From: Candidatus Shapirobacteria bacterium | GTDB taxonomy: Bacteria > Patescibacteriota > Microgenomatia > UBA12405 | Reading direction: 5' to 3' | Length of the DNA: 64,000 bases | Assembly: GCA_016188545.1 (NCBI GenBank) | Contig: JACPHO010000001.1 | Location: 90,774-154,773, forward strand | Part shown: positions 1-64,000 of the stretch, in pieces | How the letters are laid out: the number at the start of each line of letters is the position of its first letter | How positions within the stretch are numbered: position 1 is the first letter of the stretch | Translations under genes and position numbers: made by a program | The notes under the pieces: generated by a model | What the model was told of the DNA's origin: nothing | What the model saw: only the letters and a program-made list of their open reading frames with translations | Databases searched by the model: none

Positions 1-338
1 ACCAATCTCTCGTTTTGAGTTGGGGAGGGTAGAATCAACCAGTAGTCCCTGTCGGTCCCGATACCAAAATATTGCCTCTGGTTACGCTCTATCATAGTAC
101 TACTTGTTGCTTCGTTATTCAGTTTCAAATATCTTCGCTTTTCAGACTCTATCTCATCTACCCTACGCTCAAGGGTGTCCACTCGCTTCTCTGCGGACTT
201 CAAAGTAACAAATTGGCGGTAAATGTTAACCAATGATGTGTATATAATGTATCCCAGAATCCAGTAAAACGATCCTTGTTTTACTATCTGCCATAGCCTA
301 GATTGTGTTTTGTCCTTATTTATGTTACTATAAGTCAT
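1..338 (-). CDS. partial hypothetical protein; runs off the left edge, N-terminus at 338
   Basis: Manual translation of the minus strand from ATG at 338..336 gives MTYSNINKDKTQSRLWQIVKQGSFYWILGYIIYTSLVNIYRQ... with no stop before nt 1. It has one hydrophobic helix followed by a charged coiled-coil-like stretch. It is divergent from the recombinase gene. Confidence 0.3.
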   Translation of the reverse strand, partial: MTYSNINKDKTQSRLWQIVKQGSFYWILGYIIYTSLVNIYRQFVTLKSAEKRVDTLERRVDEIESEKRRYLKLNNEATSSTMIERNQRQYFGIGTDRDYWLILPSPTQNERL

Positions 339-360
339 ATTTAAGCGTTAACTTTAATTC

Positions 361-1227
361 ATGAGTCAAATAACCATTGATGCTGCCCTTAATTTGTTCA
401 CTGGAGCACTTGCCAAGAGAGGCAAGTCAACTAATACTATTGTAGCCTACAAGGGAGACATCAACCAATTAATCAACTTCCTTAAGTCTCAAAACATAAC
501 TACCATTGACGACATTCTTGCCACCCACATTGAAGCCTTCAAAAAAGATCTAATCAACAACAATTACACCGCCAAATCAGTCTCCCGCAAACTAAATTCT
601 ATCAAAAACTTTTTCTCATTCCTCTTATCTGAAAGTGTTATTACCAAGGATCCTTCCACCGAAGTTAAGCATCCAAAATATGAAAACGATATACCCAAGA
701 TCCTCAAACCTTTAGAGTATCGCTCTCTTCGTGATGCTTGTCGTAACGACGTCCGTTCCACTGCTATTGTCGAGCTAATGCTCCAGTCAGGTCTTCGCAT
801 CAAAGAAATCGAAAATCTAAAACTAGAGAACATCCGTGAGAATGACATTTTTATCGAGAGTTATGAAAGTCACTCTTCTCGTGTCGTACCTATGAATAAT
901 TCTGCTAAAACAGCTCTCAAAAAGTATCTCGATGAAGGCCGCTATCAGTCCAAAGCCAAGAACGTCTTTGTCACCAAAACTGGTCGTCATCTTCTAGCCC
1001 GTAATATCCGCAGTTTACTCAATCGTTATTTTGACAAAGCCGACATCAAAGGTGTCAAAGTTAATGACCTACGCAACACCTTTATTGTCTTCCAGCTCAA
1101 ATCAGGCGTCCCCATTGACGTCGTTTCCCAGGTTGTTGGACACAAGCGCATTTCCACTACCGAAAAATATCTCGAACTCATCGATTCCAAAGAAGAATCA
1201 AAAGGCATAAAATTAAAAGAATTATAA
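361..1227 (+). CDS. tyrosine site-specific recombinase (XerC/XerD/phage-integrase family)
   Basis: Lys-rich N-terminal core-binding domain. C-terminal catalytic signature ...VGHKRISTTEKYLEL (His-x-x-Arg ... Tyr nucleophile), typical of tyrosine recombinases. Confidence 0.85.
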   Translation: MSQITIDAALNLFTGALAKRGKSTNTIVAYKGDINQLINFLKSQNITTIDDILATHIEAFKKDLINNNYTAKSVSRKLNSIKNFFSFLLSESVITKDPSTEVKHPKYENDIPKILKPLEYRSLRDACRNDVRSTAIVELMLQSGLRIKEIENLKLENIRENDIFIESYESHSSRVVPMNNSAKTALKKYLDEGRYQSKAKNVFVTKTGRHLLARNIRSLLNRYFDKADIKGVKVNDLRNTFIVFQLKSGVPIDVVSQVVGHKRISTTEKYLELIDSKEESKGIKLKEL

Positions 1228-1532
1228 TAACAGATTTAGACAAATAGATTTTTATCACCAATAAATTATAATTATTCAATCAAATAAAGTGCCAGAATCT
1301 AAACAAGTTGAAGGGTTTTCAACATCTGAACCAAACTCAACACTGGTTGATTACGCTTATTTGGTAGCAGAATATGAACAACAAGCCAGCTCAACTGGAG
1401 GAAGAGTATCTAAATCAACTGGAGATATCTGTACTATGCAATATTTTAATAAAAGCGGTGGGTTGGTTACGACGATATCTTTCAACAAATCAACCAGAAC
1501 CTTGTCACTTATCCCAAATCTCGAAGAATAGT

Positions 1533-3866
1533 CTATAGTTTTGCTCTCTTCCCAATATCACTCTCGACAATTTCTTTTGGTCGGCCGTATTTTAGTGATG
1601 ACAACTTCTTGATCATTGTCGCCAGCTCCTTGTTTCCTGGTTTTTTGATTTCATCAGCAGTCACGTTTAGTGAAAAAGGTGGCTGAGGGATACCGTTAAC
1701 CATCGTCTTCAAATAAGTATGTCCGATAGGTAAGTTAAGTAAATCGTGTTCGTTAAACTCCGGTTTAAATTGGTTCACCAAAAATGAGGCATCCGAAATA
1801 CCTACTCGAAATGAACAAATCGACCCTACATTTCCAAATACGGCGTTTTTAATCTCGTCATCCATCTGGCTGATAAACTGATTTCCTACCGTCAAATTCA
1901 GATGGTATTTTCTAGCTTCGCTCATAATCACCGCAAAATCCTGGGTGGCAAAATTCTGAAACTCGTCCACATATAGGTAAAAGTCTTTTCGTAGAGGTTC
2001 TGGGGTATCCTGACGGCTCATCGCCGCGATCAATATTTTTGGAATCAACACCAATCCCAAGAATGCTGAATTTTCCTCACCAATGCTACCCTTGGCCAGG
2101 TTAATTATCAAAATCTTTCCCTCATCCATGGCAGTTCTGAAGTTGAACGAACTGGTAGATTGCCCAATGATGTTTCTCATCATGGTATTGGTAATAAACC
2201 GACCAAATTTCGAGACGATGTAATCCAGTACCTCAGATTTATGGAATTCATTGGTATTAGCAATTTGGTCAGTCCAATAGCGCTTCACCATCGGGTCAGC
2301 CACTTTGGGCAACAGTTGTTGGACAAACGATGGGTCAGTCAAACATCGTACGATTTCGATAAAAGTTGCCCCCGGTTCAGCCATCACTGTCAACATTATG
2401 TTTCGGATTGCATGTTCAAATCGAGGTCCCACAATACCTGTTTTATAAGGATCGTACAATTTGTACATCAAGTTAATGATGGATGAGGTCACAAAATCCT
2501 TTTGATCTTCACGTTCACATTCCATGACGTTAAAGCCCATCGGTCGGTCTACCATTCCCGGATCAAAATAAATTACATCCTCAATCCTCTCCGGTGGTAT
2601 CCGTTCTAGTATCATTTCGTAGGTATCGTGAGGATCAATAAAACACACTCCCTTACCAGCCTTGATATCCTGCAGCGCCATATTAGCCAGTAGCCACGAT
2701 TTACCCACACCAGTTTGTCCCACCACATAAAAATGACGCTGCCGGTCTTTGGTGGTTACATGAAATTTTTTCTTAATACCTCGGTAGTGGTTTTCACCTA
2801 TATATATCCCCTCATCAGGACTATCAGTTGGAGCCGGTGCTCCCTTTGCTTTGAGCCAGTAAATATTAGGAGTTTCAATCGTCTTGTTAGGAAAATGAAA
2901 AATCGAAGCAATCTCATCAGAGGACAGAATAGTTTTCCCCTTGTGCCAATAAATGATTGGATATTTGTATATAAAGTCGTCCAAGAAAAATTTTTTGATC
3001 CAGATTTTTCGGCTAGAAAGCTTATTCCAAGGCGACTCGTATTGGCCAAATGTAGCCTTAATATTCGATAAATTCATCTTAGCAGTTTCTTCGTTTGGAG
3101 CAAACGAAACTATTCGGATCGCTGTTTCAAATCCAACTTTACTCGACTTCACATCAATCGCTTCCAGCTGTCGGGCATCGACTTTGTAACTAGCTTTTTC
3201 CGGGTTTGCCTCTGATTTTTTGGTACTTGATACAAACCCCTTTCCTGCTTTTGCCCAGCCTCCATCGGTTGGTGACAGCACCAGCTGTATAGCCATCGTT
3301 TCATTCGCCTCTAGTTTCGACATGGCTGAAGTGATAGTCGATAGGGGATCAGTCGGGATATCTTTGTAGGTTTTAAGTGGAAAGTATGGTGTCTTTTTTA
3401 TTCCCATCCAGGCATACTCTGCCTTACCTTCTTCGGGGTAAATATTTGGCTCTTCTACTTCCTGAACGTCGGCTCCGGCATAGACACTGTAAATCTGTTT
3501 TTCCATAAAGTCTTGAGTCTTTCGTGGAATACAAATATAAAATTTTATATCTTCATGCGTACCGATCATTTCCAAGGACACACTCGGTTGAGCCTGAAAT
3601 CTCTGTAAAAACTTAAACCTAGCGCTTTTATACAAACTAGAAAGCGATCCTAGTATGTGTTCCATAGCATCTATCTTAATTTCATTTTCTTCAGGAACAG
3701 CTACTAAAAGTGTTACCATCTCAAGTGACTTTTCTTCCCTATCTTTCCACTTATACCATAGTACAAATACCGCTAACAAAGCCCATAACAATACTAATAC
3801 CATAACAGTGATCATCAGCATCATCATTGCGTTTGTAGCAAACGCCATCAAAACATCAGGGGTCAT
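1533..3866 (-). CDS. VirB4/TrbE/TraC-like conjugation-type ATPase (FtsK/HerA superfamily), N-terminal TM anchor
   Basis: 777 aa. N-terminal hydrophobic helix. Walker A HFYVVGQTGVGKSW in mid-protein. Walker B-like FYLYVDEFQNF about 260 aa further on. This layout fits VirB4 rather than VirD4. Confidence 0.55.
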   Translation of the reverse strand: MTPDVLMAFATNAMMMLMITVMVLVLLWALLAVFVLWYKWKDREEKSLEMVTLLVAVPEENEIKIDAMEHILGSLSSLYKSARFKFLQRFQAQPSVSLEMIGTHEDIKFYICIPRKTQDFMEKQIYSVYAGADVQEVEEPNIYPEEGKAEYAWMGIKKTPYFPLKTYKDIPTDPLSTITSAMSKLEANETMAIQLVLSPTDGGWAKAGKGFVSSTKKSEANPEKASYKVDARQLEAIDVKSSKVGFETAIRIVSFAPNEETAKMNLSNIKATFGQYESPWNKLSSRKIWIKKFFLDDFIYKYPIIYWHKGKTILSSDEIASIFHFPNKTIETPNIYWLKAKGAPAPTDSPDEGIYIGENHYRGIKKKFHVTTKDRQRHFYVVGQTGVGKSWLLANMALQDIKAGKGVCFIDPHDTYEMILERIPPERIEDVIYFDPGMVDRPMGFNVMECEREDQKDFVTSSIINLMYKLYDPYKTGIVGPRFEHAIRNIMLTVMAEPGATFIEIVRCLTDPSFVQQLLPKVADPMVKRYWTDQIANTNEFHKSEVLDYIVSKFGRFITNTMMRNIIGQSTSSFNFRTAMDEGKILIINLAKGSIGEENSAFLGLVLIPKILIAAMSRQDTPEPLRKDFYLYVDEFQNFATQDFAVIMSEARKYHLNLTVGNQFISQMDDEIKNAVFGNVGSICSFRVGISDASFLVNQFKPEFNEHDLLNLPIGHTYLKTMVNGIPQPPFSLNVTADEIKKPGNKELATMIKKLSSLKYGRPKEIVESDIGKRAKL

Positions 3867-4270
3867 TCTTGTTTAAATTTTACATTACCTTTCCTCTTTT
3901 TTATTAGTTTGAGTAAAAATCCGGATAGCCATCTACCCGCTTCGTTGACTGTTTTCTTAAACCCCTCTACAAACCTAGCCCGGGTAACTGGTAGAACCAC
4001 TTTTGGATTTTGGTTTGGAGTCGGTACTAGTACTGGCTGTCCACTGTCATCATGAACAGTCTTCATTTGCCCTGGGTCTTCCTCGATCTTTTGCATCCAG
4101 CTTTTTACTTCGTGAGGAACTCGTGGAGTTGTCTCTCTAACATCAGTCATTACCTCGACCTTATGTCGCCGCTCAGTACCTGTTATTACCTCAGGTTTTT
4201 GTTCTGTTCTAGTTTCTAGAATCTCGTTTCTAGTTTCTGTCCCAAGGTTTTCTTTAGCTTCTGCCATCAA
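3863..4270 (-). CDS. hypothetical charged protein, 4-nt overlap with and upstream of the VirB4-like gene
   Basis: 135-aa ORF. Translationally coupled (ATGA-type overlap) to the ATPase gene. No recognisable motif. Confidence 0.35.
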   Translation of the reverse strand: MMAEAKENLGTETRNEILETRTEQKPEVITGTERRHKVEVMTDVRETTPRVPHEVKSWMQKIEEDPGQMKTVHDDSGQPVLVPTPNQNPKVVLPVTRARFVEGFKKTVNEAGRWLSGFLLKLIKKRKGNVKFKQE

Positions 4271-4332
4271 TTTTAAGTATAAACTAATCTTTTTCTAAAA
4301 GTTTACCCTGAGCGAGTAAAACGAGTCGAATG

Positions 4333-4412
4333 GGTCATTGCGAGGAACAGTTACCACAGTGACCTGCCTACCGGCAGGCAGGCGTGGCAATCTCGTTGGA
4401 ATCACTCCAGCC
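4333..4412 (+). repeat. GC-rich hairpin repeat element, copy A (TCATTGCGAGG ... CCTGCC-TACC-GGCAGG ... GGCAATCTCGTTGGAATCACTCCAGCC)
   Basis: Seen directly. Shares a 5' box, a perfect 6-bp hairpin and a 3' 27-nt box with copies at 14652 and 42657. It is GC-rich within AT-rich intergenic DNA. Confidence 0.6.
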
Positions 4413-4443
4413 TTGTTTTTCCTTCCTATTCTCGTTTCTACCC

Positions 4444-4881
4444 TTACTTTATCTTTTCTGCCAAACCATCGTATACGTCAGCCAACCAAGCCACTGATGA
4501 TGAAAACTTTAAACTTTCACCAGTAATTTTATCTGGAATTTTTTTCATTAAAATATCCATCCCTCGGTCAGAATCCAAAAGGACTGCTCCAAGCAGCACT
4601 GAACCCGTACCTGTTGCTAACTCTCCAGGAATAAGTTTGGTTACAATACTATCTACTTCCGGGTTAGTCAAAATTGATACCAATGCGCCTGCATCAATTA
4701 ATACGCCACCTACTATCAAACAATCCCCGACGGTAATCTCATGTTCTCCTACAGCCCTCAATCGCTCTGCATTTTTCTGTAAAAATTCTCTTACCCCAGT
4801 TTTTAATGATTCTTTTGCGCTACTACTAATAATATCTTTCATTCGAAATTCTAGCACGAATAATTGCCATTTCACTCTCAA
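4444..4881 (-). CDS. hypothetical protein
   Basis: 145-aa ORF with coding-like composition. Gly-rich segment PGELATGTGSVLLGAV. No confident family assignment. Confidence 0.4.
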   Translation of the reverse strand: MRVKWQLFVLEFRMKDIISSSAKESLKTGVREFLQKNAERLRAVGEHEITVGDCLIVGGVLIDAGALVSILTNPEVDSIVTKLIPGELATGTGSVLLGAVLLDSDRGMDILMKKIPDKITGESLKFSSSVAWLADVYDGLAEKIK

Positions 4882-4920
4882 CTATTCACTGTCATACATA
4901 GTTTATATTTTTTATAGAAT

Positions 4921-5039
4921 TCCTAATTCCTAATTCCTAATTCCTAATTCCTAATTCCTAATTCCTAATTCCTAATTCCTAATTCCTAATTCCTAATTCC
5001 TAATTCCTAATTCCTAATTCCTAATTATTAATTATTAAT
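4921..5039. repeat. heptanucleotide microsatellite (CCTAATT)15 followed by (ATTAATT)2
   Basis: Counted directly: 15 perfect CCTAATT units at 4921-5025, then 2 ATTAATT units to 5039. It lies in the divergent intergenic region between the starts of 4444..4881 (-) and 5061..6245 (+). It ends 21 nt before the ATG at 5061. Confidence 0.95.
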
Positions 5040-5060
5040 TCACGTTATACTACCTTAACT

Positions 5061-6245
5061 ATGTCCTCAGACACCAGCTTTGACCAAATTCGTAAAATCG
5101 ACAACAGCCGTCGTTCTGCTCCGTTTGCCGCCATTCTAATGATTGGCCTTACTCTCCTGATTTTTTATTGGTTCTTTCGTGGTGGCAGTTTTCGACTCTA
5201 TGCTAGTGTCTTTTTTGGTTTGTACTTTATTACCCGTCAAATCTGGGTCTCGGTTCTTCTCATTGGTATTATCCAAAACATTGTCTTTTTGCCACTCCAC
5301 TTTATGTGGCTCAAAATGTCCACCTCGATCAAGTCATTCGAAGACGAGATAGATGCCATCAAAGCCCCCGATGAGCAATACATTGTCTTTCAACAAAAGG
5401 TAAAAAAAGGGGACTTTGCCGCCTCATTTTACATCTTTAGTTTTATTCTCAACGCCATTGCTTTCTTCTCCGCCGGTAGAGTATTCCTTATCGACTTTTA
5501 CACCAAAAATCTCGATCCCGAACTGATTTATTCTTTTATTCCCTATCCGGAATACCCACTTCAGGGCACCATCTTTAATTTCCCCTTTTTCAAGGTCACC
5601 GACACTACCACTGTTGATTGGGAGTATATTATTTTCTTCTGGCTCGGAGTCACTATATTTTTTGCAGTTATTCGTCTCTTGTGGAGATTCCTCAAAATAT
5701 TTTTAGCCAAAAACGAGTCTATTCTCAAATACCGCATTGGTTACAACAAAATCCTTTTTGGCATTGGGGGAGTCGGGCTTACTCTCATTGTTCTTTCTGC
5801 TTACTTTTTACGACATATACCCACCAATGCCGTCTTCATTTGGCTCAGTGTCAATCTAACTCGACAAAACAGTACTATGAATTTAATCACTGCTATCGGT
5901 ACTTTTCTAACCACCATTGCCGCCGGATACAAGAATAGTAATATCAGTGCCAAGAATCTCCTCGCTGCCGGAGTCGCCAAAGAAATTGTCGAACAAATAA
6001 CCCGGGACAAGATGCGTCAAAGCTTCAAAAACGCCTTACTTTTGGGAATTGGCGCTTACACCATTACCTCACAGATCCCCAGCGCCTTCGAGCTTTCCGT
6101 GGCCACCTTCGAGGTTCTTTACATCATCTCTCCTTATACCTTTGACCGTTTTCTCACCCAAGTCGCCAACAAATCCACCCCCACCCCAGCCCCCGGTGAA
6201 TCTACCCCCCTCGCATCTCCTCCCGTCGATGCTCCCAAATCCTAG
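5061..6245 (+). CDS. polytopic membrane protein, hypothetical; Pro/Thr-rich C-terminus
   Basis: 394 aa with about 8 hydrophobic helices. C-terminal tail KSTPTPAPGESTPLASPPVDAPKS. Confidence 0.55.
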   Translation: MSSDTSFDQIRKIDNSRRSAPFAAILMIGLTLLIFYWFFRGGSFRLYASVFFGLYFITRQIWVSVLLIGIIQNIVFLPLHFMWLKMSTSIKSFEDEIDAIKAPDEQYIVFQQKVKKGDFAASFYIFSFILNAIAFFSAGRVFLIDFYTKNLDPELIYSFIPYPEYPLQGTIFNFPFFKVTDTTTVDWEYIIFFWLGVTIFFAVIRLLWRFLKIFLAKNESILKYRIGYNKILFGIGGVGLTLIVLSAYFLRHIPTNAVFIWLSVNLTRQNSTMNLITAIGTFLTTIAAGYKNSNISAKNLLAAGVAKEIVEQITRDKMRQSFKNALLLGIGAYTITSQIPSAFELSVATFEVLYIISPYTFDRFLTQVANKSTPTPAPGESTPLASPPVDAPKS

Positions 6246-7303
6246 ACATCGCGGTTAACCATATAAAGAGCTACACCCTGTATAAAATCAATCGCCTCAC
6301 TATTCAAATTCAGTGATCTCAGCTTTTCGGCAATATCAGCTGCCTTTTGGGCATAGCTTCGGCTAATATTTCCCGAATATTGTAACGATCTGCTATCAAT
6401 TATGGCTTGTTTCGCCCCATCAATATCAGTCTGCTTTGCAGACCTCTTGCCCCAAACTTTTTTCAAAGCTTCAATTTGTTTGGGTGTTCCATCTTTCAAA
6501 GTCCGTAGAATCAGTAAAGTTACTTTTCCCTGAAGTAAGTCGGAGTTGGCGGATTTACCAGTTTTTTCCGGGTCGCCAAATACTCCTAAGATATCATCCT
6601 GCAGTTGAAATGCTACCCCTCCATCCATCGAATAGTCAGTCAATATCTTCAGTGTGTCTTCACCAAGTCCGGCTAGCATTGCTCCAATATGTAATGGGTT
6701 TTCGTAAGTATAAATTGCTGTTTTTGCCCTGTGGACAGTAATCACATCGTCCTCAGTACACTTTTCTAATATCTTTTCCAAAGTAACATCATAAGCTTGA
6801 CCCCAGGCAGTATTGGTTATTCCTCTTAACATTTTTAAGGTAGCTCTTCGTACTAATTTGTCCTCAAATTCTGCACTAAGTAATAGTTCTTGTCCGATTT
6901 CCAATACTGCGTCGCCCACATCAACCGCCATCGAATCTCCATAGTGTCTGTCTCCATCTTCAAAGTATTTATGTGTGGTTGGTTTGCCACGTCGGACATC
7001 GTCCTGATCCATCATATCGTCGTGCATCAGTAGGGCAGTATGTACCAACTCGACTCCAATTGCCGCTTTCCATATCCGGTCGTCTACCGGTTTCCCTAGT
7101 AAGTATCCATAGTAAGTAAACGCTCCCCTCAGTCTCTTTGAAGACCTCAAGCTGTGTTCACTCGCATGCTCTACCATTTTCCTGACCAGATCCATTTGTT
7201 TTTGGTTGTATCCGAATCCTAGGGCAAGTTCACTCTCCCAGTATTCTTTTAATTTTGCATCAATAATTGGCACAAATTGTTGAAGTGTTTCTTTTGCGTT
7301 CAT
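6242..7303 (-). CDS. polyprenyl (geranylgeranyl/farnesyl) diphosphate synthase
   Basis: First Asp-rich motif LLMHDDMMDQDDVRRGKPT and second Asp-rich motif FQLQDDILGVFGD of trans-isoprenyl diphosphate synthases. Confidence 0.9.
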   Translation of the reverse strand: MNAKETLQQFVPIIDAKLKEYWESELALGFGYNQKQMDLVRKMVEHASEHSLRSSKRLRGAFTYYGYLLGKPVDDRIWKAAIGVELVHTALLMHDDMMDQDDVRRGKPTTHKYFEDGDRHYGDSMAVDVGDAVLEIGQELLLSAEFEDKLVRRATLKMLRGITNTAWGQAYDVTLEKILEKCTEDDVITVHRAKTAIYTYENPLHIGAMLAGLGEDTLKILTDYSMDGGVAFQLQDDILGVFGDPEKTGKSANSDLLQGKVTLLILRTLKDGTPKQIEALKKVWGKRSAKQTDIDGAKQAIIDSRSLQYSGNISRSYAQKAADIAEKLRSLNLNSEAIDFIQGVALYMVNRDV

Positions 7304-7414
7304 ATTCCCTATTAGTCGCTATTATTTTAAATATCCTCCGTATTCTATCTTATTTCGCTCTAACGTACTAAAGTTCCAAAGTTCTAACCATCTAATTTTC
7401 TGCTAATCTTAATC

Positions 7415-8590
7415 ATGCCCGTCACACAACCACGGTTTACCATCACCTTTGGCGGTTGGTACCAGCGCACCACTCTTCATCTCTCCGAGATTTACGACCT
7501 CTTCGCCCTTGGCCATTCCGGACTAAAATTAGATCAGGCCACTCTTACCACTCTTCACCAAAAACTCGACTTTGTCACAGTCACTCGTGAATGGGGAGAA
7601 CTCGAATATATCAAGTGCCTAACTTCCGACGGCATCGAAGTTCGCTATTACGAAGATGGACTTTATGTCCTGATTATCAATAGTACCCACATCGTCACCG
7701 GCCAAAAAAAGCTAAGAGAATATTATGACAACAGTCTAGCTCCGGCAATTTCATATATTTTTTCGCTCGGTGCCCCCACTCCCAAAGTCCTTGCCAATAT
7801 CCGCCAAGAGCACCCTACCGTCGTCTCTGCCTACACTACCACCCCCAAAACTTTTTTTGCCAAGTTAAAATTCGGCCCGGTCTATAGCCAAATCACTTCA
7901 CCCTCTCTTTCAGTCTACAAAACCCCCGCCCACATTATCATTCTCAGCAAAAGCAGTCCGGAGGATGTCAACAAACTAATCGAAATGCAAATATTTTTCC
8001 GTGAATTCAAAGACCAGCTCCACCGCTATCTCAATCTCCATCGGGAAATCTGGGAAGAAATCTCCGACATCAAGGAGCGCGGTTCAGTTTCCGGTAGAGA
8101 AGTCGAGTCCCTGCGGGCTCGTCTCGACTCCTATCAGAAGACTATCAATCTCATCAAAAGTCGTCTCAATCAAATGGGCACCTATGTTCGCACCCGAGCC
8201 TCAATTGCCAAAAAATTAGAATTAGAAGACCAGCTGGCTTCTGTCTTCCAATACAAATTCGAAACTCTCACCAATACCCATTCCTATGTTCAGGACATCT
8301 GGAAAATGACTCAGGATTATGTCGATACCGCCATTCAGGTGATTAACGAAGTCAAAGCTCATAGCACCAGTAACGGTATCAATTCCTTGCGATTAATTAC
8401 CACGATCGGAGTTCTCTCCGGAATTTTCGGCTATCTGAGTAAAGACCAGTTCCCCACCTTTACTCTCATTGGTCTTTGGTACTTTTTAGTTCTGGTTTTG
8501 GGTACATGGATAATCAATCAGGCTGTCACTACCGCTTTCAGGTCAATCCATTATCGTCTTAAATTTGCCAACAATCAGGGGATAAAATAA
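7415..8590 (+). CDS. CorA-like topology protein (large soluble N-domain, coiled coil, two C-terminal TM helices); lacks GMN
   Basis: C-terminus LRLITTIGVLSGIFGYLSKDQFP...LIGLWYFLVLVLG resembles the CorA/ZntB pore helices. The G-M-N signature is replaced by YLS. Confidence 0.35.
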   Translation: MPVTQPRFTITFGGWYQRTTLHLSEIYDLFALGHSGLKLDQATLTTLHQKLDFVTVTREWGELEYIKCLTSDGIEVRYYEDGLYVLIINSTHIVTGQKKLREYYDNSLAPAISYIFSLGAPTPKVLANIRQEHPTVVSAYTTTPKTFFAKLKFGPVYSQITSPSLSVYKTPAHIIILSKSSPEDVNKLIEMQIFFREFKDQLHRYLNLHREIWEEISDIKERGSVSGREVESLRARLDSYQKTINLIKSRLNQMGTYVRTRASIAKKLELEDQLASVFQYKFETLTNTHSYVQDIWKMTQDYVDTAIQVINEVKAHSTSNGINSLRLITTIGVLSGIFGYLSKDQFPTFTLIGLWYFLVLVLGTWIINQAVTTAFRSIHYRLKFANNQGIK

Positions 8591-8604
8591 TATTCTCATT
8601 TCAT

Positions 8605-8639
8605 TGAAAATTGAAAATTGTAAATTATAAATTGAAAAA
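8605..8639. repeat. five imperfect heptads (TGAAAAT-like) plus an adjacent 6-bp inverted repeat TGGCAG...CTGCCA
   Basis: Seen directly, immediately upstream of the transporter gene. A second AATT-containing 7-mer repeat placed in a promoter region. Confidence 0.45.
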
Positions 8640-8667
8640 TGGCAGTTTTCTCTCTGCCATTTTTCTC

Positions 8668-9732
8668 ATGTTCATGGGCACTGTTGGCTCAGGCATTTTT
8701 GTCCTGCCTTATCTCTTTTATCATTCCAACTTTATTTTTGCGGTTTTCTTTTTACTTATCCTCGGACTGGTGACCGGGGTTCTCAACCACTTTTATGCCC
8801 ACATTGTCACCTCTACTTCCGGCGACCACCAACTTGCCGGTTATGCCCGCATTTACCTTGGTCATCGATTTGCATCTTTGGCTACTCTCAACTTACTCTT
8901 ACTTTCTTTCGGAGCCATTGCCGTTTATCTCAAACTTTTTGTTAGTTTTATCTCCTTGCTCTTCCCCACATTTTCTCCGTTTTTACTTTTGACTTTTTAC
9001 TTTTTACTTTTATCTCTACTCTACTTTCTCTACTTTCACCCCTCGCCAACTTTCGACTTTATCATCCCCGTCTTTATGCTCCTCATTCCCATTTTTTTAT
9101 TTGTTTATTCATTTAGATTTTCACTATTAACTATTAACTATTCACTATTAACTAGTCCATCCTTCAAGTTCTTCGGTGCTACCATCTATGCTCTTTCTGG
9201 TTTCACTATTATTCCCGAAGTACAGGAAATTCTCTTAAAGGACAAAAAACACCGTCACTCATTACCACTGGTCGTTACTCTGGGAATGATTATGGTTATC
9301 TTTTGCTATCTCATGTTTATATATGGGGTCATCGCCATCAGCAATGGGGGAGTAAGTATCGATGCAGTCACTGGTCTCTCCCGTTCGACCCCTCTATTGG
9401 CTAAAATTATTTCCGGTTTTGGAGCGGTCATTGTTATGCGGGCTTCTTTCGGATTTCTCATTGTTCTGCGGGAACTGTTTTTCCGTGACCTGTCACTTCC
9501 CAAAAATCTTTCCAACATTCTCCCCTTATCATTCCCCATTCTGGCGCTGACTCTGGGATCGATATCACTTATTTCCCTCATCTCTCTGACAGGCAATATT
9601 ACTATTTTCGTTTCTGCTTTGCTAATTTGTCTCATCCGCCTCCGGCTCCCCACCACTTTTTGGACTCAATTTTGGGTACTGTTAGTACTCATCAGCCTAT
9701 TTCTTGGTTTAGTCATCAACTTTATTTTCTAG
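8668..9732 (+). CDS. polytopic membrane transporter, possibly amino-acid permease-like
   Basis: The six-frame ORF starts at a TTG at 8611. The first ATG (MFMGTVGSGIFVLPYLF...) is at about 8668. It has about 10 TM helices. GSGIFVLP resembles the amino-acid permease N-terminal motif. Confidence 0.45.
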   Translation: MFMGTVGSGIFVLPYLFYHSNFIFAVFFLLILGLVTGVLNHFYAHIVTSTSGDHQLAGYARIYLGHRFASLATLNLLLLSFGAIAVYLKLFVSFISLLFPTFSPFLLLTFYFLLLSLLYFLYFHPSPTFDFIIPVFMLLIPIFLFVYSFRFSLLTINYSLLTSPSFKFFGATIYALSGFTIIPEVQEILLKDKKHRHSLPLVVTLGMIMVIFCYLMFIYGVIAISNGGVSIDAVTGLSRSTPLLAKIISGFGAVIVMRASFGFLIVLRELFFRDLSLPKNLSNILPLSFPILALTLGSISLISLISLTGNITIFVSALLICLIRLRLPTTFWTQFWVLLVLISLFLGLVINFIF

Positions 9733-9859
9733 CTAGTCTTTTGGAGCTTCGGGTGTCCTCTGTGTTTTTATTGTCCTAATCCTTCTGACAATTACACCCA
9801 AACATATAAACATTTCCCGATTTACCGGTAAATGATACATCTCCGATAATTTACGGGAT

Positions 9860-10234
9860 TTGTTGTTATACTCACCCATCAACCAACAAGCCTTAGCTGA
9901 ATTCAAATCCCTTATTACCAGTGCCTCTCCCACCGACCATGTTTCCCGTCAACGGGCTCTCAAAATATTTCTCGACAATAACCGCTTTACCCCCGGGCCC
10001 GACCATGCCATCGAGGCCGAACTAAAAACTGCCATCTACCGAACTCTTAGTGGCCAGCCTTTTAACCCTCGCACGTATGAAACTAGGATTACGACCACTG
10101 TCACCCAACTTACTGCCCCAATTGGCATGCCTGGTCTTCTTGGACAGCTAGGGTTTCCTACCGGAAAAAGAGAAGTCGCAGCCACTTTTCTTGCCGCCAT
10201 GGCCACTGACCTTACCTCCCGACGTCAAATCTAG
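9860..10234 (+). CDS. hypothetical protein
   Basis: 124-aa ORF with no motif. Confidence 0.3.
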   Translation: MLLYSPINQQALAEFKSLITSASPTDHVSRQRALKIFLDNNRFTPGPDHAIEAELKTAIYRTLSGQPFNPRTYETRITTTVTQLTAPIGMPGLLGQLGFPTGKREVAATFLAAMATDLTSRRQI

Positions 10235-10496
10235 TCCGGCCAATTGTTTGGCATCACCGGTATTATTGCTGTCAAGTATTAGACTAACTTAGGACAAATC
10301 GATGCGACGAAAAATGGAATGCCTTGGAGAATAAAAGCCAGTTTCAATTTTGTAGCTGCAATTTCAAACATCTGTAAAATAGGTAAATTCGCCAAAATTC
10401 CTAATGCACAAAGTTGACTCCTTTTGTGACGATAAGTGATGTGATTGTTAGCTTATGCTATAGTGCTTAATTATAACTAAATATATCAAAGTATAT

Positions 10497-10526
10497 TGAC
10501 AATCTCCTGTCATTTGATGTATAATC
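10497..10526 (+). promoter_or_regulatory. consensus sigma-70 promoter TTGACA-18 nt-TATAAT
   Basis: TTGACA (about 10497-10502), 18-nt spacer, TATAAT (about 10521-10526). Read directly. Confidence 0.5.
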
Positions 10527-10539
10527 AAACCAATCAACG

Positions 10540-10575
10540 CTCCGACCATGCGAAAGCCCGTCGGAGTTTTTTTTG
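10540..10575 (+). terminator. intrinsic-terminator-like hairpin (GCTCCGAC / GTCGGAGT stem, GCGAAAGC GNRA mini-hairpin in the loop) followed by T8
   Basis: 7-8-bp GC-rich stem followed directly by TTTTTTTT. It starts about 15 nt after the TATAAT box and about 20 nt before the NYN gene ATG. Confidence 0.55.
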
Positions 10576-10596
10576 TAGAAAAATATATAATAAGGC

Positions 10597-11223
10597 ATGG
10601 ATGATCCAGGTGTTGCTTTGTTTATTGATGGTGAAAATTTAAGACACTATGTCGAGAAAGTTCTTTTAGAAAATGGATTTAAAAAATACGAATACTCAAT
10701 ATTAAGTGTCAATTTTGAAAAAATGTTTCAACAAGCTCTTAAGGGATTGAATATTACAAACAAAACATATTATTCTGCTAAGCTTCAATCGATTCCTGAA
10801 ACAGAAGTAATATCCAAACTCCTTATTGAAAAGCAAAGATTTTTGAAAACCAAGCTTGAGAAACAAGGTTATACATTCATGATTTCAGGTACTGTCCGAC
10901 CTCAATTTGTCGAGAAAGATGGAAAAAAGAAAATTGATTTTAAGGAAAAAGGTGTAGATGTTCGAATAGCAGTAGATTTAATTAAAGCAGCTGTTGATAA
11001 AGAGTACAAAACAGTTGTTTTATGTAGTTCAGATTCCGATCTTCAACCAGCTATAAAAGAGGCAAGAAATCGAGGGTTAGAAATTGTTTATTTAGGATTT
11101 GAACTACAACCGAACAAAGGATTAACATTTACTACCAACAAAACTATACTCTTGAGAGGTTCAGAAATAGTTGATGCTGTTGATAATACAGTTCAACTAA
11201 GTGCGTTTAATATTCAGAAATAA
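10597..11223 (+). CDS. NYN-domain (LabA-like, PIN-fold) protein
   Basis: N-terminal VALFIDGENL and central/C-terminal Asp cluster VLCSSDSDLQPAIKEARNRGLEIV typical of NYN/LabA nuclease-fold proteins. Confidence 0.75.
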   Translation: MDDPGVALFIDGENLRHYVEKVLLENGFKKYEYSILSVNFEKMFQQALKGLNITNKTYYSAKLQSIPETEVISKLLIEKQRFLKTKLEKQGYTFMISGTVRPQFVEKDGKKKIDFKEKGVDVRIAVDLIKAAVDKEYKTVVLCSSDSDLQPAIKEARNRGLEIVYLGFELQPNKGLTFTTNKTILLRGSEIVDAVDNTVQLSAFNIQK

Positions 11224-11425
11224 GCAGGTTTGGCCCTCTTTGAGTCTTGCACAAAAAATACTTTCCGACCTCTTCCCAGATAGTCCGCTCTCCGGCGCTC
11301 AAACTAGATTCACCACACCTCGAAACATCATTCATTAGTCTGCTAACGCTGCTGGTTTGGGATACTTATCTGTCTGCATCAGAGGGGATTTTGGTCATTG
11401 GTTATTCCGAATGATAGAATGAGGC

Positions 11426-13219
11426 ATGGAGTCGCAGGTTCAGGAAATTAAACAAAAGCTGGATATTGTCGAAATTATTGGCAAGTTTCTCCCGCTCAAA
11501 AAGCGTGGTCGCCACTATCTAACCAACTGCCCGTTTCATGGCGAAAAAACCCCCTCATTCACCATCTCCCCAGAGTTACAAATTTTCAAATGTTTTGGCT
11601 GTGGCAAAGCCGGGGACGTTTTTACTTTTATCCAAGAATATGAACATGTCGATTTCAAAGATGCTCTCGAAGACCTCGCCAAAGTGGCTGGGATAGTTCT
11701 CAAAAAAGATCCCCATCTGACCCAAGTCGAAAAACTTCATCGTCGTCTCATCGATCTCAATCAAGAAGCGGCCAAATTCTATCACTACATCCTTACCGCT
11801 CATCCGCTAGGTAAACCGGCTCTCGACTATTTACTAAATCGTCATATCACTCTCGACACTATCAAAACATTTCGGCTGGGTTATTCGCCCTCAAATCCCG
11901 AATTGGTTTCAAACTATCTTCAAAAAAAAGGTTTTACAAAGGCGGAGATGTTGGCGAGTGGTACCTATGGCACCTCCCGTTATGGCAATAGTATGTATGA
12001 TCGGTTTCTTGGTCGGGTCATCTTCCCCCAGTCAGATTTTCGTGACCGCATATTAGGGTTTTCAGGACGGATATTACCATCCGATAAATCCCAAAATCAA
12101 GCCAAATACATCAATTCGCCCGAGACCGATATATACCACAAAAGTCAGATGCTTTACGGAATCAATCTTGCTCGAGAAGAAATTAAACGCCAAAAATCAA
12201 CCATTATTGTCGAAGGTGAGTTCGATATGATTTCACCTTATCAAGAGGGGATTAAAAATATTGTCGCCATCAAAGGAACTGCTTTCACTACCGAACAACT
12301 TCAACTTCTTCACCGTTACACTGATACACTCATCCTCGCCCTAGATGAGGATTTGGCGGGTACAAATGCTTCTCTTAAAAGTATCGAAGTCGCCGACACC
12401 ATGGGATTCGATATCCATGTCATCGATCTCCAAAATAAGTTCAAAGATCCTGACGAAGCCATAATGGCTGACCCCCAATTTTTTAAAACCCAGTTGGCCA
12501 CTCCGGTTCCCATCTGGGATTTTATTATCAATTCAGCTCTAAAATCTCACGATTCGTCTACTCCCAAGGGCAAACAAGACATCCTTCGCCAAGTCCTCCC
12601 TTTCCTTGCCAAAATTTCCAATTTAGTCACCCGTTCCGATTATCTAAGTAAACTAGCAAGTCAGCTTGGCTCCTCACCCGAGGCAGTTATTGCCGAGTCT
12701 CAGAAATACAAAAATAATTCATCCAAATTAATTGAAGATCAAAGTTTGAAGATTGAAGATCTACCCGCAAAAATTCCCAAAATGGATATCCTAGAAGAAC
12801 ATCTTCTTAGTCTAATTTTTTCTGCCAAAAAACCCTATCTTCTGGCAACTAAAATCACCGAACATTTTGCATTTATTACCCAACGTTACCAAAAAGTCTT
12901 TAGTTATCTTCTAAAACCCCGTAAAAATTTTGTGGCCGCCAAGTTTGCCTCCCGTTTACCACCAGAACTATCATCGGTCTTTCAGGATATTTTTCTTCAC
13001 TCTACCCAGTTTGAATTTGACTCCCACTCTCGGCTATCAGAGATCAACAAAACTATCAATCAGATCAAATCGATTACCTATAAAGACCAGTTAACCACCC
13101 TGAGCACAAAAATTGCTCAAGCTGAAAATCAGGGAGAAGAAGAAATTGTCAAAAAACTGGAACAGGATTATAATCATATACTCTCAGAATTGTCTCAGGT
13201 CCAATCTACAAAAAGGTAG
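11426..13219 (+). CDS. dnaG: DNA primase
   Basis: CHC2 zinc finger [11 protein letters not shown]...[15 protein letters not shown] segment [11 protein letters not shown] and LALDEDLAG. Confidence 0.95.
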
Positions 13220-13250
13220 ATTTATCCCGTTCTTTCGTATACAATATAAC

Positions 13251-14339
13251 CCAATGCCAACTCCTCTCAACTTCCCCAAAATAAAACAGTCGTTAGTTGC
13301 CACCGCCAAAAAACTTCACTACCTTACCCAAGATGAGATACTCGCTGTCGTTGCCGAGCCCGAAAAATACATTGACGAAATCGACAATCTCTTTGATTAT
13401 CTTTTCGAAAAAGGTATCGATGTCTTCGATAAAGTCGAGTCTCAGGCTCTAGTTGATGTCAAAAAAGAAAAAGCCAACAATGCCGAGCTTTTGGCCATGC
13501 TTACTCAGAAAAATACTGTCGACTCTGTTCGCATGTATCTCAAGGAGATCGGTAAAATCGATCTTTTGACATTTGCTCAGGAAGTTGAATACGCCAAAGC
13601 CATCGAAAAAGGTTCCGACGAAGCCCGTGCTAACCTTATCAATGCCAACCTTCGTTTGGTAGTTTCTATTGCCAAAAAATACATCGGCCGTGGACTCTCA
13701 TTTTTAGATCTGGTTCAAGAGGGGAACCAAGGACTTATGCGCGCCGTCGAAAAATTCGACTGGAAGCGCGGATTCAAATTTAGCACTTATGCCACCTGGT
13801 GGATTCGTCAAGCCATCACCCGCGCTATCGCCGACCAAGCCAAGACTATCCGTATTCCTGTTCACATGGTCGAAACTATCAACAAAGTTTACAAGGCGAC
13901 TCGCGCCCTTACCCAGCGTCTCGGTCACGAACCATCCATCGAACAAATCGCCGACGAAGTTGGTATCACTATCGAAAAAGTCGAAGAAATTTATCGTATT
14001 TCCCAAGACACCACCTCTCTGGCTACACCAGTCGGTGACGATGAAGACTCGTTTCTGGGTGATTTTATCGAAGACACTACTCAGCTCTCACCCTATGAAG
14101 AAACCAGTATGGAGCTACTTCGCGAATCCATCGAAGAAGTTCTCGAAAGTCTTGACGAGCGCGAATCAAAAGTTCTCTCCCTCCGTTTTGGTCTAATGGG
14201 TGAAACCCCAAAAACCCTCGAAGAAGTCGGCAAGATTTTCAATGTCACCCGTGAGCGCATTCGTCAGATCGAAGCCAAGGCATTGAGAAAGTTGAGACAT
14301 CCAAGCAGACGTAAAAAGTTGCAGGATTATCTAGAATAA
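13251..14339 (+). CDS. rpoD: primary RNA polymerase sigma factor (sigma-70)
   Basis: Region 2 [41 protein letters not shown]. Regions 3 and 4 are present. The start is placed at MPTPLN (13251) rather than the track start 13113, which would overlap dnaG. Confidence 0.95.
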
Positions 14340-14651
14340 ACTATGTTCGACAAACTACTTAGCCCTTTTCCAGCGCAACCCGATGGTAGTCGTTTGCTAT
14401 ATCGCAAATAGACTGCAAGAATAGCCACTGTTGAAGAGATGAGCACGGAGTCAGGATCTGTTGATACATCAAATATTGGCAGAGTAGTCATTACAACTCA
14501 CAAAAATTTTGGCGAACCAATTAAGGTCGAAATCGAACCGGGTCAAGTATCGGTACTTCCTGCCATAAATATCGAAACTACAGTTACACTAATGCCTCGA
14601 AAACCAAAAAGTTAGACCAATAGTTTGTTTTCACTGCAAGACAATAAACTA

Positions 14652-14830
14652 CGTCATTGCGCCTGCCCGCCTCTGGAGGGAGGAGCATTTACCATAGTGA
14701 CCTGCCTACCGGCAGGCAGGCGTGACAACCTCGTTGGAACCTCCACAGCCTCTCGCCACAGTAGCCTCTCGCCACAGTCTTATTTACGTTTTTACTTTTG
14801 TCTTTTGAATTTTGAATTTTTTTTACACAT
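14652..14830 (+). repeat. GC-rich hairpin repeat element copy B plus AT-rich tail module
   Basis: TCATTGCG at 14654. Hairpin CCTGCC-TACC-GGCAGG at 14701-14716. 3' box GACAACCTCGTTGGAACCTCCACAGCC at 14724-14750. Tandem 11-mer TCTCGCCACAG x2. Then TCTTATTTACGTTTTTACTTTTG...TTTTGAATTTTGAATTTT. Confidence 0.6.
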
Positions 14831-14848
14831 TTTGTCATACAATTAGTT

Positions 14849-16093
14849 GTGTCCAAAAAGTTATTTTTCATAGGTTTTTTCCTCATCTCTATTCTCTATC
14901 TTTTTCTCCGTCTTTGGCAGCTTCCTCAAAAACTCGACTTCCGTCTCGATCAGGCTTTCTTTCTCACCGAGAGTAAGTCGACGATCGAGTCATCCACTCC
15001 GCGACTCCTTGGCCCTCCCACATCTAAAATTTTCGAAGGTCGTAGTTTTTATGTCGGATCTAATTACTATTATCTTTTAGGAGTCATCGGTCACCTCAAC
15101 AGTTGGGATCCTTTAGCTATCACCATCTTTTTTATTATTTTCGAATTCATTTTTTATCTCCTTTTTATATATTTTTTGAGACAAAAATTCGGCATAACTT
15201 CCTCCCTTTTAGTCTTTTGGTTTATTGCGGTATCACCTTATTTAGTCGCCCACAGTCGCTTCTTTTGGAATCCTCATATGTTGATACCATTATCAATTAT
15301 TGCGCTATATAGCCTGGAAAAATATATCGCCACTCATAAATATATTTTCCTGATCCTCGCTTCTTTTGCCTGGGGACTGGCTTTCTCCTGTCACTACAGC
15401 CCTATTTTTTGGCTGCCGATTTTTATCTATTTTTTAATCAAGTCGAAACTATTCATAAACCCGCCCGTCCGGCAGGCGGGTCTTAAATCATACCTCATAA
15501 TTCTTCTAGGCATTTTTATTGGCGATCTGCCTTTTTTCATTTTCGAACTCCGCCATCAGTTTTATAACCTCCGGACATTTTTCTTTGTCTACTCCCATTC
15601 CATCGAAAGCGGGGGACTCACCTCCCACTATTTCATCTTCCCCCTTTTAGTTTTTACTTTTTATTTTTTATTTTTGTTTTTTTCTCACCGTCTTGTTCTA
15701 ATTTCTAGTTTCCTGTTTCTCGTTACTACCTATCAATTCTATCTCTACCCCCACTACCCCTCGCTCGGAGCCGTCGCCGGTTGGGATTATCCCACCCAGG
15801 TCAGAGTCGCTGATTATATAAGTAAAAACTGCCCCTCAAACTTTAACGTTGCCGCCACCATACAAGGGGATACTCGTTTTTATGATTTGCGTTTTTTACT
15901 AGAGAAAAATAATTGTCATCCCGATAGTGTCGATGCTTATCCCACTTCCAAAACATTATTTCTAGTTTCACCCCATGATCGATCTCCTGAAGCCGAGACA
16001 GTTTGGGAAGTCGACTCGCTTCGTCCCTTTACTATCACTTCAAAAACCAAGTTAAACGATTTTCTTGATCTCTATTTCCTCACCCGCCTTTAG
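14849..16093 (+). CDS. polytopic membrane protein, possibly GT-C-fold (ArnT/PMT-like) glycosyltransferase
   Basis: 414 aa with more than 10 TM helices. First predicted loop after TM1 carries an acidic motif (RLDQAFFLTE). Family assignment is weak. Confidence 0.4.
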   Translation: MSKKLFFIGFFLISILYLFLRLWQLPQKLDFRLDQAFFLTESKSTIESSTPRLLGPPTSKIFEGRSFYVGSNYYYLLGVIGHLNSWDPLAITIFFIIFEFIFYLLFIYFLRQKFGITSSLLVFWFIAVSPYLVAHSRFFWNPHMLIPLSIIALYSLEKYIATHKYIFLILASFAWGLAFSCHYSPIFWLPIFIYFLIKSKLFINPPVRQAGLKSYLIILLGIFIGDLPFFIFELRHQFYNLRTFFFVYSHSIESGGLTSHYFIFPLLVFTFYFLFLFFSHRLVLISSFLFLVTTYQFYLYPHYPSLGAVAGWDYPTQVRVADYISKNCPSNFNVAATIQGDTRFYDLRFLLEKNNCHPDSVDAYPTSKTLFLVSPHDRSPEAETVWEVDSLRPFTITSKTKLNDFLDLYFLTRL

Positions 16094-16127
16094 TTAGTCT
16101 CCAATTCGTCTCTGGTTTCTTTTTATC

Positions 16128-16156
16128 GTTTTTACTTTTTACTTTTGAATTTTGTT
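16128..16156. repeat. 29-bp AT-rich direct repeat GTTTTTACTTTTTACTTTTGAATTTTGTT, copy 1
   Basis: Identical 29-mer recurs at 16627-16655. The two copies bracket the 155-aa histidine-phosphatase gene. Each copy abuts the stop codon of a minus-strand gene. Confidence 0.7.
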
Positions 16157-16606
16157 TTTATCATCCTGCATTTCCACTGCCACCATCTGTCCATTCTCCA
16201 ACCGTCTTTTATTATCGTCTTGCAGGTAAGAAATCATTTCAATAGTTGAGAGGTGACTAATTACTAAGATTGTATCGTTTGGCTCATGATCGTATCTTAA
16301 ATCATCCAAAAACAAATCAATCTTATCTTTAAAGTGTTCATAATTCTCACTTTTCTTTTTATGTCCCACTAGGCTAGTTAGGTAAATTGGCATATCATCA
16401 TCGCGTACCCGCAATATTTCATCTAGTGTTTGAATACATCTTGGTTTTGGTGAGCAATATATAGCATCAAATTTCTGGTCTTTCAAACTCTCTGCCAGCT
16501 TTATAGCCTGAACCACTCCAACAGCAGTTAAGTTGTTTTCATCTCCAGCAACTTTATAACCCCGATTATGAGCGGATTCTCCATGTCGGACTAATATCAA
16601 TTTCAT
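16139..16606 (-). CDS. histidine phosphatase (phosphoglycerate-mutase family)
   Basis: N-terminal LILVRHGESAHN (RHG catalytic motif). Confidence 0.85.
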   Translation of the reverse strand: MKLILVRHGESAHNRGYKVAGDENNLTAVGVVQAIKLAESLKDQKFDAIYCSPKPRCIQTLDEILRVRDDDMPIYLTSLVGHKKKSENYEHFKDKIDLFLDDLRYDHEPNDTILVISHLSTIEMISYLQDDNKRRLENGQMVAVEMQDDKNKIQK

Positions 16607-16626
16607 ATGCGCTATTTTACAATATA

Positions 16627-16655
16627 GTTTTTACTTTTTACTTTTGAATTTTGTT
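16627..16655. repeat. 29-bp AT-rich direct repeat, copy 2
   Basis: Identical to 16128-16156. Related TTTTTACTTTTGAATTTTG-like tails follow repeat copies B and C. Confidence 0.7.
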
Positions 16656-16661
16656 CTTACT

Positions 16662-17270
16662 CTACACTTCAACTCCCAGTTTTTTGATCTCTCCCATAAA
16701 TTGCTCAAAATCAGTGTACAAAAAGGCACTTATCCCCACACTTTTAGCCGATTCAACAGTTGGGTCAAAGTCATCGGCAAAGGCGATTTCAGATGCCTCC
16801 ACCCCCGACTTTCGTATCAATTCTTCAAACAATTTTTTATCCGGTTTATTAAATCCGACTTCATACGACAGCGCCCAAGCATCAAAATTATCAAGGAATC
16901 CAAACCGTTTTTGCAATCCGCTTATTCGAGCAGGAAAATTACTACTGCAGATTAGTGTTTTGTATCCCTTCTGTCGAACAGTTTTTACAACTTCTACTAC
17001 ATGTTCATTTGCCTCATATCCCTCTATTAGTAAGTCCATTAATTCAGTCGGTGAGGCACTTATTCTCCACTCAGTTGCCGCCCAGCTCCAAAATTCTTCG
17101 TCGCCCATTTTCCCGGTTTTATAAAGTTCGTTCATTTGTTCGCTTTTCAGAAACACCCTTTTAGCTTCATCTTCACTTACACCATATATTCTTCCCAAAT
17201 TAGCTATAAAATTTTCCTTACCCCTCAGAAAATAAACCCCATCCAAGTCAAAAGTAATTGCTTTTACCAT
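16662..17270 (-). CDS. HAD-superfamily hydrolase
   Basis: Motif I ITFDLDGV (DxDG). Overall HAD-like length. Confidence 0.8.
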   Translation of the reverse strand: MVKAITFDLDGVYFLRGKENFIANLGRIYGVSEDEAKRVFLKSEQMNELYKTGKMGDEEFWSWAATEWRISASPTELMDLLIEGYEANEHVVEVVKTVRQKGYKTLICSSNFPARISGLQKRFGFLDNFDAWALSYEVGFNKPDKKLFEELIRKSGVEASEIAFADDFDPTVESAKSVGISAFLYTDFEQFMGEIKKLGVEV

Positions 17271-17665
17271 TTGCCTATTTTATCACTAGCATCAGTACCT
17301 AATTTATCCTTCTATCTCTCAACACTATCCCTGGTTTCATCGTGTTTTTGGCCGGGTCATAAGTTTAGAATATATGATCACTATGACTAAACATCATGTG
17401 TCTATCCAGTGATGACTCTAATAACATTCTGCCAACTTAGGTATCATGTGCAAATTCCGCTGCCACTTCCCTGCACTCCGAACAGACAATTACTTTTTTA
17501 GTTCTTCCGTCAATTGTCCTAACTTCTATTGTTCCCTTGATTTGGGCAGTACTATTATCCATTGGGTATTATAGCCTATATTTGGGTAAATATGTAGGTA
17601 AATTTATTATTTTCAACATAAAGGCATAGCCTACTAATCTGTAGTTCGTTGTATTAATATTAATT

Positions 17666-18343
17666 ATGGGATTTGCAGGAAAAGTGGCTGAAAAAGAGTA
17701 TGCTATTTCTCTAAGAGAAAAAGGTTACTCCTATAATCAAATTCAAAAAATCACCGGACTTTCAAAGGATACTATTTCAAGGTCATGTCGTGACGTAGTT
17801 CTAACTTCACAACAAATTAAACATCTTGAATCTCGGCGTACTGCTGGGCAAATGTTAGCTTCTATTAAGGGAGCAAAAGCCAACCAACTCAAAAGACAAA
17901 TAATGCAACAGCAATTACTTGACGAAGGTATAAAGCAGGTTGGTGAGTTGTCCGTTCGAGATAAATTTATTTTCGGAATCTCTCTTTACCTTGGCGAGGG
18001 TTCCAAAACGGGCAGTGGTGTCGAATTTACAAATTCCGACCCGTCCACGGTTTTGTTCATGTACAGATGGTTTAAAGATTTCTGTGAAATACCCAGTAAA
18101 GACATCAGGGCTAGTCTGTGGATACACGATAATCTAGATGAATCCAAAGCAAAAACATATTGGTCAGAGCTACTCGGAATTAACTTAGATCAGTTTGATA
18201 AGTCATACATCGCCAAAAACAAATTAAATAGCCTTAAAGTACGTAAAAATATTCATCAATACGGTATCATTAAACTAAGATACTATAGTGTAGTTAAATT
18301 ACGCCTAATATTAGGCTGGATAAAAGGTGTACTTTCTGGCTAA
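17666..18343 (+). CDS. HTH-domain protein with a C-terminal LAGLIDADG-like (homing-endonuclease-like) region
   Basis: N-terminal helix-turn-helix (YSYNQIQKITGLSKDTISR). Downstream FIFGISLYLGEGSKTGSGVEFTNSD...IRASLWIHD...LLGI...K resembles a single, variant LAGLIDADG core. It ends 47 nt before the intron-containing tRNA. Confidence 0.3.
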   Translation: MGFAGKVAEKEYAISLREKGYSYNQIQKITGLSKDTISRSCRDVVLTSQQIKHLESRRTAGQMLASIKGAKANQLKRQIMQQQLLDEGIKQVGELSVRDKFIFGISLYLGEGSKTGSGVEFTNSDPSTVLFMYRWFKDFCEIPSKDIRASLWIHDNLDESKAKTYWSELLGINLDQFDKSYIAKNKLNSLKVRKNIHQYGIIKLRYYSVVKLRLILGWIKGVLSG

Positions 18344-18390
18344 CTTGAATGATATAATCATCAAGTTCTCGCACATTTAACAATCAATCT

Positions 18391-18682
18391 TCCCCCTTAG
18401 CTCAGTGGTAGAGCGCTCGCCTGTGAATGAAAATCGCAGCTTTCTCAAGTAATTGAGACTGAAACTCCGGAAGAATTCAGGGAAGCCTAAGATACCTTAC
18501 GGTATTATGGTAATCCTGAGCCGATCCCCAACGCAAAGTTGGGGCAGGTGCAGAGACTAGGTGGTACACCGTTTAGCCTCCGGCTCCTGACTATTGTCAG
18601 GATGAAAAGATAGTCCAGGCCTCAATGAAAGTTGAGGATTCCTGTAAGCGATTGGTCCGAAGTTCGAATCTTCGAGGGGGAG
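18391..18682 (+). tRNA. tRNA-Asn(GUU) split by a group I intron between nt 35 and 36
   Basis: Exons 18391-18424 and 18645-18682 fold into a cloverleaf: acceptor UCCCCCU/AGGGGGA, D-arm GCUC-AGUGGUA-GAGC, anticodon stem CUCGC/GCGAU, loop CUGUUAA, T-arm CGAAG-UUCGAAU-CUUCG. It has U1-A72 and discriminator G73. No CCA is encoded. Confidence 0.7.
18425..18644 (+). ncRNA. group I self-splicing intron (small tRNA-type, no ORF)
   Basis: Recognised pairings: P1 exon CUGU with intron GCAG; P2 TCTCAA/TTGAGA; P6 CCCCAA/TTGGGG; P7 GACTA/TAGTC within conserved CAGAGACTA and AAGATAGTCC elements; P8 CCTGAC/GTCAGG; P9 CCTCAA/TTGAGG. Terminal G at 18644. Confidence 0.75.
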
Positions 18683-18759
18683 CAAGTATAAAAAATACCT
18701 AAAAATACGTAATATATGTGTATGTTATCTCCAACATGGGAGACAAAGTATAATACATC

Positions 18760-19284
18760 ATGAACTTGATACTCCTTGGAGGAAATGGTGTCGAAAATAA
18801 GATGTGGATTGAAAAGATTGAAACCACGCTTAAACCATTATTTTCAACTACCTATATTCAATATTACATGCACTGGCAAAAGGGAGGGGAAATGGTAGAT
18901 ATCAACCTTGAGGCGAACAAGTTGTCAAGCTATGCAAAAGACATTAGGGAATATGTAATTTTTGCAAAATCAGCAGGAATTCTGATAACCGCAAAAGCAG
19001 TTCACGATAATGCCTTAAGACCTGTAAAATGTATTTTCACTGGCATTCCAATAAGTTGGGCAATAAGTAAAGGTTTTGATATATCAAACTGGTTTGAAGG
19101 ATTTAAGGACACCTCCTTAGTGATCCAGCACAACGAAGATCCGTTCGCATCTTCTAAAAACGTATCAGAGTTTATTACCAAGGAAAATATGATTAACACA
19201 AATTTGGTCGAACTTCCGGGGAATACACACGATTACCTTGAGTACGATAGAATAAAAAAAATAGTCGCGGATTTTGTCTACTAA
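18760..19284 (+). CDS. hypothetical protein (possibly alpha/beta-hydrolase-like)
   Basis: 174-aa ORF. First gene of the islet downstream of the tRNA. Weak fold guess only. Confidence 0.3.
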   Translation: MNLILLGGNGVENKMWIEKIETTLKPLFSTTYIQYYMHWQKGGEMVDINLEANKLSSYAKDIREYVIFAKSAGILITAKAVHDNALRPVKCIFTGIPISWAISKGFDISNWFEGFKDTSLVIQHNEDPFASSKNVSEFITKENMINTNLVELPGNTHDYLEYDRIKKIVADFVY

Positions 19285-19395
19285 CTGTCTATACGACCAT
19301 AATGCTTTGGATCGAGTTTGATACGTTTAACATCTTTCATCTATATTGATACATATAGTGATATAATCCACAGAAATTAAGAAAACAGTCAATTT

Positions 19396-20736
19396 ATGGC
19401 AACGGAACAAATAAGATACTACGATGTTTCCATAAATCAGAACATGTCACAGCTAACCGGACAGACTCTAGACACCGCAGAGCTAGTTGGCCGAAAAATT
19501 GCCGCGGACCCAATATTGTTTAAATCGAGAGGTTTAGTCGACCAAATCGGAAACTTTGACTTTGATCCAATTGGTATCAAAAAGTCTTCGCGGTGGGAAT
19601 CAGCTGTTGCCACGATGATATATGCAATTTCAGATCAAATACCAAACCGGGAAGAGATAAAAAGAGGAAGACAGATCATTGAAGTACTACCAAAAAGCAT
19701 AAAAGAGCAAATAAACAGAGAATTTATACTGGGTTTTCTGCCATACTTTTTAACTGGATTCAACTTCCACACTGGTGATCATTTTGTTGAAGATTCAAAT
19801 ACCGTCAAAGACGGCGCCACTTTTATTGAAGAGGTCCATGGAAAAACAGAAATACGCACAAGTTCACTGCTATGTGCACACCGTGAATCACATAAAGTCA
19901 AAGAGCTTTCTCTAAGAGATCATATACACACGACAAAAGCAGTAAGGGCACTTAATCTTTTTTTTGGTTTAGTAGGTAACAGCACCAGCCAAACATCAAT
20001 CATCGATTGGTATCAGCAATTTTCTACTAAAAGAGCATCATCAAACATATTTCCCGAAATTTTTATTGGCTATCTTAAGACCGGGAAAATTAGTGACCTC
20101 GTGAGGGTATTAGATTTACATCAAAGAGAACTCGAACAATTAATGGCTAATGCCACCAGAGTAGATACAAATATTTCACTAAAATCACTTGATCTCTTTA
20201 CAACCCAAGTGGAGACTTTTTTATCTGATAGATACGGTGTGGATTGGGCAAGTCACGAGAAACCCGGCCAGTCAGACGCACTGACTGATATAACAACAGG
20301 ATTCACCCTTCCAGAAGTAACTAGATTGATGCCGTTTTATGGACAATCTGCGGCGGAAATACGTACTCTTGAAGCCTATCGTCAAATAAATATTGATATG
20401 GCCGAAGATCAAAGAGAAAGCGATCTTGTAAAGCAGATATTTGATTGGTTTGTTCAAAACCAACGAATGACGAAATACAGTAAAGCTCTTTTTGAAACAG
20501 CTCAGTACTACTTATGGGGCTCTACTTCAGCCAGGGACGGTTTAGTTTGTCTAGGCATCGACCGTGACCACAGTAATTATCAGCGTCTAGCATTTCAACA
20601 AGGTTTTCTTGATACGCAAGGAACAACCAACGTTAAGAATGTTCCTTTGTTGTACGCCAGAAGACGGGACGCTGAAACGTCAAAAGGAATATTAAGTGAA
20701 ATATCGTTTAGACAGTTTTGGAGAGATACAAATTAG
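19396..20736 (+). CDS. hypothetical protein
   Basis: 446-aa ORF. Overlaps the transketolase start by 19 nt, so it probably sits in the same operon. Confidence 0.5.
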   Translation: MATEQIRYYDVSINQNMSQLTGQTLDTAELVGRKIAADPILFKSRGLVDQIGNFDFDPIGIKKSSRWESAVATMIYAISDQIPNREEIKRGRQIIEVLPKSIKEQINREFILGFLPYFLTGFNFHTGDHFVEDSNTVKDGATFIEEVHGKTEIRTSSLLCAHRESHKVKELSLRDHIHTTKAVRALNLFFGLVGNSTSQTSIIDWYQQFSTKRASSNIFPEIFIGYLKTGKISDLVRVLDLHQRELEQLMANATRVDTNISLKSLDLFTTQVETFLSDRYGVDWASHEKPGQSDALTDITTGFTLPEVTRLMPFYGQSAAEIRTLEAYRQINIDMAEDQRESDLVKQIFDWFVQNQRMTKYSKALFETAQYYLWGSTSARDGLVCLGIDRDHSNYQRLAFQQGFLDTQGTTNVKNVPLLYARRRDAETSKGILSEISFRQFWRDTN

Positions 20737-22676
20737 AATCTAATATGCCAACAGAAAGACATCGTGATTCAGATAAACTAACAGCATTATCTTTAGAAAT
20801 TAGACGTTCAGTATTCCAAACAATTGTTGATGCTAAAAGCGGACACCTTGGGGGTAACTCTTCTTCAGTCGAGTTGCTGACATGTCTTTATTTTGGAGGA
20901 ATATTAAGGTTTGATCCAGCAAATCCAAAAGCTGAAAACAGAGACAGGGTCTTGATTAGGGGACACGAGGGCCCAGTCCGATATAAGATTTTTAGTTTAA
21001 TGGGCTTGTTTCCCGAGGAAGAGCTGAAAACATATCGGCAATTTGGGTCAATACTACAGGGTCATGAAGACATGCATACCACTCCCGGTGTCGATATAAC
21101 CCCATCTGGTTCTCTTGGAATGGGACTTTCATATGGCATCGGTTGCGCCATATCCGCCAAAGAAAAAGAGCTAGATTATAGAACATTCGTATTTTTAGGT
21201 GATGGAGAAGAACAAGAAGGAAATGTGAGTGAGGCGGCAAGACACGCAACTAGTGCTGGACTTAATAACCTTATCTGTATACTTGATAAAAACGACAAAC
21301 AATTATCTCGGCCGACTGTCGAATCTGACGGTGGTGCCGACGTAAAAACAATCTGGCGGGGTTATGGTTGGAACGTTATTGAGGTTGAAGATGGTCACGA
21401 CATTGAACAAGTAATGGCCGCTTATTCCAAGCTTGATTATATCCAAAAACCAACCCTTATCATCGCTCATACGATTAAAGGAAAAGGAATCCCTGGTGCT
21501 GAGGAGAATTACTGCGGTTTCCATACTCTTAGTGTTTGTCCACCAGAGTCAGCTCGGTTTGCATTAAATAATGCAACTCAGGAGGTTGAGGCTCGCCGTG
21601 CAGAAGTTGACGCAGTCACATTACACACCAAAGATATGGTTAGACGTCCAAACGTAGCTCCATTGATCACTACAGTGAGTGAGATACCCACCATTGAGGT
21701 TGAAGTTGATCCTAATGACAATCGTAATTTGGATAATTCGCAAGGATTTTATTTCGATAAGCTTAGGCAGGCAACTCGAAATGGAGAATCGATGAAATTA
21801 TACGTTTTGACCCCCGACTTTATTAGAAAAGATACTGTTGAACAGGTGTCATTTCATGAGTTCGCTAGATATATTGACGCAGGAATAAGGGAGCAACACA
21901 CAATTGCCATGGCCCATGGGATATCCATTACCGATCCGTCTGCTAGAATTTTTATCAATTTCGGCGATGCCTTTATTTATAGAGCTATGGATCAGCTTAA
22001 TGCAGCTGCCCAAGGAGGAAGTAGAATGTTAATAATCGGGGAACATAGTGGTCTAACACAGGAAAGAAATGGCAAAACTCATCAGACAAGTGGTCAACCA
22101 GGGGCCCTAGTCAATATGCCTGGTCTAACATTTAAAGAACCTGCCGATGTCCAAGATCTTTATAATGTCCTAAATTGGGCGTTCACTAATAATCCTGGAG
22201 TTATTTATGCCAGAATACACCGTAAAAACATCACTCAGCTATATAGAGAGGAAAAAGACAAACGTAATATTACCTCATACATAACTCACGATCCAGGTAA
22301 AAAACCAGGGCTTGTTATTGTTGGTAGTGGATTCACAACCCAAAACTCAGTCGAGGCTGCAAAAATACTGGAGTCAAAACATGGAATTCCGACTCGGGTT
22401 ATAAATGTTGTTGGGCCAGTAGAACTTGGTGATAACTTTGTTGGTCAAACTGAAGATGGTGTACCGCTTCTTACAGTCTATAATGGCAATAGAAGAGTAT
22501 TACAATCAATGGTGAGTCTGGCAATCATGGATTCAACCGTCGCCCGTCCCAGTGTAATAAAAAGTCATGGTTTTGACTATGGGACAACAGGAGGGATCAA
22601 AGACCTTGAGAAGCACTTCCAACTGGATAGTGAAGGTATAGTCCAAGTAGTTAGAAATTCGTTTTCGATTTCATGA
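20718..22676 (+). CDS. tkt: transketolase
   Basis: N-terminal SGHLGGNSS. RDRVLIRGHEGP. TPGVDITPSGSLGMGLSYGIGCAI. ThDP motif LGDGEEQEGNVSEAA. Then LICILDKND. 652 aa. Confidence 0.85.
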   Translation: MERYKLESNMPTERHRDSDKLTALSLEIRRSVFQTIVDAKSGHLGGNSSSVELLTCLYFGGILRFDPANPKAENRDRVLIRGHEGPVRYKIFSLMGLFPEEELKTYRQFGSILQGHEDMHTTPGVDITPSGSLGMGLSYGIGCAISAKEKELDYRTFVFLGDGEEQEGNVSEAARHATSAGLNNLICILDKNDKQLSRPTVESDGGADVKTIWRGYGWNVIEVEDGHDIEQVMAAYSKLDYIQKPTLIIAHTIKGKGIPGAEENYCGFHTLSVCPPESARFALNNATQEVEARRAEVDAVTLHTKDMVRRPNVAPLITTVSEIPTIEVEVDPNDNRNLDNSQGFYFDKLRQATRNGESMKLYVLTPDFIRKDTVEQVSFHEFARYIDAGIREQHTIAMAHGISITDPSARIFINFGDAFIYRAMDQLNAAAQGGSRMLIIGEHSGLTQERNGKTHQTSGQPGALVNMPGLTFKEPADVQDLYNVLNWAFTNNPGVIYARIHRKNITQLYREEKDKRNITSYITHDPGKKPGLVIVGSGFTTQNSVEAAKILESKHGIPTRVINVVGPVELGDNFVGQTEDGVPLLTVYNGNRRVLQSMVSLAIMDSTVARPSVIKSHGFDYGTTGGIKDLEKHFQLDSEGIVQVVRNSFSIS

Positions 22677-23350
22677 AAAAAAGAATCCTTATGGTTGGAG
22701 GTTGCTCGAAAATTGCGTCACATTTTATTAAAAGACATCATCGTAAATTCATTATTGACATTACTACTCATTCCAGTGTTCCAACTGGATTACCAGATTC
22801 GGTTAATAATTTTTCATTAGACCTTTCCGAAAATAGTTCAATTAAAAAACTATCGAGACAATTAGTCAACTATCGCTATGACGGAATATTATTCTTTTCT
22901 GGCACATACTGGGCAGATGAATGTAGCAACCAAAAAAAACTAGAAGAATCAATAAAAGTAAATTTTTTGAGTAGCCTTGAGTTGTTGGATAGCCTTAAAT
23001 TAAATAATAGTTCTAAAATAATATTTTTTACAGATGAAGGTATTTCCCAACCCAAAAGAAACTATCTTTCATATTCATTTTCAAAAGCATTGCTACAAGA
23101 TTATATTAGGCTACTTGCAGTTAAATACTCGTCTACCTCTTCGGTAATTGGCATCGGATTGGGACCAACAGTAACAGATAAAACAGGACAAGATAAAGTC
23201 AAGTATTTTTCTAAAAGTCTAATCTCTGTAAAAAATCCGTGTTTGGGTTTAGTGAACTTAATTAATTTTATTATTGGCGAAGATAACTTTTACTCAACTG
23301 GAAGAATATTACCCTTTGATGGTGGTACATATATCCGAAGGACAAATTAA
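22673..23350 (+). CDS. Rossmann-fold NAD(P)-binding protein (SDR-like)
   Basis: N-terminal ILMVGGCSKIASHF glycine-rich turn. ATGA overlap with the tkt stop. Confidence 0.45.
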   Translation: MKKRILMVGGCSKIASHFIKRHHRKFIIDITTHSSVPTGLPDSVNNFSLDLSENSSIKKLSRQLVNYRYDGILFFSGTYWADECSNQKKLEESIKVNFLSSLELLDSLKLNNSSKIIFFTDEGISQPKRNYLSYSFSKALLQDYIRLLAVKYSSTSSVIGIGLGPTVTDKTGQDKVKYFSKSLISVKNPCLGLVNLINFIIGEDNFYSTGRILPFDGGTYIRRTN

Positions 23351-23351
23351 C

Positions 23352-23942
23352 TCAGCTTTTGTTGGTAGATAGCCTAGAATTTTCTATGTCCCTGAAAAAC
23401 TGGTCAATAAAGTCATTTCTATGAAGTAACTCCCCAGTTTTTATCGTGGTTTTTGTAACAAAGTCACTTTTTTTAACGCCTCTCATGCTCACACACAAAT
23501 GCTCTGCCCCCACATGAACAATAAGTCCCTTGGGATGCAAGTTTTTCTCTATTGATTCTGATAGTTGATTTGTTAAGTTCTCCTGAGTTTGTAGTCTTTT
23601 CGAGAAAGAATCAACTAGCCTAGCAAATTTAGATAAACCCAACACCTTTCCATTTGGAACATACCCAATGTGAACCTTCCCTTAAAATGGAATCATATGG
23701 TGTTCGCATAAACTATAGAAACTTATGTTTGCGACTGTAATTAGTTCGTGATAACCGTTGCTTTCAAACGTCTTAAATATTGAGACGATATCGTCGTTAT
23801 AACCAGAGAATAACTCCTTGTACATCTTTATTACCCGCTGGGGTGTCTCAACTAAACCCTCCCTCCCAGCATCTTCCCCAAGATAAGTAAGTAAGCCTTT
23901 TATCAAATCCGTTGCATATTTATCGTTTTTTTGCGTCTCCAT
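23352..23942 (-). pseudogene. folE: GTP cyclohydrolase I (folE) interrupted by one in-frame TAA
   Basis: N-part ...REGLVETPQRVIKMY...CEHHMIPF, then TAA (plus-strand TTA at 23682-23684), then in the same frame GKVHIGYVPNGKVLGLSKFARLVDSFSKRLQTQE...VHVGAEHLCVSMRGV. The stop replaces the aromatic residue that is Tyr in B. subtilis FolE and Phe in E. coli FolE. Confidence 0.85.
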
Positions 23943-24229
23943 AGATTATATCTTTTACTTATTTGCGTAATTATACGATTATTATGCTCACAGTCAAGAT
24001 ATGAACATAAACTAACTTTGGTATATCAAATACATAGTTCCTCTCCCAACCAATTACGTAAACAAGTAAAGTTTCGGTATATATACCATATCTCTGAGTA
24101 TTAAGTAGTGAAAATAGGCATAAAGTTGCTATGTAGACTAGAATTTAGGTAAGTTTTAACCCATTCCTCTATCCGAGTACTATCCCAACGAGGGAGCACT
24201 TCGGCAAGCTCAGTGCAAGCTTGTCAAAA

Positions 24230-24532
24230 ATGAAAACAGAAAATTGGTATACATACATTCTTTTGTGCGATCAGAAAACTTCTTATGTCTGAATAACAAA
24301 TGATTTAAAAAGTCATATAAATAGTCATAAATCAAAACAAACATTTTTTACAAAAAAGTTTTCTGATATACGATTAGTATATTGCGAAAAATACGGAACC
24401 AACCATGAAGCTGCTCTTCGTGAAAAACAAATCAAAGGATGGAGCCGCACAAAAAAGCAAATGTTGATTGAAGGTAAACTAGGAATCAATCGCTACACTG
24501 AGTTTGACGAAATTCTTTCCCATTTAGATTGA
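24230..24532 (+). pseudogene. small GIY-YIG nuclease-superfamily gene (YhbQ/UPF0213-like) with in-frame TGA at the conserved Gly
   Basis: Manual translation: MKTENWYTYILLCDQKTSYV-TGA(24290)-ITNDLKSHINSHKSK...FSDIRLVYCEKYGTNHEAALREKQIKGWSRTKKQMLIEG... The TGA sits where the G of the Y-[IV]-G motif is expected. Confidence 0.65.
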
Positions 24533-24561
24533 ACCTTGTGAGTTTACTTCGAGCGAAGCCG

Positions 24562-24610
24562 AGAAGAATCCTCGAGGGGGAGCATTAAAAAAGTCCGACA
24601 AAAATGGCGG
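24562..24610 (+). repeat. direct repeat of the tRNA-Asn 3' end (att-like)
   Basis: GAATCCTCGAGGGGGAGCA (24566-24584) matches tRNA 3' end GAATCTTCGAGGGGGAGCA (18666-18684) at 18/19 positions. The following approximately 25 nt are also similar (TAAAAAA...CC...AAAAAT in both). Same orientation, 5.9 kb apart. Confidence 0.6.
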
Positions 24611-24751
24611 ATTTTTTAATGTCTTCTTCAGAATATCAGAATTACCAAAGGCAGTTGAGCTTGTACCTTTTTTCTTCCCCCTTCTCTATGATTGGCACAC
24701 CTAAATACCCCATGGTATTGACAAAATCGCAATATTAACCTATAATACGAA

Positions 24752-25699
24752 ATGCGTACCAAACTCGTCATGACTCTGGTGACTCGGGATGAAGACGATA
24801 TTCTCGAAAAAAACATTTGTTTTCACCTTAACCACGGAGTTGACTTTATTGTTGCTGTTAACAACGGTTCAAAGGACAGTACTCGCCACGTCTTGGAGAA
24901 ATACGCCAGAATTGGACTTCTGGCCTATAAAAACGTACCCGAGCATACCAAAGAACAAAGCCGTTGGGTTACAGATCTAGCCAATCTCGCTGTCAAAAAG
25001 TATCACGCTACTCATCTTATCCATGTTGACACCGATGAATTTTGGTTCCCAAAATCCGGCAACCTAAAGAATCATCTTCCTGTTAACCGGCAGGTTGGTC
25101 TTGTTCCCTCGTTAAATTATCTACCGCCTTCATTTGCACAAAAACTGTCTTTAAAACGCACCGTTGTTTCCCACCCTTACTCTCGCCATGCTCTTTTTCA
25201 AACCGATGAAAGTTATCGTTTCTTGCTATTTGCCCAACAACCCAAAGTTGCCACCACTAGCCATCACACCCACATAGCCCAAGGTAACCATTTGGTTATT
25301 AGCCCTGGACGTGTTAAGTATTTACCGATAAATGGAATCACTATCCACCATTTTCCCATCCGTTCTTTTGCCCAGTTCAAAACCAAGGTCAAAAATGGTG
25401 GTTCCGCCTACCTCAACCATCCTCATTCTAACCCGGGAATTGGATGGCATCAAAAAAGCTGGTACCACTATTTTCAACAAGGACTACTGCTCGATGTCTA
25501 CCATCAGCTAACCATTTCCGCTTCCGAAAAACGTCTACTTTTTAACAATGGCAATTTATCAAACATTCGACTACCCTTATCCATTCTATGCGCTCCGATA
25601 ATATTTACTCTCAAAAGATATTATCTCCGTCTTGTAGCTATTCGTTCACAATTTAATTCGTTCCGTCAAAAACTTGTACTAAACCCGGCTTTCGATTAA
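24752..25699 (+). CDS. glycosyltransferase family 2-like protein
   Basis: N-terminal LVMTLVTRDEDDILEKNICFHLNHGVDFIVAVNNGSKDST and acidic HVDTDEFW motif, as in GT2-like family proteins. Confidence 0.55.
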   Translation: MRTKLVMTLVTRDEDDILEKNICFHLNHGVDFIVAVNNGSKDSTRHVLEKYARIGLLAYKNVPEHTKEQSRWVTDLANLAVKKYHATHLIHVDTDEFWFPKSGNLKNHLPVNRQVGLVPSLNYLPPSFAQKLSLKRTVVSHPYSRHALFQTDESYRFLLFAQQPKVATTSHHTHIAQGNHLVISPGRVKYLPINGITIHHFPIRSFAQFKTKVKNGGSAYLNHPHSNPGIGWHQKSWYHYFQQGLLLDVYHQLTISASEKRLLFNNGNLSNIRLPLSILCAPIIFTLKRYYLRLVAIRSQFNSFRQKLVLNPAFD

Positions 25700-25827
25700 G
25701 TTAATACGCCGCCTTCCATATTTCACCTAACACTGGAAGCGTGCGCAATAGGACTTATTTTTAAACTAAAATAGGTCCTGATTTTTCGTACCATCATGGA
25801 CATTTGAACCTTTGGTAGAATTGACCA

Positions 25828-26949
25828 ATGACAATTGACTCAGTTAGTGAAAATCTTTTCAAAATTGCCTTGTATTTGGAAAAACTAATACCAGGCATGG
25901 TATCTGAGGTTTGGATTGACGATGATTTGTTAAATCATCTCAAAAATAACCTCCCGGACCAAAGTAATGTATTGGATTTAATTTGTCAAACAAAATCTCT
26001 CATTAGAGAGATTTTAGATGAGAAAAGAAAGCAATATCTGAAAGAAGTTCTACAAAGCCTGGAATTTCAAATAAATAGTGCAGATAAAAAACTTCCATAT
26101 GAGGTAATTTCCGAAAAAACATTTGGTTATAAAATCACCAGAGTTGGGGAAAAAGACATTCGGATAATTGAAGAAAAAATTAGAGATTTGGAAACCAAAA
26201 TTGGTCTCTCTCGCCAAGAAATCTATATTAAAAACTTGGTTAATCCAGAAGAGTACAAATCAGTTTTTGAGAAAAATATTCAAACAGTCAAAGATAAACT
26301 ACCCGCTAGTATATTGGATTTCCCAGATGGAGGTTTTCTCTTTGAAACTACAATCAATAAACCTTGGAGTGCTTTTAACTCTCATATTGCTCCCTTCAAA
26401 TCAAAATTGACTCTAAACACTGATTTACATTTCAATACCTATGACTTATTTCGTCTATCTTCACACGAAGCTTACGGTGGACACCATTCTGAGCTATCAA
26501 ATAAAGACAAGCTACTTGTAGAAAGAGGTTTTGGTGAGCATGGGTTAGTTATCAATCTCAGTCCCCAGACTTTTATAAGCGAAGCTATCGCTGAAGGGAT
26601 TTATATACTTCTCAAAATTGCTGATGAATCAAATCTTGAGGAACAACTAACTTGGTACTATAACCGGCTTACTTTTGCCCTACAAAATTTGGCTACATTT
26701 TTATATAACGATGACGGAAAAAGCGTTGAGGAGATAAGAAAGACGATTAGTGAATACTATATTTCTGATGCCACCGTTAACCTGATAGTCAACTTTTCTA
26801 CTGATCCGGTATTTGGTAAATACGCACCGGTCTATTATTCTGCCTTCAACTTCCTATCTGACCTCTTTCAAAAATCGTTAAACAAAAATGAACTAATAGA
26901 AACGTTATTTACAAAACCATGTACTCCAGAGCTGTTAACAAAAAAATAG
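25828..26949 (+). CDS. hypothetical protein
   Basis: 373-aa ORF with His-rich SSHEAYGGHHSE segment. No confident family. Confidence 0.45.
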   Translation: MTIDSVSENLFKIALYLEKLIPGMVSEVWIDDDLLNHLKNNLPDQSNVLDLICQTKSLIREILDEKRKQYLKEVLQSLEFQINSADKKLPYEVISEKTFGYKITRVGEKDIRIIEEKIRDLETKIGLSRQEIYIKNLVNPEEYKSVFEKNIQTVKDKLPASILDFPDGGFLFETTINKPWSAFNSHIAPFKSKLTLNTDLHFNTYDLFRLSSHEAYGGHHSELSNKDKLLVERGFGEHGLVINLSPQTFISEAIAEGIYILLKIADESNLEEQLTWYYNRLTFALQNLATFLYNDDGKSVEEIRKTISEYYISDATVNLIVNFSTDPVFGKYAPVYYSAFNFLSDLFQKSLNKNELIETLFTKPCTPELLTKK

Positions 26950-27161
26950 CTAGTCAATATCCACACGTCGCCTTCCCGATTTCCTCTAACGCTGGGGGCA
27001 CTAAAGTACAGAAACAACCACTAAATTTCACAAACGGACAACACAACAAATTAATATTCCCCAGATACATGTAAGGAATTGCGCATACAAACCTTACATC
27101 CCATATGCTGATGTTAGGTTTCATGAAAATTGTCAAAAGAGTTATACTTGTCTTGATTTAT

Positions 27162-28180
27162 ATGATTAAAAAACTACCAGACAATCAAATAGCTTTCTAT
27201 CAAACTCCTGACGGGTCGGTAAATATCGAAGTACTGTTTGCGGAAGAGAATATCTGGCTTACCCAGAAGAAGATGGCTGAGCTTTTCGATTGCTCGATAG
27301 ATAATATTTCGCTTCATTTGAAGAATATTTATCAAGAAAATGAGGTTTATCAAGAGTCAACTATCGAGGAATTCTCGGTAGTTCAAAAAGAGGGAGACAG
27401 AGAAGTTTCCCGAAAGGTTACTTTCTATAGTCTTGAGGCAATTATTGCTGTTGGTTACAGAGTCAGTTCTGAGCGGGGTGCACAGTTTCGCCAGTGGGCA
27501 ACCGGAATTTTGAAAAACTATATCCACAAAGGTTATGTCCTGGATACTAATCGGATGAAGTATGGTTCCCGCTTTAGCGCGAGGTATTTTGACGAGCTTT
27601 ACGAAGAAATTAAGGACATCCGTACCAGTGAACGGATGATCTATCAAAAAATCACTGATATTTATGCCACAGCAGTTGATTACTCGCCACAGGCGTATGA
27701 GAGTAAACAGTTTTTTGCGACTGTTCAAAATAAACTTCATTTTGCCATTACTGGTAAAACCGCCGCAGAAATCATAGTGGAACGTGTCAGCAAAATAGAA
27801 AAGAAAAAATGGGATTGACTTCCTGGAGGCGATCTCCAGAAGGCAAAATTATGCCAAGTGATGTTACAATCGCGAAAAATTATCTGGATAAAAAGGAGCT
27901 GGCTCATCTCAATAGCATCGGCAATATGTATTTGGATTACGCTGAGTTACAAGCCGCTCGTGGCAGAGCTATGACGATGAAAGATTGGGTAGAAAAACTT
28001 AACGCTTTTTTGAAGTTTAGTGAATACGAAATTTTAACCAATGCTGGAAAAATTAGTCATGAAGTGGCCGAGACCTTAGCATTAAAGGAATATGAGGTAT
28101 TTAAAAAAGAGCAGGACAAACACTACATTTCCGACTTTGACAAAGTGGTCAAAAAATTGCTCAAGAGCAAAAATAAATAA
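27162..28180 (+). pseudogene. RhuM-family virulence/defence protein, frameshifted in a poly-A tract
   Basis: N-part QIAFYQTPDGSVNIEVLFAEENIWLTQKKMAELF...VGYRVSSERGAQFRQWATGILKNY. C-part MGLTSWRRSPEGKIMPSDVTIAKNYL...MYLDYAEL lies in the other frame. Restoring one A in GAAAAGAAAAAATGG (about 27795-27809) fuses them. Confidence 0.8.
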
Positions 28181-28181
28181 C

Positions 28182-28928
28182 ATGAACCCGCCTGACTTTA
28201 CTCTCGATAAAATCAAGTTTGCGACAGATGGGCCGACGTTTGAAAAGGCCGTAGCTTTGTATGAAAGCGACAAGGTAACTCAAGTCGAAGAGGGTATCAG
28301 ATCGTATACGGCAGTTGTTAAGGGTACAAAACCATATCGAGTCTCAGTAGAAGCCAGACGATACGATTATGGCCATTGCACCTGCTATTTAGGAGCCAGT
28401 GGCACACTTTGTAAGCATATGGTTGCTTTGGCAATTTATGCGGTTCAAGACGGAAAGCCATTAACTGCCGATAATAAAAAGATAGTTCAAAATCCAGTTT
28501 GTAGTGGAAAGTTGGGTACTTTATCAGAGAATGAGTTACTTACTGTAAAACAGACGATTACCACTTCTTTGAAATACATCAAAGCTTACACTGGTCCGTC
28601 TCGTACCTGGTTTGTCTACCAAAATTCGCTCTCCGAAGGTTGCAACCGTTTATCTGCTGTAATCTCTGATTTACCCGTAAGTATCCAAACAACTGGATTG
28701 TTGGTTGATTTACTTTTAAGATTGGACAAGAAACTATGTACTGGCGGAGTTGATGACTCGGATGGTGAAGTGGGCGGGTTCATTGAGGAAGTGGTGGAGG
28801 TGTTGCAGGAATTTGTTAAGCTGGATCCGAGTTGCGTCACTGCTTTTGATAAGTTGAAAAATAGAGAAACATGTTTTGGCTGGGAGAAGCCGTTGCTGAA
28901 TCTTTTCAAAAATGCAAGAAGTGATTGA
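28182..28928 (+). CDS. SWIM zinc-finger domain protein
   Basis: CxC-x(n)-CxH signature YDYGHCTCYLGASGTLCKHMVALAIYAV. Start placed at MNPPDF (28182). Confidence 0.65.
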   Translation: MNPPDFTLDKIKFATDGPTFEKAVALYESDKVTQVEEGIRSYTAVVKGTKPYRVSVEARRYDYGHCTCYLGASGTLCKHMVALAIYAVQDGKPLTADNKKIVQNPVCSGKLGTLSENELLTVKQTITTSLKYIKAYTGPSRTWFVYQNSLSEGCNRLSAVISDLPVSIQTTGLLVDLLLRLDKKLCTGGVDDSDGEVGGFIEEVVEVLQEFVKLDPSCVTAFDKLKNRETCFGWEKPLLNLFKNARSD

Positions 28929-29133
28929 TTTCCTTGAGCGTATATTCTGGATATTCTAAGTAATTAATACAATCAATTGTTCGAAAGTCCTCCCATTTCT
29001 CGAGCCATAGTAGACAGTCCTCGTAAGTTCTTGATATAAAATCCTTGTAGTTGTGACCTGAGAATGTAATAAATTTACACTCAGAAGTCAAGGGAGCTTT
29101 TTTTGTTAGAGCCCGTCCTTGACACGTTTCCAC
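28906..29133 (-). CDS. hypothetical small protein
   Basis: 75-aa ORF between the SWIM and AbiEi genes. Weak. Confidence 0.25.
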   Translation of the reverse strand: METCQGRALTKKAPLTSECKFITFSGHNYKDFISRTYEDCLLWLEKWEDFRTIDCINYLEYPEYTLKEINHFLHF

Positions 29134-29156
29134 AAACTGTCTAATATTGACAGTAT

Positions 29157-29747
29157 ATGGAATCGTATAGTTTAAGCCTATTGACTAAAAAGTTGCTGGA
29201 ATCCGGCCTGACTCTCGTAAATTCTCAAACTTTAAGAAGTCTCCTGGGAATAAAAAATGAAAGGACCTATTATCGCATAGTCAAAGACTTTATAAAAAAC
29301 AATGTCCTCATAAGTATTGAAAAGAATAAATATTCTATTACTGGTAAAAGTATAAATACTTTTGAAATAGCCAATTTTCTTTACCAACCTTCTTATGTGT
29401 CCCTTGAAACAGCTCTCAATCATTGGGGTGTTTTGTCCCAGTTTCCCTTCGAAATTACAAACATCACTTCCAAGAAAAGTGTCAAAAAAAATATTGATGG
29501 CAAAATATATAGCTACAATCATATAGCACCCAAGTATTTCGGTATGTTCACCAAAAAAAATAATATATTAATTGCCCTCCCTGAAAAAGCCCTCTTCGAT
29601 CAGCTCTATTTGGCCTCGAAAGGTCTTAAATCAATTAATTTTGATGAATACGACTTTAAGAAAATTAGCAAAAATATTTTTTTTGATATTTGTCATCAGT
29701 TAAAAGCCGATCAAAGCTTAATGAACTTAGTTAAAAACCTTAAATAA
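29157..29747 (+). CDS. AbiEi-like antitoxin / transcriptional regulator (type IV TA)
   Basis: 196 aa with an N-terminal wHTH-like region. Sits 4 nt upstream of an AbiEii-family gene, in the canonical AbiEi-AbiEii arrangement. Confidence 0.55.
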   Translation: MESYSLSLLTKKLLESGLTLVNSQTLRSLLGIKNERTYYRIVKDFIKNNVLISIEKNKYSITGKSINTFEIANFLYQPSYVSLETALNHWGVLSQFPFEITNITSKKSVKKNIDGKIYSYNHIAPKYFGMFTKKNNILIALPEKALFDQLYLASKGLKSINFDEYDFKKISKNIFFDICHQLKADQSLMNLVKNLK

Positions 29748-29750
29748 TTT

Positions 29751-30518
29751 ATGTTAACTACAAATCAATTAAAAGATTTTTCAAAAATACTAAAAATAAA
29801 TGACAGTGTTGTGGCTCGGGAATATATTCAAACACTATTTCTAAAAGAATTATATGAAGAAAAATATAGCCAAAATATATTTTTCAAAGGGGGTACAGCC
29901 ATTAGACTAATTTTTGGTGGCTCCCGTTTCTCTGAAGATTTGGATTTTACAGTTAACGAAAATATCGAAGACTTTAACAATTTTATTAATAAGTTTTTCC
30001 GGAAAGTAAATAAGTTACATGGATTTACATTTAAGAAAAGAATTACAATTACCGGACTAAAGTATTTACTCACTGCTAATTCGGATAATGCGAATCATTC
30101 GGTATTTATCAGTCTTGATTTTTCATTTCGGGAAAAAGTTTTAAAACCTGATCAATCAATAATTATCACCCCCTATCCGGTAATTTTTACTTCTTTTGTC
30201 AGACACCTGTCAGCTGAAGAAATCACCGCCGAAAAAGTTCGTGCTATCATGACCAGAAATAAAGGCCGTGACATTTATGACTTATGGTTTTTATTAAGTA
30301 AAAATATTTCTCTAAAAAAAGATTTAATAGAGGAAAAACTTAAGTATTACCAAATTAAGTCCTTTGATCAAAAAGCATTAATGGACAGAATAAGAGTTTT
30401 TAATCGTGACAAATTCGTGCTTGATTTAAGGCCGTTTGTTCCCATCAATGAGAGGGCTAAACTGCCCGACTTTTTTGATTTCACCCTGGCTTTCATAAAG
30501 ACAAAATTGCATTCCTGA
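29751..30518 (+). CDS. AbiEii/AbiGii-family nucleotidyltransferase toxin
   Basis: FFKGGTAIRLIFGGSRFSEDLDFT nucleotidyltransferase motif (GS...D.D) characteristic of DUF1814/AbiEii. Confidence 0.8.
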   Translation: MLTTNQLKDFSKILKINDSVVAREYIQTLFLKELYEEKYSQNIFFKGGTAIRLIFGGSRFSEDLDFTVNENIEDFNNFINKFFRKVNKLHGFTFKKRITITGLKYLLTANSDNANHSVFISLDFSFREKVLKPDQSIIITPYPVIFTSFVRHLSAEEITAEKVRAIMTRNKGRDIYDLWFLLSKNISLKKDLIEEKLKYYQIKSFDQKALMDRIRVFNRDKFVLDLRPFVPINERAKLPDFFDFTLAFIKTKLHS

Positions 30519-30600
30519 TTTCATCCATGGCGTTGAGCACTTCTTCCATCTGACTATTATGATGAAACTATTCTCGAATCTTTTAACGGTATAATGGGAT

Positions 30601-31056
30601 ATGTTAATTAGGAATGTTGATAAAAATGATTTTGAGTCAATTAAAGAAATAAAACCTGTAATTGATTCGGTGACATTCGACGATCGGATTTTGCGACAGG
30701 CAAAAGGTGATGTAGATTTTTTGGTTTTGGAAGATAATGGAGATTTAAAATGTTTTGTGTTACTCAAGTGGAAAGGTAAAGATACCCACCCTGAATATCC
30801 TGATATTGAAGATCTATATACAAAAGCGTCAGAAAGGGGCAAAAAATATGGGTCAACACTAATTGCAGAATGTGAAAAAATGGTAAGGGAAAAAGGATTT
30901 AATAAAATTGGGTTGGCTGTAAATCCTAATGAAAATTGTTCAGCTCACAAACTTTATAAAAGGTTAGGTTTCAATGATACAGGCGAAAAAACTTATATTG
31001 ATGGTGTTTATAATGGAGTAGAGGATTGGTGTATTGATATGGAGAAATCCATTTGA
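30601..31056 (+). CDS. GNAT-family N-acetyltransferase
   Basis: Acetyl-CoA binding region GSTLIAECEKMVREKGFNKIGLAVNPNENCSAHKLYKRLGF. Confidence 0.8.
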   Translation: MLIRNVDKNDFESIKEIKPVIDSVTFDDRILRQAKGDVDFLVLEDNGDLKCFVLLKWKGKDTHPEYPDIEDLYTKASERGKKYGSTLIAECEKMVREKGFNKIGLAVNPNENCSAHKLYKRLGFNDTGEKTYIDGVYNGVEDWCIDMEKSI

Positions 31057-31125
31057 TAGTTCTAAAATTATTCCTTGTCCGAGAGTATTTGTACTACCGT
31101 AGGCATGCGAGTCCCAAAATCTCAT

Positions 31126-31884
31126 CTAACCCAGTAGTTGCCTGGCAAGAAGCTTTCGTTTATAGACGTAAGTCATCCCCAACACCACAATCAATACATA
31201 CAGTACTGGGTAAAACATCGATCCATCAAGCGGCGAGCTTGGTTGTCGCAAAAAATGGATGATTAATCTACATGCGCTAAACCATGTCCAAAAAATTATC
31301 GTCGCCGCTCCGTTTTTCATTTTCCTCTTTAAGACAATCGTCGCTATCATCGACCCCATCAGTGCCGCTATCAATTCATAAATTTGTGTCGGGTGTACCG
31401 GATGCACTTCAAAAATTTCTCCACCCTCTTGTCTTAGCTGATATATATGAGCTGGACTAAAAGGAGCAAACTTTACTCCCCAGGGTAGGGTAGTTTCAGT
31501 TCCAAAACAGCAGCCGTGTAAATAGCACCCCACCCGTATTAGAGCAATTCCAATCCCTACAAATGGTGTCGTCACATCCGCCAGCTTTATTGGATTAATT
31601 TTTAGTAGCCTCGCGGCCATAAACCCCATAGCCATGGCCACCATTATTCCGCCATAAAGCGAAAAATTATGAAAATTCCAATCCCAATAACTAACTTTAT
31701 TATTTTGCAAATTAGTCAATACATACAATCCTCTAGCTCCCACAAATGCTCCAGTCGCGGCCATCAAAAGTGTTATAAGCACTTTCACCCCCGCCATTTT
31801 TCGCTTAGTTGCCGCCACTCCAGTCCCACCCACCACTACTACCGCAGCCAGTATACAAAAAGTCGAGTAAGGCCACAGTTCCAT
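31126..31884 (-). CDS. lgt: prolipoprotein diacylglyceryl transferase
   Basis: Lgt signature HPTQIYE and Gly/Cys motif RVGCYLHGCCFG. 7 TM helices. Confidence 0.9.
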   Translation of the reverse strand: MELWPYSTFCILAAVVVVGGTGVAATKRKMAGVKVLITLLMAATGAFVGARGLYVLTNLQNNKVSYWDWNFHNFSLYGGIMVAMAMGFMAARLLKINPIKLADVTTPFVGIGIALIRVGCYLHGCCFGTETTLPWGVKFAPFSPAHIYQLRQEGGEIFEVHPVHPTQIYELIAALMGSMIATIVLKRKMKNGAATIIFWTWFSACRLIIHFLRQPSSPLDGSMFYPVLYVLIVVLGMTYVYKRKLLARQLLG

Positions 31885-34010
31885 TATTGTTTGGTCAATG
31901 ACAAACGCATTGTTGCCTTAAAAAAATTGACTACACTCGCCCGCATTGTCCCGCTCATTTTATACGCACTACCCTCGACCGACGGGGTCAGGCTGATTGT
32001 CGCCACCACTCCTTTTTGGGTCATTGTCGCTCTAATTACTCCATTTTCATAGACAAAAGGCATGGCTTGGGCATTCTTACCACTGCCGCCGGTTATCGTT
32101 CCACCGGTTTCTCCCGATGGGCTCAAACTGAACTGCGCCTCCTGTTCTTTACCTATCCCACTCTTAGCATTCTTTTTTACATCTTCCCAGTCGATTTTGT
32201 CAAAATCCAGTTCCTCACAACCTTCCTTTTTCAGTTCGTCCTTAACTGTCTGGGGTACTTCATCGGGTATTTCCATGTCCGTTGTTACGCTCGTCCCTTT
32301 CCACACTCCGGCCAAATCGGCTAGTTTTGGATACATCATTATTCCAAATCTATCCTGTAAAAATTTGGCATATTCATCCTTCCCTTTTTCCCCACTAAAA
32401 TAAATCCTTGTCCCCTGTACCAAGTCCTCGAGCGATAATTTTCCGTCCACCAATAGTCCAGTCTTATCGGTTATTTCTCCTCGCTTGGTGTCCTTCATCA
32501 TTTTTTGGGCAAAATGCCACAACACATCCAGTTTATTTTCGTAGTCAAACCCCTTATCTAATCCGGATGGCCCCAGTGTCGAATCAAAAAAGTTGGCTTT
32601 CTGAAAAGCGTCCACGATTGCCCTAAGTCTTTCTTCTTCGGCAGCAAATTGCGCTTCCTTTTCTTCTCTTAGTTTGAATTGTTGTTTAAAAGTATTTTTG
32701 ACACTATCCCTTATCGCATCTTTTTGCTCATCAGTCAGTCCTTTCATACCCGCTTCAATTCGGGCATTATTCTCTTTTTCTATCGCCTCAATTTCCAGTT
32801 GTCTTCTTATTCCTCTCATCTGGTCCCACACCGAGTCAAAATCACCCTTATCTACATCGTAGCCATAGAAAAATGCCAAAGACCCCTGTTTATAGGCCAT
32901 ATATGCCGCTTCAACTTCGGAATTTTTCCAGCTGTCAATTTGCGACTGGGCCACAATAATTGCAATTTTTCCAGCAGTAGTAATCAAAAATTTATCAGCA
33001 ATTTGTTCCCCAATTATTTTGGCCGCGTCTTTATATTGCCCCTCAGCCGCATATCCCGCTGCTTTGGCCAAGGCCTGGATATCCCCAGGGGACTCGCCAG
33101 CAGCATAGCGCTTGGCCGCATCTTCAAAAAATACTTTTGGTATGTGCTCGGCAATCTTCCCTCCCACGATCATGGCAATTTTCTTGTGGGCTTCGTATGG
33201 GTCGCCGGTTCCGTAGAATTTACTAATTTCCTGATAACTCGGGTCCTTCATCAATTCTTCCCGTACTTTGTCTCTGGCAGATTTATCAACAATTCCCATT
33301 TTATCCATGGTCATTGCCATAATTTTTTCTGCCGCCTGGTCGGAGGCACCATTCAGGTTTCCGGTTAGCTGACTACCCACAGCAGTAGTATGAATCCACT
33401 TGGCGGTTACCACTCCTTGGTTATTCACACTCGCCGGACCATAGGTCGAAAAATGATAAGTCCCCAGCACCATCGTTCCGTTTTGGGTATCAATCTTTTC
33501 TGGTTTAATGTATTCCCATTTACTCCCATCGTAATAGGCTATCCGCAGTTTTGATTTATCACTTTCCTCCTTCAGAGTTGCTGGGTCAAATTTAAAAGTA
33601 ATTAGCGCTTTTTCGTTCAACCGTGCATTACCACCTCCGGCATTTATTTCTATCGGGGAGCCCAATACATCAATTTCGTTTTTATCATAATCTGGTACTT
33701 TTTCCGGAGTCGCCAGGTTAATCTCCATCTCTCCATCAAACGATCCCTTGGCTACCGCCACGGCTACTTTGTTTACCCCAATATCTCCCAACTTAGTCTC
33801 ATTTTCTTTGCCGGTCTTGGCCTTCAATGGCTCAGCTATCGTCTTTTCATACTGCCACTTGGTGGTTGGGTTTTGGCTAGTTATCGGTGCTTTCTTGCCA
33901 TATTTTGAAAAAGCCACTATTCCCCCTATGGCTAATATGATTACTCCACCTATCATGCTTATTTTCTTCACTTCACCGCAATTATATACCTTATGTAATT
34001 TAAACAACAA
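31884..34010 (-). CDS. large membrane-anchored/secreted hypothetical protein, co-transcribed upstream of lgt
   Basis: 708 aa. N-terminal TM anchor. Long Lys/Glu-rich extracytoplasmic region. Single-nt overlap with the lgt start. Confidence 0.55.
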   Translation of the reverse strand: MLFKLHKVYNCGEVKKISMIGGVIILAIGGIVAFSKYGKKAPITSQNPTTKWQYEKTIAEPLKAKTGKENETKLGDIGVNKVAVAVAKGSFDGEMEINLATPEKVPDYDKNEIDVLGSPIEINAGGGNARLNEKALITFKFDPATLKEESDKSKLRIAYYDGSKWEYIKPEKIDTQNGTMVLGTYHFSTYGPASVNNQGVVTAKWIHTTAVGSQLTGNLNGASDQAAEKIMAMTMDKMGIVDKSARDKVREELMKDPSYQEISKFYGTGDPYEAHKKIAMIVGGKIAEHIPKVFFEDAAKRYAAGESPGDIQALAKAAGYAAEGQYKDAAKIIGEQIADKFLITTAGKIAIIVAQSQIDSWKNSEVEAAYMAYKQGSLAFFYGYDVDKGDFDSVWDQMRGIRRQLEIEAIEKENNARIEAGMKGLTDEQKDAIRDSVKNTFKQQFKLREEKEAQFAAEEERLRAIVDAFQKANFFDSTLGPSGLDKGFDYENKLDVLWHFAQKMMKDTKRGEITDKTGLLVDGKLSLEDLVQGTRIYFSGEKGKDEYAKFLQDRFGIMMYPKLADLAGVWKGTSVTTDMEIPDEVPQTVKDELKKEGCEELDFDKIDWEDVKKNAKSGIGKEQEAQFSLSPSGETGGTITGGSGKNAQAMPFVYENGVIRATMTQKGVVATISLTPSVEGSAYKMSGTMRASVVNFFKATMRLSLTKQ

Positions 34011-34144
34011 ATATTGCTCATTACGTTGAGTTTGCTTACCTACTGAGATGGAGGAACAATTGAAAGCAATAGTTAACTCTTACTTGTGGCAATACCATAT
34101 TTAGGTCCTTGTTTACTGTGTTAAACCAAATATAATTAAGAGTA

Positions 34145-35446
34145 ATGGAAGCAAAATTTACATTTGTTGACTTATTTGCTGGTATCGGTGGCTTTAGGAT
34201 GGCGTTGCAAAGGTGCAGCGGGGAGTGCTTGGGATTTTCCGAGATAGACAAAAATGCCATCGCAACTTATGAAAATAATTTTATCGATTCAGTCTTTGAA
34301 TGGAACTTGGGCGATATAACTAGAGTGGGTAAATTACAAAGTCAGGTGGATATGCTTGTTGGAGGAGTGCCTTGCCAATCATGGTCTGTAGCAGGGAAGA
34401 AACTTGGATTTGACGACCCAAGAGGTAAATTATGGCACGACGCAATAAGATTAGTTGAAATCAATCGTCCAAAAGTTTTCATATTTGAAAACGTTAAGGG
34501 TTTGGCTGATCCGAGAAACAAAAGGAATCTGTTACTTATTGTAAGCGAATTGGAAAAGGCCGGATATTCAGTCGCAAAACCCCAGCTTTTGAACTCGTAT
34601 GATTTCGGACTGCCGCAAAATCGGGAAAGGATTTTTATAGTGGGATTCAGGAACGATGTTAAATTAAAGGTGCCCTTCAGTTATCCGAAACCTATGGGTA
34701 CAACTCCGAGACTTTACTCATTCTTGGATGGAGTAAAAAAATCTGAATTCAAAAAAAGTAAAGTCGATCCGAAAGTCCTATTTGATGGAAAAATACCATT
34801 TTCAAGAAACAAGTTCCAAAAAAGTGATGAGTTGAATGATTTCTTTATCTTTTGTGACACTAGAAATGGTCATTCAACAATTCATTCGTGGGATTTAATT
34901 GAAACATCGGAAAAAGAAAAAAACATTGGCATGACTTTCTTAAAAAATAGAAGGAAAAAAATATATGGAAACAAGGATGGTAACCCAATGTCTTTTGATG
35001 ACTTAAAACGCTTGATTCCGGATTTGACCCACTCTGATTTGACTGGATTGGTTGAAAAGAAAATTATTAGAATTGTCGGTGATAAATTCGACTTGGTTAA
35101 TTCAAAGAACTCATCCGGAATAAATGGTATCTATAGGATTTTCCTTCCCGATTCGAACATATTTTCAACACTTACTGCCACGGGCACAAGGGATCATGTC
35201 GCCACTGAGACGGTAACCGGGGAAAATCCGAAGGAATTCAAGTCCTTATTTATAAAAAACATATACAATGCCGGAAAATATAGGATGCTCACCCCAAGTG
35301 AGGCCGGGCTCTTGCAAGGCTTTGTCGGTTTTAAGCCTCATCCGTCTGCAAGTGTGGCCATGAAACAATTTGGAAATGCCGTGTCGGTAAATGTTGTCGA
35401 AAACCTAATGTTGTCAGTCCTTAAAACGGGTATCTTCGAAAAGTAG
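34145..35446 (+). CDS. DNA (cytosine-5)-methyltransferase
   Basis: Motif I FVDLFAGIGGF. Motif IV GGVPCQSWSVAGK. Motif VI FIFENVKGL. Motif X QFGNAVSVNV. Confidence 0.95.
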   Translation: MEAKFTFVDLFAGIGGFRMALQRCSGECLGFSEIDKNAIATYENNFIDSVFEWNLGDITRVGKLQSQVDMLVGGVPCQSWSVAGKKLGFDDPRGKLWHDAIRLVEINRPKVFIFENVKGLADPRNKRNLLLIVSELEKAGYSVAKPQLLNSYDFGLPQNRERIFIVGFRNDVKLKVPFSYPKPMGTTPRLYSFLDGVKKSEFKKSKVDPKVLFDGKIPFSRNKFQKSDELNDFFIFCDTRNGHSTIHSWDLIETSEKEKNIGMTFLKNRRKKIYGNKDGNPMSFDDLKRLIPDLTHSDLTGLVEKKIIRIVGDKFDLVNSKNSSGINGIYRIFLPDSNIFSTLTATGTRDHVATETVTGENPKEFKSLFIKNIYNAGKYRMLTPSEAGLLQGFVGFKPHPSASVAMKQFGNAVSVNVVENLMLSVLKTGIFEK

Positions 35447-35463
35447 GGTGATATACTTGTCAT

Positions 35464-36165
35464 GTGAATACCAAATACAGTGAAGAAGTTTTAACCAAGC
35501 TTAAGGCTTGGATGAAAGAGAGTTTGATTAAGAACCACTATGCCAACACCTTAGCACTAAAAGATCCCAACAAACTTGATATAAATCCGTTTACTACACC
35601 ATATTTGTCATATTTCTTGACCGGCAAAGTCGATGCAGAGGGTTTGGCTAAAGTAATGGTGTATCCAAGGTCACTTGGTACATCAATTTCGACCTCATTT
35701 GGATCAGGTATACAGAAATTTATTGTAAAGAATTTAAGCGCCGATGGTTCAATGATTGATGGGATTGATTTCCAGTTTGACGATAAAGTTGATGGAAGAA
35801 GGAAGTATTGTCAGTTGAAGTCTGGGCCTAATGTATTAAATTTTGACGATGTTACAACAATCAAAAATCATTTTGTGCAGGCTTTGAGAAGAGCAAGAGA
35901 AAATCACGTACCAATAGTCCATTCCGATTTAGTCCTATGCATAATTTACGGAAGTGACGCCAAACTTAACTCTTTTATTAAGAAAGTAAAAGAGGATTAT
36001 GATGTTTATATTGGTAAAGAGTTTTGGTATAGGTTGACTGGTGATCCAGACTTTTATGACAAAGCCACAACTGCGATGCTTGAGATAGCCAAAGAATTAG
36101 ACATGGACGGAGTTGTGGAGAATGTTGTCAAGGAGTTGTCCTCCAATTTAAAATTTAGAAAATAA
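35464..36165 (+). CDS. putative type II restriction endonuclease partner of the m5C MTase
   Basis: 233-aa ORF 18 nt downstream of the MTase. Candidate PD-(D/E)xK-like stretch IDGIDFQFDDKV...YCQLKSG. Assignment by context and weak motif only. Confidence 0.4.
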   Translation: MNTKYSEEVLTKLKAWMKESLIKNHYANTLALKDPNKLDINPFTTPYLSYFLTGKVDAEGLAKVMVYPRSLGTSISTSFGSGIQKFIVKNLSADGSMIDGIDFQFDDKVDGRRKYCQLKSGPNVLNFDDVTTIKNHFVQALRRARENHVPIVHSDLVLCIIYGSDAKLNSFIKKVKEDYDVYIGKEFWYRLTGDPDFYDKATTAMLEIAKELDMDGVVENVVKELSSNLKFRK

Positions 36166-36352
36166 CTTTTTGGAAATGTTTTCAAGTTAAACAAGGTCAA
36201 GTTTGATACTACTACTCCAGTTAATGTAGTTCCGAGGCGAGTGTTAAGACAGCTCGATAGGACAGCAATATCGAGTTCACTTGCTGGGAGAGGAGTCAGT
36301 AACTACTCGATGAAATAGCGTCCCATTAATTTTGACTGTCGGAGCACTACCC

Positions 36353-37141
36353 TTACTCACAATACTCACTCTCCCTTCCACTCGTACCATCAGACGACGG
36401 TAATGCCAATACTTTTACCCTGTCTTCAACCGAAATCCAGTCAAACCAACACACGGCATATTGATATGTTTCCGAGGTATGGGCAGCCGCCCACGCAGGA
36501 TCTTGGGAGGCTTTGTTTTTCTGTCGATAGTCGTACACTCCCCAGTCCAAAAAAGTATTGTTGCCATTTTTACTGGTGCCGTTTTTGGTCATCCCGACTG
36601 CCGTCGCGATCACTTCCCCCGCTTTTATTTCCATCGGAGGATTTACCTGAGTAGTTCGCGAGTCCATACCTTGTGGTAAGGGAAACTTATTGGCAATTTC
36701 TTGAAATTTTGGTGACAGGGTTAATAGGTGTCCCAGTCGGTAGCGGATCCCGCACGAGTTCTCAAAATCAAAAGTATATTGAATATCCCCCGTGTTGACT
36801 GGATACCTTGCTCCGGCTATCACCTTAGCATCTATCGGCGCCTTGACTACAATGTCGCTCGGAAGAGAATTCTCAAATCTAAATCCTCCGTGAGCTTTGA
36901 ATTCTCCTCCTCGAATCTGACCAGGGTACAGCACCGAGGTTACTCTATCGATCTCAATTGGTAAGGGGAAAATAAATGGATCTGGACATGTTGGCCTCTC
37001 ACCGCTATATATTGTTCCAAATTCTTCACGATTAAAGACTGGTGATCGACCCGATTTTAAAATAACTCCTCCGGCAACAAGAATGGCCGCGGCAGTAAAT
37101 CCAATAATAATTAAAATTCGTTTTTGTCGCCCAATCATCAC
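36353..37141 (-). CDS. secreted/membrane-anchored hypothetical protein
   Basis: N-terminal TM/signal anchor ILIIIGFTAAAILVAGGVIL, then a soluble domain. Confidence 0.5.
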   Translation of the reverse strand: MMIGRQKRILIIIGFTAAAILVAGGVILKSGRSPVFNREEFGTIYSGERPTCPDPFIFPLPIEIDRVTSVLYPGQIRGGEFKAHGGFRFENSLPSDIVVKAPIDAKVIAGARYPVNTGDIQYTFDFENSCGIRYRLGHLLTLSPKFQEIANKFPLPQGMDSRTTQVNPPMEIKAGEVIATAVGMTKNGTSKNGNNTFLDWGVYDYRQKNKASQDPAWAAAHTSETYQYAVCWFDWISVEDRVKVLALPSSDGTSGRESEYCE

Positions 37142-37230
37142 TTCATCTTATCAGGTTAACACTTGGTAATTTAAGTTTCAAAATAAATTCAACCAGTCTT
37201 AACTCAATATACGATTTTGCCACATAGCCA

Positions 37231-37287
37231 GGTGTTGTTACCAAGCAACACCCTTGACTTTTTTAAGTGTTGTATGTAATATACAAC
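37231..37287 (+). promoter_or_regulatory. XRE promoter with two inverted-repeat operators
   Basis: IR1 GGTGTTG-n8-CAACACC (37231-37253). TTGACT (37254-37259), 17 nt, TAATAT (37277-37282). IR2 GTTGTAT-gtaat-ATACAAC (37269-37287) overlaps the -10 box. Confidence 0.5.
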
Positions 37288-37301
37288 AGAGCAGGATTTA
37301 G

Positions 37302-37679
37302 TTGTTTAGTATGGAGGGCGATATGAACTTTGGCGAATTTATCCGCAATAAACGATTGAGTTTAGACAAATCCTTAAGAGAATTTTGTAAAGAAACTGGT
37401 TACGATGTCGCTTATGTCTCTAGACTAGAAACAGAGATTATGACGCCACCAGCAGAAGAAGACAAACTTGCAAAATTAGCTTTGGCTTACCAAATAAAAA
37501 ATGATTCTGAGGATTGGCACCAATTTATGGACCTTGCATCTATAAGTAACAAACAGTTACCAAAAAACTTAGACGCAAAGGTTATTAACTACCTTCCGGC
37601 ATTTTTTAGGAAAGCATCCAAAAAAGAAATAACCAAAAAAGACGTTGAAACGCTGGTGAATTTGATAAAAGGTAAATAA
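37302..37679 (+). CDS. XRE-family HTH transcriptional regulator
   Basis: HTH_3-type motif LSLDKSLREFCKETGYDVAYVSRLE. Confidence 0.8.
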   Translation: MFSMEGDMNFGEFIRNKRLSLDKSLREFCKETGYDVAYVSRLETEIMTPPAEEDKLAKLALAYQIKNDSEDWHQFMDLASISNKQLPKNLDAKVINYLPAFFRKASKKEITKKDVETLVNLIKGK

Positions 37680-37685
37680 CTGGGC

Positions 37686-38298
37686 ATGATTCCTTATCTA
37701 GATAATGACACCATCTTTCACAAAGCAAATGATTTTCTATCAAAATACCACATCTCATTTGACTGCCCTATCCCAATTGATTTGATAGCCGAAAAAAGCC
37801 TCGGCTTAACCATCTTTCCAGTTACCAATCTTGAAAGGTATTGTGAAGTCCATGGTGGAATAAGTAGGGACTTCAAGACAATTTTGGTTGACGAAAAGCA
37901 ATATAAACCAAGAATACCGAACTAGGTTTACAATTGCTCACGAAATTGGGCATCTTGTCCTACACTCCGGCTTATTTTCTGAAATATCCAAAATATCAAC
38001 CGACAAAGAGTATATAGATTTCCAAAATCATATTAGTATCGACGATCATCGAAAACTCGAAATTCAAGCAAATTTCTTTGCCGAAGAGGTTTTGTTTCCA
38101 AAGGATGTTTTTAGAGAAACCGTAGAAAAAGTTATTGGAGAACTAGGCGGTATTGACAAATTATTGCCAACTGATTTAAGTTTAGTTATGTCTACAATAG
38201 AAAAGGGATTCGGTGTTACTGGTATTGCGGCATACAATAAATTCAAGCGAGATTATCCAGAAGTGCTTGACAGAGTGCTCGTTAATTCTCCCTTTTAA
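37686..38298 (+). pseudogene. ImmA/IrrE-family metallopeptidase, frameshifted
   Basis: 37686-37925 frame ends ...ILVDEKQYKPRIPN*. The +1 frame continues NINQEYRTRFTIAHEIGHLVLH (HEXXH) to 38298. Together they match the ImmA layout. Confidence 0.7.
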
Positions 38299-38354
38299 TA
38301 CTGCATCCTTAAACAATCAAATCCGATCTACCTATTACTAACTACAATCTCATT

Positions 38355-39032
38355 GTGCCACCCACACTCTCCAAAAAACTCTCTTGGTTGCTTCTTATTT
38401 CTCTTTTTACTTTCGACGCCGGCATTTCTTACTGGGCTGTTGTCTTTAGAAACGCCCATGAAGCCAACCCGGCGATTAAATCTATCGTCGAAACCTACCC
38501 ACTTCTTTACTTTCTCACTGTTCCAGCGCTCATCCCAATCATGTATCTAGTTTATAAAGCCCTGTACTTATTGGTTCACAAGTTATTCAATAATGTCAGT
38601 CAAGAAATCACCGAAATAGTTATTCTAACAGCACTCGTCATTTACTGGATTCTTGGCAACTCATCCATCAACCTCCTCTTCTTATTTGGGTACAAACAAG
38701 AATCCTATATCTGGTATCAAACTGCTATCCTTGCCATTATTCCCGCCACTATTTATTCAGTACTTATTTTGAAAAGACAGTCGGGAAAAACATTTGATGA
38801 GAACATAGGACTTACAGATTTGGTGTCCATAATTAGAGTTCCGAAAAAGCCACATTCAAAAAAACATAAAAGTGATTTGGAAATGATAAAAGGGGATAGG
38901 GTTGGTCGAGATGGTAGAAAAGCATTTGTTTATCAGGTAGTTGACAGAAGAGACAACCATTATAAAAAATTTGTTAAGGTGGGTGACAAGGTGATAAAAG
39001 ACGTTGATGGCAGGCTAAAAGATCACCAATAA
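38355..39032 (+). CDS. membrane protein, hypothetical
   Basis: 5-6 TM helices then a basic C-terminal tail. Confidence 0.45.
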   Translation: MPPTLSKKLSWLLLISLFTFDAGISYWAVVFRNAHEANPAIKSIVETYPLLYFLTVPALIPIMYLVYKALYLLVHKLFNNVSQEITEIVILTALVIYWILGNSSINLLFLFGYKQESYIWYQTAILAIIPATIYSVLILKRQSGKTFDENIGLTDLVSIIRVPKKPHSKKHKSDLEMIKGDRVGRDGRKAFVYQVVDRRDNHYKKFVKVGDKVIKDVDGRLKDHQ

Positions 39033-39095
39033 TAAGTTTGCATTAATAGACTCAATTTTTTGTCCCTCCATCCACCAACTTGATATAATATCTCA

Positions 39096-39401
39096 ATGAC
39101 CAAAAACCCCCTCATCAACGCCCTAAGTGCTTCTGCCTACATAGTCCTGGTTGTCTCGGTAATGACATTAATTACCCAACCACTAAAAAATAAACCCGAT
39201 ACTTTCTTTGCCCCGATCACCTTTTTGTCAGTTCTCACTCTCTCGGTTACCGTCATGGCATTTTTATTTTTTTATCAGCCCCTTCAACTTTTTATCGATG
39301 GTAAGAAAAAAGTAGCTGTGAATCTCTTTGTAAAAACCGTTGGTATTTTTGCAGTTATTACCTTAGTTATTTTAGCCCTGCTTTTTGCCGGTCTGATCTA
39401 G
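39096..39401 (+). CDS. small membrane protein, hypothetical
   Basis: 101 aa, 3 TM helices. Confidence 0.4.
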   Translation: MTKNPLINALSASAYIVLVVSVMTLITQPLKNKPDTFFAPITFLSVLTLSVTVMAFLFFYQPLQLFIDGKKKVAVNLFVKTVGIFAVITLVILALLFAGLI

Positions 39402-39416
39402 AAGTAGACATCGTCT

Positions 39417-39683
39417 ATGTGCCGCAGTATCAAACCATTATTCAATTACTATCCACCTGCAACTTCAGATGAAATCCACGACGCCTCAGTCCAGTTTGTC
39501 AAAAAAATTTCCGGATTCAGTAAGCCGTCCAAAATCAACGAAGCATTCTACAGCAATGCCATAAATGAAATCGACAAAATATCTCAAAAGTTACTTTGCT
39601 CCCTAATAACTAACTCAGAACCGAAGAGTCGAGAAGTAGAAAATAAAAAAGCTCTTGATAGAGCCCTTAAAAGATTCGGGTAA
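39417..39683 (+). CDS. hypothetical protein
   Basis: 88-aa ORF. Confidence 0.3.
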   Translation: MCRSIKPLFNYYPPATSDEIHDASVQFVKKISGFSKPSKINEAFYSNAINEIDKISQKLLCSLITNSEPKSREVENKKALDRALKRFG

Positions 39684-39748
39684 CTTGATAAGATTTCAAC
39701 TCCTACCAAATTAGTAGACGTTTCATCAGAAGAATTGTAAAATTATAT

Positions 39749-40360
39749 ATGGATAATCCACAGGTCACCTGTAGTATCGCCATGTCCCTCGATGGATTCA
39801 CTGCCGGCAAAAATCAAAGTTTTGAAAACCCCTTCGGAGACAATTTTGATCCTGATTTACTCCGTCGCTGGATGTTTCAGGAGCCGGAAAAGAATAATCA
39901 TAAAAAAGAAATCGACGCTATCCTCGACGCTGGTGCCTTCATCATGGGAAGTAATATGTTTGGGCCCGCCAATAGACGAGACTCTCCCGAGTGGAAAGGT
40001 TGGTGGGGCGAAGAACCACCATATCATGCACCTGTTTTTGTCCTAACCCACCAGCAACGTGACCCAATTGAAATGGCCGGAGGAACTACTTTCAACTTTA
40101 TAACCGAAGGTGTAGAGTCAGCTCTAATCCAGGCAAAAAAAGTCGCAGGAGATCGCAACATCTCAGTTGCCGGTGGTGCCAGCACTGTCAATCAATTTTT
40201 AGCCGCTGGACTAATTGATGAACTCTGGCTTCACATAGTTCCTGTAACAATTGGTATCGGTACCCGACTATTTGAAGGGGTACCTCCACTGTTGCTCGAA
40301 CCAATCGAAGTAGGTGGTACCAGTGTAGTGACTCACATCCGATACCGGATTTTAAAATAA
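39749..40360 (+). CDS. dihydrofolate-reductase-like (RibD C-terminal domain) family protein
   Basis: CSIAMSLDGFTAG start and Gly-rich nucleotide-binding region AGGASTVNQFLAAGLIDELWLHIVPV, typical of the RibD_C/DHFR-like family. Confidence 0.7.
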   Translation: MDNPQVTCSIAMSLDGFTAGKNQSFENPFGDNFDPDLLRRWMFQEPEKNNHKKEIDAILDAGAFIMGSNMFGPANRRDSPEWKGWWGEEPPYHAPVFVLTHQQRDPIEMAGGTTFNFITEGVESALIQAKKVAGDRNISVAGGASTVNQFLAAGLIDELWLHIVPVTIGIGTRLFEGVPPLLLEPIEVGGTSVVTHIRYRILK

Positions 40361-40387
40361 TTATTTATTAATTAGGAGAAAAATATT

Positions 40388-40768
40388 ATGTCCAAATATG
40401 TCGATGGATTTGTTCTGGTAGTTCCCAATAATAAAGTAGAAGAGTACAAAAAAATGGCCCAAATCGGCCGTGATTCCTGGATGAAGCATGGTGCTCTTAG
40501 TTATTTTGAGTGTCGTGGTGACGATATGGTTCCCCAGGAAATGGGAGACCAAAAAACTCGTGCCTTCCCCGAAATGGTCGGAGCCAACTCTGGTGAAACA
40601 GTTTGGTTTTCATTTATTACGTTTAACTCCAAAGAACACCGCGACGAAGTTAACGCCAAGGTAATGGCCGAAATGGACGAACAGATGAAAGATATGAAAG
40701 ACATGGAAATGCCAGTCGAAATGAATCGCATGGCCTATGGTGGCTTCCAAGTCGAAGTCGAAGGATAA
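40388..40768 (+). CDS. DUF1428-family protein
   Basis: MSKYVDGFVLVVPNNKVEEYKKMA...HGALSYFEC pattern of the DUF1428 family. Confidence 0.55.
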   Translation: MSKYVDGFVLVVPNNKVEEYKKMAQIGRDSWMKHGALSYFECRGDDMVPQEMGDQKTRAFPEMVGANSGETVWFSFITFNSKEHRDEVNAKVMAEMDEQMKDMKDMEMPVEMNRMAYGGFQVEVEG

Positions 40769-40785
40769 AATCGAAAATAATCTTC

Positions 40786-41430
40786 TCAGTCAAAATAGTT
40801 TATACTTTCTTTGGCAAACTTATACTTTCCTTCCCCCGTTTCCACGATTACGTTGCTACTTAGCATCTTGCCTAGGGCTGCTTCAGCTTTCAGTTTTTTG
40901 TTTAAAATTATTTCGTATACCGCAACTATATCTTCCTTACTAAACGATTCCGGCAAAAACACTTTTGCCACATTGCTATATTCCAGCTTTGATTGCAACC
41001 GGGTTACAGCAAAAGCGATTATATCTTTGTGGTCAAACGCTGTTTCCGGCAGTTTCTCCACTTCTTGCCAATCAATTTCTACATAATTTCCGCTGGCATT
41101 TAGTTCAAAAGGCACTGTTTCTCGAACTAATAATAGGTAAGCAATCGACACCACTTGTCCTCTCGAGTCTCGGTTCGGATCTCCAAATGTATATAGTTGT
41201 TCCAAGTATCCCGACTTAATATTAGTCTTATCTTTAAGCACTCTAATTGCCGTTGATTCGGGCGATTCTTTCAGAGCCACTAGCCCTCCCGGCAAGCACC
41301 ATTTTCCACTGTAGTCCCCAGATTTAATTTTTAGCATCAATACCATCAATTTTCCGTTGGAAATTGTGAAAACTGTTGTATCAACTGCGACGGCTGGACC
41401 ATCAACGGTATGGTGTAGGTATTGTGTCAT
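40786..41430 (-). CDS. NUDIX hydrolase with degenerate Nudix box and C-terminal extension
   Basis: GGLVALKESPESTAIRVLKDKTNI: Gx5Ex7R retained, the REuxEE glutamates partly replaced. Confidence 0.7.
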   Translation of the reverse strand: MTQYLHHTVDGPAVAVDTTVFTISNGKLMVLMLKIKSGDYSGKWCLPGGLVALKESPESTAIRVLKDKTNIKSGYLEQLYTFGDPNRDSRGQVVSIAYLLLVRETVPFELNASGNYVEIDWQEVEKLPETAFDHKDIIAFAVTRLQSKLEYSNVAKVFLPESFSKEDIVAVYEIILNKKLKAEAALGKMLSSNVIVETGEGKYKFAKESINYFD

Positions 41431-41484
41431 AAATCTTCTATAATAGCCTAATTCGAATTTATTAGATCAGCAACAAATCTTATC

Positions 41485-42600
41485 ATGGATGCCCAAAAAA
41501 TCACCAATCTAAGAGTCAAACTCATGAAGCTTGCCAAGAGTCTTCGGGTTTCTGTCATTCCCCCCGACGCCGATTTGGAAAAGCCCCAAGGTGTCCGCGA
41601 CGACACAGTTCTCTTTGAAGGCAAGTCCCTCCATCGTCGACGCATAGTTCTTCTGACTCCAAAATGCACTTCTGCCTCTTGTCTAATGTGTCCTCTTCCC
41701 AACGAAGCCCTCGACAACCGCACTATTACTCCAGAGCAAATCATCAAACAGTACGATAGTTGTTTTGGTCAACCCAACGACCACGAAATCGAAACCATTT
41801 CACTTTACACCAATGGAAATTTCTTCGCCGACAATGAGATCCCTGAAGTAGTCAAGGAGCATATCTACCGTCACATCAGCACTACCAATGCCAAATATGT
41901 TTTAGTCGAATCTTTGCCTCAATTTGTTAACGAACAAAAATTAGCGTTAGCCAAAAAATATCTCAAGGACAAAGTCCTAATTACTGCCATCGGCCTCCAA
42001 TCATCTTCAGACCTGGTTCGTCAAATCTCGGTCAATACTACCTGTACCCAGGAATCATTTGAGAAGGCTTATCATCTTTCTCGCAAGTTTGGATTTGATA
42101 TCCAAGCATTTTTAATGATCAAGCCTCCCTTTCTCACCGAAACTGAGGCCATCAACGACTGTGTCGACTCCATTGGTTATCTATACCAATTGGGTATCAA
42201 AAATCCCACTCTTTGCGCCTGTCGCGCCGCTCCCAATACCGTCCTTGATATTCTTCGACTAGATGGCAAGTATCATTCCCCTTGGTTATGGACTGTCGCT
42301 GAAGTTATGACAAGATCTGCCGAGAAATATCCCCAGTCTGTCCCAATGTTGGTTATTAATGAACTTTTATCCGAAAAAAATCTCGACTCCACTGTCTCTC
42401 ACAATTGCGACGAGTGTTCTGCCAGCGTTATCCAAGCCCTTGTTCGATTCAATGCCGACCGCAACGTCGCTGCCCTCAAAAGTGTCACCCACACTTGTTA
42501 TCAAAATTATTTACAAGAGCGAAAAACTGAAGACGAATTTGCCTCCACTCATTCCCTTGTCTGGCGTGTCGAAGACTTTCTCACTACTCACAGTCTCTAA
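41485..42600 (+). CDS. radical-SAM-like TIM-barrel protein with non-canonical Cx4Cx2C cluster motif (hypothetical)
   Basis: IVLLTPKCTSASCLMCP then ISLYTNGNFF, YVLVESLPQFV and ITAIGLQSSSD strands. The spacing resembles radical SAM core strands but the Cys motif is CX4CX2C, not CX3CX2C. Confidence 0.35.
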   Translation: MDAQKITNLRVKLMKLAKSLRVSVIPPDADLEKPQGVRDDTVLFEGKSLHRRRIVLLTPKCTSASCLMCPLPNEALDNRTITPEQIIKQYDSCFGQPNDHEIETISLYTNGNFFADNEIPEVVKEHIYRHISTTNAKYVLVESLPQFVNEQKLALAKKYLKDKVLITAIGLQSSSDLVRQISVNTTCTQESFEKAYHLSRKFGFDIQAFLMIKPPFLTETEAINDCVDSIGYLYQLGIKNPTLCACRAAPNTVLDILRLDGKYHSPWLWTVAEVMTRSAEKYPQSVPMLVINELLSEKNLDSTVSHNCDECSASVIQALVRFNADRNVAALKSVTHTCYQNYLQERKTEDEFASTHSLVWRVEDFLTTHSL

Positions 42601-42656
42601 AACAAATTGCCAATAACTTATTATTTGCAATTTGTAATTTGAATTTTTACTCCCCA

Positions 42657-42766
42657 CGTCATTGCGAGGGGTTTATCCCCGCGGCAATCTCGTTGGAACC
42701 TCCACAGCCTTTCGTCCCAGTCTTATTTACGTTTTTACTTTTTACTTTTGATTTTTTACTTTTACG
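42657..42766 (+). repeat. GC-rich hairpin repeat element copy C plus AT-rich tail
   Basis: TCATTGCGAGG at 42659. Alternative hairpin GGGG-TTTAT-CCCC. 3' box GGCAATCTCGTTGGAACCTCCACAGCC at 42683-42709. TCTTATTTACGTTTTTACTTTTTACTTTTGATTTTTTACTTTTACG. Confidence 0.6.
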
Positions 42767-42787
42767 TATTTCGTTTTTTAATCGGTA

Positions 42788-44644
42788 TTACTTTCTCACC
42801 AATCTTTTCAAAAAATCCAAGTGCCACCGGCATATATCAACCAGTAGTGTCTCATCATCAAATTCCAAGTATTTCATTAATGTAACAAAAGAAGGCTCAC
42901 AGTCTTTTAACTTAATTTTTGCCCCCAAACTCTGATGGTAGGAAATATTTAGTTGCCATATTTGCAGTGAAAATTGCAGTTCCATCGATGGAGGCAAACT
43001 TCCTCGAGAAATCATCGAGACATACGGAAGCAAATACGGCGCTCTACACAATTCTCCGTTTGGTAAAGACACTACCAGACCCGACCCCCTAGTCCCCACC
43101 ATAAAGTCTCTCAAGTCATTTATGTCCACCAAGTCATCAGCCTCTAGTTTTAACTTTTCATGATACTTTTCCAAATACTTTTGCAAAAGTCCATTTTTCT
43201 CAATTATCTCTATCGTTGGTGGAGCCAGTTTCAGCAGTGTATTGACTGTAAATCCGGTAGCAATGTCATCATCCAGCAGTACATATTTCCCCGCCTCAAT
43301 TTTTGAAAACTGTTCCTCGATCGATGGGTTTCCTGGACGGTTAACCAAATGTTCCCACCGGCATTGTCCATCACTAATCCCAAAATGTCTCGAAAATCCC
43401 AGATTGTATTTACCTTCAGTGCAGGCATCCAGGTTAATTACCTCGTTCTCCTGGTTATATTTTTCAACAATTTCCTTTTGGGCACCTAGGTCAATCGGCT
43501 GCACTTTTACTTTCGATCTCTGATCAGGCAAACTGCAAGTCGAAAAACTGTTTTCCAGAAACTTGCTAAATTTATCCAAAAATTCAATATTGGCAATAGT
43601 CAGTTCGTATCTCGAGTTAATATTTTCCCAAATTTGGGTCGACCATTGATAGTCAACTCGAATAGCATACTTTTTTTCCTGTAGATCAAAGCTATGAACC
43701 GGGTGGTTGTACCATTTATCAAACAGCGGTTCAATTGCCGGCAAAGGTGGCTTTTGTTGGCTTCTAATTTCCGAGGACGAAATGCTTGGTTGGTCAAAAA
43801 AAGCATCGACAATTACAATCTCATTATTTGAGGTAATGTATGGGTCATGTTTAATTTTCAACATTCGATCCTCATGCGAAGGTCTTTTTACACAGACACA
43901 GCCCCCCTTGTTAATAAAGGTTCTGGCAAAAGCAGCGTTATCTCCCCCAAACACATAATAAATTTTCAAAGGAATTTCTGGCAAATGAAATTTCAAATAA
44001 TTCTCCAATCGACGCAAGACATCGGTAAAGTTAATTAGGTACTCGTTGTATCGGACTTCCCAATTGTCCACCATCAGCCAATCGCTATATGCCACCGCCT
44101 TTTCGCACAAATACAGACGGTGAGGTGCATCAAAAAAAGTTGTATCTTTGTATTTTTTAAAAACATAAGTATCGTGTGATGGCGAGATATACCCACCAAC
44201 TACAATTTTTCCCCTAGACTCCAGTTCTTTCTTGGCATTTTCCATCATCATCAAGTGCCCCTCGTGTATCGGACAAAACGCCCCAGTCGTCAGCAGTATT
44301 ATCGGTGGGTTAGTCGAAAAGTTAGCTCGAGTCTCCTCGGGCAAGTCTTTTATCTGGTTAATAATTTTGTGTACCGGTGTGGTCATCATTCTCGGGTCAC
44401 TTCGCAAATCAAGCAAGTCTTCCGGTTCAGACCCATCATCAAAAAATCCCGCCTCCTCAATTATCTTCGGGTCATGATATTTTCGCACCGCTCGTCCATA
44501 AAACGGATCACGCAGCATTTTCCAATACAATCTTAACTTGTCCTTGTCATATCTTTCACCTGAACGCAACTCAATATAGGCCTTGTCGAGAGACTCTATC
44601 GTAGCATCAGGTTTTAGTCCAAATATCTTCCACAGGTTAATCAT
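42788..44644 (-). CDS. NMN/NaMN adenylyltransferase-like (HxGH) domain fused to a type I phosphoribosyltransferase-like domain
   Basis: LLTTGAFCPIHEGHLMMM (cytidylyltransferase HIGH motif) near residue 120. C-terminal KYVLLDDDIATGFTVNTLL resembles the PRPP-binding motif of type I PRTases. 618 aa. Adjacent to nadE. Confidence 0.6.
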   Translation of the reverse strand: MINLWKIFGLKPDATIESLDKAYIELRSGERYDKDKLRLYWKMLRDPFYGRAVRKYHDPKIIEEAGFFDDGSEPEDLLDLRSDPRMMTTPVHKIINQIKDLPEETRANFSTNPPIILLTTGAFCPIHEGHLMMMENAKKELESRGKIVVGGYISPSHDTYVFKKYKDTTFFDAPHRLYLCEKAVAYSDWLMVDNWEVRYNEYLINFTDVLRRLENYLKFHLPEIPLKIYYVFGGDNAAFARTFINKGGCVCVKRPSHEDRMLKIKHDPYITSNNEIVIVDAFFDQPSISSSEIRSQQKPPLPAIEPLFDKWYNHPVHSFDLQEKKYAIRVDYQWSTQIWENINSRYELTIANIEFLDKFSKFLENSFSTCSLPDQRSKVKVQPIDLGAQKEIVEKYNQENEVINLDACTEGKYNLGFSRHFGISDGQCRWEHLVNRPGNPSIEEQFSKIEAGKYVLLDDDIATGFTVNTLLKLAPPTIEIIEKNGLLQKYLEKYHEKLKLEADDLVDINDLRDFMVGTRGSGLVVSLPNGELCRAPYLLPYVSMISRGSLPPSMELQFSLQIWQLNISYHQSLGAKIKLKDCEPSFVTLMKYLEFDDETLLVDICRWHLDFLKRLVRK

Positions 44645-44652
44645 TTAACAGT

Positions 44653-45648
44653 CTAGTACTTCCATCCACCTGGTACGAGTCGGGTATAAATATCTAAGTG
44701 GATTGCTGGCAGGCCCACTAAATATTTATGGGCGTTGTAGCTGTGTAGTTTTTCAAGACGAGCACTGAGTTCAGTAAATTGGTCAGCCGCTTCCTTGTCA
44801 AACCCTGCCACAATTTTTTGTTGTTCTTCAGTGGGCAAGCAAAGATAGTTTTCGTACAATTCCACAAAATCATAACTTGTGCCAAAAACTTCCTCGTCTG
44901 TCCGCGCATCAAACATATCACCCGTGGGAATGGCTTCCAACACTGACTGGGGGAGTTTTAGGGCATGGGCTAGGTCATACACTTCACTTTTGTGAATATC
45001 CGATATTATTTGGATATCGTTCATACCATCAGATGCCTTACCAAAAAATCCCAGATATGAACCCTCATCGCGGTTGGTTGTACCAATCAGTAGTGCCGGA
45101 TTGCCATGTTGGTTCAATAAACTAGTTAGATAATAAAATGCCGGTGTCCGAATTGTTGAGACCAGTTGTCCCGATGCCCAGTCATCTCCAGTCATTTCAG
45201 CCGCATTGTCCACAGTTTCTTTCATTAACAAATGAACCTTAGTAACATCAACCTCGACTGTCGTTAGTCCCATACTGCTGGCCACTTCTCGTCCCCGTGA
45301 CAGTGCTTTATCCTGATTAGTAGTTCCACTATCATATATTGGAACAAGTGCTGGAATGATTTTTTTAATGGGGGAGTCAGGCTGGGTCGATGCATAGTGA
45401 ATAATTCCCAGAGCCACCGCCGAATCCACGCCACCGCTTATACCAATAACTACCCCGGATAGCCCCGACTTTCTAAAGTACTCATTAAGCAATGCCGATT
45501 TTTTCTGAAGATAGCTTGTCGTATCAAAGCCCCGATCCACCCTAAATTTCTCCAAAAGAGCAATTAACTGAGGACTGGTCATTTGTTGTGCAGCTGGGTT
45601 GAATACTTTCATATATTTATACTTTATAAAACAAATTGAGTATATCAA
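44653..45648 (-). CDS. nadE: NH3-dependent NAD+ synthetase
   Basis: PP-loop GISGGVDSAVALGI. Overall length and C-terminal motifs. Confidence 0.9.
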   Translation of the reverse strand: MIYSICFIKYKYMKVFNPAAQQMTSPQLIALLEKFRVDRGFDTTSYLQKKSALLNEYFRKSGLSGVVIGISGGVDSAVALGIIHYASTQPDSPIKKIIPALVPIYDSGTTNQDKALSRGREVASSMGLTTVEVDVTKVHLLMKETVDNAAEMTGDDWASGQLVSTIRTPAFYYLTSLLNQHGNPALLIGTTNRDEGSYLGFFGKASDGMNDIQIISDIHKSEVYDLAHALKLPQSVLEAIPTGDMFDARTDEEVFGTSYDFVELYENYLCLPTEEQQKIVAGFDKEAADQFTELSARLEKLHSYNAHKYLVGLPAIHLDIYTRLVPGGWKY

Positions 45649-45714
45649 TAAGCCCTGAACTTTAGTATCAAGGGTACTGATATTTAAGTAGTTACACAGT
45701 ATATTATTAATAAT

Positions 45715-46032
45715 ATGGTTTCACTTGAATACTTACGTCAATTTAAAATTGGTCCATTCGCAATTTTTGACACGGTCATTTCATATCTTGGAGTCTTGAT
45801 TTTATCCCCTATATTAAGTTGGCTATTTTCAAAAATGCATCTCAAGATAACCACAGTTTCCTGGCTTTGGTTCACCCTACCAATATCCGTTTTGTTTCAC
45901 ATAGTTTTCCACCAATCCACCCCATTAATGAAAATACTCACCGACCCCAATCCACCCCAATTCTATATCGCCCTAGCCATTCTCCTTGTCATGGTCTATC
46001 TGGGCATTAAGAAGATAAAGTGGTTGGAATAA
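45715..46032 (+). CDS. small membrane protein, hypothetical
   Basis: 105 aa, 3 TM helices. Confidence 0.4.
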   Translation: MVSLEYLRQFKIGPFAIFDTVISYLGVLILSPILSWLFSKMHLKITTVSWLWFTLPISVLFHIVFHQSTPLMKILTDPNPPQFYIALAILLVMVYLGIKKIKWLE

Positions 46033-46036
46033 AGTA

Positions 46037-46711
46037 TCAAAGTTTGTAATCGGACACGATCTCATAGCTCGCGTAGGACAAAATTTTGTTATCCAAAATG
46101 CACATTTTTATTTCTGGCCAGCAGTTTGCCATTTTTTCAATCTCGCTTTTTGAACACCAACTTATATCACCAACCAATTTCATTTTCTCTTTTTCTTCTT
46201 TAGTCACCTCAACTTTATAAATCGCTTGTGCATCGTCAAACAACACTTCCTGGTTTGTAGTTTTGGTAGTCTTCATGTGAAGGCTGATAAACACAAATCT
46301 GTCTGTTCCGATTTTAATCGCCGTATTGTTTTCAAATAACCTAACGAGAGATTCTTCCATCTTTTCTCCAAATCTCGAGTCTCCGCTAGGCAAGTTATAA
46401 AAATTAATTTTGGCACTCGAGTGTCCTTTCACCAAAAAGTTCTCATTTCCATCAGTCACTACAAAGCCACAATAAAATAATTTTCTTTCCGGATAATCCA
46501 GGTCAGGCAACCCCAAAGCGTAAATTTCCTTCATCCCCTTGGCCGTTATTTTATAAATATCACCAGTCTTTTCGACTAGCTCGCTCTTGGTCAGCTGTTT
46601 TAAGTGAAAAACAATATTGTTCTCAAAATCATATCCGGAAGTAAGTCTCGAGTATCTTTGCCCATTCTGTTGGGTTAACCTGGCTAGTAATATTTTTTGG
46701 ATTTGATGCAT
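46037..46711 (-). CDS. hypothetical protein with N-terminal wHTH-like region
   Basis: 224-aa ORF. Confidence 0.4.
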   Translation of the reverse strand: MHQIQKILLARLTQQNGQRYSRLTSGYDFENNIVFHLKQLTKSELVEKTGDIYKITAKGMKEIYALGLPDLDYPERKLFYCGFVVTDGNENFLVKGHSSAKINFYNLPSGDSRFGEKMEESLVRLFENNTAIKIGTDRFVFISLHMKTTKTTNQEVLFDDAQAIYKVEVTKEEKEKMKLVGDISWCSKSEIEKMANCWPEIKMCILDNKILSYASYEIVSDYKL

Positions 46712-46786
46712 GGTTTAGTGTAGTTTACTACTCTAGAAGTCAACATTCTAAATTTGTACACTAGCTCGTTATAGGTTGTTACTACC

Positions 46787-47155
46787 ATGTTCAAAAAAAT
46801 GTTTGCCAATTGTTTGCTCGTCAAAGACTTCGACAAATCACTCTCATTTTACCGTGATACTCTAGGTCTGGAAATAAATTCAACTGATGGCAAGTTTGCC
46901 AATTTTATGGTGGATAATCTCGAACTGGCAATAATGGAGCGCTCTCAGGCCACAGAAATGTTGCCATCAAAACATATGAATACTGGTGGCAGTGTGTTGC
47001 TTTGTTTCCAAGTCGAAGACGTCGAAAAAACAACCGTCGATCTAAAATCAAAAGGAGTCATGTTTATCGTCGACCCCCAGGTCACTTCCTGGGGCCAAAC
47101 AGTTGCTTATTTCCAGGATCCCGATAGTAACATTTGGGAAATATCAAAACTATGA
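46787..47155 (+). CDS. VOC/glyoxalase-family protein
   Basis: N-terminal LLVKDFDKSLSFYRDTLGLE bab-alpha-bbb module. Confidence 0.75.
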   Translation: MFKKMFANCLLVKDFDKSLSFYRDTLGLEINSTDGKFANFMVDNLELAIMERSQATEMLPSKHMNTGGSVLLCFQVEDVEKTTVDLKSKGVMFIVDPQVTSWGQTVAYFQDPDSNIWEISKL

Positions 47156-47793
47156 TCAAAGCCATTATCTTCGACTACGACGAAACTCTGACCAAAACAA
47201 TTGTCGCCAAAGCCCAAGCATATTCCGATTTTGCCCTAGCGGAATACAATCTTGTGTTAACGCAGGAAGAAGTCAAAAGTGCTTTTGGCAAACCTTACGA
47301 AGAGTTTATAAAAACACTTTTTGGAGGTGTTGAAGATGTTAATTTAATAATTTCAAAATATCAAAAATTTAGCGAAAGTTATCCACCGATTCCTTACGAA
47401 AATGCCGAGGATACCGTCAACCGACTGTTCTCCAAATACCTAGTCGGCATTGTCAGTGGCATTAGGCGCAAATCAATCCAAAGTGACTTGTCCAAATTAA
47501 ATTTTGACCAAAAATACTTTTTCCACATCCAATGCGGCGACGATACTATCGATTTAAAACCAAATCATAAAGTATTTTTGCCATTATTATCAAAACTAAA
47601 ACTGTGCCGCATCGATCCTCATGAAGTTGTCTATGTTGGCGATAGTCTCGGGGATTTTCAAGTCTCAACCGCTGTTGGTTTTCAGTTCATCGGTATCGCC
47701 GGACACACAGTTTCAACATCAGAGTTCAAAAAGTCCGGAGCAACCTACATAACCAACTTTAGTGAGTTGGAGTCAATACTAAGCAGTAAGTAG
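47134..47793 (+). CDS. HAD-superfamily hydrolase
   Basis: Motif I AIIFDYDETLT (DxDxT). Motif IV VYVGDSLGD. Confidence 0.8.
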   Translation: MGNIKTMIKAIIFDYDETLTKTIVAKAQAYSDFALAEYNLVLTQEEVKSAFGKPYEEFIKTLFGGVEDVNLIISKYQKFSESYPPIPYENAEDTVNRLFSKYLVGIVSGIRRKSIQSDLSKLNFDQKYFFHIQCGDDTIDLKPNHKVFLPLLSKLKLCRIDPHEVVYVGDSLGDFQVSTAVGFQFIGIAGHTVSTSEFKKSGATYITNFSELESILSSK

Positions 47794-47855
47794 GGGACAA
47801 CTGTCGTTTCTGCAGTGACCCCATTTTCGCCATATGTATATGAGAAAATATTTAT

Positions 47856-50294
47856 ATGAATCCTGCTGTCCATGGTCTAACCCTCGCCGAAGTTCAAAGA
47901 CGCCAGCAGCAGTATGGTCCAAATGTCCTACCCGAAAAACCAGTTCCGGGTAGGCTTTCCATTCTCACCTCCCAACTCAAAAGTCCTCTTGTTTTTATTT
48001 TACTTATCGCTGGTCTTATTACCATAGTTATCGGTCATTACTCCGATGCTATCATCATATTTCTAGCGGTTTTTATCAACACTATTCTCGGTTTCGTTCA
48101 GGAATATCGAGCCTCAAACGCCCTTCTGGCTCTCAAAAGTTATCTCACCGAAAAAACTGAAGTTGTTCGAGAAGGCATCCGTCAATCTATCGACACCACT
48201 CAAATTGTAGTCGGCGACATTGTTTATCTATCCCAAGGGTCAAAAATCCCCGCCGATGGCCAGCTCCTTTCTGCCAACCGTTTGTATGTCAACGAATCTA
48301 TCCTCACCGGTGAAAGTGCACCGGTAACCAAAAACAAAAATGCTCCGGTATTTATGGGCACTACCATTGCCTCTGGTCAGGCTACTATGGTTGTCGAAAA
48401 TATTGGCTCTCTGACCAAAATGGGAGCCATCGCCGGAGAAATCCAGGAACAAAAAGAAGACACCCCACTCCAAAAGCAATTAAAAGTTTTTAGCCAACAA
48501 CTCGCCCTAATCATAGGCGTGGTCACCGTTTTTGTTTTTATCCTTGGCATCTATTATCAATACAACATTACCGAAATCTTTATAACTGCTGTGGCTCTGG
48601 CCGTGTCCAGCATTCCCGAAGGGTTATTAGTGTCGCTTACCGTGGTTCTAGCCATCGGCATGCAAAAAATCCTCAAACGTCGTGGTCTAGTTCGCAAAAT
48701 GTCAGCCGCCGAAACCTTGGGTGGAGTCACTGTCGCCTGTATCGACAAAACCGGCACCCTAACCCAAGGAAAAATGACAGTCATCGATGCTATTGGTAAC
48801 CAAAAATCATTAGCCCGACAGATCCAGTTAGCCAACGATCTTGATGATCCCATGGTCATTGCCGCCTATGAATGGGGCAAATCATTAATACCGGATTTGA
48901 ATGGCAAATCCACTAGGCTCGACAGCATCCCTTTTTCATCTACCGAAAAATTCTTTGTCAGTCTCCACACTTCAACATCCAAAAATAATCTGGTTTACGT
49001 CAACGGGGCACCGGAACTGGTTTTGGGTTGGACTACTTTGTCTGCCATTGAAAAGAAGAAAATTCTGGCAACTATTGATAAATTAACCAAACAAGGCAAG
49101 CGGATCATCGGTCTGGCTCGCAAAGTTGTCCCACTCACCAAAAAAACTCTAACCCACTCCGACGCCAAAAACAATCTCACTTGGGTGGGCCTTCTGACTT
49201 TTTCCGATCCGGTCCGTCTGGGAGTAAAAAAATCGCTGGAACAAACCCATTCGGCTGGGATCCGGACTATTGTCATAACCGGAGACTATGCCAAGACCAC
49301 GATTTATGTACTCGAACAGCTGGGTATTATGGTCTCCGAAGATGAAGTCATGACCGGTGAAGAACTCCAGGACATTACTACCAAAGAGCTGGCTCAAAAA
49401 GTCCGCACCATCAAGCTATTTGCCAGGACTACTCCAGATCAAAAACTAACCATAGTCGAAGCCCTGAAAAAAAATGGTGAAGTCGTCGCCATGATGGGGG
49501 ATGGAGTCAACGATGCCCCCGCTCTCCATACTGCCGATATTGGTGTGGTCGTCAACGATGCCACCGATGTAGCCAAAGAATCAGCCGATATCATCCTACT
49601 CAACTCCGATTTTTCCACCGTTGTCAAAGCCATCGAGGAAGGCCGGGTAATTTTTGAAAACATCCGCAAAATTATTCTTTATCTAATGTGCGATTCTTTT
49701 GTAGAAATTCTTATCGTTGTTGGCAGCATCACTGTCGGTCTACCACTTCCGGTTACCGCCACTATGATCTTGTGGATCAATTTGGTTTCCGATGGTTTCC
49801 CGTCCCTAGCCCTAACCATCGATCCCCAAAGAATCGACATTATGAAAGAACCGCCCCGTTCTCCTTCGGAAAAATTGGTCAATTCCTGGATGATGGGTCT
49901 TATCGCCATGGTTAGCCTTGTGGCCGGACTAATTACTCTTACCACCTTTTATATTGTCTACCGTCTTACTGGTGATTTGGCTACTGCCCGTTCTATGGCT
50001 TTTATTACTCTTGGGCTTGATTCACTTAGTTATGTTTTCTCAGTTCGGACATTGTCGACTCCTTTTTGGAAAAGTGATTTATTTGAGAACAAATGGCTTT
50101 TAGTTGCCACTGTTGCCGGTTTTATCCTTCAGTTATTACCCTTTGCCACATCAAGTCTTCGACAGTTTTTTGGATTAGTTTATTTATCTCCGGTCTATTG
50201 GTTAGTCGCCCTTGGCCTATCCTTATTTATGTTTATGTTAGTCGAAGTTGTGAAGTGGGCTTATCTTGGTAAACAAAAAACATCTATTTTGTAA
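47856..50294 (+). CDS. cation-transporting P-type ATPase (P2-type)
   Basis: Phosphorylation site CIDKTGTLTQGKM. TGES. Hinge MMGDGVNDAPAL. 10 TM helices. Confidence 0.95.
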   Translation: MNPAVHGLTLAEVQRRQQQYGPNVLPEKPVPGRLSILTSQLKSPLVFILLIAGLITIVIGHYSDAIIIFLAVFINTILGFVQEYRASNALLALKSYLTEKTEVVREGIRQSIDTTQIVVGDIVYLSQGSKIPADGQLLSANRLYVNESILTGESAPVTKNKNAPVFMGTTIASGQATMVVENIGSLTKMGAIAGEIQEQKEDTPLQKQLKVFSQQLALIIGVVTVFVFILGIYYQYNITEIFITAVALAVSSIPEGLLVSLTVVLAIGMQKILKRRGLVRKMSAAETLGGVTVACIDKTGTLTQGKMTVIDAIGNQKSLARQIQLANDLDDPMVIAAYEWGKSLIPDLNGKSTRLDSIPFSSTEKFFVSLHTSTSKNNLVYVNGAPELVLGWTTLSAIEKKKILATIDKLTKQGKRIIGLARKVVPLTKKTLTHSDAKNNLTWVGLLTFSDPVRLGVKKSLEQTHSAGIRTIVITGDYAKTTIYVLEQLGIMVSEDEVMTGEELQDITTKELAQKVRTIKLFARTTPDQKLTIVEALKKNGEVVAMMGDGVNDAPALHTADIGVVVNDATDVAKESADIILLNSDFSTVVKAIEEGRVIFENIRKIILYLMCDSFVEILIVVGSITVGLPLPVTATMILWINLVSDGFPSLALTIDPQRIDIMKEPPRSPSEKLVNSWMMGLIAMVSLVAGLITLTTFYIVYRLTGDLATARSMAFITLGLDSLSYVFSVRTLSTPFWKSDLFENKWLLVATVAGFILQLLPFATSSLRQFFGLVYLSPVYWLVALGLSLFMFMLVEVVKWAYLGKQKTSIL

Positions 50295-50297
50295 CTT

Positions 50298-51305
50298 TTG
50301 CTAAAATCAGTCATGAACAATCTCAAAATCGGTTTCATTGGGTATGGGCGACACGCTCAGGCCAATCTTTATCCCTCCATTCGTCATTTGGGATACAAAA
50401 TTAGTGCAGTTGCCACCACTCACCAGGAATCGGCCACCAAATGTGGAGACGATTATTCTATTTCACACTGTTATACCAACCATCTCGATATGTTGAAAAA
50501 AGAGTTGTTAGATGTCGTTTTCATCTGTACCAAACCAGAGCAACAAGTCCAACTGGTCAAAGATTCTCTGAATGCTGGTGTGCATGTCTTTGTTGAAAAA
50601 AACTTGGGGTTTAGTTCCGCCGAAGCAGAAGAAATCAAAGTATTATCCGATAAAGTCGGCAAAAAAGTAATGGTCGGTTTTATGAAACGATTTGCTCCGG
50701 TATATCTTAAATTAAAAGAAATAATCGACGATGGCGAATTTGGCAAAGTTATTTCCCTGTCTCAAACGTTTACCAGTCGAAATTTTGTAAGCAGTAGCAA
50801 AGAATATCTTCTTTTCGCTGCCATTCATTTTATCGACCTAATTAGGTTTTATGTTGGAGAGATTTCGAAAGTCAAGGGATTCGAAACTATCGAAGGCGAT
50901 TCGATGTCTCAAACTTTCTCACTCAAATCCGTGTCCGGAGCATCAATTTCCCTTAGTTATTCCGCCTCGCCTTCATGGTCCAGTGGAGTTCAAGAAATTA
51001 CTATTACCGGCACCAATGGATATGCCAAAACAAGTGGAATAAGTAATCTAAAATATCATTTCAACGAAACCAAGCCCAATACTCCCGGATGGCAGACAGT
51101 TGAAGAAAAAGAAATCCAATTAAATACCATGCTAACTACCGGTGGTGGTGGAGTCCAAAACCTCTATCTCAATGGCTTTATCGGTGAGGTCGATTATTTT
51201 CTAAAATCCATAAATGACAACTTATCCCCAATAAACGACGCTACCGAAAACGTCAAAACCATGAAATTGTACGACATGCTGGTCAATTGTTTAGATAAAA
51301 AATGA
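50298..51305 (+). CDS. Gfo/Idh/MocA-family oxidoreductase
   Basis: N-terminal Rossmann KIGFIGYGRHAQAN. Family-typical length. Confidence 0.85.
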   Translation: MLKSVMNNLKIGFIGYGRHAQANLYPSIRHLGYKISAVATTHQESATKCGDDYSISHCYTNHLDMLKKELLDVVFICTKPEQQVQLVKDSLNAGVHVFVEKNLGFSSAEAEEIKVLSDKVGKKVMVGFMKRFAPVYLKLKEIIDDGEFGKVISLSQTFTSRNFVSSSKEYLLFAAIHFIDLIRFYVGEISKVKGFETIEGDSMSQTFSLKSVSGASISLSYSASPSWSSGVQEITITGTNGYAKTSGISNLKYHFNETKPNTPGWQTVEEKEIQLNTMLTTGGGGVQNLYLNGFIGEVDYFLKSINDNLSPINDATENVKTMKLYDMLVNCLDKK

Positions 51306-52318
51306 AAATCCCATCTTTAGCTGTTCTCAAATCCGGCAAAAATCTACAACCTTTTGAATATGAATCCGAAATCGGTCCAAATGATGTTTTGATTAGCCTT
51401 AAATATTGTTCGATGACTCGTGGTGATGTCCGCTTTATGGCTAATTATTGGGGAGATACCAAGTTCCCTCTAGTTCCCGGTTCCGAAATGTTCGGAGTGA
51501 TTGAACAAATTGGAAATGAGGTAAAAGATTTTGAAATTGGTGATTATGTTGGTGCTGGTTATCAAATTAGTTCCTGCCATGAATGCGAATATTGCCTCGC
51601 AGGTAAAGAACAATTTTGCCATAGTCAAAAAGTCCTTTGCATTGGCGGTTTTGGTGGAGTTGCCAAACAAATTATTTTTGATAATAGTTTTATTTTTAAG
51701 ATTCCTACTAAATTACAAAATCCAAACAGTGTTTCTTTGATGTGTTCAGGGCTGACTGTTTATTCTGCAATCAAAAAAGTAAATCCGCAACCAGGAATGA
51801 AAGTTGGAGTCGTTGGTGTTGGCAACCTGGGACATTTTGCAGTCAAAATATTGGTAGCACTTGGATGTGAAGTAATAGCTTTTACTCATAGCGCAGGTAA
51901 ATCAGATGAGTTAACCAATATGGGAGTTGTAAAAATTGTTGATAGTACATCAGAAAAAGAACTTGCGGACTGTAAAAACCAATACGACTTTTTAATTTCC
52001 ACCTCTTCCAAATCACTTAATTGGAGATTATTTATTGCTGCTCTAAAACCACAGGGTAATCTAATGTTTGTCGGCTTGCCAGAAAAGGAAGTTGCCTTTC
52101 CAGCAGAAATGCTGGCCGACTATGCTCAAAAAGGAATTTTGGGAAGTTATATTGGAAGTCCTTCAGAGATGAGAGAGTTACTCCAGTTTGCAGAACAAAA
52201 TAATATCTTTGCATCTACAAAACTGTACAAAGTTTCAGAAATAGACCAAGCAGTTACTGATATACAGGAAGACAGGTCTAACTTTAGTACCGTTATAGAT
52301 TTGTCAGATTGGAAATAA
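51302..52318 (+). CDS. zinc-dependent alcohol dehydrogenase (MDR family)
   Basis: Cys-rich structural zinc loop CHECEYCLAGKEQFC. Cofactor motif VGVVGVGNLGHFAVKI. ATGA overlap with the upstream gene. Confidence 0.85.
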   Translation: MKIPSLAVLKSGKNLQPFEYESEIGPNDVLISLKYCSMTRGDVRFMANYWGDTKFPLVPGSEMFGVIEQIGNEVKDFEIGDYVGAGYQISSCHECEYCLAGKEQFCHSQKVLCIGGFGGVAKQIIFDNSFIFKIPTKLQNPNSVSLMCSGLTVYSAIKKVNPQPGMKVGVVGVGNLGHFAVKILVALGCEVIAFTHSAGKSDELTNMGVVKIVDSTSEKELADCKNQYDFLISTSSKSLNWRLFIAALKPQGNLMFVGLPEKEVAFPAEMLADYAQKGILGSYIGSPSEMRELLQFAEQNNIFASTKLYKVSEIDQAVTDIQEDRSNFSTVIDLSDWK

Positions 52319-52322
52319 ATAT

Positions 52323-52622
52323 ATGAAACTTGAAGAACTGGAAAAAAGAGTTAAGAAAATTGAAAGTAGAAACCAAAAAGTCGAAATGGACAAAGCCTGG
52401 GAAACTAGTCTTACTAGAAAAGTTTTACTAATAATTTTTACTTTTCTTAGCATTGGTTTGTATATGAATGCGATCGGAGTAAACAATCCCTGGCAAAACG
52501 CCGTCATACCATCATTGGGGTTTTTATTGTCAACCCTGAGCCTGCCTTTCTTTAAGAGAATTTGGATTAATAGGCAAAAAGGTGTAACTGAATTACCAGA
52601 ATTACTAAGTATCATCGAATGA
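52323..52622 (+). CDS. small hypothetical membrane protein
   Basis: 99 aa. Charged N-terminal helix then 2 TM. Confidence 0.35.
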   Translation: MKLEELEKRVKKIESRNQKVEMDKAWETSLTRKVLLIIFTFLSIGLYMNAIGVNNPWQNAVIPSLGFLLSTLSLPFFKRIWINRQKGVTELPELLSIIE

Positions 52623-52834
52623 CAGTTCTCTACCCTTGGTTTAGTGTAAAATAACTAAACTCCTATATTTTCAGTACGAGAATTATATCAAAAAACAAAT
52701 TATCTCCCCAAGAGAGCATTGAGTTATTATCTGTATTAAAATCCCGCTTTGACAAAAACCCAAAAAGGCACCATGGTGTTCTATGGGCCAAGGTACAGGC
52801 CAAGCTGGAAGGTAGTCCGGAAAAACTCTGGTCA

Positions 52835-53266
52835 TTGAATGAAATGGAGCGCACTGGCGGTGAACCGGATGTAGTAATCCTAAATGAAAAAACAAAATCC
52901 CTGCCCGCCGGTAGGTGGGAATATATTTTTGTCGACTGTTCAGCCGAAACACCCAAAGACAGGCGAAGTCTGTGTTACGATCGTGCAGCTCTTGATGCTC
53001 GAAAAGCCTTCAAACCCAAAGATACCGCCATCGACATGTGCACTGACATGGGTATCGAGCTAATGACCGAAGAGCAATACCGGCAGTTACAAGAACTAGG
53101 TAGTTTTGACACTAAAACTTCCAGTTGGCTCAACACCCCTTCCGAAATCAGAAAACACGGTGGTGCCATTTTTGGTGATCGTCGTTACGACCATGTCTTC
53201 ATCTACCACAATGGTGCCGATTCCTATTATGCTGCCCGCGGATTCCGCGGGGTACTTATGGTTTAG
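52835..53266 (+). CDS. hypothetical protein
   Basis: 143-aa ORF with no motif recognised. Confidence 0.4.
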   Translation: MNEMERTGGEPDVVILNEKTKSLPAGRWEYIFVDCSAETPKDRRSLCYDRAALDARKAFKPKDTAIDMCTDMGIELMTEEQYRQLQELGSFDTKTSSWLNTPSEIRKHGGAIFGDRRYDHVFIYHNGADSYYAARGFRGVLMV

Positions 53267-53278
53267 ATAAAATTGTCC

Positions 53279-53668
53279 CTATCTTTGTCCCTGTCGCCTT
53301 TTGACTATGTCAGCAATTGTAGTCGATGGCACCGGATCCGCCAATGCCAGTAATACGTCTCTGACTGAATTACGCAAAGCTGGTGCCACCGCTGCTGCTG
53401 TGGTATTAAATGCCTCTGCTAACACTTTTTTCTGTTCGCCCAGTATCTCTTCGGTTCCAGTCAACCCCATTGCCTGCTTGTGCCCATCAGTACGGACTAT
53501 TCTCAATTCACCTCCAGAAACTGTTTTTTCGACCAAATCTCTGACAGTCTGTTCAAACAAATGACGTCCATCCTCGTCAAGATCTTTATAGAGACCGGAT
53601 TTGTTTATTCTTTCGGATACTAAATCGTCGATCCTTGTCATAAACGAATTATAGCATGCAACCCACAA
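53279..53668 (-). CDS. hypothetical protein
   Basis: 129-aa ORF. Confidence 0.35.
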   Translation of the reverse strand: MWVACYNSFMTRIDDLVSERINKSGLYKDLDEDGRHLFEQTVRDLVEKTVSGGELRIVRTDGHKQAMGLTGTEEILGEQKKVLAEAFNTTAAAVAPALRNSVRDVLLALADPVPSTTIADIVKRRQGQR

Positions 53669-53707
53669 AACCCCCTCGTTTAAGGGGGTTTTGTGTTTGT
53701 CAAAAAA

Positions 53708-54073
53708 TTATCTACTATTTTGACCCATACCTCGTCCTTGTCCGTTTCCTTGTCTCATCCCCATCCCGTACTTAGCTCTAAAAGCATTAAGTAGGGTCGA
53801 GTCACCCTTAAGGGATGCCAAGTGGGCGGCCGCAAATTCTTTAAAATTCGTCTCATTTACAAATCGGGTAGCCCCTCTACCAGACATATTAACTGTCCAG
53901 GCTTTGTAGTCACCTTTTTCAAAAGCCGACAAATTAGCGTTATGCCTTTCTTCAGTATAATTTGGTCCTTTGACGGTGGCGTCACCACGATAGGCAAACA
54001 CTGGAGATAAAGTATTAACAGCAACTAAGCCAAGAGCCAAAGCGGCCACTCCTAGAGCAATTTTTGTTTTCAT
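53708..54073 (-). CDS. small secreted protein
   Basis: Signal peptide MKTKIALGVAALALGLVAVNTLSPVFA. Confidence 0.45.
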   Translation of the reverse strand: MKTKIALGVAALALGLVAVNTLSPVFAYRGDATVKGPNYTEERHNANLSAFEKGDYKAWTVNMSGRGATRFVNETNFKEFAAAHLASLKGDSTLLNAFRAKYGMGMRQGNGQGRGMGQNSR

Positions 54074-54125
54074 AGAAAATGTATTAACTATTAATAGACT
54101 TGCGCAGTCTATTAGTAATACAAAC

Positions 54126-54809
54126 CTAATATCTATTTTCTTTCATCATGTTTTGCCCCATACCATCCCAAGGTCGGATCTCTTCAGCATCGAAAGTATC
54201 ACCACTAACCAGTGTTCCGATTAGTTTGATCTCTTCTCCAACGACCATCTTTACTCGTCCCCGGACTATCGGTTGATTTCCGTTAATGTTCCATAATTTA
54301 CCGTTAAAATCTTTGATCACAAAACTGCTTGCACTATATATACTTACAATTTCTCCCGACAAGTATCCCGACTCGGGATTGTTCCAAACAATCATTCTCA
54401 TCGGCACCATCTGTCTATAAAACGAAAATCTAGATTCCATCCCTCGGTCAATTCGACTAGCCACACCAAATCGGAACAATACCCCACCCATTAATAGTCC
54501 GACAAAAACTATTACTAGCCCAACTTGCCATTTTTCAAATCGATAAGATTTTTTAGTTCTTTCAAATAATAAAAAAGACATTGTCAAAAAGATAATTGAC
54601 ACTACTACCCACAAATTAGGGGTAATGATGTTATCGATCAGTCCAAACCACGAAACCGCGACTCCTAGCATTAATAATAATAAGCTCGTCAAAAATCCCA
54701 ACCAGATGGACCAGTTTTTAACTATAAATTCCCATCGAGGAATTGGCTTTATTTGTCTTTGCTCGATAAGTCTCAGTGTCTTATCACTAATATTTATTTT
54801 CTTTTTCAT
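54126..54809 (-). CDS. membrane protein, probable anti-sigma factor cotranscribed with the ECF sigma
   Basis: Overlaps the 3' end of the ECF sigma gene by 23 nt. 3-4 TM helices. Confidence 0.5.
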   Translation of the reverse strand: MKKKINISDKTLRLIEQRQIKPIPRWEFIVKNWSIWLGFLTSLLLLMLGVAVSWFGLIDNIITPNLWVVVSIIFLTMSFLLFERTKKSYRFEKWQVGLVIVFVGLLMGGVLFRFGVASRIDRGMESRFSFYRQMVPMRMIVWNNPESGYLSGEIVSIYSASSFVIKDFNGKLWNINGNQPIVRGRVKMVVGEEIKLIGTLVSGDTFDAEEIRPWDGMGQNMMKENRY

Positions 54810-55365
54810 AGATTTGTTTAAATTGTATTTTTGCTCTGGAAAGTAGGGTAGCTACTGTCCCCATCGGTTTTTGGAGAATATCACTAATTTCTTTATAATC
54901 TTTTTCTTCAAAAAACTTTAAAGCTATTACTTCTTTGTACTCTGGCCTTAATTTGTCCAGAATCGACTTTATATATTCATCAAAATGTTTGGACACAGTC
55001 TCTTTTTCAATATTTGTATCCGCCACCAACCAGTCCACAAGTTCATCGTCCGATTCATCAGCTTCAATTCGAAGTGATTGTTTTTGTTTTTTTATAAAAT
55101 TAATGGCACTGTTATGGACGATACGGTACATCCAGCTGCTAAATTTCAGATCACAGTCACAATCATTTAAGTGCAAATAGGCGTTGACAAAAGAGTCTTC
55201 AACAATATCCTCCACATCTTCGTTTGAGAGATATGTCAGCCGGTGAACATAACCTTTCAGTTTATCTTCATAGCGCTTCATTAAGCAATAAAAATACTGG
55301 CTATTCTGTATCGATAGCGCTACTAGTTCGTTATCATCCAAATTCTGGCATTTTTCATCAATCAT
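54787..55365 (-). CDS. ECF-type RNA polymerase sigma factor
   Basis: Region 2 EDIVEDSFVNAYLHL...FSSWMYRIVHNSAINFIKKQ. Region 4 EVIALKFFEEKDYKEISDILQKPMGTVATLLSRAK. Confidence 0.85.
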   Translation of the reverse strand: MIDEKCQNLDDNELVALSIQNSQYFYCLMKRYEDKLKGYVHRLTYLSNEDVEDIVEDSFVNAYLHLNDCDCDLKFSSWMYRIVHNSAINFIKKQKQSLRIEADESDDELVDWLVADTNIEKETVSKHFDEYIKSILDKLRPEYKEVIALKFFEEKDYKEISDILQKPMGTVATLLSRAKIQFKQIYEKENKY

Positions 55366-55480
55366 TAGATACCTCTAGTATATATACAACTTATTGTAGT
55401 TGTTTCTTTCAACCAAACAATTCCAAATTTGGTTTCAGAAAAGTATTCCCAGTATTAGTGTCTTATGCTACTATTTTTAT

Positions 55481-56416
55481 ATGAACAAAAACTCCTACCT
55501 TTTTACTTACCTAGTTATTGCCTCACTTTTAACTCCAGCATCAGCTTCTGCCTACTACATTTCTATGGATATTGGCACAGCTGGGGTGGTTACCTATTCA
55601 TATCCCTCAGTATTGGGAGACGAAGATAAACCAGAAGAAAAAAAAGAAGAGAAGAAAGAAGAAAAACGTGAAGAAAAACGAGAGGAAAAGAAAGAAGAAA
55701 AAAGAGAAGACAAACCATCTCGGGTAGAACCGCGTCCTGAAAAAATCGAAATTAGAAAAGTAGAGAATAAAACGAACGTAAAACTAATCAAACAAGATAA
55801 AGTTAGGCAAGAATTATCTCCTGAAAAAGTGAGTCTAAAATTTTCCGCGGTTCCAAAAGTAACTCCAACCTCATCATTAAAGAAAGATGACCTGGCTGAA
55901 AACGAAATAGAGAATGAAGTAGAAAACGAAAATGAAGATTTAAGTGATGGGCAAAAAGAGCTTCGAAAAACTATCAAAGACCGATCAGGTAGAAAGGATG
56001 AAAAAGTCGAGATCCAAAGTGAAGTTCATGATGACGGAACTGTCGAATTGCAGTTGGAATCACGCGATGTGAAAGCGAAAATTAAAAATGGTGAGATTGA
56101 AGTAGATGTCAAAAACAATAATATAGGCTCATCAGACAATTCCGGTATTGAAAAAAAGCTAATCCATTTACCAGATCAGGCATTACAAAGATTTATAGAT
56201 AAAGGCATGTCTACTGTACCTGATACCTTGGAAGTAGGGGAGTCGGGAGTTGGTTATGAATATTCAATTACCGCCACCAAAAAAGAAAAACTTTTTGGAC
56301 TTATCCCAAGAGTAGCCAAGTACAAACTAACTCTAGATGATCAAAACGGGGTGGTTTCCGAACAAAAAGTAAATTCCAGCGTTGTCGAGAGGTTGCTGAA
56401 CATTTTCTCATTCTAA
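55481..56416 (+). CDS. secreted protein with (K/E)-rich EEKKEEK tandem repeats
   Basis: Signal peptide MNKNSYLFTYLVIASLLTPASASA. PEEKKEEKKEEKREEKREEKKEEKRED low-complexity tract. Start placed at ATG 55481. Confidence 0.55.
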   Translation: MNKNSYLFTYLVIASLLTPASASAYYISMDIGTAGVVTYSYPSVLGDEDKPEEKKEEKKEEKREEKREEKKEEKREDKPSRVEPRPEKIEIRKVENKTNVKLIKQDKVRQELSPEKVSLKFSAVPKVTPTSSLKKDDLAENEIENEVENENEDLSDGQKELRKTIKDRSGRKDEKVEIQSEVHDDGTVELQLESRDVKAKIKNGEIEVDVKNNNIGSSDNSGIEKKLIHLPDQALQRFIDKGMSTVPDTLEVGESGVGYEYSITATKKEKLFGLIPRVAKYKLTLDDQNGVVSEQKVNSSVVERLLNIFSF

Positions 56417-56465
56417 GATAGAGATTGTTATAAATCAAACATGATATCTGGTAAGATTAATTAAT

Positions 56466-57263
56466 ATGACCAATACACCCTTCAACGACCTCCTCAGCTT
56501 AGCTTCTCAAACCGCCATTGTTACCGGCGGTGCTCTAGGAATTGGACTGGGTATTACTACCAGACTCGCCCAAGCTGGTGCCAATGTGGTAATTGCCGAT
56601 ATCAACGAAGAAAGTGGTACAAAAGCCTCCGCAGACCTCAATGCTCAAGGGTACAAAACAGCTTTTATCAAAACCGATGTCAGTCTCCAAACCGATGTGG
56701 ATGCCGCAGTTAAATTTGCCACTACCACTTTTGGATCACTCAACATTTTAGTCAACAATGCTGGAATCTATCCCAATACTCCAGTTATGGATATGGATAT
56801 TGCAGTTTTCGAAAAAATAATCAACGTCAATCTTAAGAGTGTTTTTATGTTAACTAAGTCGGCAGCCGCCGTCATGATTCAACAAGGTAAGGGTGGAAAA
56901 ATAGTTAACATTACCTCTATAGATGCTCTCCATCCCTCTGGTGTTGGACTGGCCGCCTACGATTCATCCAAGCATGGGCTTTGGGGCTTCACCAAAAACG
57001 TCGCCCTCGAATTAGCACCCCACAATATTACTGTAAATGCCGTCGCTCCTGGTGGAATAAGCACTCCGGGTACCGGTATGGGTTCAGGAGATATTTCTCC
57101 TGCGATGAAGGAACTTGTTGAAAAGTTCACTCAAAAAATCCCCATGAAAAAATTCGGTGATCCCGATGATATTGGCAAGGTAGTCCTATTTTTGGCTTCC
57201 GATATGTCCTCTTATATGACCGGATCCCAAATTGTTGTCGATGGGGGAGTTCTCCTTTCTTAA
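56466..57263 (+). CDS. SDR-family oxidoreductase (FabG-like)
   Basis: TGGALGIGLG cofactor motif. NNAG. Catalytic YDSSK. Confidence 0.85.
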   Translation: MTNTPFNDLLSLASQTAIVTGGALGIGLGITTRLAQAGANVVIADINEESGTKASADLNAQGYKTAFIKTDVSLQTDVDAAVKFATTTFGSLNILVNNAGIYPNTPVMDMDIAVFEKIINVNLKSVFMLTKSAAAVMIQQGKGGKIVNITSIDALHPSGVGLAAYDSSKHGLWGFTKNVALELAPHNITVNAVAPGGISTPGTGMGSGDISPAMKELVEKFTQKIPMKKFGDPDDIGKVVLFLASDMSSYMTGSQIVVDGGVLLS

Positions 57264-57270
57264 TTCCCGC

Positions 57271-59361
57271 TTAACGAACAATTTTTATATCCACTGCCCA
57301 TGTCTTGTCGTGGGTAATAACCAGTGGGTTAATCTCCATTTCTTTTATTTCTTCAAATACACTCATTAGTTGACCCAGTCCATCTATGGCTTGGTACAAA
57401 CTGTCGAGATTGTAAGCGCTATCGTCCCGATATCCTGCTAATAATTTATATACTTTAGATTGGGAAACAATTTTTTTAATGTTTTCCATATCAGTCGGCC
57501 AGGAAATTAAGCTATGGTCGTCCAATATTTCGGCATATTTCCCCCCGGCTCCAAATAGGATAAAGATCCCAAAAACAGGATCCCTTTTTACCCCCACTAT
57601 CACCTCGACCCCGCTTCCGATTTGACTTTGAATCTCAATTTTAATTGGTTCACTGTAACTGCTTTGTAGTCCTACTACCACTTTTTTAATTTCCCCAAAC
57701 GATTTTTCCAGTTCAACCACATCCCTAATATTCGTTTTTACTCCACCAATGTCCGACTTATGAAGAATATCCTCTGAACGTATTTTTAGAACAACCGGCC
57801 AGCCATTTACTTTAGCAAATCCCAGGGCATCCACTTCTGTTTTTACAATTGCCGTCGCTGGAGTTTTCACACTCAGTATGGACATTATTTTTTCCTTATC
57901 GTAATTCTCGAGTGCCGCTTGTATCTCATCAACATCCATTTTTATAGTCTTAGTTGTATCTGAAGAAAATTGTTCTACTCCCTTTCTCCACTTTTCCCAC
58001 TTCCATACGGTTGCCAGTGTTTTAACCGCTCTTTCGGGAAAGTCAAAGTTAGTAATCTTTAATTTATTCAAAATATCCCGACCTGTAGCTACTTTTTTTC
58101 CACCCACAAATGTACAATAAATTGGTTTAGTTGTCTTGGAAGATACAGTCCCAATAACTTCAGCCGTTTTTTCCACTTGGGTCATCAGTTGCGGAGTCAA
58201 TACCACCAGTATCGAGTCAGTATTCTCATCATCGATAACCTTATTTAATACCTTTTCAAATCTATCTTGCAGAGCATCTCCCAGTAAGTCAATCGGGTTT
58301 TGAATTGACGCGATTTTAGGAAGATATTCCCGCAGACTTTTTTTAGTTGATTCTGTCAATGTCGCCAACTCCAATCCGTATTTTTCAATCGAGTCGGACA
58401 CCATCACCGCTGGTCCCCCGGCATTGGTGACTACAGCTACCCTTGGTCCACTGGGAACTTTACTCCAGGTAAATACCTGTGCCAAGTCAAAAAAATCACT
58501 TAACTCATGACACCGAATTCCCCCGACTTGGGCAATCGCCGACTCAAAAATTTTATCCTCACCAGCAATAGCCCCGGTATGGGACTGCATCGCTCTAGCG
58601 GCACTTTTCCCTTTCCCAGGTTTCATAATAAATACCGGGTTGTTTGGAGTGATTTTCTTTACTATATTAATAAAATCAGTCCCCCGATCGATTGACTCCA
58701 GGTACATACCCACTGGTACTATTCTCGGATTAGACTCATTACTCAGTTGCCCTTCCCAATACTCCAATATATCGACTTCAGACAAAACTGCTTTATTACC
58801 AATTGTTACAAATGAATCAAACCCTAATTTTGTTGTATTGCACCAGTCAAACAAACTAGCCGCCAAAGAACCCGACTGAGACACCAGTTTCAGTACTCCC
58901 TTATCAATCTCACTATGCCCAAATGTTACGTTAAGGGGGAGGTGTGTGCTGGCAAACCCCATACAGTTTGGTCCCAATATATTTAGCTTATATTTTTCGG
59001 CAATCTCTACCAATTCATCCTCAATTTTCTTGCCATCAGTACCCGTCTCTTTATAACCCGAAGAAAAGATTACGATGTTTTTTACACCCTTTTCACCACA
59101 CTCAGTTAATATCTCAAAAACCTTTATTACCGGGACTGCCACCACCACCAAGTCTGGTATTTGCGGTAGAGAAGTAATGTTTTTAAAAAATTTTAATCCA
59201 CCAAATTCGTTAATATTAGGGTTAACAGGGAACAGCTTACCCTTGTAACCCGACAAGATAATATTTTTTAAAGCTATCGCTCCCACTTTTAGAGGGTCAC
59301 TCGATGCCCCAACTATGGCTATAGATTTTGGATTAAACAAACCATCTAATTGTCGGGTCAT
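57271..59361 (-). CDS. acetate-CoA ligase (ADP-forming) / NDP-forming acyl-CoA synthetase, fused alpha-beta
   Basis: N-terminal CoA-binding IAIVGASSDPLKVGAIALKNIILSGYKGKLFPVNP. About 700 aa with a C-terminal ATP-grasp region. Confidence 0.85.
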   Translation of the reverse strand: MTRQLDGLFNPKSIAIVGASSDPLKVGAIALKNIILSGYKGKLFPVNPNINEFGGLKFFKNITSLPQIPDLVVVAVPVIKVFEILTECGEKGVKNIVIFSSGYKETGTDGKKIEDELVEIAEKYKLNILGPNCMGFASTHLPLNVTFGHSEIDKGVLKLVSQSGSLAASLFDWCNTTKLGFDSFVTIGNKAVLSEVDILEYWEGQLSNESNPRIVPVGMYLESIDRGTDFINIVKKITPNNPVFIMKPGKGKSAARAMQSHTGAIAGEDKIFESAIAQVGGIRCHELSDFFDLAQVFTWSKVPSGPRVAVVTNAGGPAVMVSDSIEKYGLELATLTESTKKSLREYLPKIASIQNPIDLLGDALQDRFEKVLNKVIDDENTDSILVVLTPQLMTQVEKTAEVIGTVSSKTTKPIYCTFVGGKKVATGRDILNKLKITNFDFPERAVKTLATVWKWEKWRKGVEQFSSDTTKTIKMDVDEIQAALENYDKEKIMSILSVKTPATAIVKTEVDALGFAKVNGWPVVLKIRSEDILHKSDIGGVKTNIRDVVELEKSFGEIKKVVVGLQSSYSEPIKIEIQSQIGSGVEVIVGVKRDPVFGIFILFGAGGKYAEILDDHSLISWPTDMENIKKIVSQSKVYKLLAGYRDDSAYNLDSLYQAIDGLGQLMSVFEEIKEMEINPLVITHDKTWAVDIKIVR

Positions 59362-59396
59362 TATATAAAGGTTAGCACAATGGTATATATTTAATT

Positions 59397-60008
59397 ATGC
59401 ATAAACTGATCGACTATGTTTGTAATCTTTTCATCAAAAACAGCCCCCAGTTTATTGGACTTATTAAGGTTGGCTATTTCGCCCTTAGCCTGTTTGTCGG
59501 TATTGTTTTGACTTCCCCCTACCATGCCAGAATTAGTAATTTGTTTGGTGAAGCAGCTGTTGTGTTTTACATCTTAACCCTCATTCCTGGTATTGCCATG
59601 AGACTGGGGATCCATCATTCGGTGTTTAACCTACTCCGGCTATATCGGCGGTTTATCGGTATTGCCATGTATCTTTTAGTTTTATCGCATGTAGTTCTAA
59701 AAAAATTCCCCGAACTTATACCCGATCTTTCAACCACCCCTACCTTTGAGCTAATGGGCATAGTCTCTCTTATAATTTTTTTGTTACTATTTCTTACCTC
59801 AAATAATCGTAGTCAAAAACTATTGGGCATTGGTTGGGTCTATCTCCACAAACTAACCTATATTGGTATGTTTTTTATATTATTGCATCTATCTCTCCAA
59901 GGATCGAAAAATTGGGGACTACTGATGTGGGTTACTATAGTCCTCGAACTTGTGTCGTTTTACGTAGCTTCCAGGAGATCTCTTCCTGTTAAAATACGAC
60001 ATGAGTAG
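59397..60008 (+). CDS. ferric-reductase-like 6-TM protein (MsrQ/YedZ-like)
   Basis: Conserved His-containing helices LRLYRRFIGIAMYLLVLSHV and WVYLHKLTYIGMFFILLH, as in MsrQ-type haem-binding membrane subunits. Confidence 0.5.
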   Translation: MHKLIDYVCNLFIKNSPQFIGLIKVGYFALSLFVGIVLTSPYHARISNLFGEAAVVFYILTLIPGIAMRLGIHHSVFNLLRLYRRFIGIAMYLLVLSHVVLKKFPELIPDLSTTPTFELMGIVSLIIFLLLFLTSNNRSQKLLGIGWVYLHKLTYIGMFFILLHLSLQGSKNWGLLMWVTIVLELVSFYVASRRSLPVKIRHE

Positions 60009-61770
60009 TATTGCCAAAATTCTTAAGTTATCCCGTCCTTTGCATGGTTGGATTTTTGTCGCCATAGTCCTGATCGTCGCCCAGTCGGTACTACAACTAG
60101 CCACTCCGGTCATTCTCAAAAATGTTGTCGACCAGTTGTCTGTCCAAATAAGCCGTGGTACGGGGGATTATCCCAGTTTGTTTTCTCAGTTTGTTCTCAT
60201 TCTGATTATCAACTTGGCCATTCTTGTTTTTAGTTCCCTGGGTCAACGACTTGGTGACTTCATCGCCTCCCGGCTGGGGCGTTACCTGACCGAAGTTTAC
60301 TACCGTAAAATATTTACTCTTCCCCAGCCTTATTTCGACTCTGAAATCTCTGGTAAGATGGTCAACCAGCTAAGTCGGGGTATCAACTCTATCCGTGAAT
60401 TTATGGGGATGACTACCAACTTTATTGGCCCTTCCCTTCTTCAAGCAACCTTCGGCATTATTCTTTTAAGTTACTACAATCTGACAATCGGATTTTTGGC
60501 TTTTCTGGTTTTTCCGGTTTACATCGCTATTTCCAGCTTTTCCACCTATCGTTGGGGACTCCTTCAAAAAGAAAAAAATATTCACGAAGACTCTGTCCGG
60601 GGGCGGATTGCTGAAGTAATCAGCAATATCAAGTTGGTCAAAACCTACAATACCCAATCTCGGGAGTGGCAATATGCCAGTGATCAGTATCAGACCATCA
60701 ACAATATCTATGATCGTCAGTCTACCCAGTATCATGTTTACAATTTTGCCCGTGGTTTTGTTCTGGAATTGGCTTTTGTCAGCATTCTTTTTTTGATTTT
60801 CAAAAATACTTTCATTGGTGTCCTCACCTTAGGTGAAATGGTTTTAATCATCCAAGTCCTAAATATGCTCCGGTGGCCGCTTTATGCCATGAGTATGATT
60901 CTTGAACGAATCCGTCAGGCTGAAGCCGACTCAAAAGCATTTTTCGAGGTCTTAGATTTGAAAGGTACAGAAGTCTTCCACTCCAAAGCCGTCTCCAAGT
61001 TGGTCAAAAATCCCGGGCTTACATTTGATCATGTTAACTTTTCCTACGACACCAGTAACCCCGTTCTTTCAGATATAAATTTAAAACTTGATCGTAAGGA
61101 AACGGTGGCTATAGTTGGCCACTCCGGTGCCGGCAAGTCGACTTTAATTAATTTAATTCTCAAACTTTACGAACCAACCTCCGGGCATATTACTTTATCC
61201 GGAAAATCTTATCGCCGTTATAGTCACACCTGGATTCGCGAACACATGGCTCTCGTTTTTCAGGACAACGAGTTATTTTCTTCTACCATTAGAGAAAATG
61301 TCGCCTACGGTTTACCCTCAGCTACCGACTCAGAAATAATTAAAGCCCTAAAACAAGCCAACGCTCTCGAGTTTGTCGATAAACTAAAAGATGGTCTCTA
61401 CGCCAAAATCGGCGAAAGGGGAGTCAAGCTCTCCGGTGGCCAAAAACAACGTATCCAAATCGCCCGGGCAATTCTCCACAATAAACCCATCCTCATTCTC
61501 GACGAAGCCACCAGTAGCCTCGACTCCAAGTCAGAACGCCTTGTCCAAGATGCTCTGGAAAAATTGTACAAAAATCATTTGGTAATTATCATCGCCCACA
61601 GGTTCTCCACTATCCAAAGTGTTGACCGGATAGTGGTACTAGATAAGGGGACTATTATCGATTCTGGTAAGCCCCAAGATTTAGCCCTTCGCCCCGGACT
61701 ATATTCCGAACTGTTGAAATATCAAATTGAAGGTAACAAAAAACTCCTCAGCAAGTACGAGTTGTACTAG
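60001..61770 (+). CDS. ABC transporter, fused permease/ATPase (MsbA-like exporter)
   Basis: 6 TM helices. Walker A GHSGAGKST. Signature LSGGQKQRIQIARAIL. Walker B ILILDEATS. Confidence 0.9.
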   Translation: MSSIAKILKLSRPLHGWIFVAIVLIVAQSVLQLATPVILKNVVDQLSVQISRGTGDYPSLFSQFVLILIINLAILVFSSLGQRLGDFIASRLGRYLTEVYYRKIFTLPQPYFDSEISGKMVNQLSRGINSIREFMGMTTNFIGPSLLQATFGIILLSYYNLTIGFLAFLVFPVYIAISSFSTYRWGLLQKEKNIHEDSVRGRIAEVISNIKLVKTYNTQSREWQYASDQYQTINNIYDRQSTQYHVYNFARGFVLELAFVSILFLIFKNTFIGVLTLGEMVLIIQVLNMLRWPLYAMSMILERIRQAEADSKAFFEVLDLKGTEVFHSKAVSKLVKNPGLTFDHVNFSYDTSNPVLSDINLKLDRKETVAIVGHSGAGKSTLINLILKLYEPTSGHITLSGKSYRRYSHTWIREHMALVFQDNELFSSTIRENVAYGLPSATDSEIIKALKQANALEFVDKLKDGLYAKIGERGVKLSGGQKQRIQIARAILHNKPILILDEATSSLDSKSERLVQDALEKLYKNHLVIIIAHRFSTIQSVDRIVVLDKGTIIDSGKPQDLALRPGLYSELLKYQIEGNKKLLSKYELY

Positions 61771-62081
61771 CGTGCTTCAACCATTTGGGCAAGTTTTTCC
61801 ATATTTTCTCCCGTCAACAGTTCCGTGTGTGTGTTAAGTTGTTGCCGAGCTTCACCCAAAACTTTTGGGCTTCTTGTGCCTCTTCTCTCAAGTACGCTAA
61901 TAGCATAAGCAAGAATTTGTTTATTTTGCTGTTCAATCGGAACATCTTGTTTTCGGATCGATACTGTTATCGGCCCAAGTGCTAAAATTGGTTTTTCTCC
62001 AGCAGAAATAATTACATCTGCCAACACGTATGGAATCCCTAATTCACTGTTAATATTTTTTACAAGTGTTCTTTTGTTCAT
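61767..62081 (-). CDS. hypothetical protein
   Basis: 104-aa ORF. Confidence 0.3.
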   Translation of the reverse strand: MNKRTLVKNINSELGIPYVLADVIISAGEKPILALGPITVSIRKQDVPIEQQNKQILAYAISVLERRGTRSPKVLGEARQQLNTHTELLTGENMEKLAQMVEAR

Positions 62082-62143
62082 AATCCTATAATAACATCAT
62101 ATGTCATTTTATCTTGACCGATCTTGACAATAATATAGGATAG

Positions 62144-63184
62144 TTGGTATACTATAGGATGTTAACTAGATGGGTTTACTCTATTGAGACCGAATCAGAG
62201 CGGCTAATGCACTGTGCTCGTCAGATTGCTTGCGGTTTTTATCGTTCCAATGGTTTTACTGTTCTACCTTATACTCCCAGTCAATACTTGTCTCAGATAG
62301 TCACTTTTCCCAATTTGTCATACAACAATATCCCTAGGTTTTGGGAGCAAGTCCGCAAAATCAACGTCGACTCTTTCCCTTTAGTTATCGATCCAAAGTT
62401 ATTTAACACTATTACCAAACTACTTGGCTCAATTGATATAAAAAAACCTCAATTCGATGAAGTCAAAGAACTTTGGACTCAGTGCGAATCCGAAGTTATT
62501 TCAGAAATATACAAGGTGTTACCTCAAAAAAATAACATCATCAAAAAAATCACTATTCACCCCACTTCTTTTGGGACTAGTTGTAGTTTTAATCAGATCG
62601 AAGACACAGGTGAAGTAATCATGTACCTCCGAGAGGGCAGTGGAGTCCACACAATTACCGAAGCTATCATCACCGTTTTAACCAGACTTGATATTTCCAA
62701 TAAGCTCAGTGGACTATGGGCCGAGTCAGAAATGATAACTGACTTTTTGGTTACTCAAACTTCAATCGCCAAAGTCATAGAAAAATATGAAGCCGCTGAA
62801 TTTTTCCAGCCAACAATCCGCGGAACTCGTGGAAAAGAAACAGCCAAAATCATTCAAGAATCAAATCAATATTACCAAAAGCTTGGTTTACCTTCGTTTG
62901 ACCAACCATTCTCTTTAGTGGATGATAAGCCCCACCTTTTCAATAAACCTATGTTGGATCTAAGTCAGACAGAACTGGGTTTATTCCGTGAGCTGATAAA
63001 GAATCAAAACCAAGTGGTCGACTTTGATTCTCTAGGTTCATCCATTTCCAAAGATGAGGATGACTTTAGTCTCTATGCTATTTCCAAAACAGTCCAGCGC
63101 CTCCGCGACAAATTCGAAGCCAACGGTATCTCCGGTTCCTATATCCAAACCCTCCGCGGCAAAGGCTATCTACTCAAGAACTAA
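62144..63184 (+). CDS. protein with C-terminal OmpR/PhoB-type winged-helix DNA-binding domain (no receiver domain recognised)
   Basis: C-terminal ...VQRLRDKFEANGISGSYIQTLRGKGYLLK matches trans_reg_C. Confidence 0.55.
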   Translation: MVYYRMLTRWVYSIETESERLMHCARQIACGFYRSNGFTVLPYTPSQYLSQIVTFPNLSYNNIPRFWEQVRKINVDSFPLVIDPKLFNTITKLLGSIDIKKPQFDEVKELWTQCESEVISEIYKVLPQKNNIIKKITIHPTSFGTSCSFNQIEDTGEVIMYLREGSGVHTITEAIITVLTRLDISNKLSGLWAESEMITDFLVTQTSIAKVIEKYEAAEFFQPTIRGTRGKETAKIIQESNQYYQKLGLPSFDQPFSLVDDKPHLFNKPMLDLSQTELGLFRELIKNQNQVVDFDSLGSSISKDEDDFSLYAISKTVQRLRDKFEANGISGSYIQTLRGKGYLLKN

Positions 63185-63215
63185 TTATCCTGCCAGATAA
63201 ATTTCCACTTATTGC

Positions 63216-63512
63216 TCAATCAACAACCTGTCTTATCTCGAAGAACTTGACGATTTTTTGAATATCTTGTTCTGATAATGGATGTAGATCAGATTTCCCA
63301 CCAAAGCTTCCCGAAGAGCGAACAAAAAAGACCCCGTCATTTTCGACAAAGCAAAGTCCTTCTTCTCTTCCATTCCCTGATATAGTCGGCGTAGCAAACA
63401 GCTCCAACACTCCTACGCCATTTATGTTGATATGTTTTGTCATATATAATTTTATTATAACTGAAATATGATACTCGAAATCCAATGACTTATCTTGACA
63501 CAACTTTGACAA
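63216..63512 (-). CDS. hypothetical protein
   Basis: 98-aa ORF. Confidence 0.3.
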   Translation of the reverse strand: MSKLCQDKSLDFEYHISVIIKLYMTKHININGVGVLELFATPTISGNGREEGLCFVENDGVFFVRSSGSFGGKSDLHPLSEQDIQKIVKFFEIRQVVD

Positions 63513-63581
63513 TTACACAGCCAATGTTTATTGGTTAACTTGGACTTTTATTCATAAAAGCAGTACAATCGCACTGACAAT

Positions 63582-63953
63582 ATGAAAGACGGACGAAACT
63601 GTATTAGCTACGCTATTGCTACCGATGCTGGCCTATCGGAACCAAAACACGGTACTCACCCCATGCCTCTTAATGAACTATTGGGTTATTACGAAGAGGT
63701 GCCTCTGGATCGGGCATCTATTGTCGGAGGTGCTGTCAACAATGGTCGTGAAGAAGTGGTCGAGCATCTGGCCAAAGTTGATCCAACAAATAAAACCGTG
63801 GCTACACATCGAGTTGGTCCAGGCAAGGCGGTTGAGCCGGTTCCTGTGGCTCAAATAATTTCCACCTACTCAAGTCAAATCTCTTTATCACTTAGAAGGC
63901 GGCCGATGATGTCTGGCTCCGATGTCGTCAATGCTTTACTAGATACCACTTAG
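63582..63953 (+). CDS. hypothetical protein
   Basis: 123-aa ORF. Confidence 0.3.
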   Translation: MKDGRNCISYAIATDAGLSEPKHGTHPMPLNELLGYYEEVPLDRASIVGGAVNNGREEVVEHLAKVDPTNKTVATHRVGPGKAVEPVPVAQIISTYSSQISLSLRRRPMMSGSDVVNALLDTT

Positions 63954-64000
63954 CTAATTACCGCTCTTTGTTTTACATTAGCTATTCTTTTCCAAGTCTT

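Follow-up and report, generated by a model that had tools for sequence, protein, structure and literature searches.

A long heptanucleotide array upstream of a conserved membrane-protein gene in a Candidatus Shapirobacteria genome

Introduction

How does a tandem array of fifteen identical heptanucleotides come to lie beside the promoter of a conserved gene, and does the number of its units matter for transcription? The array considered here is found in a metagenome-assembled genome of Candidatus Shapirobacteria, between a small orphan gene and a divergently oriented gene for a polytopic membrane protein. CPR/Patescibacteria have tiny genomes and few classical regulators, and to our knowledge no member of this lineage can be grown alone. 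If slippage tuned core genes in CPR, these bacteria would have an inexpensive means of regulation or bet-hedging, of a kind as yet undescribed for the group.

The array belongs to a known class, that of long heptanucleotide simple-sequence repeats near gene starts. In many prokaryotes, heptanucleotides are the most abundant class of long simple-sequence repeats, for which polymerase slippage has been proposed; heptamer arrays occur near gene starts, and the intergenic regions of relatives are often shorter and free of repeats (PMC4679880). A preliminary description of the present locus saw in it the classic architecture of a phase-variable promoter. Is the array such a switch, a regulatory element of another kind, or chiefly a product of replication slippage?

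Structure of the array and its left-hand neighbour

In the window (the whole 64-kb stretch of DNA that was analysed, about 11% of the genome), CCTAATT is arrayed at a single locus. A regular-expression count gives a perfect microsatellite of fifteen 7-nt units, (CCTAATT)15, at 4922-5026, followed at the promoter-proximal end by two variant units, (ATTAATT)2, at 5027-5040; TRF reports the tract as 4918-5041, with period 7, 17.7 copies, 97% matches and a score of 220. The long perfect heptanucleotide repeat noted earlier in this divergent intergenic region is therefore real, although the coordinates first given for it (4921-5039) were one base too low. From 4900 to 5060 the locus reads TATAGAATT-(CCTAATT)15-(ATTAATT)2-CACGT-TATACT-ACCTTAACT-ATG. 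The unique sequence bordering the array is TATAGAATT on the left and CACGTTATACT on the right, and the left flank TAGAATT (4915-4921) is common to the (CCTAATT)n arrays of two related loci, L007 and L011. Base shuffles of the window contain no perfect period-7 runs, and the array is thus far beyond chance.

Could the array be coding, or act through a folded structure? A coding repeat is ruled out, since stop codons are present in all six reading frames. The DNA structure of the array does not rise above shuffled controls (z = -0.10), nor do the RNA folds of the array and its flanks on the two strands (z = -0.32 and -1.20), in which the array is unpaired or forms weak self-pairing; these values rule out a DNA cruciform or an RNA hairpin of the hmw type. 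No known RNA family, tRNA or attachment site was found at the array locus. Elsewhere in the window, a tRNA gene at 18393-18686 is split by a group I intron (RF00028, 69.8 bits, 18415-18637). Its acceptor, D and T arms are readable, and brute-force trials of splice sites make His, Thr and Tyr anticodons all possible, depending on the sites chosen; ARAGORN reports no tRNA anywhere in the window.

The gene to the left of the array is transcribed from the minus strand (4444-4842). A TTG start at 4881 had been proposed for it, but ATG 4842 is the most likely start: the NCBI protein has 132 aa, and an extended -10 box found by promoter scan, TGcTAGAAT (4848-4856, minus strand), lies 5 nt upstream. 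Since the start moves to 4842, the intergenic gap measures 218 bp, of which the array fills 55%, rather than 180 bp filled for the most part, as first described. The promoter of this gene, GTGAAA-16-TGcTAGAAT at 4875-4848, lies about 45-60 bp from the left end of the array; both this divergent promoter (4848-4875) and the AT-rich left flank are distal to the array. The 132-aa protein is found in this organism only, its database matches being itself alone (NCBI HYV64_00625 and a Logan copy), and it has no Pfam or NCBIfam family.

The promoter of the membrane-protein gene

Where does the array lie with respect to the promoter on its right? In the window, a TAnnnT box stands 5-10 nt before the start codon in 28 of the 38 long ORFs, as against 11% of all ATG triplets. 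The boxes often take the form TGnTAnnnT, and a Shine-Dalgarno motif is almost absent among the same 38 ORFs. Because the -10-to-start pattern is present in 28 of 38 genes and there is hardly any Shine-Dalgarno motif, the organism evidently uses leaderless or near-leaderless mRNAs.

At the membrane-protein gene, TATACT (5046-5051, plus strand) lies 9 nt before ATG 5061, with no TG extension and no -35 match. All the orthologous loci examined have TATACT or TATAAT 6-11 nt upstream of the ATG, usually with a TGn extension. This conservation and the leaderless pattern across the genome identify TATACT as the -10 box. The -10-like box that had been pointed out next to the array is thus genuine; the proximity also stands, although the end of the array is 5 nt from TATACT and 20 nt from the ATG, rather than about 7 and 21 nt. 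A promoter scan of the plus strand found no full sigma-70 match upstream of the membrane gene and no good -35 hexamer at the right spacing in the array, and no conserved operator was identified upstream of the gene.

The array extends from about -13 to -131. Its two ATTAATT units take up the spacer and the -35 position, and it continues for some 100 bp further upstream. It lies neither between a -35 and a -10 element nor in a reading frame, and it is upstream of the inferred transcription start.

The downstream gene

What does the gene next to the array encode? Its product (5061-6245, plus strand) is a 394-aa polytopic membrane protein of a conserved Microgenomates family; at least five hydrophobic segments and the structure model bear out the earlier identification of a polytopic membrane protein. 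The protein has at least 360 homologues with 51-85% identity and 78 invariant columns, and the family is conserved, syntenic and single across Microgenomates. There is no direct match to it in Pfam, NCBIfam or PDB sequences, and a direct family assignment was dropped for this reason; the link to YidC described below is one of fold and transitive evidence only.

By Foldseek against the PDB, the three best matches of the AlphaFold model (pLDDT 73.7) are Bacillus halodurans YidC, and they are weak (E = 0.18, probability 0.97, TM 0.44). An exhaustive profile search with the family reached only 63 representative clusters, and its remotest matches are 245-314-aa proteins with near full-length matches to Pfam 60KD_IMP, below threshold. 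In hhalign, the family aligns with one of these proteins, P0176, at 98% probability, and P0176 in turn matches 60KD_IMP over positions 3-156 of 163 (E = 7.5e-5, below the gathering score). Fold and profile comparisons thus suggest that the protein is probably a divergent YidC/Oxa1-like insertase. Whatever its family, it is the product of a conserved core gene, which is probably housekeeping and essential.

A search of the genome collection with the 394-aa protein led to Candidatus Shapirobacteria MAGs. Many of their loci keep the same gene order, namely a XerC-like recombinase, a 777-aa HerA/DUF87 protein, a 113-135-aa protein, the membrane protein and a polyprenyl synthase, with dnaG and rpoD further along.

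The same locus in relatives

Is the array an old feature of this gene, or has it arisen in one lineage? Relatives have shorter, repeat-free intergenic regions at the array site. The array is absent from six orthologous loci with 74-85% protein identity (L002, L004, L005, L006, L008 and L009), in which a gene for a 266-aa HAD hydrolase lies directly upstream of the membrane gene; the gap between the two is 33 bp, repeat-free, and reads CTGTTGnTATACTAC.TTAACTATG, with TGnTATACT. In more distant loci, a gene of about 125 aa lies 40-60 nt away, with the -10 boxes back to back. The TG extension that is present in most relatives has been lost in the window and in L007.

The most informative relative is L007 (83% protein identity), which has homologous flanks on both sides of the array site. 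Between these flanks it reads TAGAATC-CCTAACT-ATTAATT-CTTAATT-ATTAATT-CACGATATACT, with ATTAATT units like the two variant units of the window, and CTTAATT. The unit number thus differs between lineages, with 17 units in the window and four degenerate units in L007. The L007 units are a proto-state, or a decayed state, of the window array, and since they lie between the same flanks, the array expanded in place.

The region around the array has also changed. When L004 is compared with the window by blastn, homology stops at 4153 and restarts exactly at 5046. Together with the gene maps, this defines 4154-5045 as a lineage-specific replaced segment, of which the array is the right edge. The segment holds the orphan gene, a copy of a REP/MITE-like intergenic element (GTCATTGCGAGG..CGTGGCAATCTCGTTGGAA..CAGCCT, 4335-4440, plus strand) and the array; a tblastn search with the HAD protein finds no remnant of the HAD gene in the window. 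The possibility that the segment is a mobile element with terminal repeats was considered and set aside: its ends share only a 12-14 nt inverted match, which could be due to chance, and the orphan gene is without homologues.

Two observations on this part of the window can be added. The gap between the gene of about 125 aa and the membrane gene is a hot spot of gene gain (window 4271-5060, L004 5124-6000, L016 9983-10000): it is empty, at about 20-60 nt, in distant relatives; in the 74-85% group it is occupied by the HAD hydrolase gene, and in the window by the orphan gene, the REP-like element and the array. The REP/MITE-like element has three copies in the window, at about 4335-4460, 14665-14830 and 42650-42790, with the layout GTCATTGCGAGG...CGTGGCAATCTCGTTGGAACCTCCACAGCCT...TTATTTACG and, after it, a tail of (TTTTTAC)n heptamers. 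The pattern TTTTTACTTTTTACTTTT, with at most two mismatches, occurs 14 times in the window, always on the plus strand, against 0.04 expected.

Support from independent assemblies

How firm is the unit count? Two Logan unitigs from SRR12113420 match the window at 100% identity, over 1444-4946 and 4997-9245, and each ends about 30 nt inside the array, one from either side. The array and both of its junctions are thereby independently confirmed, while the central 50 nt (4947-4996), and hence the exact unit number, are supported by the source assembly alone. Exact-protein look-ups and scans of genomes and metagenomes for strain-level copies returned only the same-sample unitigs ending in the array, and relatives with at most 85% identity. 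Such arrays interrupt short-read assemblies at promoter regions, which calls for caution; the array can also serve as a marker locus for strain typing.

A bias towards period 7

Is the array a solitary case in this genome? Perfect tandem runs in the window number nine at period 7 and one at period 14, itself a multiple of 7, with none at periods 2-6, 8-13 and 15; the shuffled window has essentially no perfect runs. Among the TRF rows for the window, 16 of 44 have period 7. The loci of relatives (58.7 kb) contain five period-7 runs and, except for one at period 14, none at other periods. No such arrays occur in about 97 kb from L002, L004, L006, L016, L018 and L019, of which the last three account for 63 kb. 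This rules out a heptamer bias as a trait of all Shapirobacteria; the bias is specific to certain lineages.

The units found are CCTAATT, ATTGAAA, TTTTTAC and TGAAGAT, and TTTTTAC-type units recur 14 times in the window. Since the period-7 arrays of the window sit in promoters, in coding regions and also in convergent 3' regions, where they form the tail of the REP-like element, there is no consistent association with promoters. Those in coding regions, at 4207-4238, 8980-9011, 9123-9154, 12731-12760 and 15645-15728, belong to two membrane-protein genes, to dnaG and, at its N-terminal end, to the 135-aa gene. The array at 9123 is (ACTATTA)x4.6; the corresponding stretch in relatives is nearly equal in length but unrelated in sequence. 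A repeat of another kind, purine-rich and of period 12/36 (GAAGAAAAAAAA x7.8), is found at 55622-55714 within ORF 55400-56416 and is presumably a Lys/Glu-rich low-complexity coding stretch.

A second, shorter 7-mer array had been reported before the next membrane transporter, and it too is real: TRF places it at 8603-8638 (ATTGAAA x5.1, 86% matches), between the gene at 7415-8590 and an amino-acid-transporter-like gene whose L018 orthologue carries Pfam Aa_trans. This array is absent in L002 and L004. Its unit number, (ATTGAAA)5, is the same in L012 despite about 31% DNA divergence of the adjacent gene, and it is therefore not hypervariable. In L012 (about 4150-4180) the (ATTGAAA)n array also carries 27 extra, GC-rich nucleotides, GCGCCCAAATGGAAGTCCCCTTGGGGG, which the window lacks.

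Do arrays also precede other genes in relatives? L007 (1801-1832) and L011 (1773-1802) each have, at the contig end, an AGAATT(CCTAATT) array with no fewer than 3-4 units, which shares its unit and left flank with the window array. In both, exactly 17 nt separate the last unit from the -10 box of a 23S_rRNA_IVP gene (114 aa, PF05635), which lies downstream of the membrane gene; the two IVP proteins are 75% identical. In L007 the membrane gene is thus flanked by two related arrays, a decayed copy upstream and the CCTAATT array at the IVP gene. The recurrence of the unit with its flank at another locus hints at maintenance or mobility, and not pure neutrality. In L003, whose membrane protein is 55% identical to that of the window, positions 7047-7180 hold about three units of (TTAATTC), then NN, then about 17 units of (TGAAGAT), eight of them perfect, and the array reaches the TGTTGTATAAT -10 box of dnaG. 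The dnaG gene of the window has ATTGAAG x4.3, which is TGAAGAT rotated, within its coding region.

The unit is not confined to Shapirobacteria. In IMG/VR, (CCTAATT) arrays of at least four units were found in 21 stretches (L028-L048), with 4-7 units and 27-70% GC, which rules out CCTAATT as a unit specific to Shapirobacteria. Control heptamers of the same composition were found in 2 and 8 stretches, making CCTAATT about 2-10 times commoner. The viral arrays are mostly (AATTAGG)n just upstream of a start codon; each unit of (AATTAGG)4-7, in diverse viral contigs including those of 60-70% GC, gives the Shine-Dalgarno-like AGGA, and some of these contigs have two to three (AATTAGG)n arrays and many other heptamer arrays. 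The fifteen units of the window form by far the longest (CCTAATT) array seen.

A probable young product of slippage

What is the most economical account of these observations? On balance, we lean towards a young repeat that is essentially neutral or weakly modulating. A short, degenerate proto-repeat of the TAATT type would have grown in place by replication slippage, in an intergenic region remodelled in this lineage, where the orphan gene and the REP-like element would have replaced the HAD gene or a gap of 40-60 nt. The purity of the array, the proto-repeat of L007 and the heptamer-only repeat spectrum point to slippage as its origin, as far as sequence can indicate. Fifteen perfect units imply that slippage has been recent or is ongoing, and hypermutability of the array is plausible. 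The array would be one product of a heptamer-specific slippage bias in this genome and some of its relatives. In that case the locus offers a clean example of the in-place birth of a long heptanucleotide repeat, with L007 keeping the proto-state.

What would the repeat do to the membrane gene? It now takes up the -35 position, and the DNA upstream of it, in the leaderless-type, -10-only promoter of the YidC-like gene. Because the interior is periodic and the last two units are fixed variants, the gain or loss of a unit should leave the promoter-proximal 100 bp or so unchanged, and with it the DNA contacted by RNA polymerase. Each step would shift the AT-rich left flank and the divergent promoter of the orphan gene by 7 bp (240 degrees); the preliminary description had correctly calculated two-thirds of a helical turn. 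As with the nadA tract of Neisseria, a graded effect is possible if expression depends on how far away, and on which face of the helix, the left flank or the divergent promoter lies, and the array DNA could possibly act as a stand-in for an upstream promoter region. A counterpoint to neutrality is the lack of the TG extension in this lineage, so that the array DNA may matter for promoter strength. Another is the excess of (CCTAATT) arrays over control heptamers in viral contigs, usually just ahead of start codons. The effect on expression would most likely be none, or weak and graded, with no on/off switch.

Alternative explanations

Could the array be a true contingency locus? Here slippage would serve as a phase-variable switch or rheostat for the membrane gene or the orphan gene, with each change in unit number shifting an upstream element along the DNA and around the helix relative to the core promoter. 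The TAAA tract of Neisseria nadA works in this way, and the 7-bp repeats of Haemophilus hmwA grade expression in a comparable manner. The upstream 7-bp repeats of Haemophilus hmwA have 9-28 units (PMC2424069). The fifteen perfect units fall inside this range, and the earlier remark that a long 7-bp repeat is prone to slippage holds. The array adjoins a weak, -10-only promoter, its unit number differs by lineage (17 as against four degenerate units), and a tract upstream of a core promoter can work through the spacing of distal elements (PMC2791445). Assemblers break within the tract, but an assembler with k = 31 breaks at any repeat longer than k, and the unitig breaks are therefore no sign of heterogeneity.

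Several points argue against a switch of the classic kind. The array is not between the -35 and -10 elements, in a leader or in frame; it is upstream of the -10 box and would be untranscribed under the leaderless model, and interior changes in unit number spare the proximal 100 bp or so. The target is a conserved, probably essential core gene, YidC-like and not of the surface or accessory type, and the promoter of the orphan gene is about 45-60 bp past the left end of the array. The locus yielded no operator, no hairpin and no conserved element upstream, and in the literature searched no paper ties CPR bacteria to phase variation. The phase-variable promoter of the preliminary description thus finds little footing here; on/off switching by the array is unlikely, and a contingency locus of any form, rheostats included, seems to us improbable.

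A similarly doubtful explanation is that the array is a functional cis-element whose exact length is irrelevant. It might be an AT-rich UP-like element or -35 surrogate, an array for a heptamer-binding protein, or a mobile promoter module; the module would be (T/C)AGAATT(CCTAATT)n, bearing a promoter and accompanying newly inserted small genes. The exact 17-nt spacing between the CCTAATT arrays, with their flank, and the -10 boxes of the IVP genes in L007 and L011 speaks for this, as do the (TGAAGAT) array of about 17 units that runs up to the -10 box of dnaG in L003, the loss of the TG extension where the array is present (the window and L007) and the (AATTAGG)n arrays upstream of start codons in diverse phage contigs of 27-70% GC. 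CspB-type proteins bind heptamer repeats (PMC4679880). On the other side, other period-7 arrays of the window lie in coding and convergent 3' regions, within the array no hexamer at a suitable spacing makes a good -35 element, and the inserted segment is without terminal repeats save for the short match that could be due to chance. The same gene in relatives, putatively expressed, lacks any array.

A broader proposal can be made along these lines, although we regard it as rather a long shot. Some Shapirobacteria might use lineage-specific, hypermutable heptamer arrays at the -35 or upstream region of leaderless promoters as tunable or mobile promoter modules, with (CCTAATT)n before YidC-like and IVP genes and (TGAAGAT)n before dnaG as examples. 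If true, regulation by repeats, as a contingency or rheostat system, would be described here for the first time in CPR/Patescibacteria.

That the assembly has the number of units wrong, or has falsely joined the two sides of the array, is very improbable. The central 50 nt lie outside the independent unitigs and the pure 105-bp tract is close to the span limit of 150-nt reads, but both array ends are reproduced with their unique flanks at 100% identity, and synteny over the join is as in relatives (HerA-like gene, 125-135 aa gene and membrane gene in the same order). The array itself is thus well established, and an error could affect its exact unit count alone.

Comparison with known systems

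How does a young repeat grown by slippage, the reading towards which we lean, compare with arrays described in other organisms? The STRR repeats of heterocystous cyanobacteria are heptamers too, and can be counted among genome-wide intergenic heptamer arrays. Three other systems invite a closer comparison.

In position, the array resembles the TAAA tract of Neisseria meningitidis nadA. The unit there has 4 nt as against 7 nt here, and nadA encodes an accessory adhesin; defined NadR operators flank the tract, whereas no operator or regulator is identifiable here. The nadA repeat lies upstream of the core promoter, and its unit number alters distal spacing and phase, not the distance between -35 and -10 (PMC2791445).

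In unit length and copy number, the array is closer to the (ATCTTTC)n repeats of hmw1A/hmw2A in nontypeable Haemophilus influenzae, with a 7-bp unit and 9-28 copies as against 15+2. In each system the gene downstream encodes an envelope-associated protein, and mutation is expected to proceed by slippage (PMC2424069; PMC12721329). The hmw repeats are transcribed in the 5' UTR, where they form a long hairpin with a G-rich region that is processed by RNase III; they grade expression, and the effect needs the 5'-UTR hairpin and RNase III (PMC12721329). In contrast, the gene next to the window array is of the leaderless type, with its -10 box between the array and the start codon; no hairpin is predicted, and the gene is a conserved YidC-like one in place of an adhesin.

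A further likeness is to the genome-wide intergenic TAACTGA arrays of Beggiatoaceae, Cyanobacteria and Bacteroidetes. Unlike those arrays, the ones described here have several units (CCTAATT, ATTGAAA, TTTTTAC and TGAAGAT), with no one dominant, and they occur in a small-genome CPR bacterium with leaderless genes, where binding in a 5' UTR beside a ribosome-binding site is unlikely. In both cases, period 7 is dominant and arrays lie near gene starts, the spacers of relatives are shorter and repeat-free, and contigs tend to end in the arrays (PMC4679880). For the TAACTGA arrays, slippage or a binding protein has been proposed as the explanation (PMC4679880).

Follow-up and report, generated by a model that had tools for sequence, protein, structure and literature searches.

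GC-rich hairpin repeats in a Candidatus Shapirobacteria genome: probably a lineage form of the NTS/SRM single-stranded DNA hairpins

The window analysed here, a 64,000-nucleotide stretch of DNA with 40% G+C that carries dnaG, rpoD and a PMT_2-domain glycosyltransferase-like gene, contains a GC-rich hairpin sequence that recurs at three places between its genes. The question raised by this sequence is what kind of element it represents: a small RNA, a protein-binding palindrome of the REP/BIME type or a miniature mobile element, which the original prediction offered side by side, or something else. The window comes from the CPR, its RpoD being 84–96% identical to Candidatus Shapirobacteria proteins and a 79-aa window protein being 99% identical to MBI2464639.1 (Candidatus Shapirobacteria).

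Copies A (4334–4412), B (14653–14750) and C (42658–42709), all intergenic and on the + strand, are real repeats, with the common frame CGTCATTGC...GCAATCTCG-TTGGAAYC..CAGCC. The 5′ sequence GTCATTGCGAGG is exact in A (4334–4345) and C (42658–42669), and the 5′ box of B is interrupted, reading GTCATTGCG, then a GC insertion of about 19 nt (14662–14680), and then GAGG. The 27-mer GGCAATCTCGTTGGAACCTCCACAGCC, for which shuffled sequence gives a chance expectation of 0 matches, is exact in C (42683–42709) and is found with two mismatches in B (14724–14750) and four in A (4386–4412); the pattern GTCATTGC-N16-46-GCAATCTCG matches twice in the window, compared with 0.00 times in 100 shuffles. A covariance model of seven family members, scanned over the 64-kb window with filters off, returned exactly A, C and B, in this order of score (Table 1), the next best match reaching 7.7 bits. 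Across the 64 kb of the window, the part of the genome that was scanned, the family thus has three intergenic copies where chance would give 0. The three-copy family of the original prediction is thus found where it had been placed, on one strand and at 60–69 bits, and the hairpins CCTGCC-TACC-GGCAGG (A and B) and GGGG-TTTAT-CCCC (C) are present as described, within conserved boxes that frame a hairpin whose sequence differs between copies.

Table 1. Features of the hairpin family and of the GIY-YIG locus in the window (positions counted from its first nucleotide)
Feature	Position	Strand	Content	Score or match
Copy A	4334..4412	+	GTC and ATTGC stem, GAGG, loop with nested CCTGCCTACCGGCAGGCAGG at 4363-4382, CGTG, GCAAT stem, C, 3′ extension TCGTTGGAATCACTCCAGCC	69.1 bits
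T-rich diverged stretch past A	4413..4443	+	Reaches the stop of the minus-strand ORF 4444-4881; weak likeness to the B/C tail	
Copy B, degenerate	14653..14750	+	GC insertion of ~19 nt (14662-14680) in the 5′ box; nested mini-palindrome of A at 14701-14720	60.0 bits
16-nt tandem duplication, AGCCTCTCGCCACAGT x2	14747..14778	+	Directly after B	Period 16, 2.0 copies, 100% matches
T-rich heptamer tail of B	14779..14824	+	Stops just upstream of the conserved PMT_2 promoter-like TACAATTAGTTGTGTCC	
21-nt GC palindrome CCCGCCCGTCCGGCAGGCGGG	15460..15480	+	In frame within the PMT_2 gene; adds PVRQAGL	
Left inverted hairpin of GIY-YIG cassette	24196..24216	-	GCAC-TGAGCTTGCCGAA-GTGC	
Single-domain Ssn-type GIY-YIG gene	24230..24532	+	100 codons	PF01541, 54 bits with TGA read as G
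Right hairpin of GIY-YIG cassette	24539..24586	+	TGAGTTTAC, nested TTC-GAGCGAAGCCGA-GAA, GAATCCTCGAGGGGGAGCA	
Copy C	42657..42709	+	ACG(TC)ATTGC-GAGG-GGGG TTTAT CCCC-GCG-GCAAT(CT)CGT, 3′ extension TGGAACCTCCACAGCC	64.4 bits
Segment common to B and C	42710..42763	+	TTTCGTCCCAGTCTTATTTACG and T-rich heptamers	Family D3, 86% over 58 nt

The anatomy of the family consists of an invariant (C)GTC, the half-stem ATTGC, an internal loop GAG(G)...CGNR in which any hairpin may be inserted, the half-stem GCAAT, an invariant C, TCG, and a lineage-specific extension of about 20 nt. The comparison draws on three further members, found in a Shapirobacteria genome (L078), in a metagenome contig (L079) and in the closest relative (L088, 96% RpoD identity); the 5′ flank is CGTCAT in these three as well as in B and C, and GGTCAT in A. 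Copy C is the simplest and best-folding copy, with a DNA fold of −9.7 kcal/mol (z = −3.8), and DNA as well as RNA parameters yield its canonical fold. In C, and also in the L079 copy (z = −3.4), this fold is the DNA minimum free energy (MFE) structure; in A, the ATTGC and GCAAT strands are complementary, yet they lie outside the DNA MFE structure. Copies A and B are longer than 50 nt owing to nested insertions. Copy B looks to be decaying, since its 3′ stem is mutated to ACAAC, by which two of five pairs are lost while the C following the stem is kept, and since it carries the insertion in the 5′ box and a duplication behind it. This duplication had been described as a tandem 11-mer; it is in fact a perfect 16-nt repeat of a unit that is single-copy in C. 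The AT-rich tail attributed to B and C is indeed shared, with the identity given in Table 1, but the T-rich portion is made of heptamer repeats of another family, of (TTTTTAC)n type, which occurs at six sites or more, some of them hairpin-free (8980–9011, 15645–15682, 16124–16160 and 16623–16659).

Within the same frame, the inner sequence is TCCGCC/GGCGGA in L079, TCC-TGAGCGAAGTCGAA-GGA in L078 and an unpaired loop in L088. Alignment shows the loop of A and B to be the L088 loop plus a 20-nt GC palindrome, CTGCCTACCGGCAGGCAGGC, placed between GAC and GTGG. A related palindrome, which has CCGGCAGGC in common with that of A and B, sits in the PMT_2 gene, and the seven residues that it adds are missing from both PMT_2 orthologues. 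Because the A/B loop equals the L088 loop with such a palindrome added, and a related one lies in PMT_2, the swapped hairpin appears, as judged by alignment, better explained by nested insertion of a 20-nt mini-palindrome than by compensatory evolution. Rickettsia palindromic elements and cyanobacterial small dispersed repeats are small palindromes that insert in frame in genes or nest in repeats. The 21-nt PMT_2 insertion and the 20-nt loop insertions of A and B resemble them in this respect; the comparison covers the nested mini-palindrome, not the CGTCATTGC frame, and the sequences are unrelated.

All three copies had been placed just past the 3′ ends of genes, which holds for C, located between convergent gene ends. 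However, A is antisense to both of its neighbours, two minus-strand ORFs, with the stop of one on one side and the start of the other beyond it, and B separates a broken small ORF from the promoter of the PMT_2 glycosyltransferase-like gene (14849–16093). The repeats are in strain-variable DNA and are placed differently in close relatives, because their sites differ in presence and absence between the window, L080, L088 and other relatives. The spacer between rpoD and PMT_2 measures 42 bp in the relative contig L080 (94% RpoD identity) versus 509 bp in the window. In L088, this gap holds two small paralogous genes and no hairpin copy; in the window, it holds a broken copy of one of these small genes, then about 220 nt including B, and then the conserved PMT_2 promoter-like sequence. 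The L088 copy sits instead upstream of dnaG, where the window has none. At the site of A, relatives have two adjacent divergent genes, and the window alone has one additional ORF, an AATTCCT array of 17.7 copies and copy A there. The close-relative contigs L080–L087 and L089, as well as the surroundings of the homologous GIY-YIG genes in L090–L094, contain no copy.

Counting copies elsewhere had been proposed as a check that could refute the prediction, and its outcome is mixed: as judged from sequence matches, the core occurs widely and the full unit in one lineage. The core, GTCATTGCGAGG-N5-35-GCAATCTCG, was found in 76 viral contigs. The full unit was followed through its 3′ box and extension, a 25-nt pattern (CAAYCTCGTTGGAAYCNCYNCAGCC) that is too specific for a census, and which gave one match in 185,579 GTDB species genomes (a Shapirobacteria bin) and one in JGI metagenomes. 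The covariance model has 137 matching places in the fetched loci; it matches viral loci at core positions 4–44 with 20–31 bits and Shapirobacteria-related loci at full length with 60–74 bits. The units of the viral loci often stand in pairs or clusters of alternating orientation. Between the invariant GTC and C, the stems covary across lineages, as ATTGC/GCAAT, ATTCT/AGAAT, ATTAC/GTAAT, ATTCC/GGAAT, ATCCT/AGGAT, ATCCC/GGGAT and ATACCGGC/GCCGGTAT, a relaxed stem search having provided the sister forms ATTCT/AGAAT, ATTAC/GTAAT and ATTCC/GGAAT.

That the copies act at the RNA level, as a 3′-UTR stabiliser, a terminator or a small RNA, is improbable. Such an element would suit their intergenic location, mostly near gene 3′ ends, the stability of their GC hairpin amid AT-rich DNA, the T-rich sequence that follows it in B and C, and the mostly T position −1, which could give a G-T/G-U wobble on this strand only. 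It would also suit the small terminator-like hairpin followed by a T-run after A, where a hairpin in the 3′ extension (4395–4411) and the T-rich run give the sole terminator-like call near any copy. However, the main hairpin has no T-run after it and there is no terminator call at B or C, in agreement with the original prediction that these are not simple terminators; the features of an intrinsic terminator are found only at the secondary hairpin after A, a copy antisense to both neighbouring genes. Rfam 15 gave nothing at the gathering threshold and nothing relevant by E-value in the window, the three regions and 17 related loci, the RNA fold z-scores are unremarkable (−0.9 to −1.5), and relatives do not conserve the element at the syntenic positions. 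The small-RNA reading in particular is unsupported, given the lack of an Rfam match, of a consistent promoter or terminator and of a consistent orientation to the flanking genes, together with the absence at syntenic sites of relatives.

Several more specific leads were also rejected. A Hatchet ribozyme match scored 17.8 bits against a threshold of 51, appeared only with a stretch ending at 42600 and was gone with more sequence. By eye, the strands do not fit a hammerhead (there is GUC followed by a stem, with no CUGANGA), a k-turn or a loop E. For a Shine-Dalgarno or anti-Shine-Dalgarno role, i.e., a likeness of the extension to the 16S 3′ end (GTTGGAATCAC-TCC vs. GGTTGGATCACCTCC), there was no SSU rRNA match at E ≤ 10 and no conserved minus-strand ORF after it. 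A literature search with GCGAGG-type strings returned primer coincidences only.

A literature search with the proteobacterial form of the motif, GTCATTCCCGCG, led to the Neisseria NTS, CGTCATTCCCGCGMAVGCGGGAATCYRG, i.e., CGTCATTCCCGCG..CGCGGGAATCYRG, reported by Chenal et al. (Nat Commun 2025, PMC11893778), who also defined a degenerate "Ssn-related motif" (SRM), HGTCWYN(0-2)YYVSBRHN(0-5)WNVSBRGN(0-2)RNCYNB. SsnA, a 94-aa single-domain GIY-YIG nuclease of the CDD family cd10448, binds the NTS hairpin and cuts a few nucleotides upstream, on ssDNA only and on one strand only (PMC11893778). Cleavage is governed by the three nucleotides before the palindrome, and the C right after it is the most critical for binding; the loop identity is dispensable, and its replacement or extension is tolerated (PMC11893778). 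SRM sites occur many times per genome, above chance and rarely within genes, as an inverted repeat of 20–50 nt followed by C and then Y-N-B, and ssnA genes are typically flanked by the motif (PMC11893778). The NTS encompasses dRS3, and dRS3/NTS is enriched near variable genes, the highlighted species carrying hundreds (PMC11893778). SsnA does not bind the RNA form of the NTS (PMC11893778), which is a further point against an RNA-level role of A, B and C. Known since no earlier than 2025, the Ssn/SRM system has been tested for its role in Neisseria alone, and the host phylum of the present window is absent from the main text of that study (PMC11893778).

The flanks of the NTS, CGTCATT-CCCGCG..CGCGGG-AATCYRG, correspond to CGTCATT-GC..GC-AATCTCG in the family, so that both have an oriented CGTCAT(T) before a stem that starts with AT.. 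and ends with ..AT, followed by the invariant C and Y-N-G. The oriented 5′ flank (H)GTC(W)(Y) stands directly before the palindrome in A, B and C, and the hairpin is followed immediately by C and Y-N-B as ATTGC..GCAAT-C-TCG in A and C, while B keeps the C. Also like NTS/SRM, the copies are intergenic, repeated (three times in the window) and near variable genes, have a dispensable or extendable loop, and share their genome with a putative gene of the Ssn family; their strain-variable setting parallels the enrichment of dRS3/NTS near variable genes (PMC11893778). A likeness to dRS3 repeats and Neisseria intergenic mosaic elements (NIME) extends to short intergenic palindromes of the form ATTCCC-N8-GGGAAT that accompany variable genes and flank other repeat segments, B and C likewise having a shared non-palindromic segment beside the hairpin. 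Unlike dRS3/NIME, the family differs in sequence, in phylum and in scale (hundreds in Neisseria), and no link to a phage or an IS110-type recombinase is seen here. In contrast to the continuous 8–9-bp stem of NTS/SRM, its 5-bp stem ATTGC is combined with the conserved internal loop GAGG/CGNR and a variable inner hairpin, it carries a conserved 3′ extension of about 20 nt in this lineage only, its copy number is low, and the nuclease gene nearby is broken and has hairpins of another kind at its flanks. The published SRM pattern has 0 matches in the window or in copies A–C, where the control NTS matches. Read part by part, the 5′ part HGTCWY and the 3′ part RNCYNB seem to fit, and the stem/loop part YYVSBRH.. 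does not, because the stem composition and the interrupted helix of A–C fall outside it.

The lineage of the window genome carries a family of Ssn-type GIY-YIG genes, and a tblastn search of a plasmid collection with a homologue of the window gene gave three informative loci. One is a Neisseria gonorrhoeae chromosome entered in the collection as a plasmid, where 12 or more canonical NTS copies surround the matching ORF. In a Planktothrix plasmid, arrays of TGTCATTCTGAGTGAAACGAAGAATCTC and TGTCATCCTGAATG..GAAGGATCTC stand to either side of the GIY-YIG gene, and in a Spirosoma plasmid TGTCATCCCGAGGAACGAGGGATC is present in both orientations upstream of the gene. The CPR family aligns with the NTS-flanked Neisseria ORF at 98% probability in hhalign (E = 1.7e-13), and the window protein is 48% identical to that of Planktothrix. 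Because of the Planktothrix and Spirosoma loci and this family homology, hairpins of the form GTCAT-stem-GAG..CGAA-stem-ATC do accompany Ssn-type genes outside Proteobacteria. The Planktothrix-type hairpin, GTCATTCT..AGAATC, also fails the published SRM pattern. The window GIY-YIG represents a candidate cognate nuclease family for the repeats. This family is absent from all 76 core-bearing viral loci, as searched with the family HMM over all ORFs. The GIY-YIG genes of viral contigs were rejected as partners, since those of three loci all had UPF0213 as nearest solved relatives and none had flanking hairpins.

The window gene itself has an in-frame TGA (24290–24292) at the Gly of the conserved "YVG", reading SYV-TGA-IT where homologues have FYVGIT, and many intact CPR homologues are 60–82% identical to it. 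Recoding of TGA (code 25) was rejected, since TGA is an ordinary stop in 9 of 52 genes and the neighbouring folE is broken by TAA. TGA is therefore an ordinary stop in this genome, and the GIY-YIG gene is apparently a pseudogene. Its flanks are formed by an inverted pair of stem-TGAGYTTRCCGAA-stem hairpins (24200–24212 on the minus and 24539–24563 on the plus strand), which are not of the CGTCATTGC type, and the intact homologues in L090–L094 and L102–L117 are likewise flanked by stem-TGAGYTTRCCGAA-stem. Thus, the flanking of an ssn gene by the same motif, typical of the published system, does not recur at this gene, where CGTCATTGC-type hairpins are absent.

These cassettes offer an explanation of their own, namely that A, B and C are solo cassette ends, or att-like sites derived from tRNA 3′ ends, which is considered very improbable. 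At their right ends, the cassettes are built like the element, with a GAG..CGAA-loop hairpin, AATC and about 15 nt, and in L113–L115 these ~15 nt equal a 19-nt repeat of the tRNA-Gln 3′ end. In the window, GAATCCTCGAGGGGGAGCA at the right end resembles a tRNA 3′ end and repeats CGAGGGAGCA, located upstream of the gene, and AATCCTCGAGGGGG at the cassette is similar to AATCTCGTTGG of the element. The two motifs are linked only through the inner hairpin of L078, TCC-TGAGCGAAGTCGAA-GGA, which has the stem of the cassette hairpin and TGAG..CGAA loop ends. However, the left-end motif of the cassettes does not occur near any of the three copies, and none of the 17 cassette loci examined has the 5′ box CGTCATTGC. 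Mimicry of a tRNA 3′ end by the 3′ extension was also rejected, as the extension misfits the geometry and ARAGORN finds no tRNA in the window. A bolder proposal, which is rather unlikely, holds that CPR Ssn-type GIY-YIG genes may be tiny autonomous cassettes, composed of hairpin, gene, hairpin and a copy of a tRNA 3′ end, that would integrate at tRNA genes and seed families of oriented hairpins like A, B and C, the loops of which would become landing pads for still smaller GC palindromes of about 20 nt, able to enter proteins in frame as well.

It is also possible, though doubtful, that the copies are selfish or neutral palindromes of the REP/REPIN or MITE type, with a likeness to SRM that is convergent or due to shared ancestry and with no Ssn action here. 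The Ssn-type gene of the window is apparently a pseudogene with another type of hairpin at its flanks, the copies are in strain-variable DNA, B and C share about 60 nt downstream as if a larger segment had been copied, and the nested insertions show small palindromes moving in this genome, all of which would fit such an origin. REP, BIME and REPIN elements are imperfect extragenic palindromes with an oriented conserved head, GT(A/G)G in the case of REP, and they are recognised as ssDNA hairpins by a small HUH enzyme (RAYT, IS200/IS605-like Y1). The family resembles them in its oriented extragenic palindromes, and its viral-locus units cluster in alternating orientation as BIMEs do. Unlike in the REP/RAYT system, the head is GTCA and the associated enzyme family is GIY-YIG rather than HUH, Y1_Tnp not being among the best 25 of the 66 Pfam families for the 63 window ORFs. 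Among the three readings offered by the original prediction, the REP/BIME-like protein-binding element comes closest, in that the flanks CGTCAT..stem..stem′-ATC-Y-N-G are those of NTS/SRM. A MITE in the strict sense is not indicated: no terminal inverted repeats or target-site duplications are seen, the internal hairpin is the only inverted repeat, and no duplication is common to the flanks of the three copies. A further point against the selfish palindrome comes from the oriented, non-palindromic GTC and C flanks, which are exact across phyla while the stems between them covary, and which therefore indicate sequence-specific recognition.

Taken together, copies A, B and C are probably the Shapirobacteria-lineage form of the NTS/SRM ssDNA hairpins, likely recognised by an Ssn-type nuclease and now partly decaying. 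This reading is preferred because of the identity of the flanks, the covariation of the stems, the association with genes, the GIY-YIG homologue, the distribution of the core, the fold of C and the L079 copy, and the variable presence of the repeats. When the + strand becomes single-stranded during DNA uptake, replication or repair, the hairpin would fold, and an Ssn-type nuclease would read the stem with the flanking GTC and C and nick a few nucleotides 5′ of CGTC. Around the flanked genes, such a nick would leave a shorter stretch of homology for recombination, and nicking may perhaps also aid the spread of the repeats. A separate 20-nt GC mini-palindrome has also landed in the loop. In this genome, the system seems to have decayed in part, as seen from the nonsense codon in the only Ssn-type gene of the window and from the lost pairs and the insertions of B.

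If A, B and C are indeed the Shapirobacteria form of these hairpins, the Ssn/SRM system would extend to Patescibacteria, with a short stem, a conserved internal loop and a variable insert, and this insert would be a natural counterpart of the engineered loop extensions tolerated in vitro; a wider range of ssDNA-nuclease specificities would then become available as tools. The published SRM pattern misses a large and widespread class, GTCATT-NN-GAG..CGAA-NN-AATCTC, which flanks cyanobacterial and Bacteroidota Ssn-like genes. For annotation, the family accounts for a GC-rich motif that recurs between the genes of AT-rich reduced genomes, and warns that GC motifs and nested mini-palindromes can generate spurious ORFs and in-frame insertions. 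If the less likely proposal of autonomous cassettes were true, the Ssn nuclease would not only modulate transformation in a restriction-like way but also drive mobile elements of a new class, based on ssDNA.

Copies A, B and C, the three GC-rich hairpin repeats of the window, share a conserved 3′ extension, GTTGGAA(T/C)C(A)C(T/C)CC. This extension is similar to the 3′ end of 16S rRNA (GGTTGGATCACCTCC), the anti-Shine–Dalgarno CCTCC included, and reads as a Shine–Dalgarno-like GGAGG on the minus strand. An rRNA-model search at the extension of the three copies returned no match, and no conserved ORF was found downstream of it. A perfect GC palindrome was also observed inside the PMT_2 gene, a glycosyltransferase-like gene downstream of copy B, as an in-frame insertion that adds PVRQAGL. 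It is missing from the orthologues of L088 and L080, two relatives with 96% and 94% RpoD identity, and its CCGGCAGGC recurs in the nested mini-palindrome of copies A and B. The stop of ORF 41485-42600 immediately precedes the AT-rich palindrome CAAATTGC..GCAATTTG, which is bordered by T-runs at both ends, lies upstream of copy C as a separate feature, and is plausibly a bidirectional terminator of the convergent gene pair.

Coordinates of the features (window positions unless a locus is named)
Feature	Position	Strand
Period-7 repeat sites	4207-4238, 4918-5041, 8603-8638, 8980-9011, 9123-9154, 12731-12760, 14803-14820, 15645-15682, 16119-16146, 16628-16645	
3′ extension of copies A, B, C	4395-4412, 14733-14750, 42692-42709	
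Broken small gene downstream of rpoD	14344-14615	+
21-nt GC palindrome in PMT_2	15460-15480	+
Group I intron (RF00028)	18415-18637	+
GTP cyclohydrolase I (folE)	23352-23942	-
GIY-YIG cassette	24196-24586	
AT-rich palindrome	42598-42650	
Second GIY-YIG gene	L082 812-1051	-

Period-7 tandem repeats are unusually numerous in the window, in both coding and intergenic DNA, with units such as AATTCCT (×17.7), TTTTTAC, TTCTAGT, ATTGAAA and ACTATTA among others; we take them to be reminiscent of the cyanobacterial heptamer STRR repeats. A group I intron (69.8 bits) sits between ORF 17666-18343 (225 aa, with a weak HTH_7) and ORF 18760-19284 (174 aa), and searches for rRNA and tRNA genes returned none at its position.

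Three genes are interrupted within 10 kb of the window. In folE, an in-frame TAA (23682-23684) falls inside the conserved HHMIPF-x-GK motif. The small gene downstream of rpoD stops after 21 codons; its homologues are two tandem paralogues of 92/93 aa (MLNxFxxxFPAQPDGSRL...), intact in L088 (5410-5996), the closest of the relatives. The third is the Ssn-type GIY-YIG nuclease gene, in which an in-frame TGA (24290-24292) occupies the conserved Gly of the ‘YVG’ motif, and only the 79-aa remainder is annotated by NCBI (MBI2464639.1). Recoding of this TGA was rejected, since other genes of the window use TGA as an ordinary stop; the codon thus either arose by nonsense mutation or reflects an error in the assembly.

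A second, distinct small GIY-YIG gene (79 aa) was found in the comparison locus L082, flanked by tRNA-Ile and tRNA-Met (region 700-1210). It adjoins a fragment that looks like the 5′ half of a tRNA and is split by a 36-nt GC hairpin (CCTGCCCGCAATGCTTCGCATAGCGATGCAGGCGGG).

The window gene lies in a compact cassette, in the order inverted hairpin, gene, hairpin and about 15 nt similar to the 3′ end of a tRNA, and this layout recurs around the intact homologues in loci L090-L094 and L102-L117. In L113, tRNA-Gln is immediately upstream of the cassette, whose terminus is a 19-nt repeat of the tRNA-Gln 3′ end; judged from upstream sequence, L114 and L115 have the same arrangement. In addition, the identical protein P0151 turns up with at least five different neighbours downstream, HEPN_AbiV and DUF5343 among them. 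The Ssn-type GIY-YIG cassette looks like a mobile cassette with tRNA genes as its targets.

Follow-up and report, generated by a model that had tools for sequence, protein, structure and literature searches.

The group I introns of Azoarcus sp. BH72 tRNA-Ile(CAU) and of cyanobacterial tRNA-Leu(UAA) belong to subgroup IC3 and, like the intron described here, are compact (about 200-250 nt), lack an open reading frame (ORF) and lie in the anticodon loop, with the anticodon stem holding the exons and a layout of P1-P2, P4-P6 and P3-P8-P7-P9. In the Azoarcus structure, the GNRA loops L2 and L9 dock on P8 and P5, respectively, and our intron probably makes the same contacts. These two systems differ from it in their insertion sites (36/37 and 34/35, respectively, in other tRNAs), in having no P7.1, and in their core consensus, which is AGAGACUC/AGAGAGUCC in the Nostoc control and AGAGACUA/AGAUAGUCC in our sequence. 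Extra helices between P7 and P3' (P7.1/P7.2) are a structural hallmark of subgroup IA. The phage IA2 introns (T4 td, Twort orf142-I2) share with our intron an extra helix at this place, but their host genes encode proteins, they are larger and often contain a homing endonuclease ORF, and their P7.1 is accompanied by P7.2, whereas our intron has a single P7.1 of 4 bp.

The closest described class is inserted between nucleotides 35 and 36. This site is credited in PMC13011429 (Nakagawa et al., mSystems 2026) to the tFind study, as the first to report it, with the class named Asn.4Ug there; the tFind preprint (Williams 2020, bioRxiv 10.1101/2020.01.27.920355) raised the number of bacterial tRNA intron classes from 4 to 21. 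Among 95 complete Patescibacteria genomes, 15 tRNA-Asn(GUU) and 3 tRNA-Asp(GUC) genes carry group I introns at 35/36, and Asn and Asp introns of this kind self-splice in vitro in a GTP-dependent manner (PMC13011429). For a tRNA-Asn intron from Patescibacteria, the ligated product was sequenced, and an omega-G to C mutant lost ligation. Subgroup IA, not IC, was assigned to 25 of 28 introns at 35/36, and the tables of the same paper class the Asn 35/36 introns of Nitrospirota and Bipolaricaulota as IA1. The authors also report that annotation tools miss the 35/36 genes or call them Thr 33/34, and that intron-bearing and intron-less copies of the same anticodon rarely coexist.

In the window (the whole 64-kb stretch of DNA that we analysed), we identified with high confidence a tRNA-Asn(GUU) gene of a Microgenomates-group Patescibacterium that is split between U35 and U36 by a 220-nt, endonuclease-free group I ribozyme. 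It is a further, moderately divergent example of the class catalogued in Patescibacteria, with which it shares the U1-A72/G73 tRNA-Asn body, the 35/36 site, a P1 formed by CUGU and the guide GCAG with a U.G wobble, a 3' junction of G followed by UAA, the core motifs AGAGACUA ... AUAGUCC, a Patescibacteria host and the habit of being missed or called Thr 33/34 by annotation tools. An initial annotation of this DNA had placed the Asn host and the 35/36 site outside the classical bacterial cases. This is literally true, but the implied novelty does not hold, since the class has already been catalogued and its splicing demonstrated in vitro in the same phylum (PMC13011429).

The 24-mer covering P7 and P7.1 in the published Microgenomatia member GCA_016700135.1 (GUGCAGAGACUAGGUGAGUACACC) is identical in type to that of the window, and the position of P7.1 between P7 and P3' is consistent with subgroup IA. 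Global identity between the window's intron and the published sequences is 55-63%, compared with 52% for an unrelated IC3 intron, and is about 63% with the experimentally spliced homologue; the intron aligns with published members over the full length and has the core motifs in common with them. The window's sub-clade departs from the published class in combining a GUAA L2 with a plain P8, against GAAA and a receptor motif, and from most relatives in P3, where A-U and A/C stand at two positions instead of G-C and U.G. The window's genome does not appear among the 95 complete genomes as given in the tables of PMC13011429.

The split gene and the architecture of its intron

The features of the gene outside the intron core are as follows (all on the + strand).

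18350-18358 (+): TGATATAAT, a probable promoter element of the extended -10 type, some 32 nt ahead of the 5' end of the tRNA (read from the sequence)
18391-18424 (+): 5' exon, 34 nt, with the acceptor 5' strand, D arm, anticodon-stem 5' strand and C32 U33 G34 U35 (ARAGORN, joined exons and intron option)
18425-18644 (+): group I intron, 220 nt, without ORF (RF00028, 69.8 bits; ARAGORN i(35,220); longest ORF 42 aa)
18644 (+): omega-G, last intron nucleotide; no other position allows both a U preceding the 5' splice site and an anticodon loop of 7 nt
18645-18682 (+): 3' exon, 38 nt, with U36 A37 A38, anticodon-stem 3' strand, variable loop, T arm, acceptor 3' strand and G73 (ARAGORN)

With default settings, ARAGORN called no tRNA in the whole 64-kb window, whereas with introns allowed (-i0,400) it returned tRNA-Asn(gtt) with i(35,220) on the genomic DNA. 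The gene is thus hidden from a standard scan, as the initial annotation had anticipated. The joined exons (72 nt) fold into the cloverleaf of a tRNA-Asn(GTT) according to ARAGORN, and they contain the U1-A72 pair, the discriminator G73 and the anticodon loop CUGUUAA that had been read there before. The sequence TCC...GGAG is common to all published Patescibacteria tRNA-Asn in Table S3 of PMC13011429. The cloverleaf has one flaw, C27 facing U43 in the uppermost position of the anticodon stem, and the closest relatives share it. All four pairs of the anticodon stem, which spans both exons, covary in alignments of relatives. CCA is absent from the encoded 3' exon.

The element TGnTATAAT occurs at an equal distance in L013, L046 and L156, despite flanks that are about 50-60% identical; judged by eye, it is the probable promoter of the split tRNA-Asn gene. 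A generic scan around the gene found neither a two-hexamer sigma-70 promoter nor a terminator.

The intron gave a significant match to RF00028 (Intron_gpI) at 18415-18637 (+), which scores 69.8 bits where the gathering score is 50 (E 1.1e-15) and spans model positions 1-253, the full length, and no other Rfam family reached its gathering score in the whole 64-kb window. The precursor folds at -109.5 kcal/mol (z = -5.06 compared with dinucleotide shuffles), and its minimum-energy structure holds the tRNA arms together with P1, P2, P4-P6, P8 and P9. The ORF listing contains no ORF longer than 42 aa overlapping the intron on either strand, which excludes a homing endonuclease inside it. The group I core outlined in the initial annotation (P1 with U.G and a GCAG guide, P2, P6, P7, P8, P9 and omega-G) was found at the described places, and its elements are the following.

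18421-18439 (+): P1, C32 U33 G34 U35 plus G1 A2 (18421-18426) paired with the guide U10 C11 G12 C13 A14 G15 (18434-18439) (cmscan alignment)
18443-18458 (+): P2 hairpin, 6 bp, with the GUAA tetraloop L2 at 18449-18452 (6/6 pairs changed on both sides; 98% paired)
18467-18473 (+): P3 5' strand CCGGAAG, pairing with 18577-18583
18477-18519 (+): P4 (18477-18482 with 18514-18519) around P5/P5a (18485-18511) (broad and sub-type alignments)
18520-18549 (+): P6 (3 bp) and P6a (7 bp, GCAAA loop) (P6 invariant; 7/7 P6a pairs covary)
18553-18559 (+): P7 5' strand G(A)GACUA with bulged A18554, pairing with 18611-18616
18560-18570 (+): P7.1 mini-hairpin GGUG-GUA-CACC between P7 and P3', an insert relative to the Rfam consensus (cmscan)
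18577-18583 (+): P3 3' strand CCUCCGG (pair counting, 46 sequences)
18585-18602 (+): P8 hairpin, 7 bp, an uninterrupted helix, CC:GG (hairpin fold in 46/46 relatives)
18603-18616 (+): J8/7 (UGAAAAGA) and P7 3' strand UAGUCC (cmscan, pair counting)
18617-18643 (+): P9.0 (A18617-U18643, G18618-C18642) around P9 (18620-18637; 7 pairs, closing U.G, GAAA loop L9) (pair counting)

Related split tRNA-Asn genes, at least about 120 in total, were gathered from public genomes and metagenomes. GTDB species, each represented by one genome, were scanned with a pattern covering the D arm, CTGT and GAA on either side of the 5' splice site and the TCGCAGC guide; this yielded 58 loci, about 47 of which are complete split tRNA-Asn genes built in the same way. 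A scan of metagenomes for the P7+P7.1 motif gave at least 120 matches; among those listed, all 76 resolved hosts are U1-type tRNA-Asn(GUU) genes interrupted at 35/36. At least three structural sub-types can be told apart among the relatives, and MAFFT cannot align the P3'/P8 region across them (trimmed alignment A2). The window's sub-type is marked by the 4-bp P7.1 hairpin directly after P7 and is represented by alignment A3, with 46 metagenomic sequences from among the matches listed, in which pairs were counted directly.

When 69 pairs were mapped from the window onto these 46 sequences, 89.8% were paired, compared with 74.0% for shuffled partners (0 of 500 shuffles attained 89.8%). Sliding the partners by 1-3 columns lowered the figure to 34-45%. 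For covariation, the score was 0.424 against 0.134, and 40 pairs had double changes. Nearly all pairs of P2, P6a and P9 covary in this set, while P7, P7.1 and P6 are invariant. Independently, RNAalifold on 33 other relatives recovered the anticodon stem, P1, P2, P4, P5, P6, P7, P9 and a P9.0-like pair, with compensatory changes at 26 of its 43 pairs. The group I core from P3 to P9, including the P3/P7 pseudoknot, is therefore supported by covariation, with P8 supported through per-sequence folding only.

In P1 (CUGU and GA before and after the splice site, opposite UCGCAG), U35 and G12 form the wobble at the 5' splice site. CUGU/GCAG with this U.G is invariant in the 46 sequences, whose selection did not involve P1; the next pair, the first of the intron, covaries (CG 14, GC 13, UA 5, AU 3). 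P3 is 98% paired over the 46 sequences, and three of its positions show double changes; the window has a single A/C mismatch there (18472/18578), where most relatives have U.G. In the window's clade (also L013, L046, L156 and L163), this A/C adjoins an A-U that replaces G-C, and C/U stands at 18391+26/18682-30 (C27/U43). P4 covaries in the broader alignment A1 and is near-invariant in the sub-type alignment A3, and the P5 pairs are kept in both. P7 (G-AGACUA/UAGUCC), which forms a pseudoknot with P3, is invariant in 46/46 sequences (99.6% paired) and is presumed, from the biochemistry of group I introns, to be the guanosine-binding helix. The P7.1 stem is also invariant in the 46 sequences, which were selected on the P7.1 motif. 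P8 is misaligned by MAFFT, and its support comes from folding each of the 46 sequences singly; its compensatory changes among the closest relatives are CCUGAC/GUCAGG, CCCGAU/AUCGGG and CCCGGC/GCCGGG. P9 is 97% paired, with 6/7 pairs covarying, and the second P9.0 pair covaries too (CG 21, UA 9, AU 6, GC 3). Inspection by eye for a P10 pairing of the guide loop with the start of the 3' exon gave nothing convincing; presumably the anticodon stem stands in for P10.

P5 of the window contains CCUAAG (18486-18491) opposite UAUGG (18506-18510), which we take to be the 11-nt GAAA-tetraloop receptor motif and which matches it exactly; L9 is GAAA. In alignment A3 (46 sequences), a GAAA L2 goes with a receptor-like internal loop in P8 (CCUAA...UAUGG) in 17/25 cases, and a GUAA or GCAA L2, the GUAA type being that of the window, with an uninterrupted P8 helix in 19/19. 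This pattern is consistent with a tertiary contact between L2 and P8 whose partners were switched within the family. In the window, L9 (GAAA) probably docks on the P5 receptor and L2 (GUAA) on the P8 helix.

The A/C mismatch in P3 and the C27/U43 mismatch would fit a decaying split pseudogene, in which the intron no longer splices and Asn is decoded by another gene elsewhere in the genome. Both mismatches are clade-wide, however (L013, L046, L156 and L163), and are thus tolerated and not recent damage. The core invariants (P7, J8/7, U.G and omega-G) are all intact, the upstream -10 element is conserved, and identity to syntenic relatives is 96-99% in the exons and 81-85% in the intron, against about 50-60% in the flanks. 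Considering also that intron-bearing and intron-less copies of one anticodon are seldom found together (PMC13011429), we regard a pseudogene as very unlikely and retain the reading of a functional split tRNA-Asn(GUU) gene.

The splice junction and the tRNA-Thr call

Many junctions near the exon boundaries yield some cloverleaf when alternative joins are submitted to ARAGORN, but only one, U35/G1 at the 5' end and G220/U36 at the 3' end, fits the group I rules of a U.G wobble and a terminal G. There U35 pairs as a wobble with guide G12, the intron ends at G18644, and the two bases preceding this G form the covarying P9.0 with bases after P7. The last intron base is G in all relatives with resolved boundaries, although this was a selection criterion and so is not independent; 5 Asp-type and 3 other matches lie outside the resolved set in this tally, and a few boundaries were misplaced. 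A junction with a non-Asn anticodon, which the initial annotation had named as fatal to its reading, can be drawn for Thr(UGU) or His(GUG), but both were rejected for having no U-1 and/or no omega-G, which breaks the splice-site rules.

The Thr(UGU) junction places the same intron at 33/34 of a tRNA-Thr, with the boundary 2 nt off (exon ending in CU, intron running from GU to CC, exon resuming with UGUAAGCG). It is the call that ARAGORN makes, as Thr(tgt) i(33), at about half of the homologous loci, tFind likewise often reports Thr 33/34 for the Asn 35/36 class, and the corresponding join of the window (a18422_b18643) also forms a cloverleaf. With this boundary, however, the intron would end in C18642 instead of a G, and U33 would form a U-A Watson-Crick pair in place of the U.G wobble, while the covarying P9.0 pairs 18617/18643 and 18618/18642 set G18644 as omega. 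The tRNA body speaks against Thr as well: U1-A72 and G73 are hallmarks of bacterial tRNA-Asn, while a tRNA-Thr body has G1-C72 and A/U73, and comparison with the published Patescibacteria tRNA-Asn sequences also places the body in the Asn type. The intron-less tRNAs available for comparing Asn with Thr in the fetched loci numbered 47, of which 1 was Asn and 0 were Thr. In the spliced product sequenced for a homologue, the junction is at 35/36 (PMC13011429). We give the tRNA-Thr assignment next to no credence, and the RF00028 model, ARAGORN, the splice-site rules and covariation agree with the initial annotation on a split tRNA-Asn(GUU) gene with an ORF-less intron between 35 and 36.

Host and inheritance of the intron

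The window is an ordinary bacterial chromosome with dnaG, rpoD and genes for a transketolase, a P-type ATPase, an NAD synthase and others. The closest split genes in the genome scan and among the metagenome matches listed are 83-88% identical to that of the window (L156, L013, L107, L046, L163 and L166). One of them, L046 (split gene 85% identical), is a Candidatus Shapirobacteria MAG of the Microgenomates group of Patescibacteria, and its gene order dnaG-rpoD-ORF-ORF-tRNA recurs in the window and in the metagenome contig L166. Between the window and these two, the RpoD proteins are 91% and the DnaG proteins about 59-60% identical. Because of this match in gene order with its nearest labelled relative, we infer that the host is a Microgenomates-group Patescibacterium related to Candidatus Shapirobacteria.

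The conservation of exons and intron over the flanks, together with the kept TGnTATAAT, indicates that the intron was inherited vertically at a syntenic locus and that the ribozyme is under purifying selection. The intron looks like a fixed passenger, the imprecise loss of which would destroy the anticodon. A recent horizontal acquisition by homing could draw on the HNH endonuclease genes in some Patescibacteria Asn 35/36 introns and on members of the same broad class at Asn 35/36 in Nitrospirota and Bipolaricaulota (PMC13011429), as well as in MAGs labelled Planctomycetota, Omnitrophota and Binatia (genome scan), but it has hardly any probability for this copy. None of its ORFs exceeds 42 aa, its syntenic position is shared by several relatives with a DnaG only about 60% identical to that of the window, and the divergence of the intron (81-85% identity) scales with host divergence.

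The genome and metagenome records contain a few unexpected hosts. Split tRNA-Asn genes of the CPR type occur in MAGs titled 'uncultured Gammaproteobacteria bacterium' (L013, CAZJUH010000004.1; L003, L008, L016, L018, L029 and L047). The label of L013 looks wrong, because its upstream ORF and split tRNA-Asn are common with the Shapirobacteria-like window. The 'Pacearchaeota archaeon' record L036 (JACQLL010000069.1) has a bacterial split gene and is probably mis-binned; mis-binning was suspected for a similar case in the tFind preprint (Williams 2020, bioRxiv 10.1101/2020.01.27.920355). A Candidatus Vecturithrix MAG with a 7.3-Mb contig, a non-CPR bacterium with a large genome, encodes two tandem intron-bearing tRNA-Asn(GUU) genes (L011:4749-5425, -), which lie about 30 nt apart, start about 350 nt apart and carry near-identical introns of 250/251 nt. 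The split genes L013:1058-1353 (+) and L156:630-925 (+) are 87-88% identical to that of the window and their introns score below the RF00028 gathering score, so screens at the Rfam threshold miss members of the class.

In the window, genes for a PMT_2-type glycosyltransferase and a HAD hydrolase lie in the stretch that runs from rpoD to the ORF preceding the tRNA (14849-17270), which in L046 and L166 holds only the homologue of the window ORF at 16139-16606. The window also encodes a tyrosine recombinase/integrase (361-1227), a HerA-like ATPase (1533-3866), a RhuM-family protein (27105-27818) and a C5 cytosine DNA methylase (34145-35446), with many ORFs without a Pfam match interspersed among them. 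These stretches may be mobile-element or defence-related islands.

Proposed splicing pathway and significance

Transcription, probably from the extended -10 promoter, would give a precursor whose tRNA arms fold jointly with the intron. The guide GCAG would pair with exon nucleotides C32-U35 to form P1, with U35 in the U.G wobble, and the P3-P8/P7 and P4-P6 domains would assemble, probably braced by the docking of L9 on P5 and of L2 on P8. For this first step, the sequence and the covariation of its pairs provide the evidence. The later steps are deduced from group I chemistry and from the splicing of homologues in vitro. A free guanosine nucleotide bound in P7 would attack the bond after U35. 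P9.0 would then help to seat the terminal G18644 in the same guanosine site, and the 3'-OH of U35 would attack the bond after G18644, joining U35 to U36 and restoring the anticodon GUU. RNase P, 3' trimming and a CCA-adding enzyme would complete the tRNA, the last being needed since CCA is not encoded.

For annotation, the consequence is that tRNA scans at default settings overlook a tRNA-Asn gene that is present, which deflates completeness estimates of Patescibacteria, and that there is a risk of a false tRNA-Thr(UGU) call. As a gene, the locus is one more, moderately divergent member of a validated class and opens no new question. A role beyond that of a passenger, in which splicing would act as a regulator that ties tRNA-Asn to the GTP or growth state, possibly together with distinct minimal ribozyme architectures in the window's sub-lineage and in relatives without P9, seems improbable to us. 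Such a regulatory role presumes an organism with perhaps a single tRNA-Asn gene; if true, it would give genomes with few protein regulators a regulator at the RNA level, as speculated in PMC13011429. The architectures in question, namely the P7.1 mini-hairpin with the swapped L2/P8 contact and the P9-less relatives, would then be worth structural study. As a minor by-product, the analysis yields a comparative set that could serve ribozyme structure work, with at least about 120 split tRNA-Asn genes, clear covariation that includes P9.0, the co-variation of L2 and P8, and the P9-less variants.

P9 is absent in 21 of the 66 unique metagenomic Asn 35/36 introns of the sub-type among the matches listed. 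In these, the intron ends about 6 nt past P7' (...AUAGUCCAAAAAG followed by UAA of the 3' exon), and a loop of 4 nt closes P1 (CUGU followed by GUUAGCAG). They are 174-193 nt long, reaching below the 184-nt minimum of PMC13011429, and score 62-81 bits with RF00028. Examples are the following, with others among L059-L178.

L151:1549-1739 (-): P9-less intron
L063:514-712 (-): P9-less intron
L091:2696-2893 (-): P9-less intron
L170:267-467 (-): P9-less intron
L061:1113-1315 (+): P9-less intron

Follow-up and report, generated by a model that had tools for sequence, protein, structure and literature searches.

A probable composite insertion with a decayed GIY-YIG nuclease cassette at a tRNA-Asn gene of Candidatus Shapirobacteria

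In the 64-kb stretch of DNA analysed here (the window, whose positions serve as coordinates throughout), which comes from Candidatus Shapirobacteria, a Candidate Phyla Radiation (CPR) bacterium, the far side of an islet of several genes carries a second copy of the 3' end of a tRNA-Asn gene. An earlier, sequence-only reading of the locus took this islet for a decaying integrated element bounded by attL and attR. The locus raises the question of whether the DNA behind the tRNA is in fact an insertion, and, if so, whether it arrived as one element and by what kind of enzyme.

The tRNA-Asn gene and its displaced 3' flank

ARAGORN called no tRNA gene over the window because the tRNA-Asn gene is split by a group I intron. 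The 5' exon of tRNA-Asn(GUU) (18391..18424, + strand) ends ...CCTGT after anticodon position 35 and is identical in L013, L014, and L017, and the 3' exon (18645..18682, +) ends with the discriminator G at 18682. The 220-nt intron between them (18425..18644, +), located in the anticodon loop, matches the Rfam covariance model RF00028 (Intron_gpI) with 69.8 bits, above the gathering score of 50 (E = 1.1e-15), and joining 18391-18424 to 18645-18683 yields a canonical tRNA-Asn(gtt) in ARAGORN. Judged by the model score above the gathering cut-off and by the canonical tRNA that the joined exons give, the interruption is a group I intron. Homologous introns lie within tRNA-Asn in L018, L019, L020, L017, and L079, and those of L013, L014, and L082 were recognised by reading the sequence.

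The first copy of the direct repeat, GAATCTTCGAGGGGGAGCA (18666-18684, +), runs from T-loop G57 to two nucleotides beyond the discriminator, and the distal copy, GAATCCTCGAGGGGGAGCA (24566..24584, +), equals tRNA nt 57-74 plus A. The two are identical at 18/19 positions on the same strand. With up to three mismatches allowed, the 19-mer has only two matches in the 64 kb, and two matches were obtained in 0/100 shuffles, which bears out the earlier claim of a 19-nt repeat of the tRNA 3' end with one mismatch; a local alignment of the tRNA 3' exon with 24530-24584 is also better than 2000/2000 shuffles. At position 62, the distal copy has C where the resident tRNA-Asn has T, and this C62 variant is the tRNA-Asn sequence of L013, another Shapirobacteria species. 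The further claim that about 25 nt of flanking sequence recur with the repeat did not hold, as 18685-18730 and 24585-24630 align no better than 656/2000 shuffles. The two flanks are unlike: 24585-24617 forms a terminator hairpin (-10.5 kcal/mol, z = -2.8), and no significant fold was detected in 18685-18740. The hairpin belongs to the native tRNA-Asn 3' flank (24585..24629, +), now 5.9 kb away from the tRNA, and its version in L014 has an energy of -15.9 kcal/mol (z = -5.9).

An empty site is present in the related Shapirobacteria genome L014, where the tRNA-Asn 3' end runs directly into the terminator that follows the distal repeat in the window (89.6% identity across 67 nt when the repeat is counted in, and 91% across the 46-nt flank alone). 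The comparison of relatives at this locus thus turned out as an inserted islet predicts, with the L014 tRNA directly joined to the sequence beyond the islet. A second filled/empty pair is formed by L018, in which tRNA-Asn is followed by an 80-aa GIY-YIG gene, an exact 18-nt repeat, and a terminator, and L019, which lacks about 400 nt there, both the forward cassette and the repeat being absent. The islet also differs in composition, a comparison suggested with the sequence-only reading, with a GC3 of 0.32 versus 0.42 in the background, below every 4-gene background group. In addition, an independent Logan assembly from the same sample is identical to the window over 7666-27386. The segment after the tRNA-Asn 3' end is therefore a genuine insertion, given the empty site in L014; this part of the earlier reading stands, but a single integrase-borne attL/attR element is not what the repeats and the genes between them indicate.

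The GIY-YIG cassette in the window and at other CPR loci

Adjoining the distal repeat is a decayed 367-bp GIY-YIG cassette (24199..24565, +). Its left end, CTTCGGCAAGCTCAGTGCAAGC (24199-24220, +), is conserved across cassettes, and this 22-mer occurs once in the window, with 0 occurrences expected by chance. The cassette ORF (24230-24532, +) encodes a 100-aa Slx1/UPF0213-like GIY-YIG nuclease and is now a pseudogene, with an in-frame TGA at codon 21 (24290-24292) that falls on a Gly invariant in 19 homologues. Repaired, it matches the GIY-YIG family PF01541 with E = 1.9e-14. The protein has 392 homologues (60-82% identity among the best matches listed), and those in the 19-sequence alignment are 91-105 aa long and consist of the catalytic domain alone, without a separate DNA-binding module. 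The family profile finds the UPF0213 proteins 1zg2 (E = 1.1e-10) and 1ywl (E = 1.1e-7) as solved relatives. By these matches, the nuclease is assigned to the Slx1/UPF0213 branch of GIY-YIG as a single-domain protein. The right end of the cassette (24533-24565, +) is degenerate in the window copy; this, the stop in place of the invariant Gly, and the erosion of the left repeat mark this cassette as dead. No transposase of the DDE, HUH, serine, or tyrosine type was found in the cassettes, where the GIY-YIG domain is the only ORF.

The eroded left repeat is the 10-nt sequence CGAGGGAGCA (24189..24198, +), which adjoins the cassette left end and may be a third, decayed copy of the tRNA-Asn 3' end, CGAGGGGGAGCA with 2 nt missing. 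Read by eye from the sequence, it is not significant by itself (212/2000 shuffles), and its meaning rests on its position because the same left end is elsewhere directly preceded by GAGCA (L076, L082, and L086) or by an intact tRNA 3' end (L078, L079, and L085).

Our sample is small and comprises seven independent window-type cassettes and about four more distant GIY-YIG genes. The six further window-type cassettes lie at independent CPR loci and are 360-391 bp long, and nucleotide homology to those of L076, L078, L085, L082, and L086 begins exactly at window position 24199. The conserved left end is (A)CTTCGGCAAGCTCAG; six of the seven copies share the same left 15-mer, from which L082 departs at a single position. 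In 5/7 cassettes, the terminal inverted repeats are significant (at most 2/1000 shuffles), those of the window copy and L079 being degenerate, and the minimum-energy RNA fold pairs both cassette ends in 6/7. A copy of the tRNA 3' end follows the cassette in all six loci, comprising 18-19 nt (nt 57-74) in five and a truncated 12 nt in L076. The repeat starts at T-loop G57 in five window-type repeats and at A58 in L018, with the 12-nt copy of L076 as the exception.

At tRNA-Gln in L078 and L085 and at tRNA-Asn in L079, the cassette starts one nucleotide past position 74 and is followed by an exact 18-nt copy (GAATCCTAGCTCCCCAAC, GAATCCATGTCCCCCAGC, and GAGCCCTACCGGGGGAGC), after which comes the CA of the native CCA; these three loci contain the cassette and the tRNA-end copy without other inserted DNA. 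The more distant GIY-YIG gene of L018 shows the same geometry after tRNA-Asn, that of L050 lies after tRNA-Gly without a repeat, and that of L058 has no tRNA nearby. The 18-nt repeats are identical to the resident tRNA in L078, L079, L082, L085, and L018. Since the repeat sequence changes with the target, matching tRNA-Gln in L078 and L085 and tRNA-Asn in L079 and L082 next to constant cassette ends, it appears to be target-derived. However, the L086 repeat mismatches its resident tRNA-Asn and the window repeat differs from its tRNA by 1 nt, suggesting that some repeats travelled with the cassette or with larger segments, for which plain homologous recombination would fit as well. L082 (Gottesmanbacteria) and L086 (source name Woesebacteria) have the same architecture as the window, in the order tRNA-Asn, 1.7-2.3 kb of other genes, GAGCA and the cassette, and an 18-19-nt tRNA-end copy.

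In the window, the cassette is bordered by the distal repeat on the right and by the putative tRNA-end remnant on the left, and thus appears as a unit of its own inside the islet. Because such cassettes, with their own ends and repeat geometry, occur elsewhere without the other genes of the islet, the islet would be composite. We therefore consider that 18685-24584 is probably a composite insertion at the tRNA-Asn 3' end, made up of the decayed cassette and a five-gene cluster, and we propose that it was brought about by a nuclease-driven, homing-like process.

The five-gene cluster and competing explanations

Domain searches of the ORFs agree with the gene content described before, and the two genes said to be freshly inactivated, folE and the GIY-YIG gene, are both real pseudogenes, each with an in-frame stop codon. 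The first cargo gene (18760..19284, +) encodes a 174-aa alpha/beta-hydrolase-like protein; Pfam Abhydrolase_11 is found in its L003, L006, and L090 homologues. The second (19396..20736, +) encodes a 446-aa protein with zero Pfam, PHROG, or NCBIfam matches, characterised by its predicted fold only, which resembles class I aminoacyl-tRNA synthetase catalytic domains, cyclodipeptide synthases, and PvcA. A transketolase-like thiamine-diphosphate enzyme of 652 aa (20718..22676, +) comes third, with Pfam matches to Transketolase_N (1.1e-38) and Transket_pyr (3.6e-15) and matches to NCBIfam transketolase models whose scores are under the cut-offs. It is followed by a short-chain dehydrogenase (SDR) gene (22673..23350, +), identified by Pfam and NCBIfam searches, whose best matches, all weak, are to dihydromonapterin reductase and pteridine reductase. 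The fifth gene, folE (GTP cyclohydrolase I; 23352..23942, - strand), has an in-frame TAA at 23682-23684; its halves both match PF01227 in one shared frame, after repair, the protein reaches 214 bits with the NCBIfam FolE model, and a strong promoter-like site lies at folE on the minus strand (23997-23970). This 5.5-kb cluster is found at unrelated chromosomal positions in other Microgenomates, being conserved in L003, L006, L009, and L090 with differing flanks and gene orders, and in these four no GIY-YIG gene and no adjoining tRNA were found.

The islet was said to have no integrase, and the domain searches, empty from 7.6 to 36 kb, agree: no recombinase, integrase, or transposase domain was found with Pfam in the ORFs of 16.6-36.2 kb, no recombinase domain with PHROGs (17.7-29.7 kb) or NCBIfam (17.7-26.9 kb), and no integrase, recombinase, or transposase among the precomputed Pfam matches for genes from 7.6 kb. 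It is nevertheless conceivable, if unlikely, that the islet was integrase-mediated, attP having recombined with the tRNA-Asn 3' end and brought in the biosynthetic cluster with the GIY-YIG gene as a passenger, all as one element. The 19-mers would then be attL and attR, and the integrase would have been deleted later or would act in trans (a cis-mobilisable element). A direct repeat from the tRNA T-loop to the 3' end, as found here, is the usual geometry of integrase att sites. The empty site in L014 and the atypical islet composition also suit this explanation, and the match of the distal C62 to the L013 tRNA-Asn looks as if an incoming attP had supplied it. However, the same repeat geometry brackets GIY-YIG cassettes of 0.35-0.39 kb alone, after three different tRNAs, and its variation with the target tRNA is at odds with a fixed attP core carried by an element. 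It is this variation, and the position of the distal repeat against the end of the GIY-YIG cassette, that speak against the attL/attR reading. The att 19-mer is also absent from 2.9 million viral contigs. A large serine recombinase does lie 2.5 kb from the same cluster in L090, but its gene overlaps a tRNA-Leu of opposite orientation at the tRNA 3' end; any element to which it belongs would thus sit beyond that tRNA, on the side facing away from the cluster.

Somewhat less likely still is a recombination hot spot without a dedicated enzyme, at which DNA acquired from related CPR cells is patched in by homologous or microhomology recombination anchored in the conserved tRNA and its 3'-end copies, with the GIY-YIG gene as a passive, often-transferred passenger. 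No two of the four Shapirobacteria-like relatives (the window, L013, L014, and L018) have the same region after tRNA-Asn, and L014 has a 5.2-kb insert between repeats of ~125 nt that take in the end of the tRNA and 115 nt of flank, the arrangement that Campbell-type homologous integration would leave; the mismatch between the L086 repeat and its resident tRNA points the same way. Such recombination leaves unexplained, however, why cassettes of constant length, whose ends are conserved and complementary to each other, start exactly past nt 74 in both tRNA-Gln and tRNA-Asn, and why the duplicate always begins at nt 57/58 with the sequence of whichever tRNA is the target.

The alternative raised with the earlier reading, a second degraded tRNA, here taken as a tRNA-Asn gene from a tandem duplication that survives as the distal 19-mer, is highly improbable: a tRNA-type terminator does follow it, but L014 shows that this terminator belongs to a single tRNA-Asn, and only nt 57-74 are present, where the alignment of the tRNA 3' exon stops and the DNA to the left is the cassette right end.

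Possible mechanism and comparison with known systems

Under the composite insertion that we favour, the distal 367 bp (24199-24565) would be a decayed small mobile cassette whose sole gene encodes a ~98-aa Slx1/UPF0213-type GIY-YIG nuclease, with (A)CTTCGGCAAGCTCAG... as its left end and the inverted complement of this sequence as its right end. It would insert right after tRNA nt 74 and be followed by a duplicate of nt 57/58-74 and then the native flank, and the 19-nt repeat first noticed would be the nt 57-74 duplicate of this cassette. The proximal 5.5 kb (18685-24188), the biosynthetic cluster between the tRNA and the cassette, may have entered separately, in a second insertion at this hot spot, or may have been copied in along with the cassette. 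In the mechanism we infer, the nuclease would make a staggered cut in an unoccupied tRNA gene, near nt 56/57 and 74/75 on opposite strands, and each 18-nt 3' overhang would prime on one of the two donor repeats, needing terminal microhomology only (GAATCC on one side, GCA or ACA on the other). Once copied, the cassette would be flanked on either side by the 18 nt of the recipient itself, the tRNA would remain intact, and anything between the donor tRNA and the distal repeat would be copied along. We infer the role of the nuclease from its position, and against it stands that the nuclease is a bare catalytic domain without a DNA-binding module. If the mechanism is true, repeated breaks at the tRNA 3' end would turn such loci into cargo-capturing hot spots, and cargo may be co-mobilised, here a five-gene cluster with an enzyme of predicted tRNA-synthetase fold.

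A literature search for such a cassette found no description, and a tiny mobile nuclease gene cassette at tRNA 3' ends is apparently undescribed. We tentatively suggest, as a possibility that falls short of being probable, that it is a previously unrecognised minimal CPR mobile element of ~370 bp, with a bare Slx1-like GIY-YIG nuclease as its only protein, complementary ends, insertion exactly past nt 74 of tRNA genes, and an nt 57-74 duplication. Like tRNA-targeting integrative islands and cis-mobilisable elements with tyrosine or serine integrases, it inserts at the tRNA 3' end, duplicates the T-loop-to-3'-end segment with the tRNA left intact, can be accompanied by cargo, and may accumulate in arrays at one tRNA; unlike them, it has no integrase, its minimal unit is only ~370 bp, and its duplicate follows the target tRNA (Asn or Gln) with constant element ends. 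Terminal inverted repeats and a target-derived 18-nt duplication are shared with insertion sequences and DNA transposons, but the cassette has no transposase. Casposons are Cas1-dependent transposons of several kilobases or longer that encode Cas1 and a DNA polymerase and have terminal inverted repeats and a long target-site duplication of ~14-15 bp, and some families integrate at the 3' ends of tRNA genes. The cassette likewise has inverted ends, a long duplication, and a tRNA 3'-end site, but neither Cas1 nor a polymerase, and Pfam and NCBIfam searches of the islet found no Cas1 integrase or family B polymerase domain.

PMC13096335 cites free-standing homing endonuclease genes of the GIY-YIG type, such as that of SegB in the tRNA gene cluster of phage T4. 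The cassette resembles them as a small selfish GIY-YIG nuclease gene among or beside tRNA genes, present or absent between relatives at one locus (here L014 versus the window, and L019 versus L018), presumably spreading through double-strand-break repair with co-conversion of the DNA on its flanks, and with a nuclease domain from a homing-endonuclease superfamily (PF01541). Enzymes of the Seg and I-TevI type, which are members of the HEase/UvrC branch, have a DNA-binding domain of their own and are not known to leave a target duplication or inverted ends. By contrast, the cassette protein is a bare Slx1/UPF0213-type domain of ~98 aa without such a module, and the ends of the cassette are inverted, with an 18-nt duplicate by which the tRNA is rebuilt. 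In sequence family and single-domain architecture, the protein is closest to minimal Slx1-like/UPF0213 proteins such as BH0048 (1zg2) and EF2693 (1ywl). That family is usually seen as a vertically inherited repair enzyme (PMC1564403), whereas here its gene forms a discrete insertion with defined ends at tRNA genes.

The tRNA-Asn gene and its repeated 3' end

The 3' end of the tRNA-Asn gene, GAATCTTCGAGGGGGAGCA at 18666-18684, is found again as GAATCCTCGAGGGGGAGCA at 24566-24584, and these are the sole two matches in the window at up to three mismatches, with no shuffle reproducing the 19-mer pair. The repeat spans the tRNA from G57 in the T-loop to two nucleotides beyond the discriminator. The observations of the sequence-only reading, which had taken this repeat for an attL/attR pair, were largely confirmed in that the repeat is real and the gene inventory correct, but the similarity of about 25 nt that it reported in the flanks is at chance level (656 of 2000 shuffles).

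ARAGORN reported no tRNAs in the window because the tRNA-Asn gene is interrupted by a group I intron, matched by Rfam at 18415-18637 (69.8 bits). Exons at 18391-18424 and 18645-18683, joined at the canonical group I boundaries (U18424/G18644), fold as tRNA-Asn(GUU), and the whole gene occupies 18391-18684 with a 220-nt intron after anticodon position 35. Since intron-split tRNAs are invisible to ARAGORN, such loci are easily overlooked. The same intron is also present in tRNA-Asn of several loci in other genomes, including L013, L014, L017-L020, L079 (source name Woesebacteria), and L082 (Gottesmanbacteria), and the tRNA-Asn of L086 carries no intron. Our literature search turned up no bacterial tRNA-Asn described as carrying a group I intron.

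In Portnoybacteria (L015, 1670-1688), all 19 nt of the tRNA-Asn 3' end are matched at a site without a tRNA, intron, or GIY-YIG gene around it; this could be a chance match or an orphan remnant. Four matches outside the CPR (Bryobacterales, Chloroflexota, Archangium, and Rhodococcus) were set aside, as this is about the chance expectation by our own estimate.

Insertion and decay of the islet

Scanning one genome per species with the 19-mer identified two other Shapirobacteria, L013 and L014, and the latter holds the empty site. L014 and the window are collinear across the upstream gene and the intron-containing tRNA-Asn (72% over 1.26 kb), and the tRNA 3' end in L014 continues straight into TATTAAAAAAGTCCGTCAAAAAATGACGGATTTTTTAATATCTTCTTCC. 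In the window, the counterpart of this sequence occurs solely beyond the second repeat (89.6% over 67 nt with the repeat; 91% over 46 nt for the flank only). In L014 as in the window, the flank forms a terminator hairpin, and the window DNA from 18685, directly 3' of the tRNA, is unstructured and AT-rich. Therefore, the native 3' flank of the tRNA has been pushed away by 5.9 kb (18685-24584, the islet). The earlier proposal of an insertion at a tRNA gene is thus borne out by this alignment of relatives, and the islet also differs in composition from its surroundings, its third-position GC being 0.32 vs 0.42 in 21 background ORFs and below that of every four-gene background group. An independent Logan assembly of SRR12113420 is base-for-base the same as the window over 7666-27386, so the repeats and both in-frame stops of the islet are not one assembler's artefact, although both assemblies come from the same sample.

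Compared with L013, the window has all of 18685-25750 as additional sequence. A hairpin with a 13-bp stem directly follows tRNA-Asn in L013, and the same hairpin lies in the window at 25749-25780, after a glycosyltransferase gene (24752-25699) with a perfect TTGACA-17-TATAAT promoter (24718-24746). The segment 24630-25822 is a second layer at this tRNA-Asn hot spot. The L013 ORF after tRNA-Asn was rejected as a homologue of the 373-aa ORF of the window, their common part being the 74-nt hairpin region only.

The islet genes, as previously listed, encode a 174-aa alpha/beta-hydrolase-like protein, a 446-aa protein identical to HYV64_00695 (Candidatus Shapirobacteria bacterium), a transketolase-like enzyme, an SDR, FolE, and a GIY-YIG ORF. 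An in-frame TAA interrupts folE, and an in-frame TGA in the GIY-YIG ORF stands where 19 homologues have an invariant Gly. Recoding of TGA as Gly (code 25) was rejected because table 11 tiles the window with long contiguous ORFs and the folE stop is TAA, not TGA; the remainder of the window agrees with the standard code, and the GIY-YIG ORF is therefore a pseudogene. With this nonsense codon and a degenerate right end of the unit that carries it, the insert is indeed decaying, as had been suggested. The reported absence of an integrase also holds: no recombinase or transposase catalytic domain was found in ORFs within 16.6-36.2 kb by Pfam, PHROGs, and NCBIfam scans, and none was present among the precomputed Pfam matches of the upstream genes. 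Exact-protein matches for the two genes flanking the islet were limited to their own contig. A viral origin of the islet was rejected, as the 19-mer had no matches in viral contigs, the GIY-YIG profile found one weak viral locus, and PHROGs gave nothing meaningful for the islet proteins.

A GIY-YIG cassette at tRNA 3' ends

The GIY-YIG pseudogene lies within a discrete 367-bp unit (24199-24565), hereafter the cassette. A search with the repaired GIY-YIG sequence returned 392 homologues at E < 1e-8, the best 120 of which are 56-99% identical, and the same unit was present in all six of the genomic contexts examined (L076, L078, L079, L082, L085, and L086), with cassette lengths ranging from 360 to 391 bp. 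Nucleotide homology to the window starts exactly at 24199, with the motif CTTCGGCAAGCTCAGTGCA(A/G)GC, in five of these loci, and the left end of L079 is matched by an exact 15-mer. The two ends are inverted complements of each other (21/23 positions in L078); this inverted repeat is significant in five of the seven copies, and the predicted RNA fold pairs both ends in six of them. We found no description of such a cassette in open-access papers or bioRxiv.

The cassette begins one nucleotide past position 74 of tRNA-Gln in L078 and L085, and one nucleotide past position 74 of an intron-containing tRNA-Asn in L079. In all three, the next 18 nt duplicate the locus's own tRNA exactly, G57 to nt 74, and the CA of the native CCA comes after them. 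The element ends are constant and the repeat varies with the target; the repeat is therefore a product of the target rather than a fixed attachment site. On the agent, the sequence-only reading with its att pair was judged wrong, since a fixed attP does not fit element ends that are the same beside different, target-matching repeats of tRNA-Gln and tRNA-Asn.

A cassette-free counterpart is also available. On a JGI metagenome contig (L018), an intron-containing tRNA-Asn ends at 11100, an 80-aa GIY-YIG gene starts 22 nt on, and the tRNA 3' end then recurs as an exact 18-nt repeat (11436-11453), with a terminator of the L014/window type after it; in the comparable tRNA-Asn locus L019, about 400 nt are missing where L018 carries the gene and repeat. 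The window pseudogene ends 33 nt left of the repeat, the same placement as in L018. The window layout itself is shared by L082 and L086 (source name Woesebacteria), in which tRNA-Asn is followed by 1.7-2.3 kb of other genes, GAGCA and the cassette, and an 18-19-nt copy of the tRNA end; in L082, an HNH gene and another GIY-YIG gene are among the intervening genes. Likewise, CGAGGGAGCA (24189-24198), the tRNA end minus two G, precedes the cassette's left end in the window; it is not significant alone and is suggestive of a third copy only by its position.

Selfish-gene remnants accumulate after tRNA genes. Within 700 nt of L069 (13055-13740) there are three extra copies of the tRNA-Gly(GCC) 3' end, the last two of which (GCGGGCCTACCCGCACAC) bracket a GIY-YIG gene; in L082, two GIY-YIG genes and the HNH gene follow tRNA-Asn at 2370-4332; and L018 contains a GIY-YIG fragment on the reverse strand and has the left junction a second time (11510-11698 and 12516-12557).

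Cargo, routes of insertion, and known systems

The islet is also not the single element it had been taken for, as the cassette is a discrete unit at six other loci and the cargo, five genes at 18760-23942, is found elsewhere without a GIY-YIG gene. These genes recur as a cluster with different neighbours and gene orders in Woesebacteria L003, Roizmanbacteria L006, L009 (without the transketolase), and L090 (gene order as in the window), with no GIY-YIG gene or tRNA beside the cluster in any of the four. So far, the cluster is almost restricted to Microgenomates, with one distant homologue in Gracilibacteria, and its predicted products (GTP cyclohydrolase I, a pteridine-reductase-like SDR, a transketolase, a synthetase-fold protein, and a hydrolase) point to an uncharacterised pathway. 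A serine recombinase in L090 was rejected as the cluster's integrase, because a tRNA-Leu of opposite orientation overlaps it by its 3' end, on the side facing away from the cluster.

The anatomy of the cassette, its empty sites, and the tracking of the target by the repeat are seen in the loci themselves, and a mechanism may be proposed in which the nuclease would cut with a stagger, near 56/57 and 74/75. Both 18-nt 3' overhangs would then prime on the donor's two repeats via terminal microhomology, and the cassette, with anything between the tRNA and the distal repeat, would be copied into the recipient. Such copying would account for the repeat register, the match between repeat and target, the intact tRNA, and the lack of a transposase, and possibly for cargo hitch-hiking too.

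Other routes are possible for the 5.5-kb cluster. It may have come by homologous recombination at the hot spot, which is what L014's own 5.2-kb insert after tRNA-Asn looks like: that insert is flanked by repeats of about 125 nt (2407-2530 and 7609-7725) that begin within the final 8 nt of the tRNA and take in the terminator. None of the seven ORFs of at least 80 aa in this insert had an informative Pfam or PHROG match. An integrase acting in trans is another possible route. A further tRNA-end-like remnant, GAAATCCTCGAGGGGTGC, lies at 2514-2531 of L014.

Of the known systems, free-standing GIY-YIG homing endonuclease genes are similar to the cassette, T4 SegB in a tRNA cluster being an example. 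The cassette protein, however, falls in the minimal Slx1/UPF0213 branch, for which vertical inheritance has been described (PMC1564403), and the cassette differs further in its inverted ends and long duplication. Casposons also pair such ends with a long tRNA-end duplication, although the cassette has no Cas1. Like integrase islands, it rebuilds the tRNA, but with neither an integrase nor a fixed attP. If the cassette is autonomously mobile, the Slx1/UPF0213 branch, so far treated as a housekeeping repair family, would contain selfish elements, and their insertion chemistry would be defined and unusual: neither integrase nor transposase would be needed to duplicate 18 bp of the target at tRNA 3' ends. 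This would also provide a route for gene flow and variable regions beside tRNA genes in CPR bacteria, whose genomes are tiny, and would caution genome annotators that a repeated tRNA 3' end is not always an integrase att site.

Downstream of the islet, 27105-36165 is a variable, defence-rich region with a RhuM-family gene split by a frameshift (27105-27818 and 27809-28180), an AbiEii toxin (29751-30518), and a C5 cytosine methyltransferase (34136-35446) adjoining an EcoO109I-like restriction enzyme (35452-36165). The PMT_2 and HAD genes between rpoD and a 225-aa ORF in the window are missing from L013, and a 37-nt direct repeat (95% identical; 16124-16160 and 16623-16659) encloses a minus-strand His_Phos_1 gene (16139-16606).
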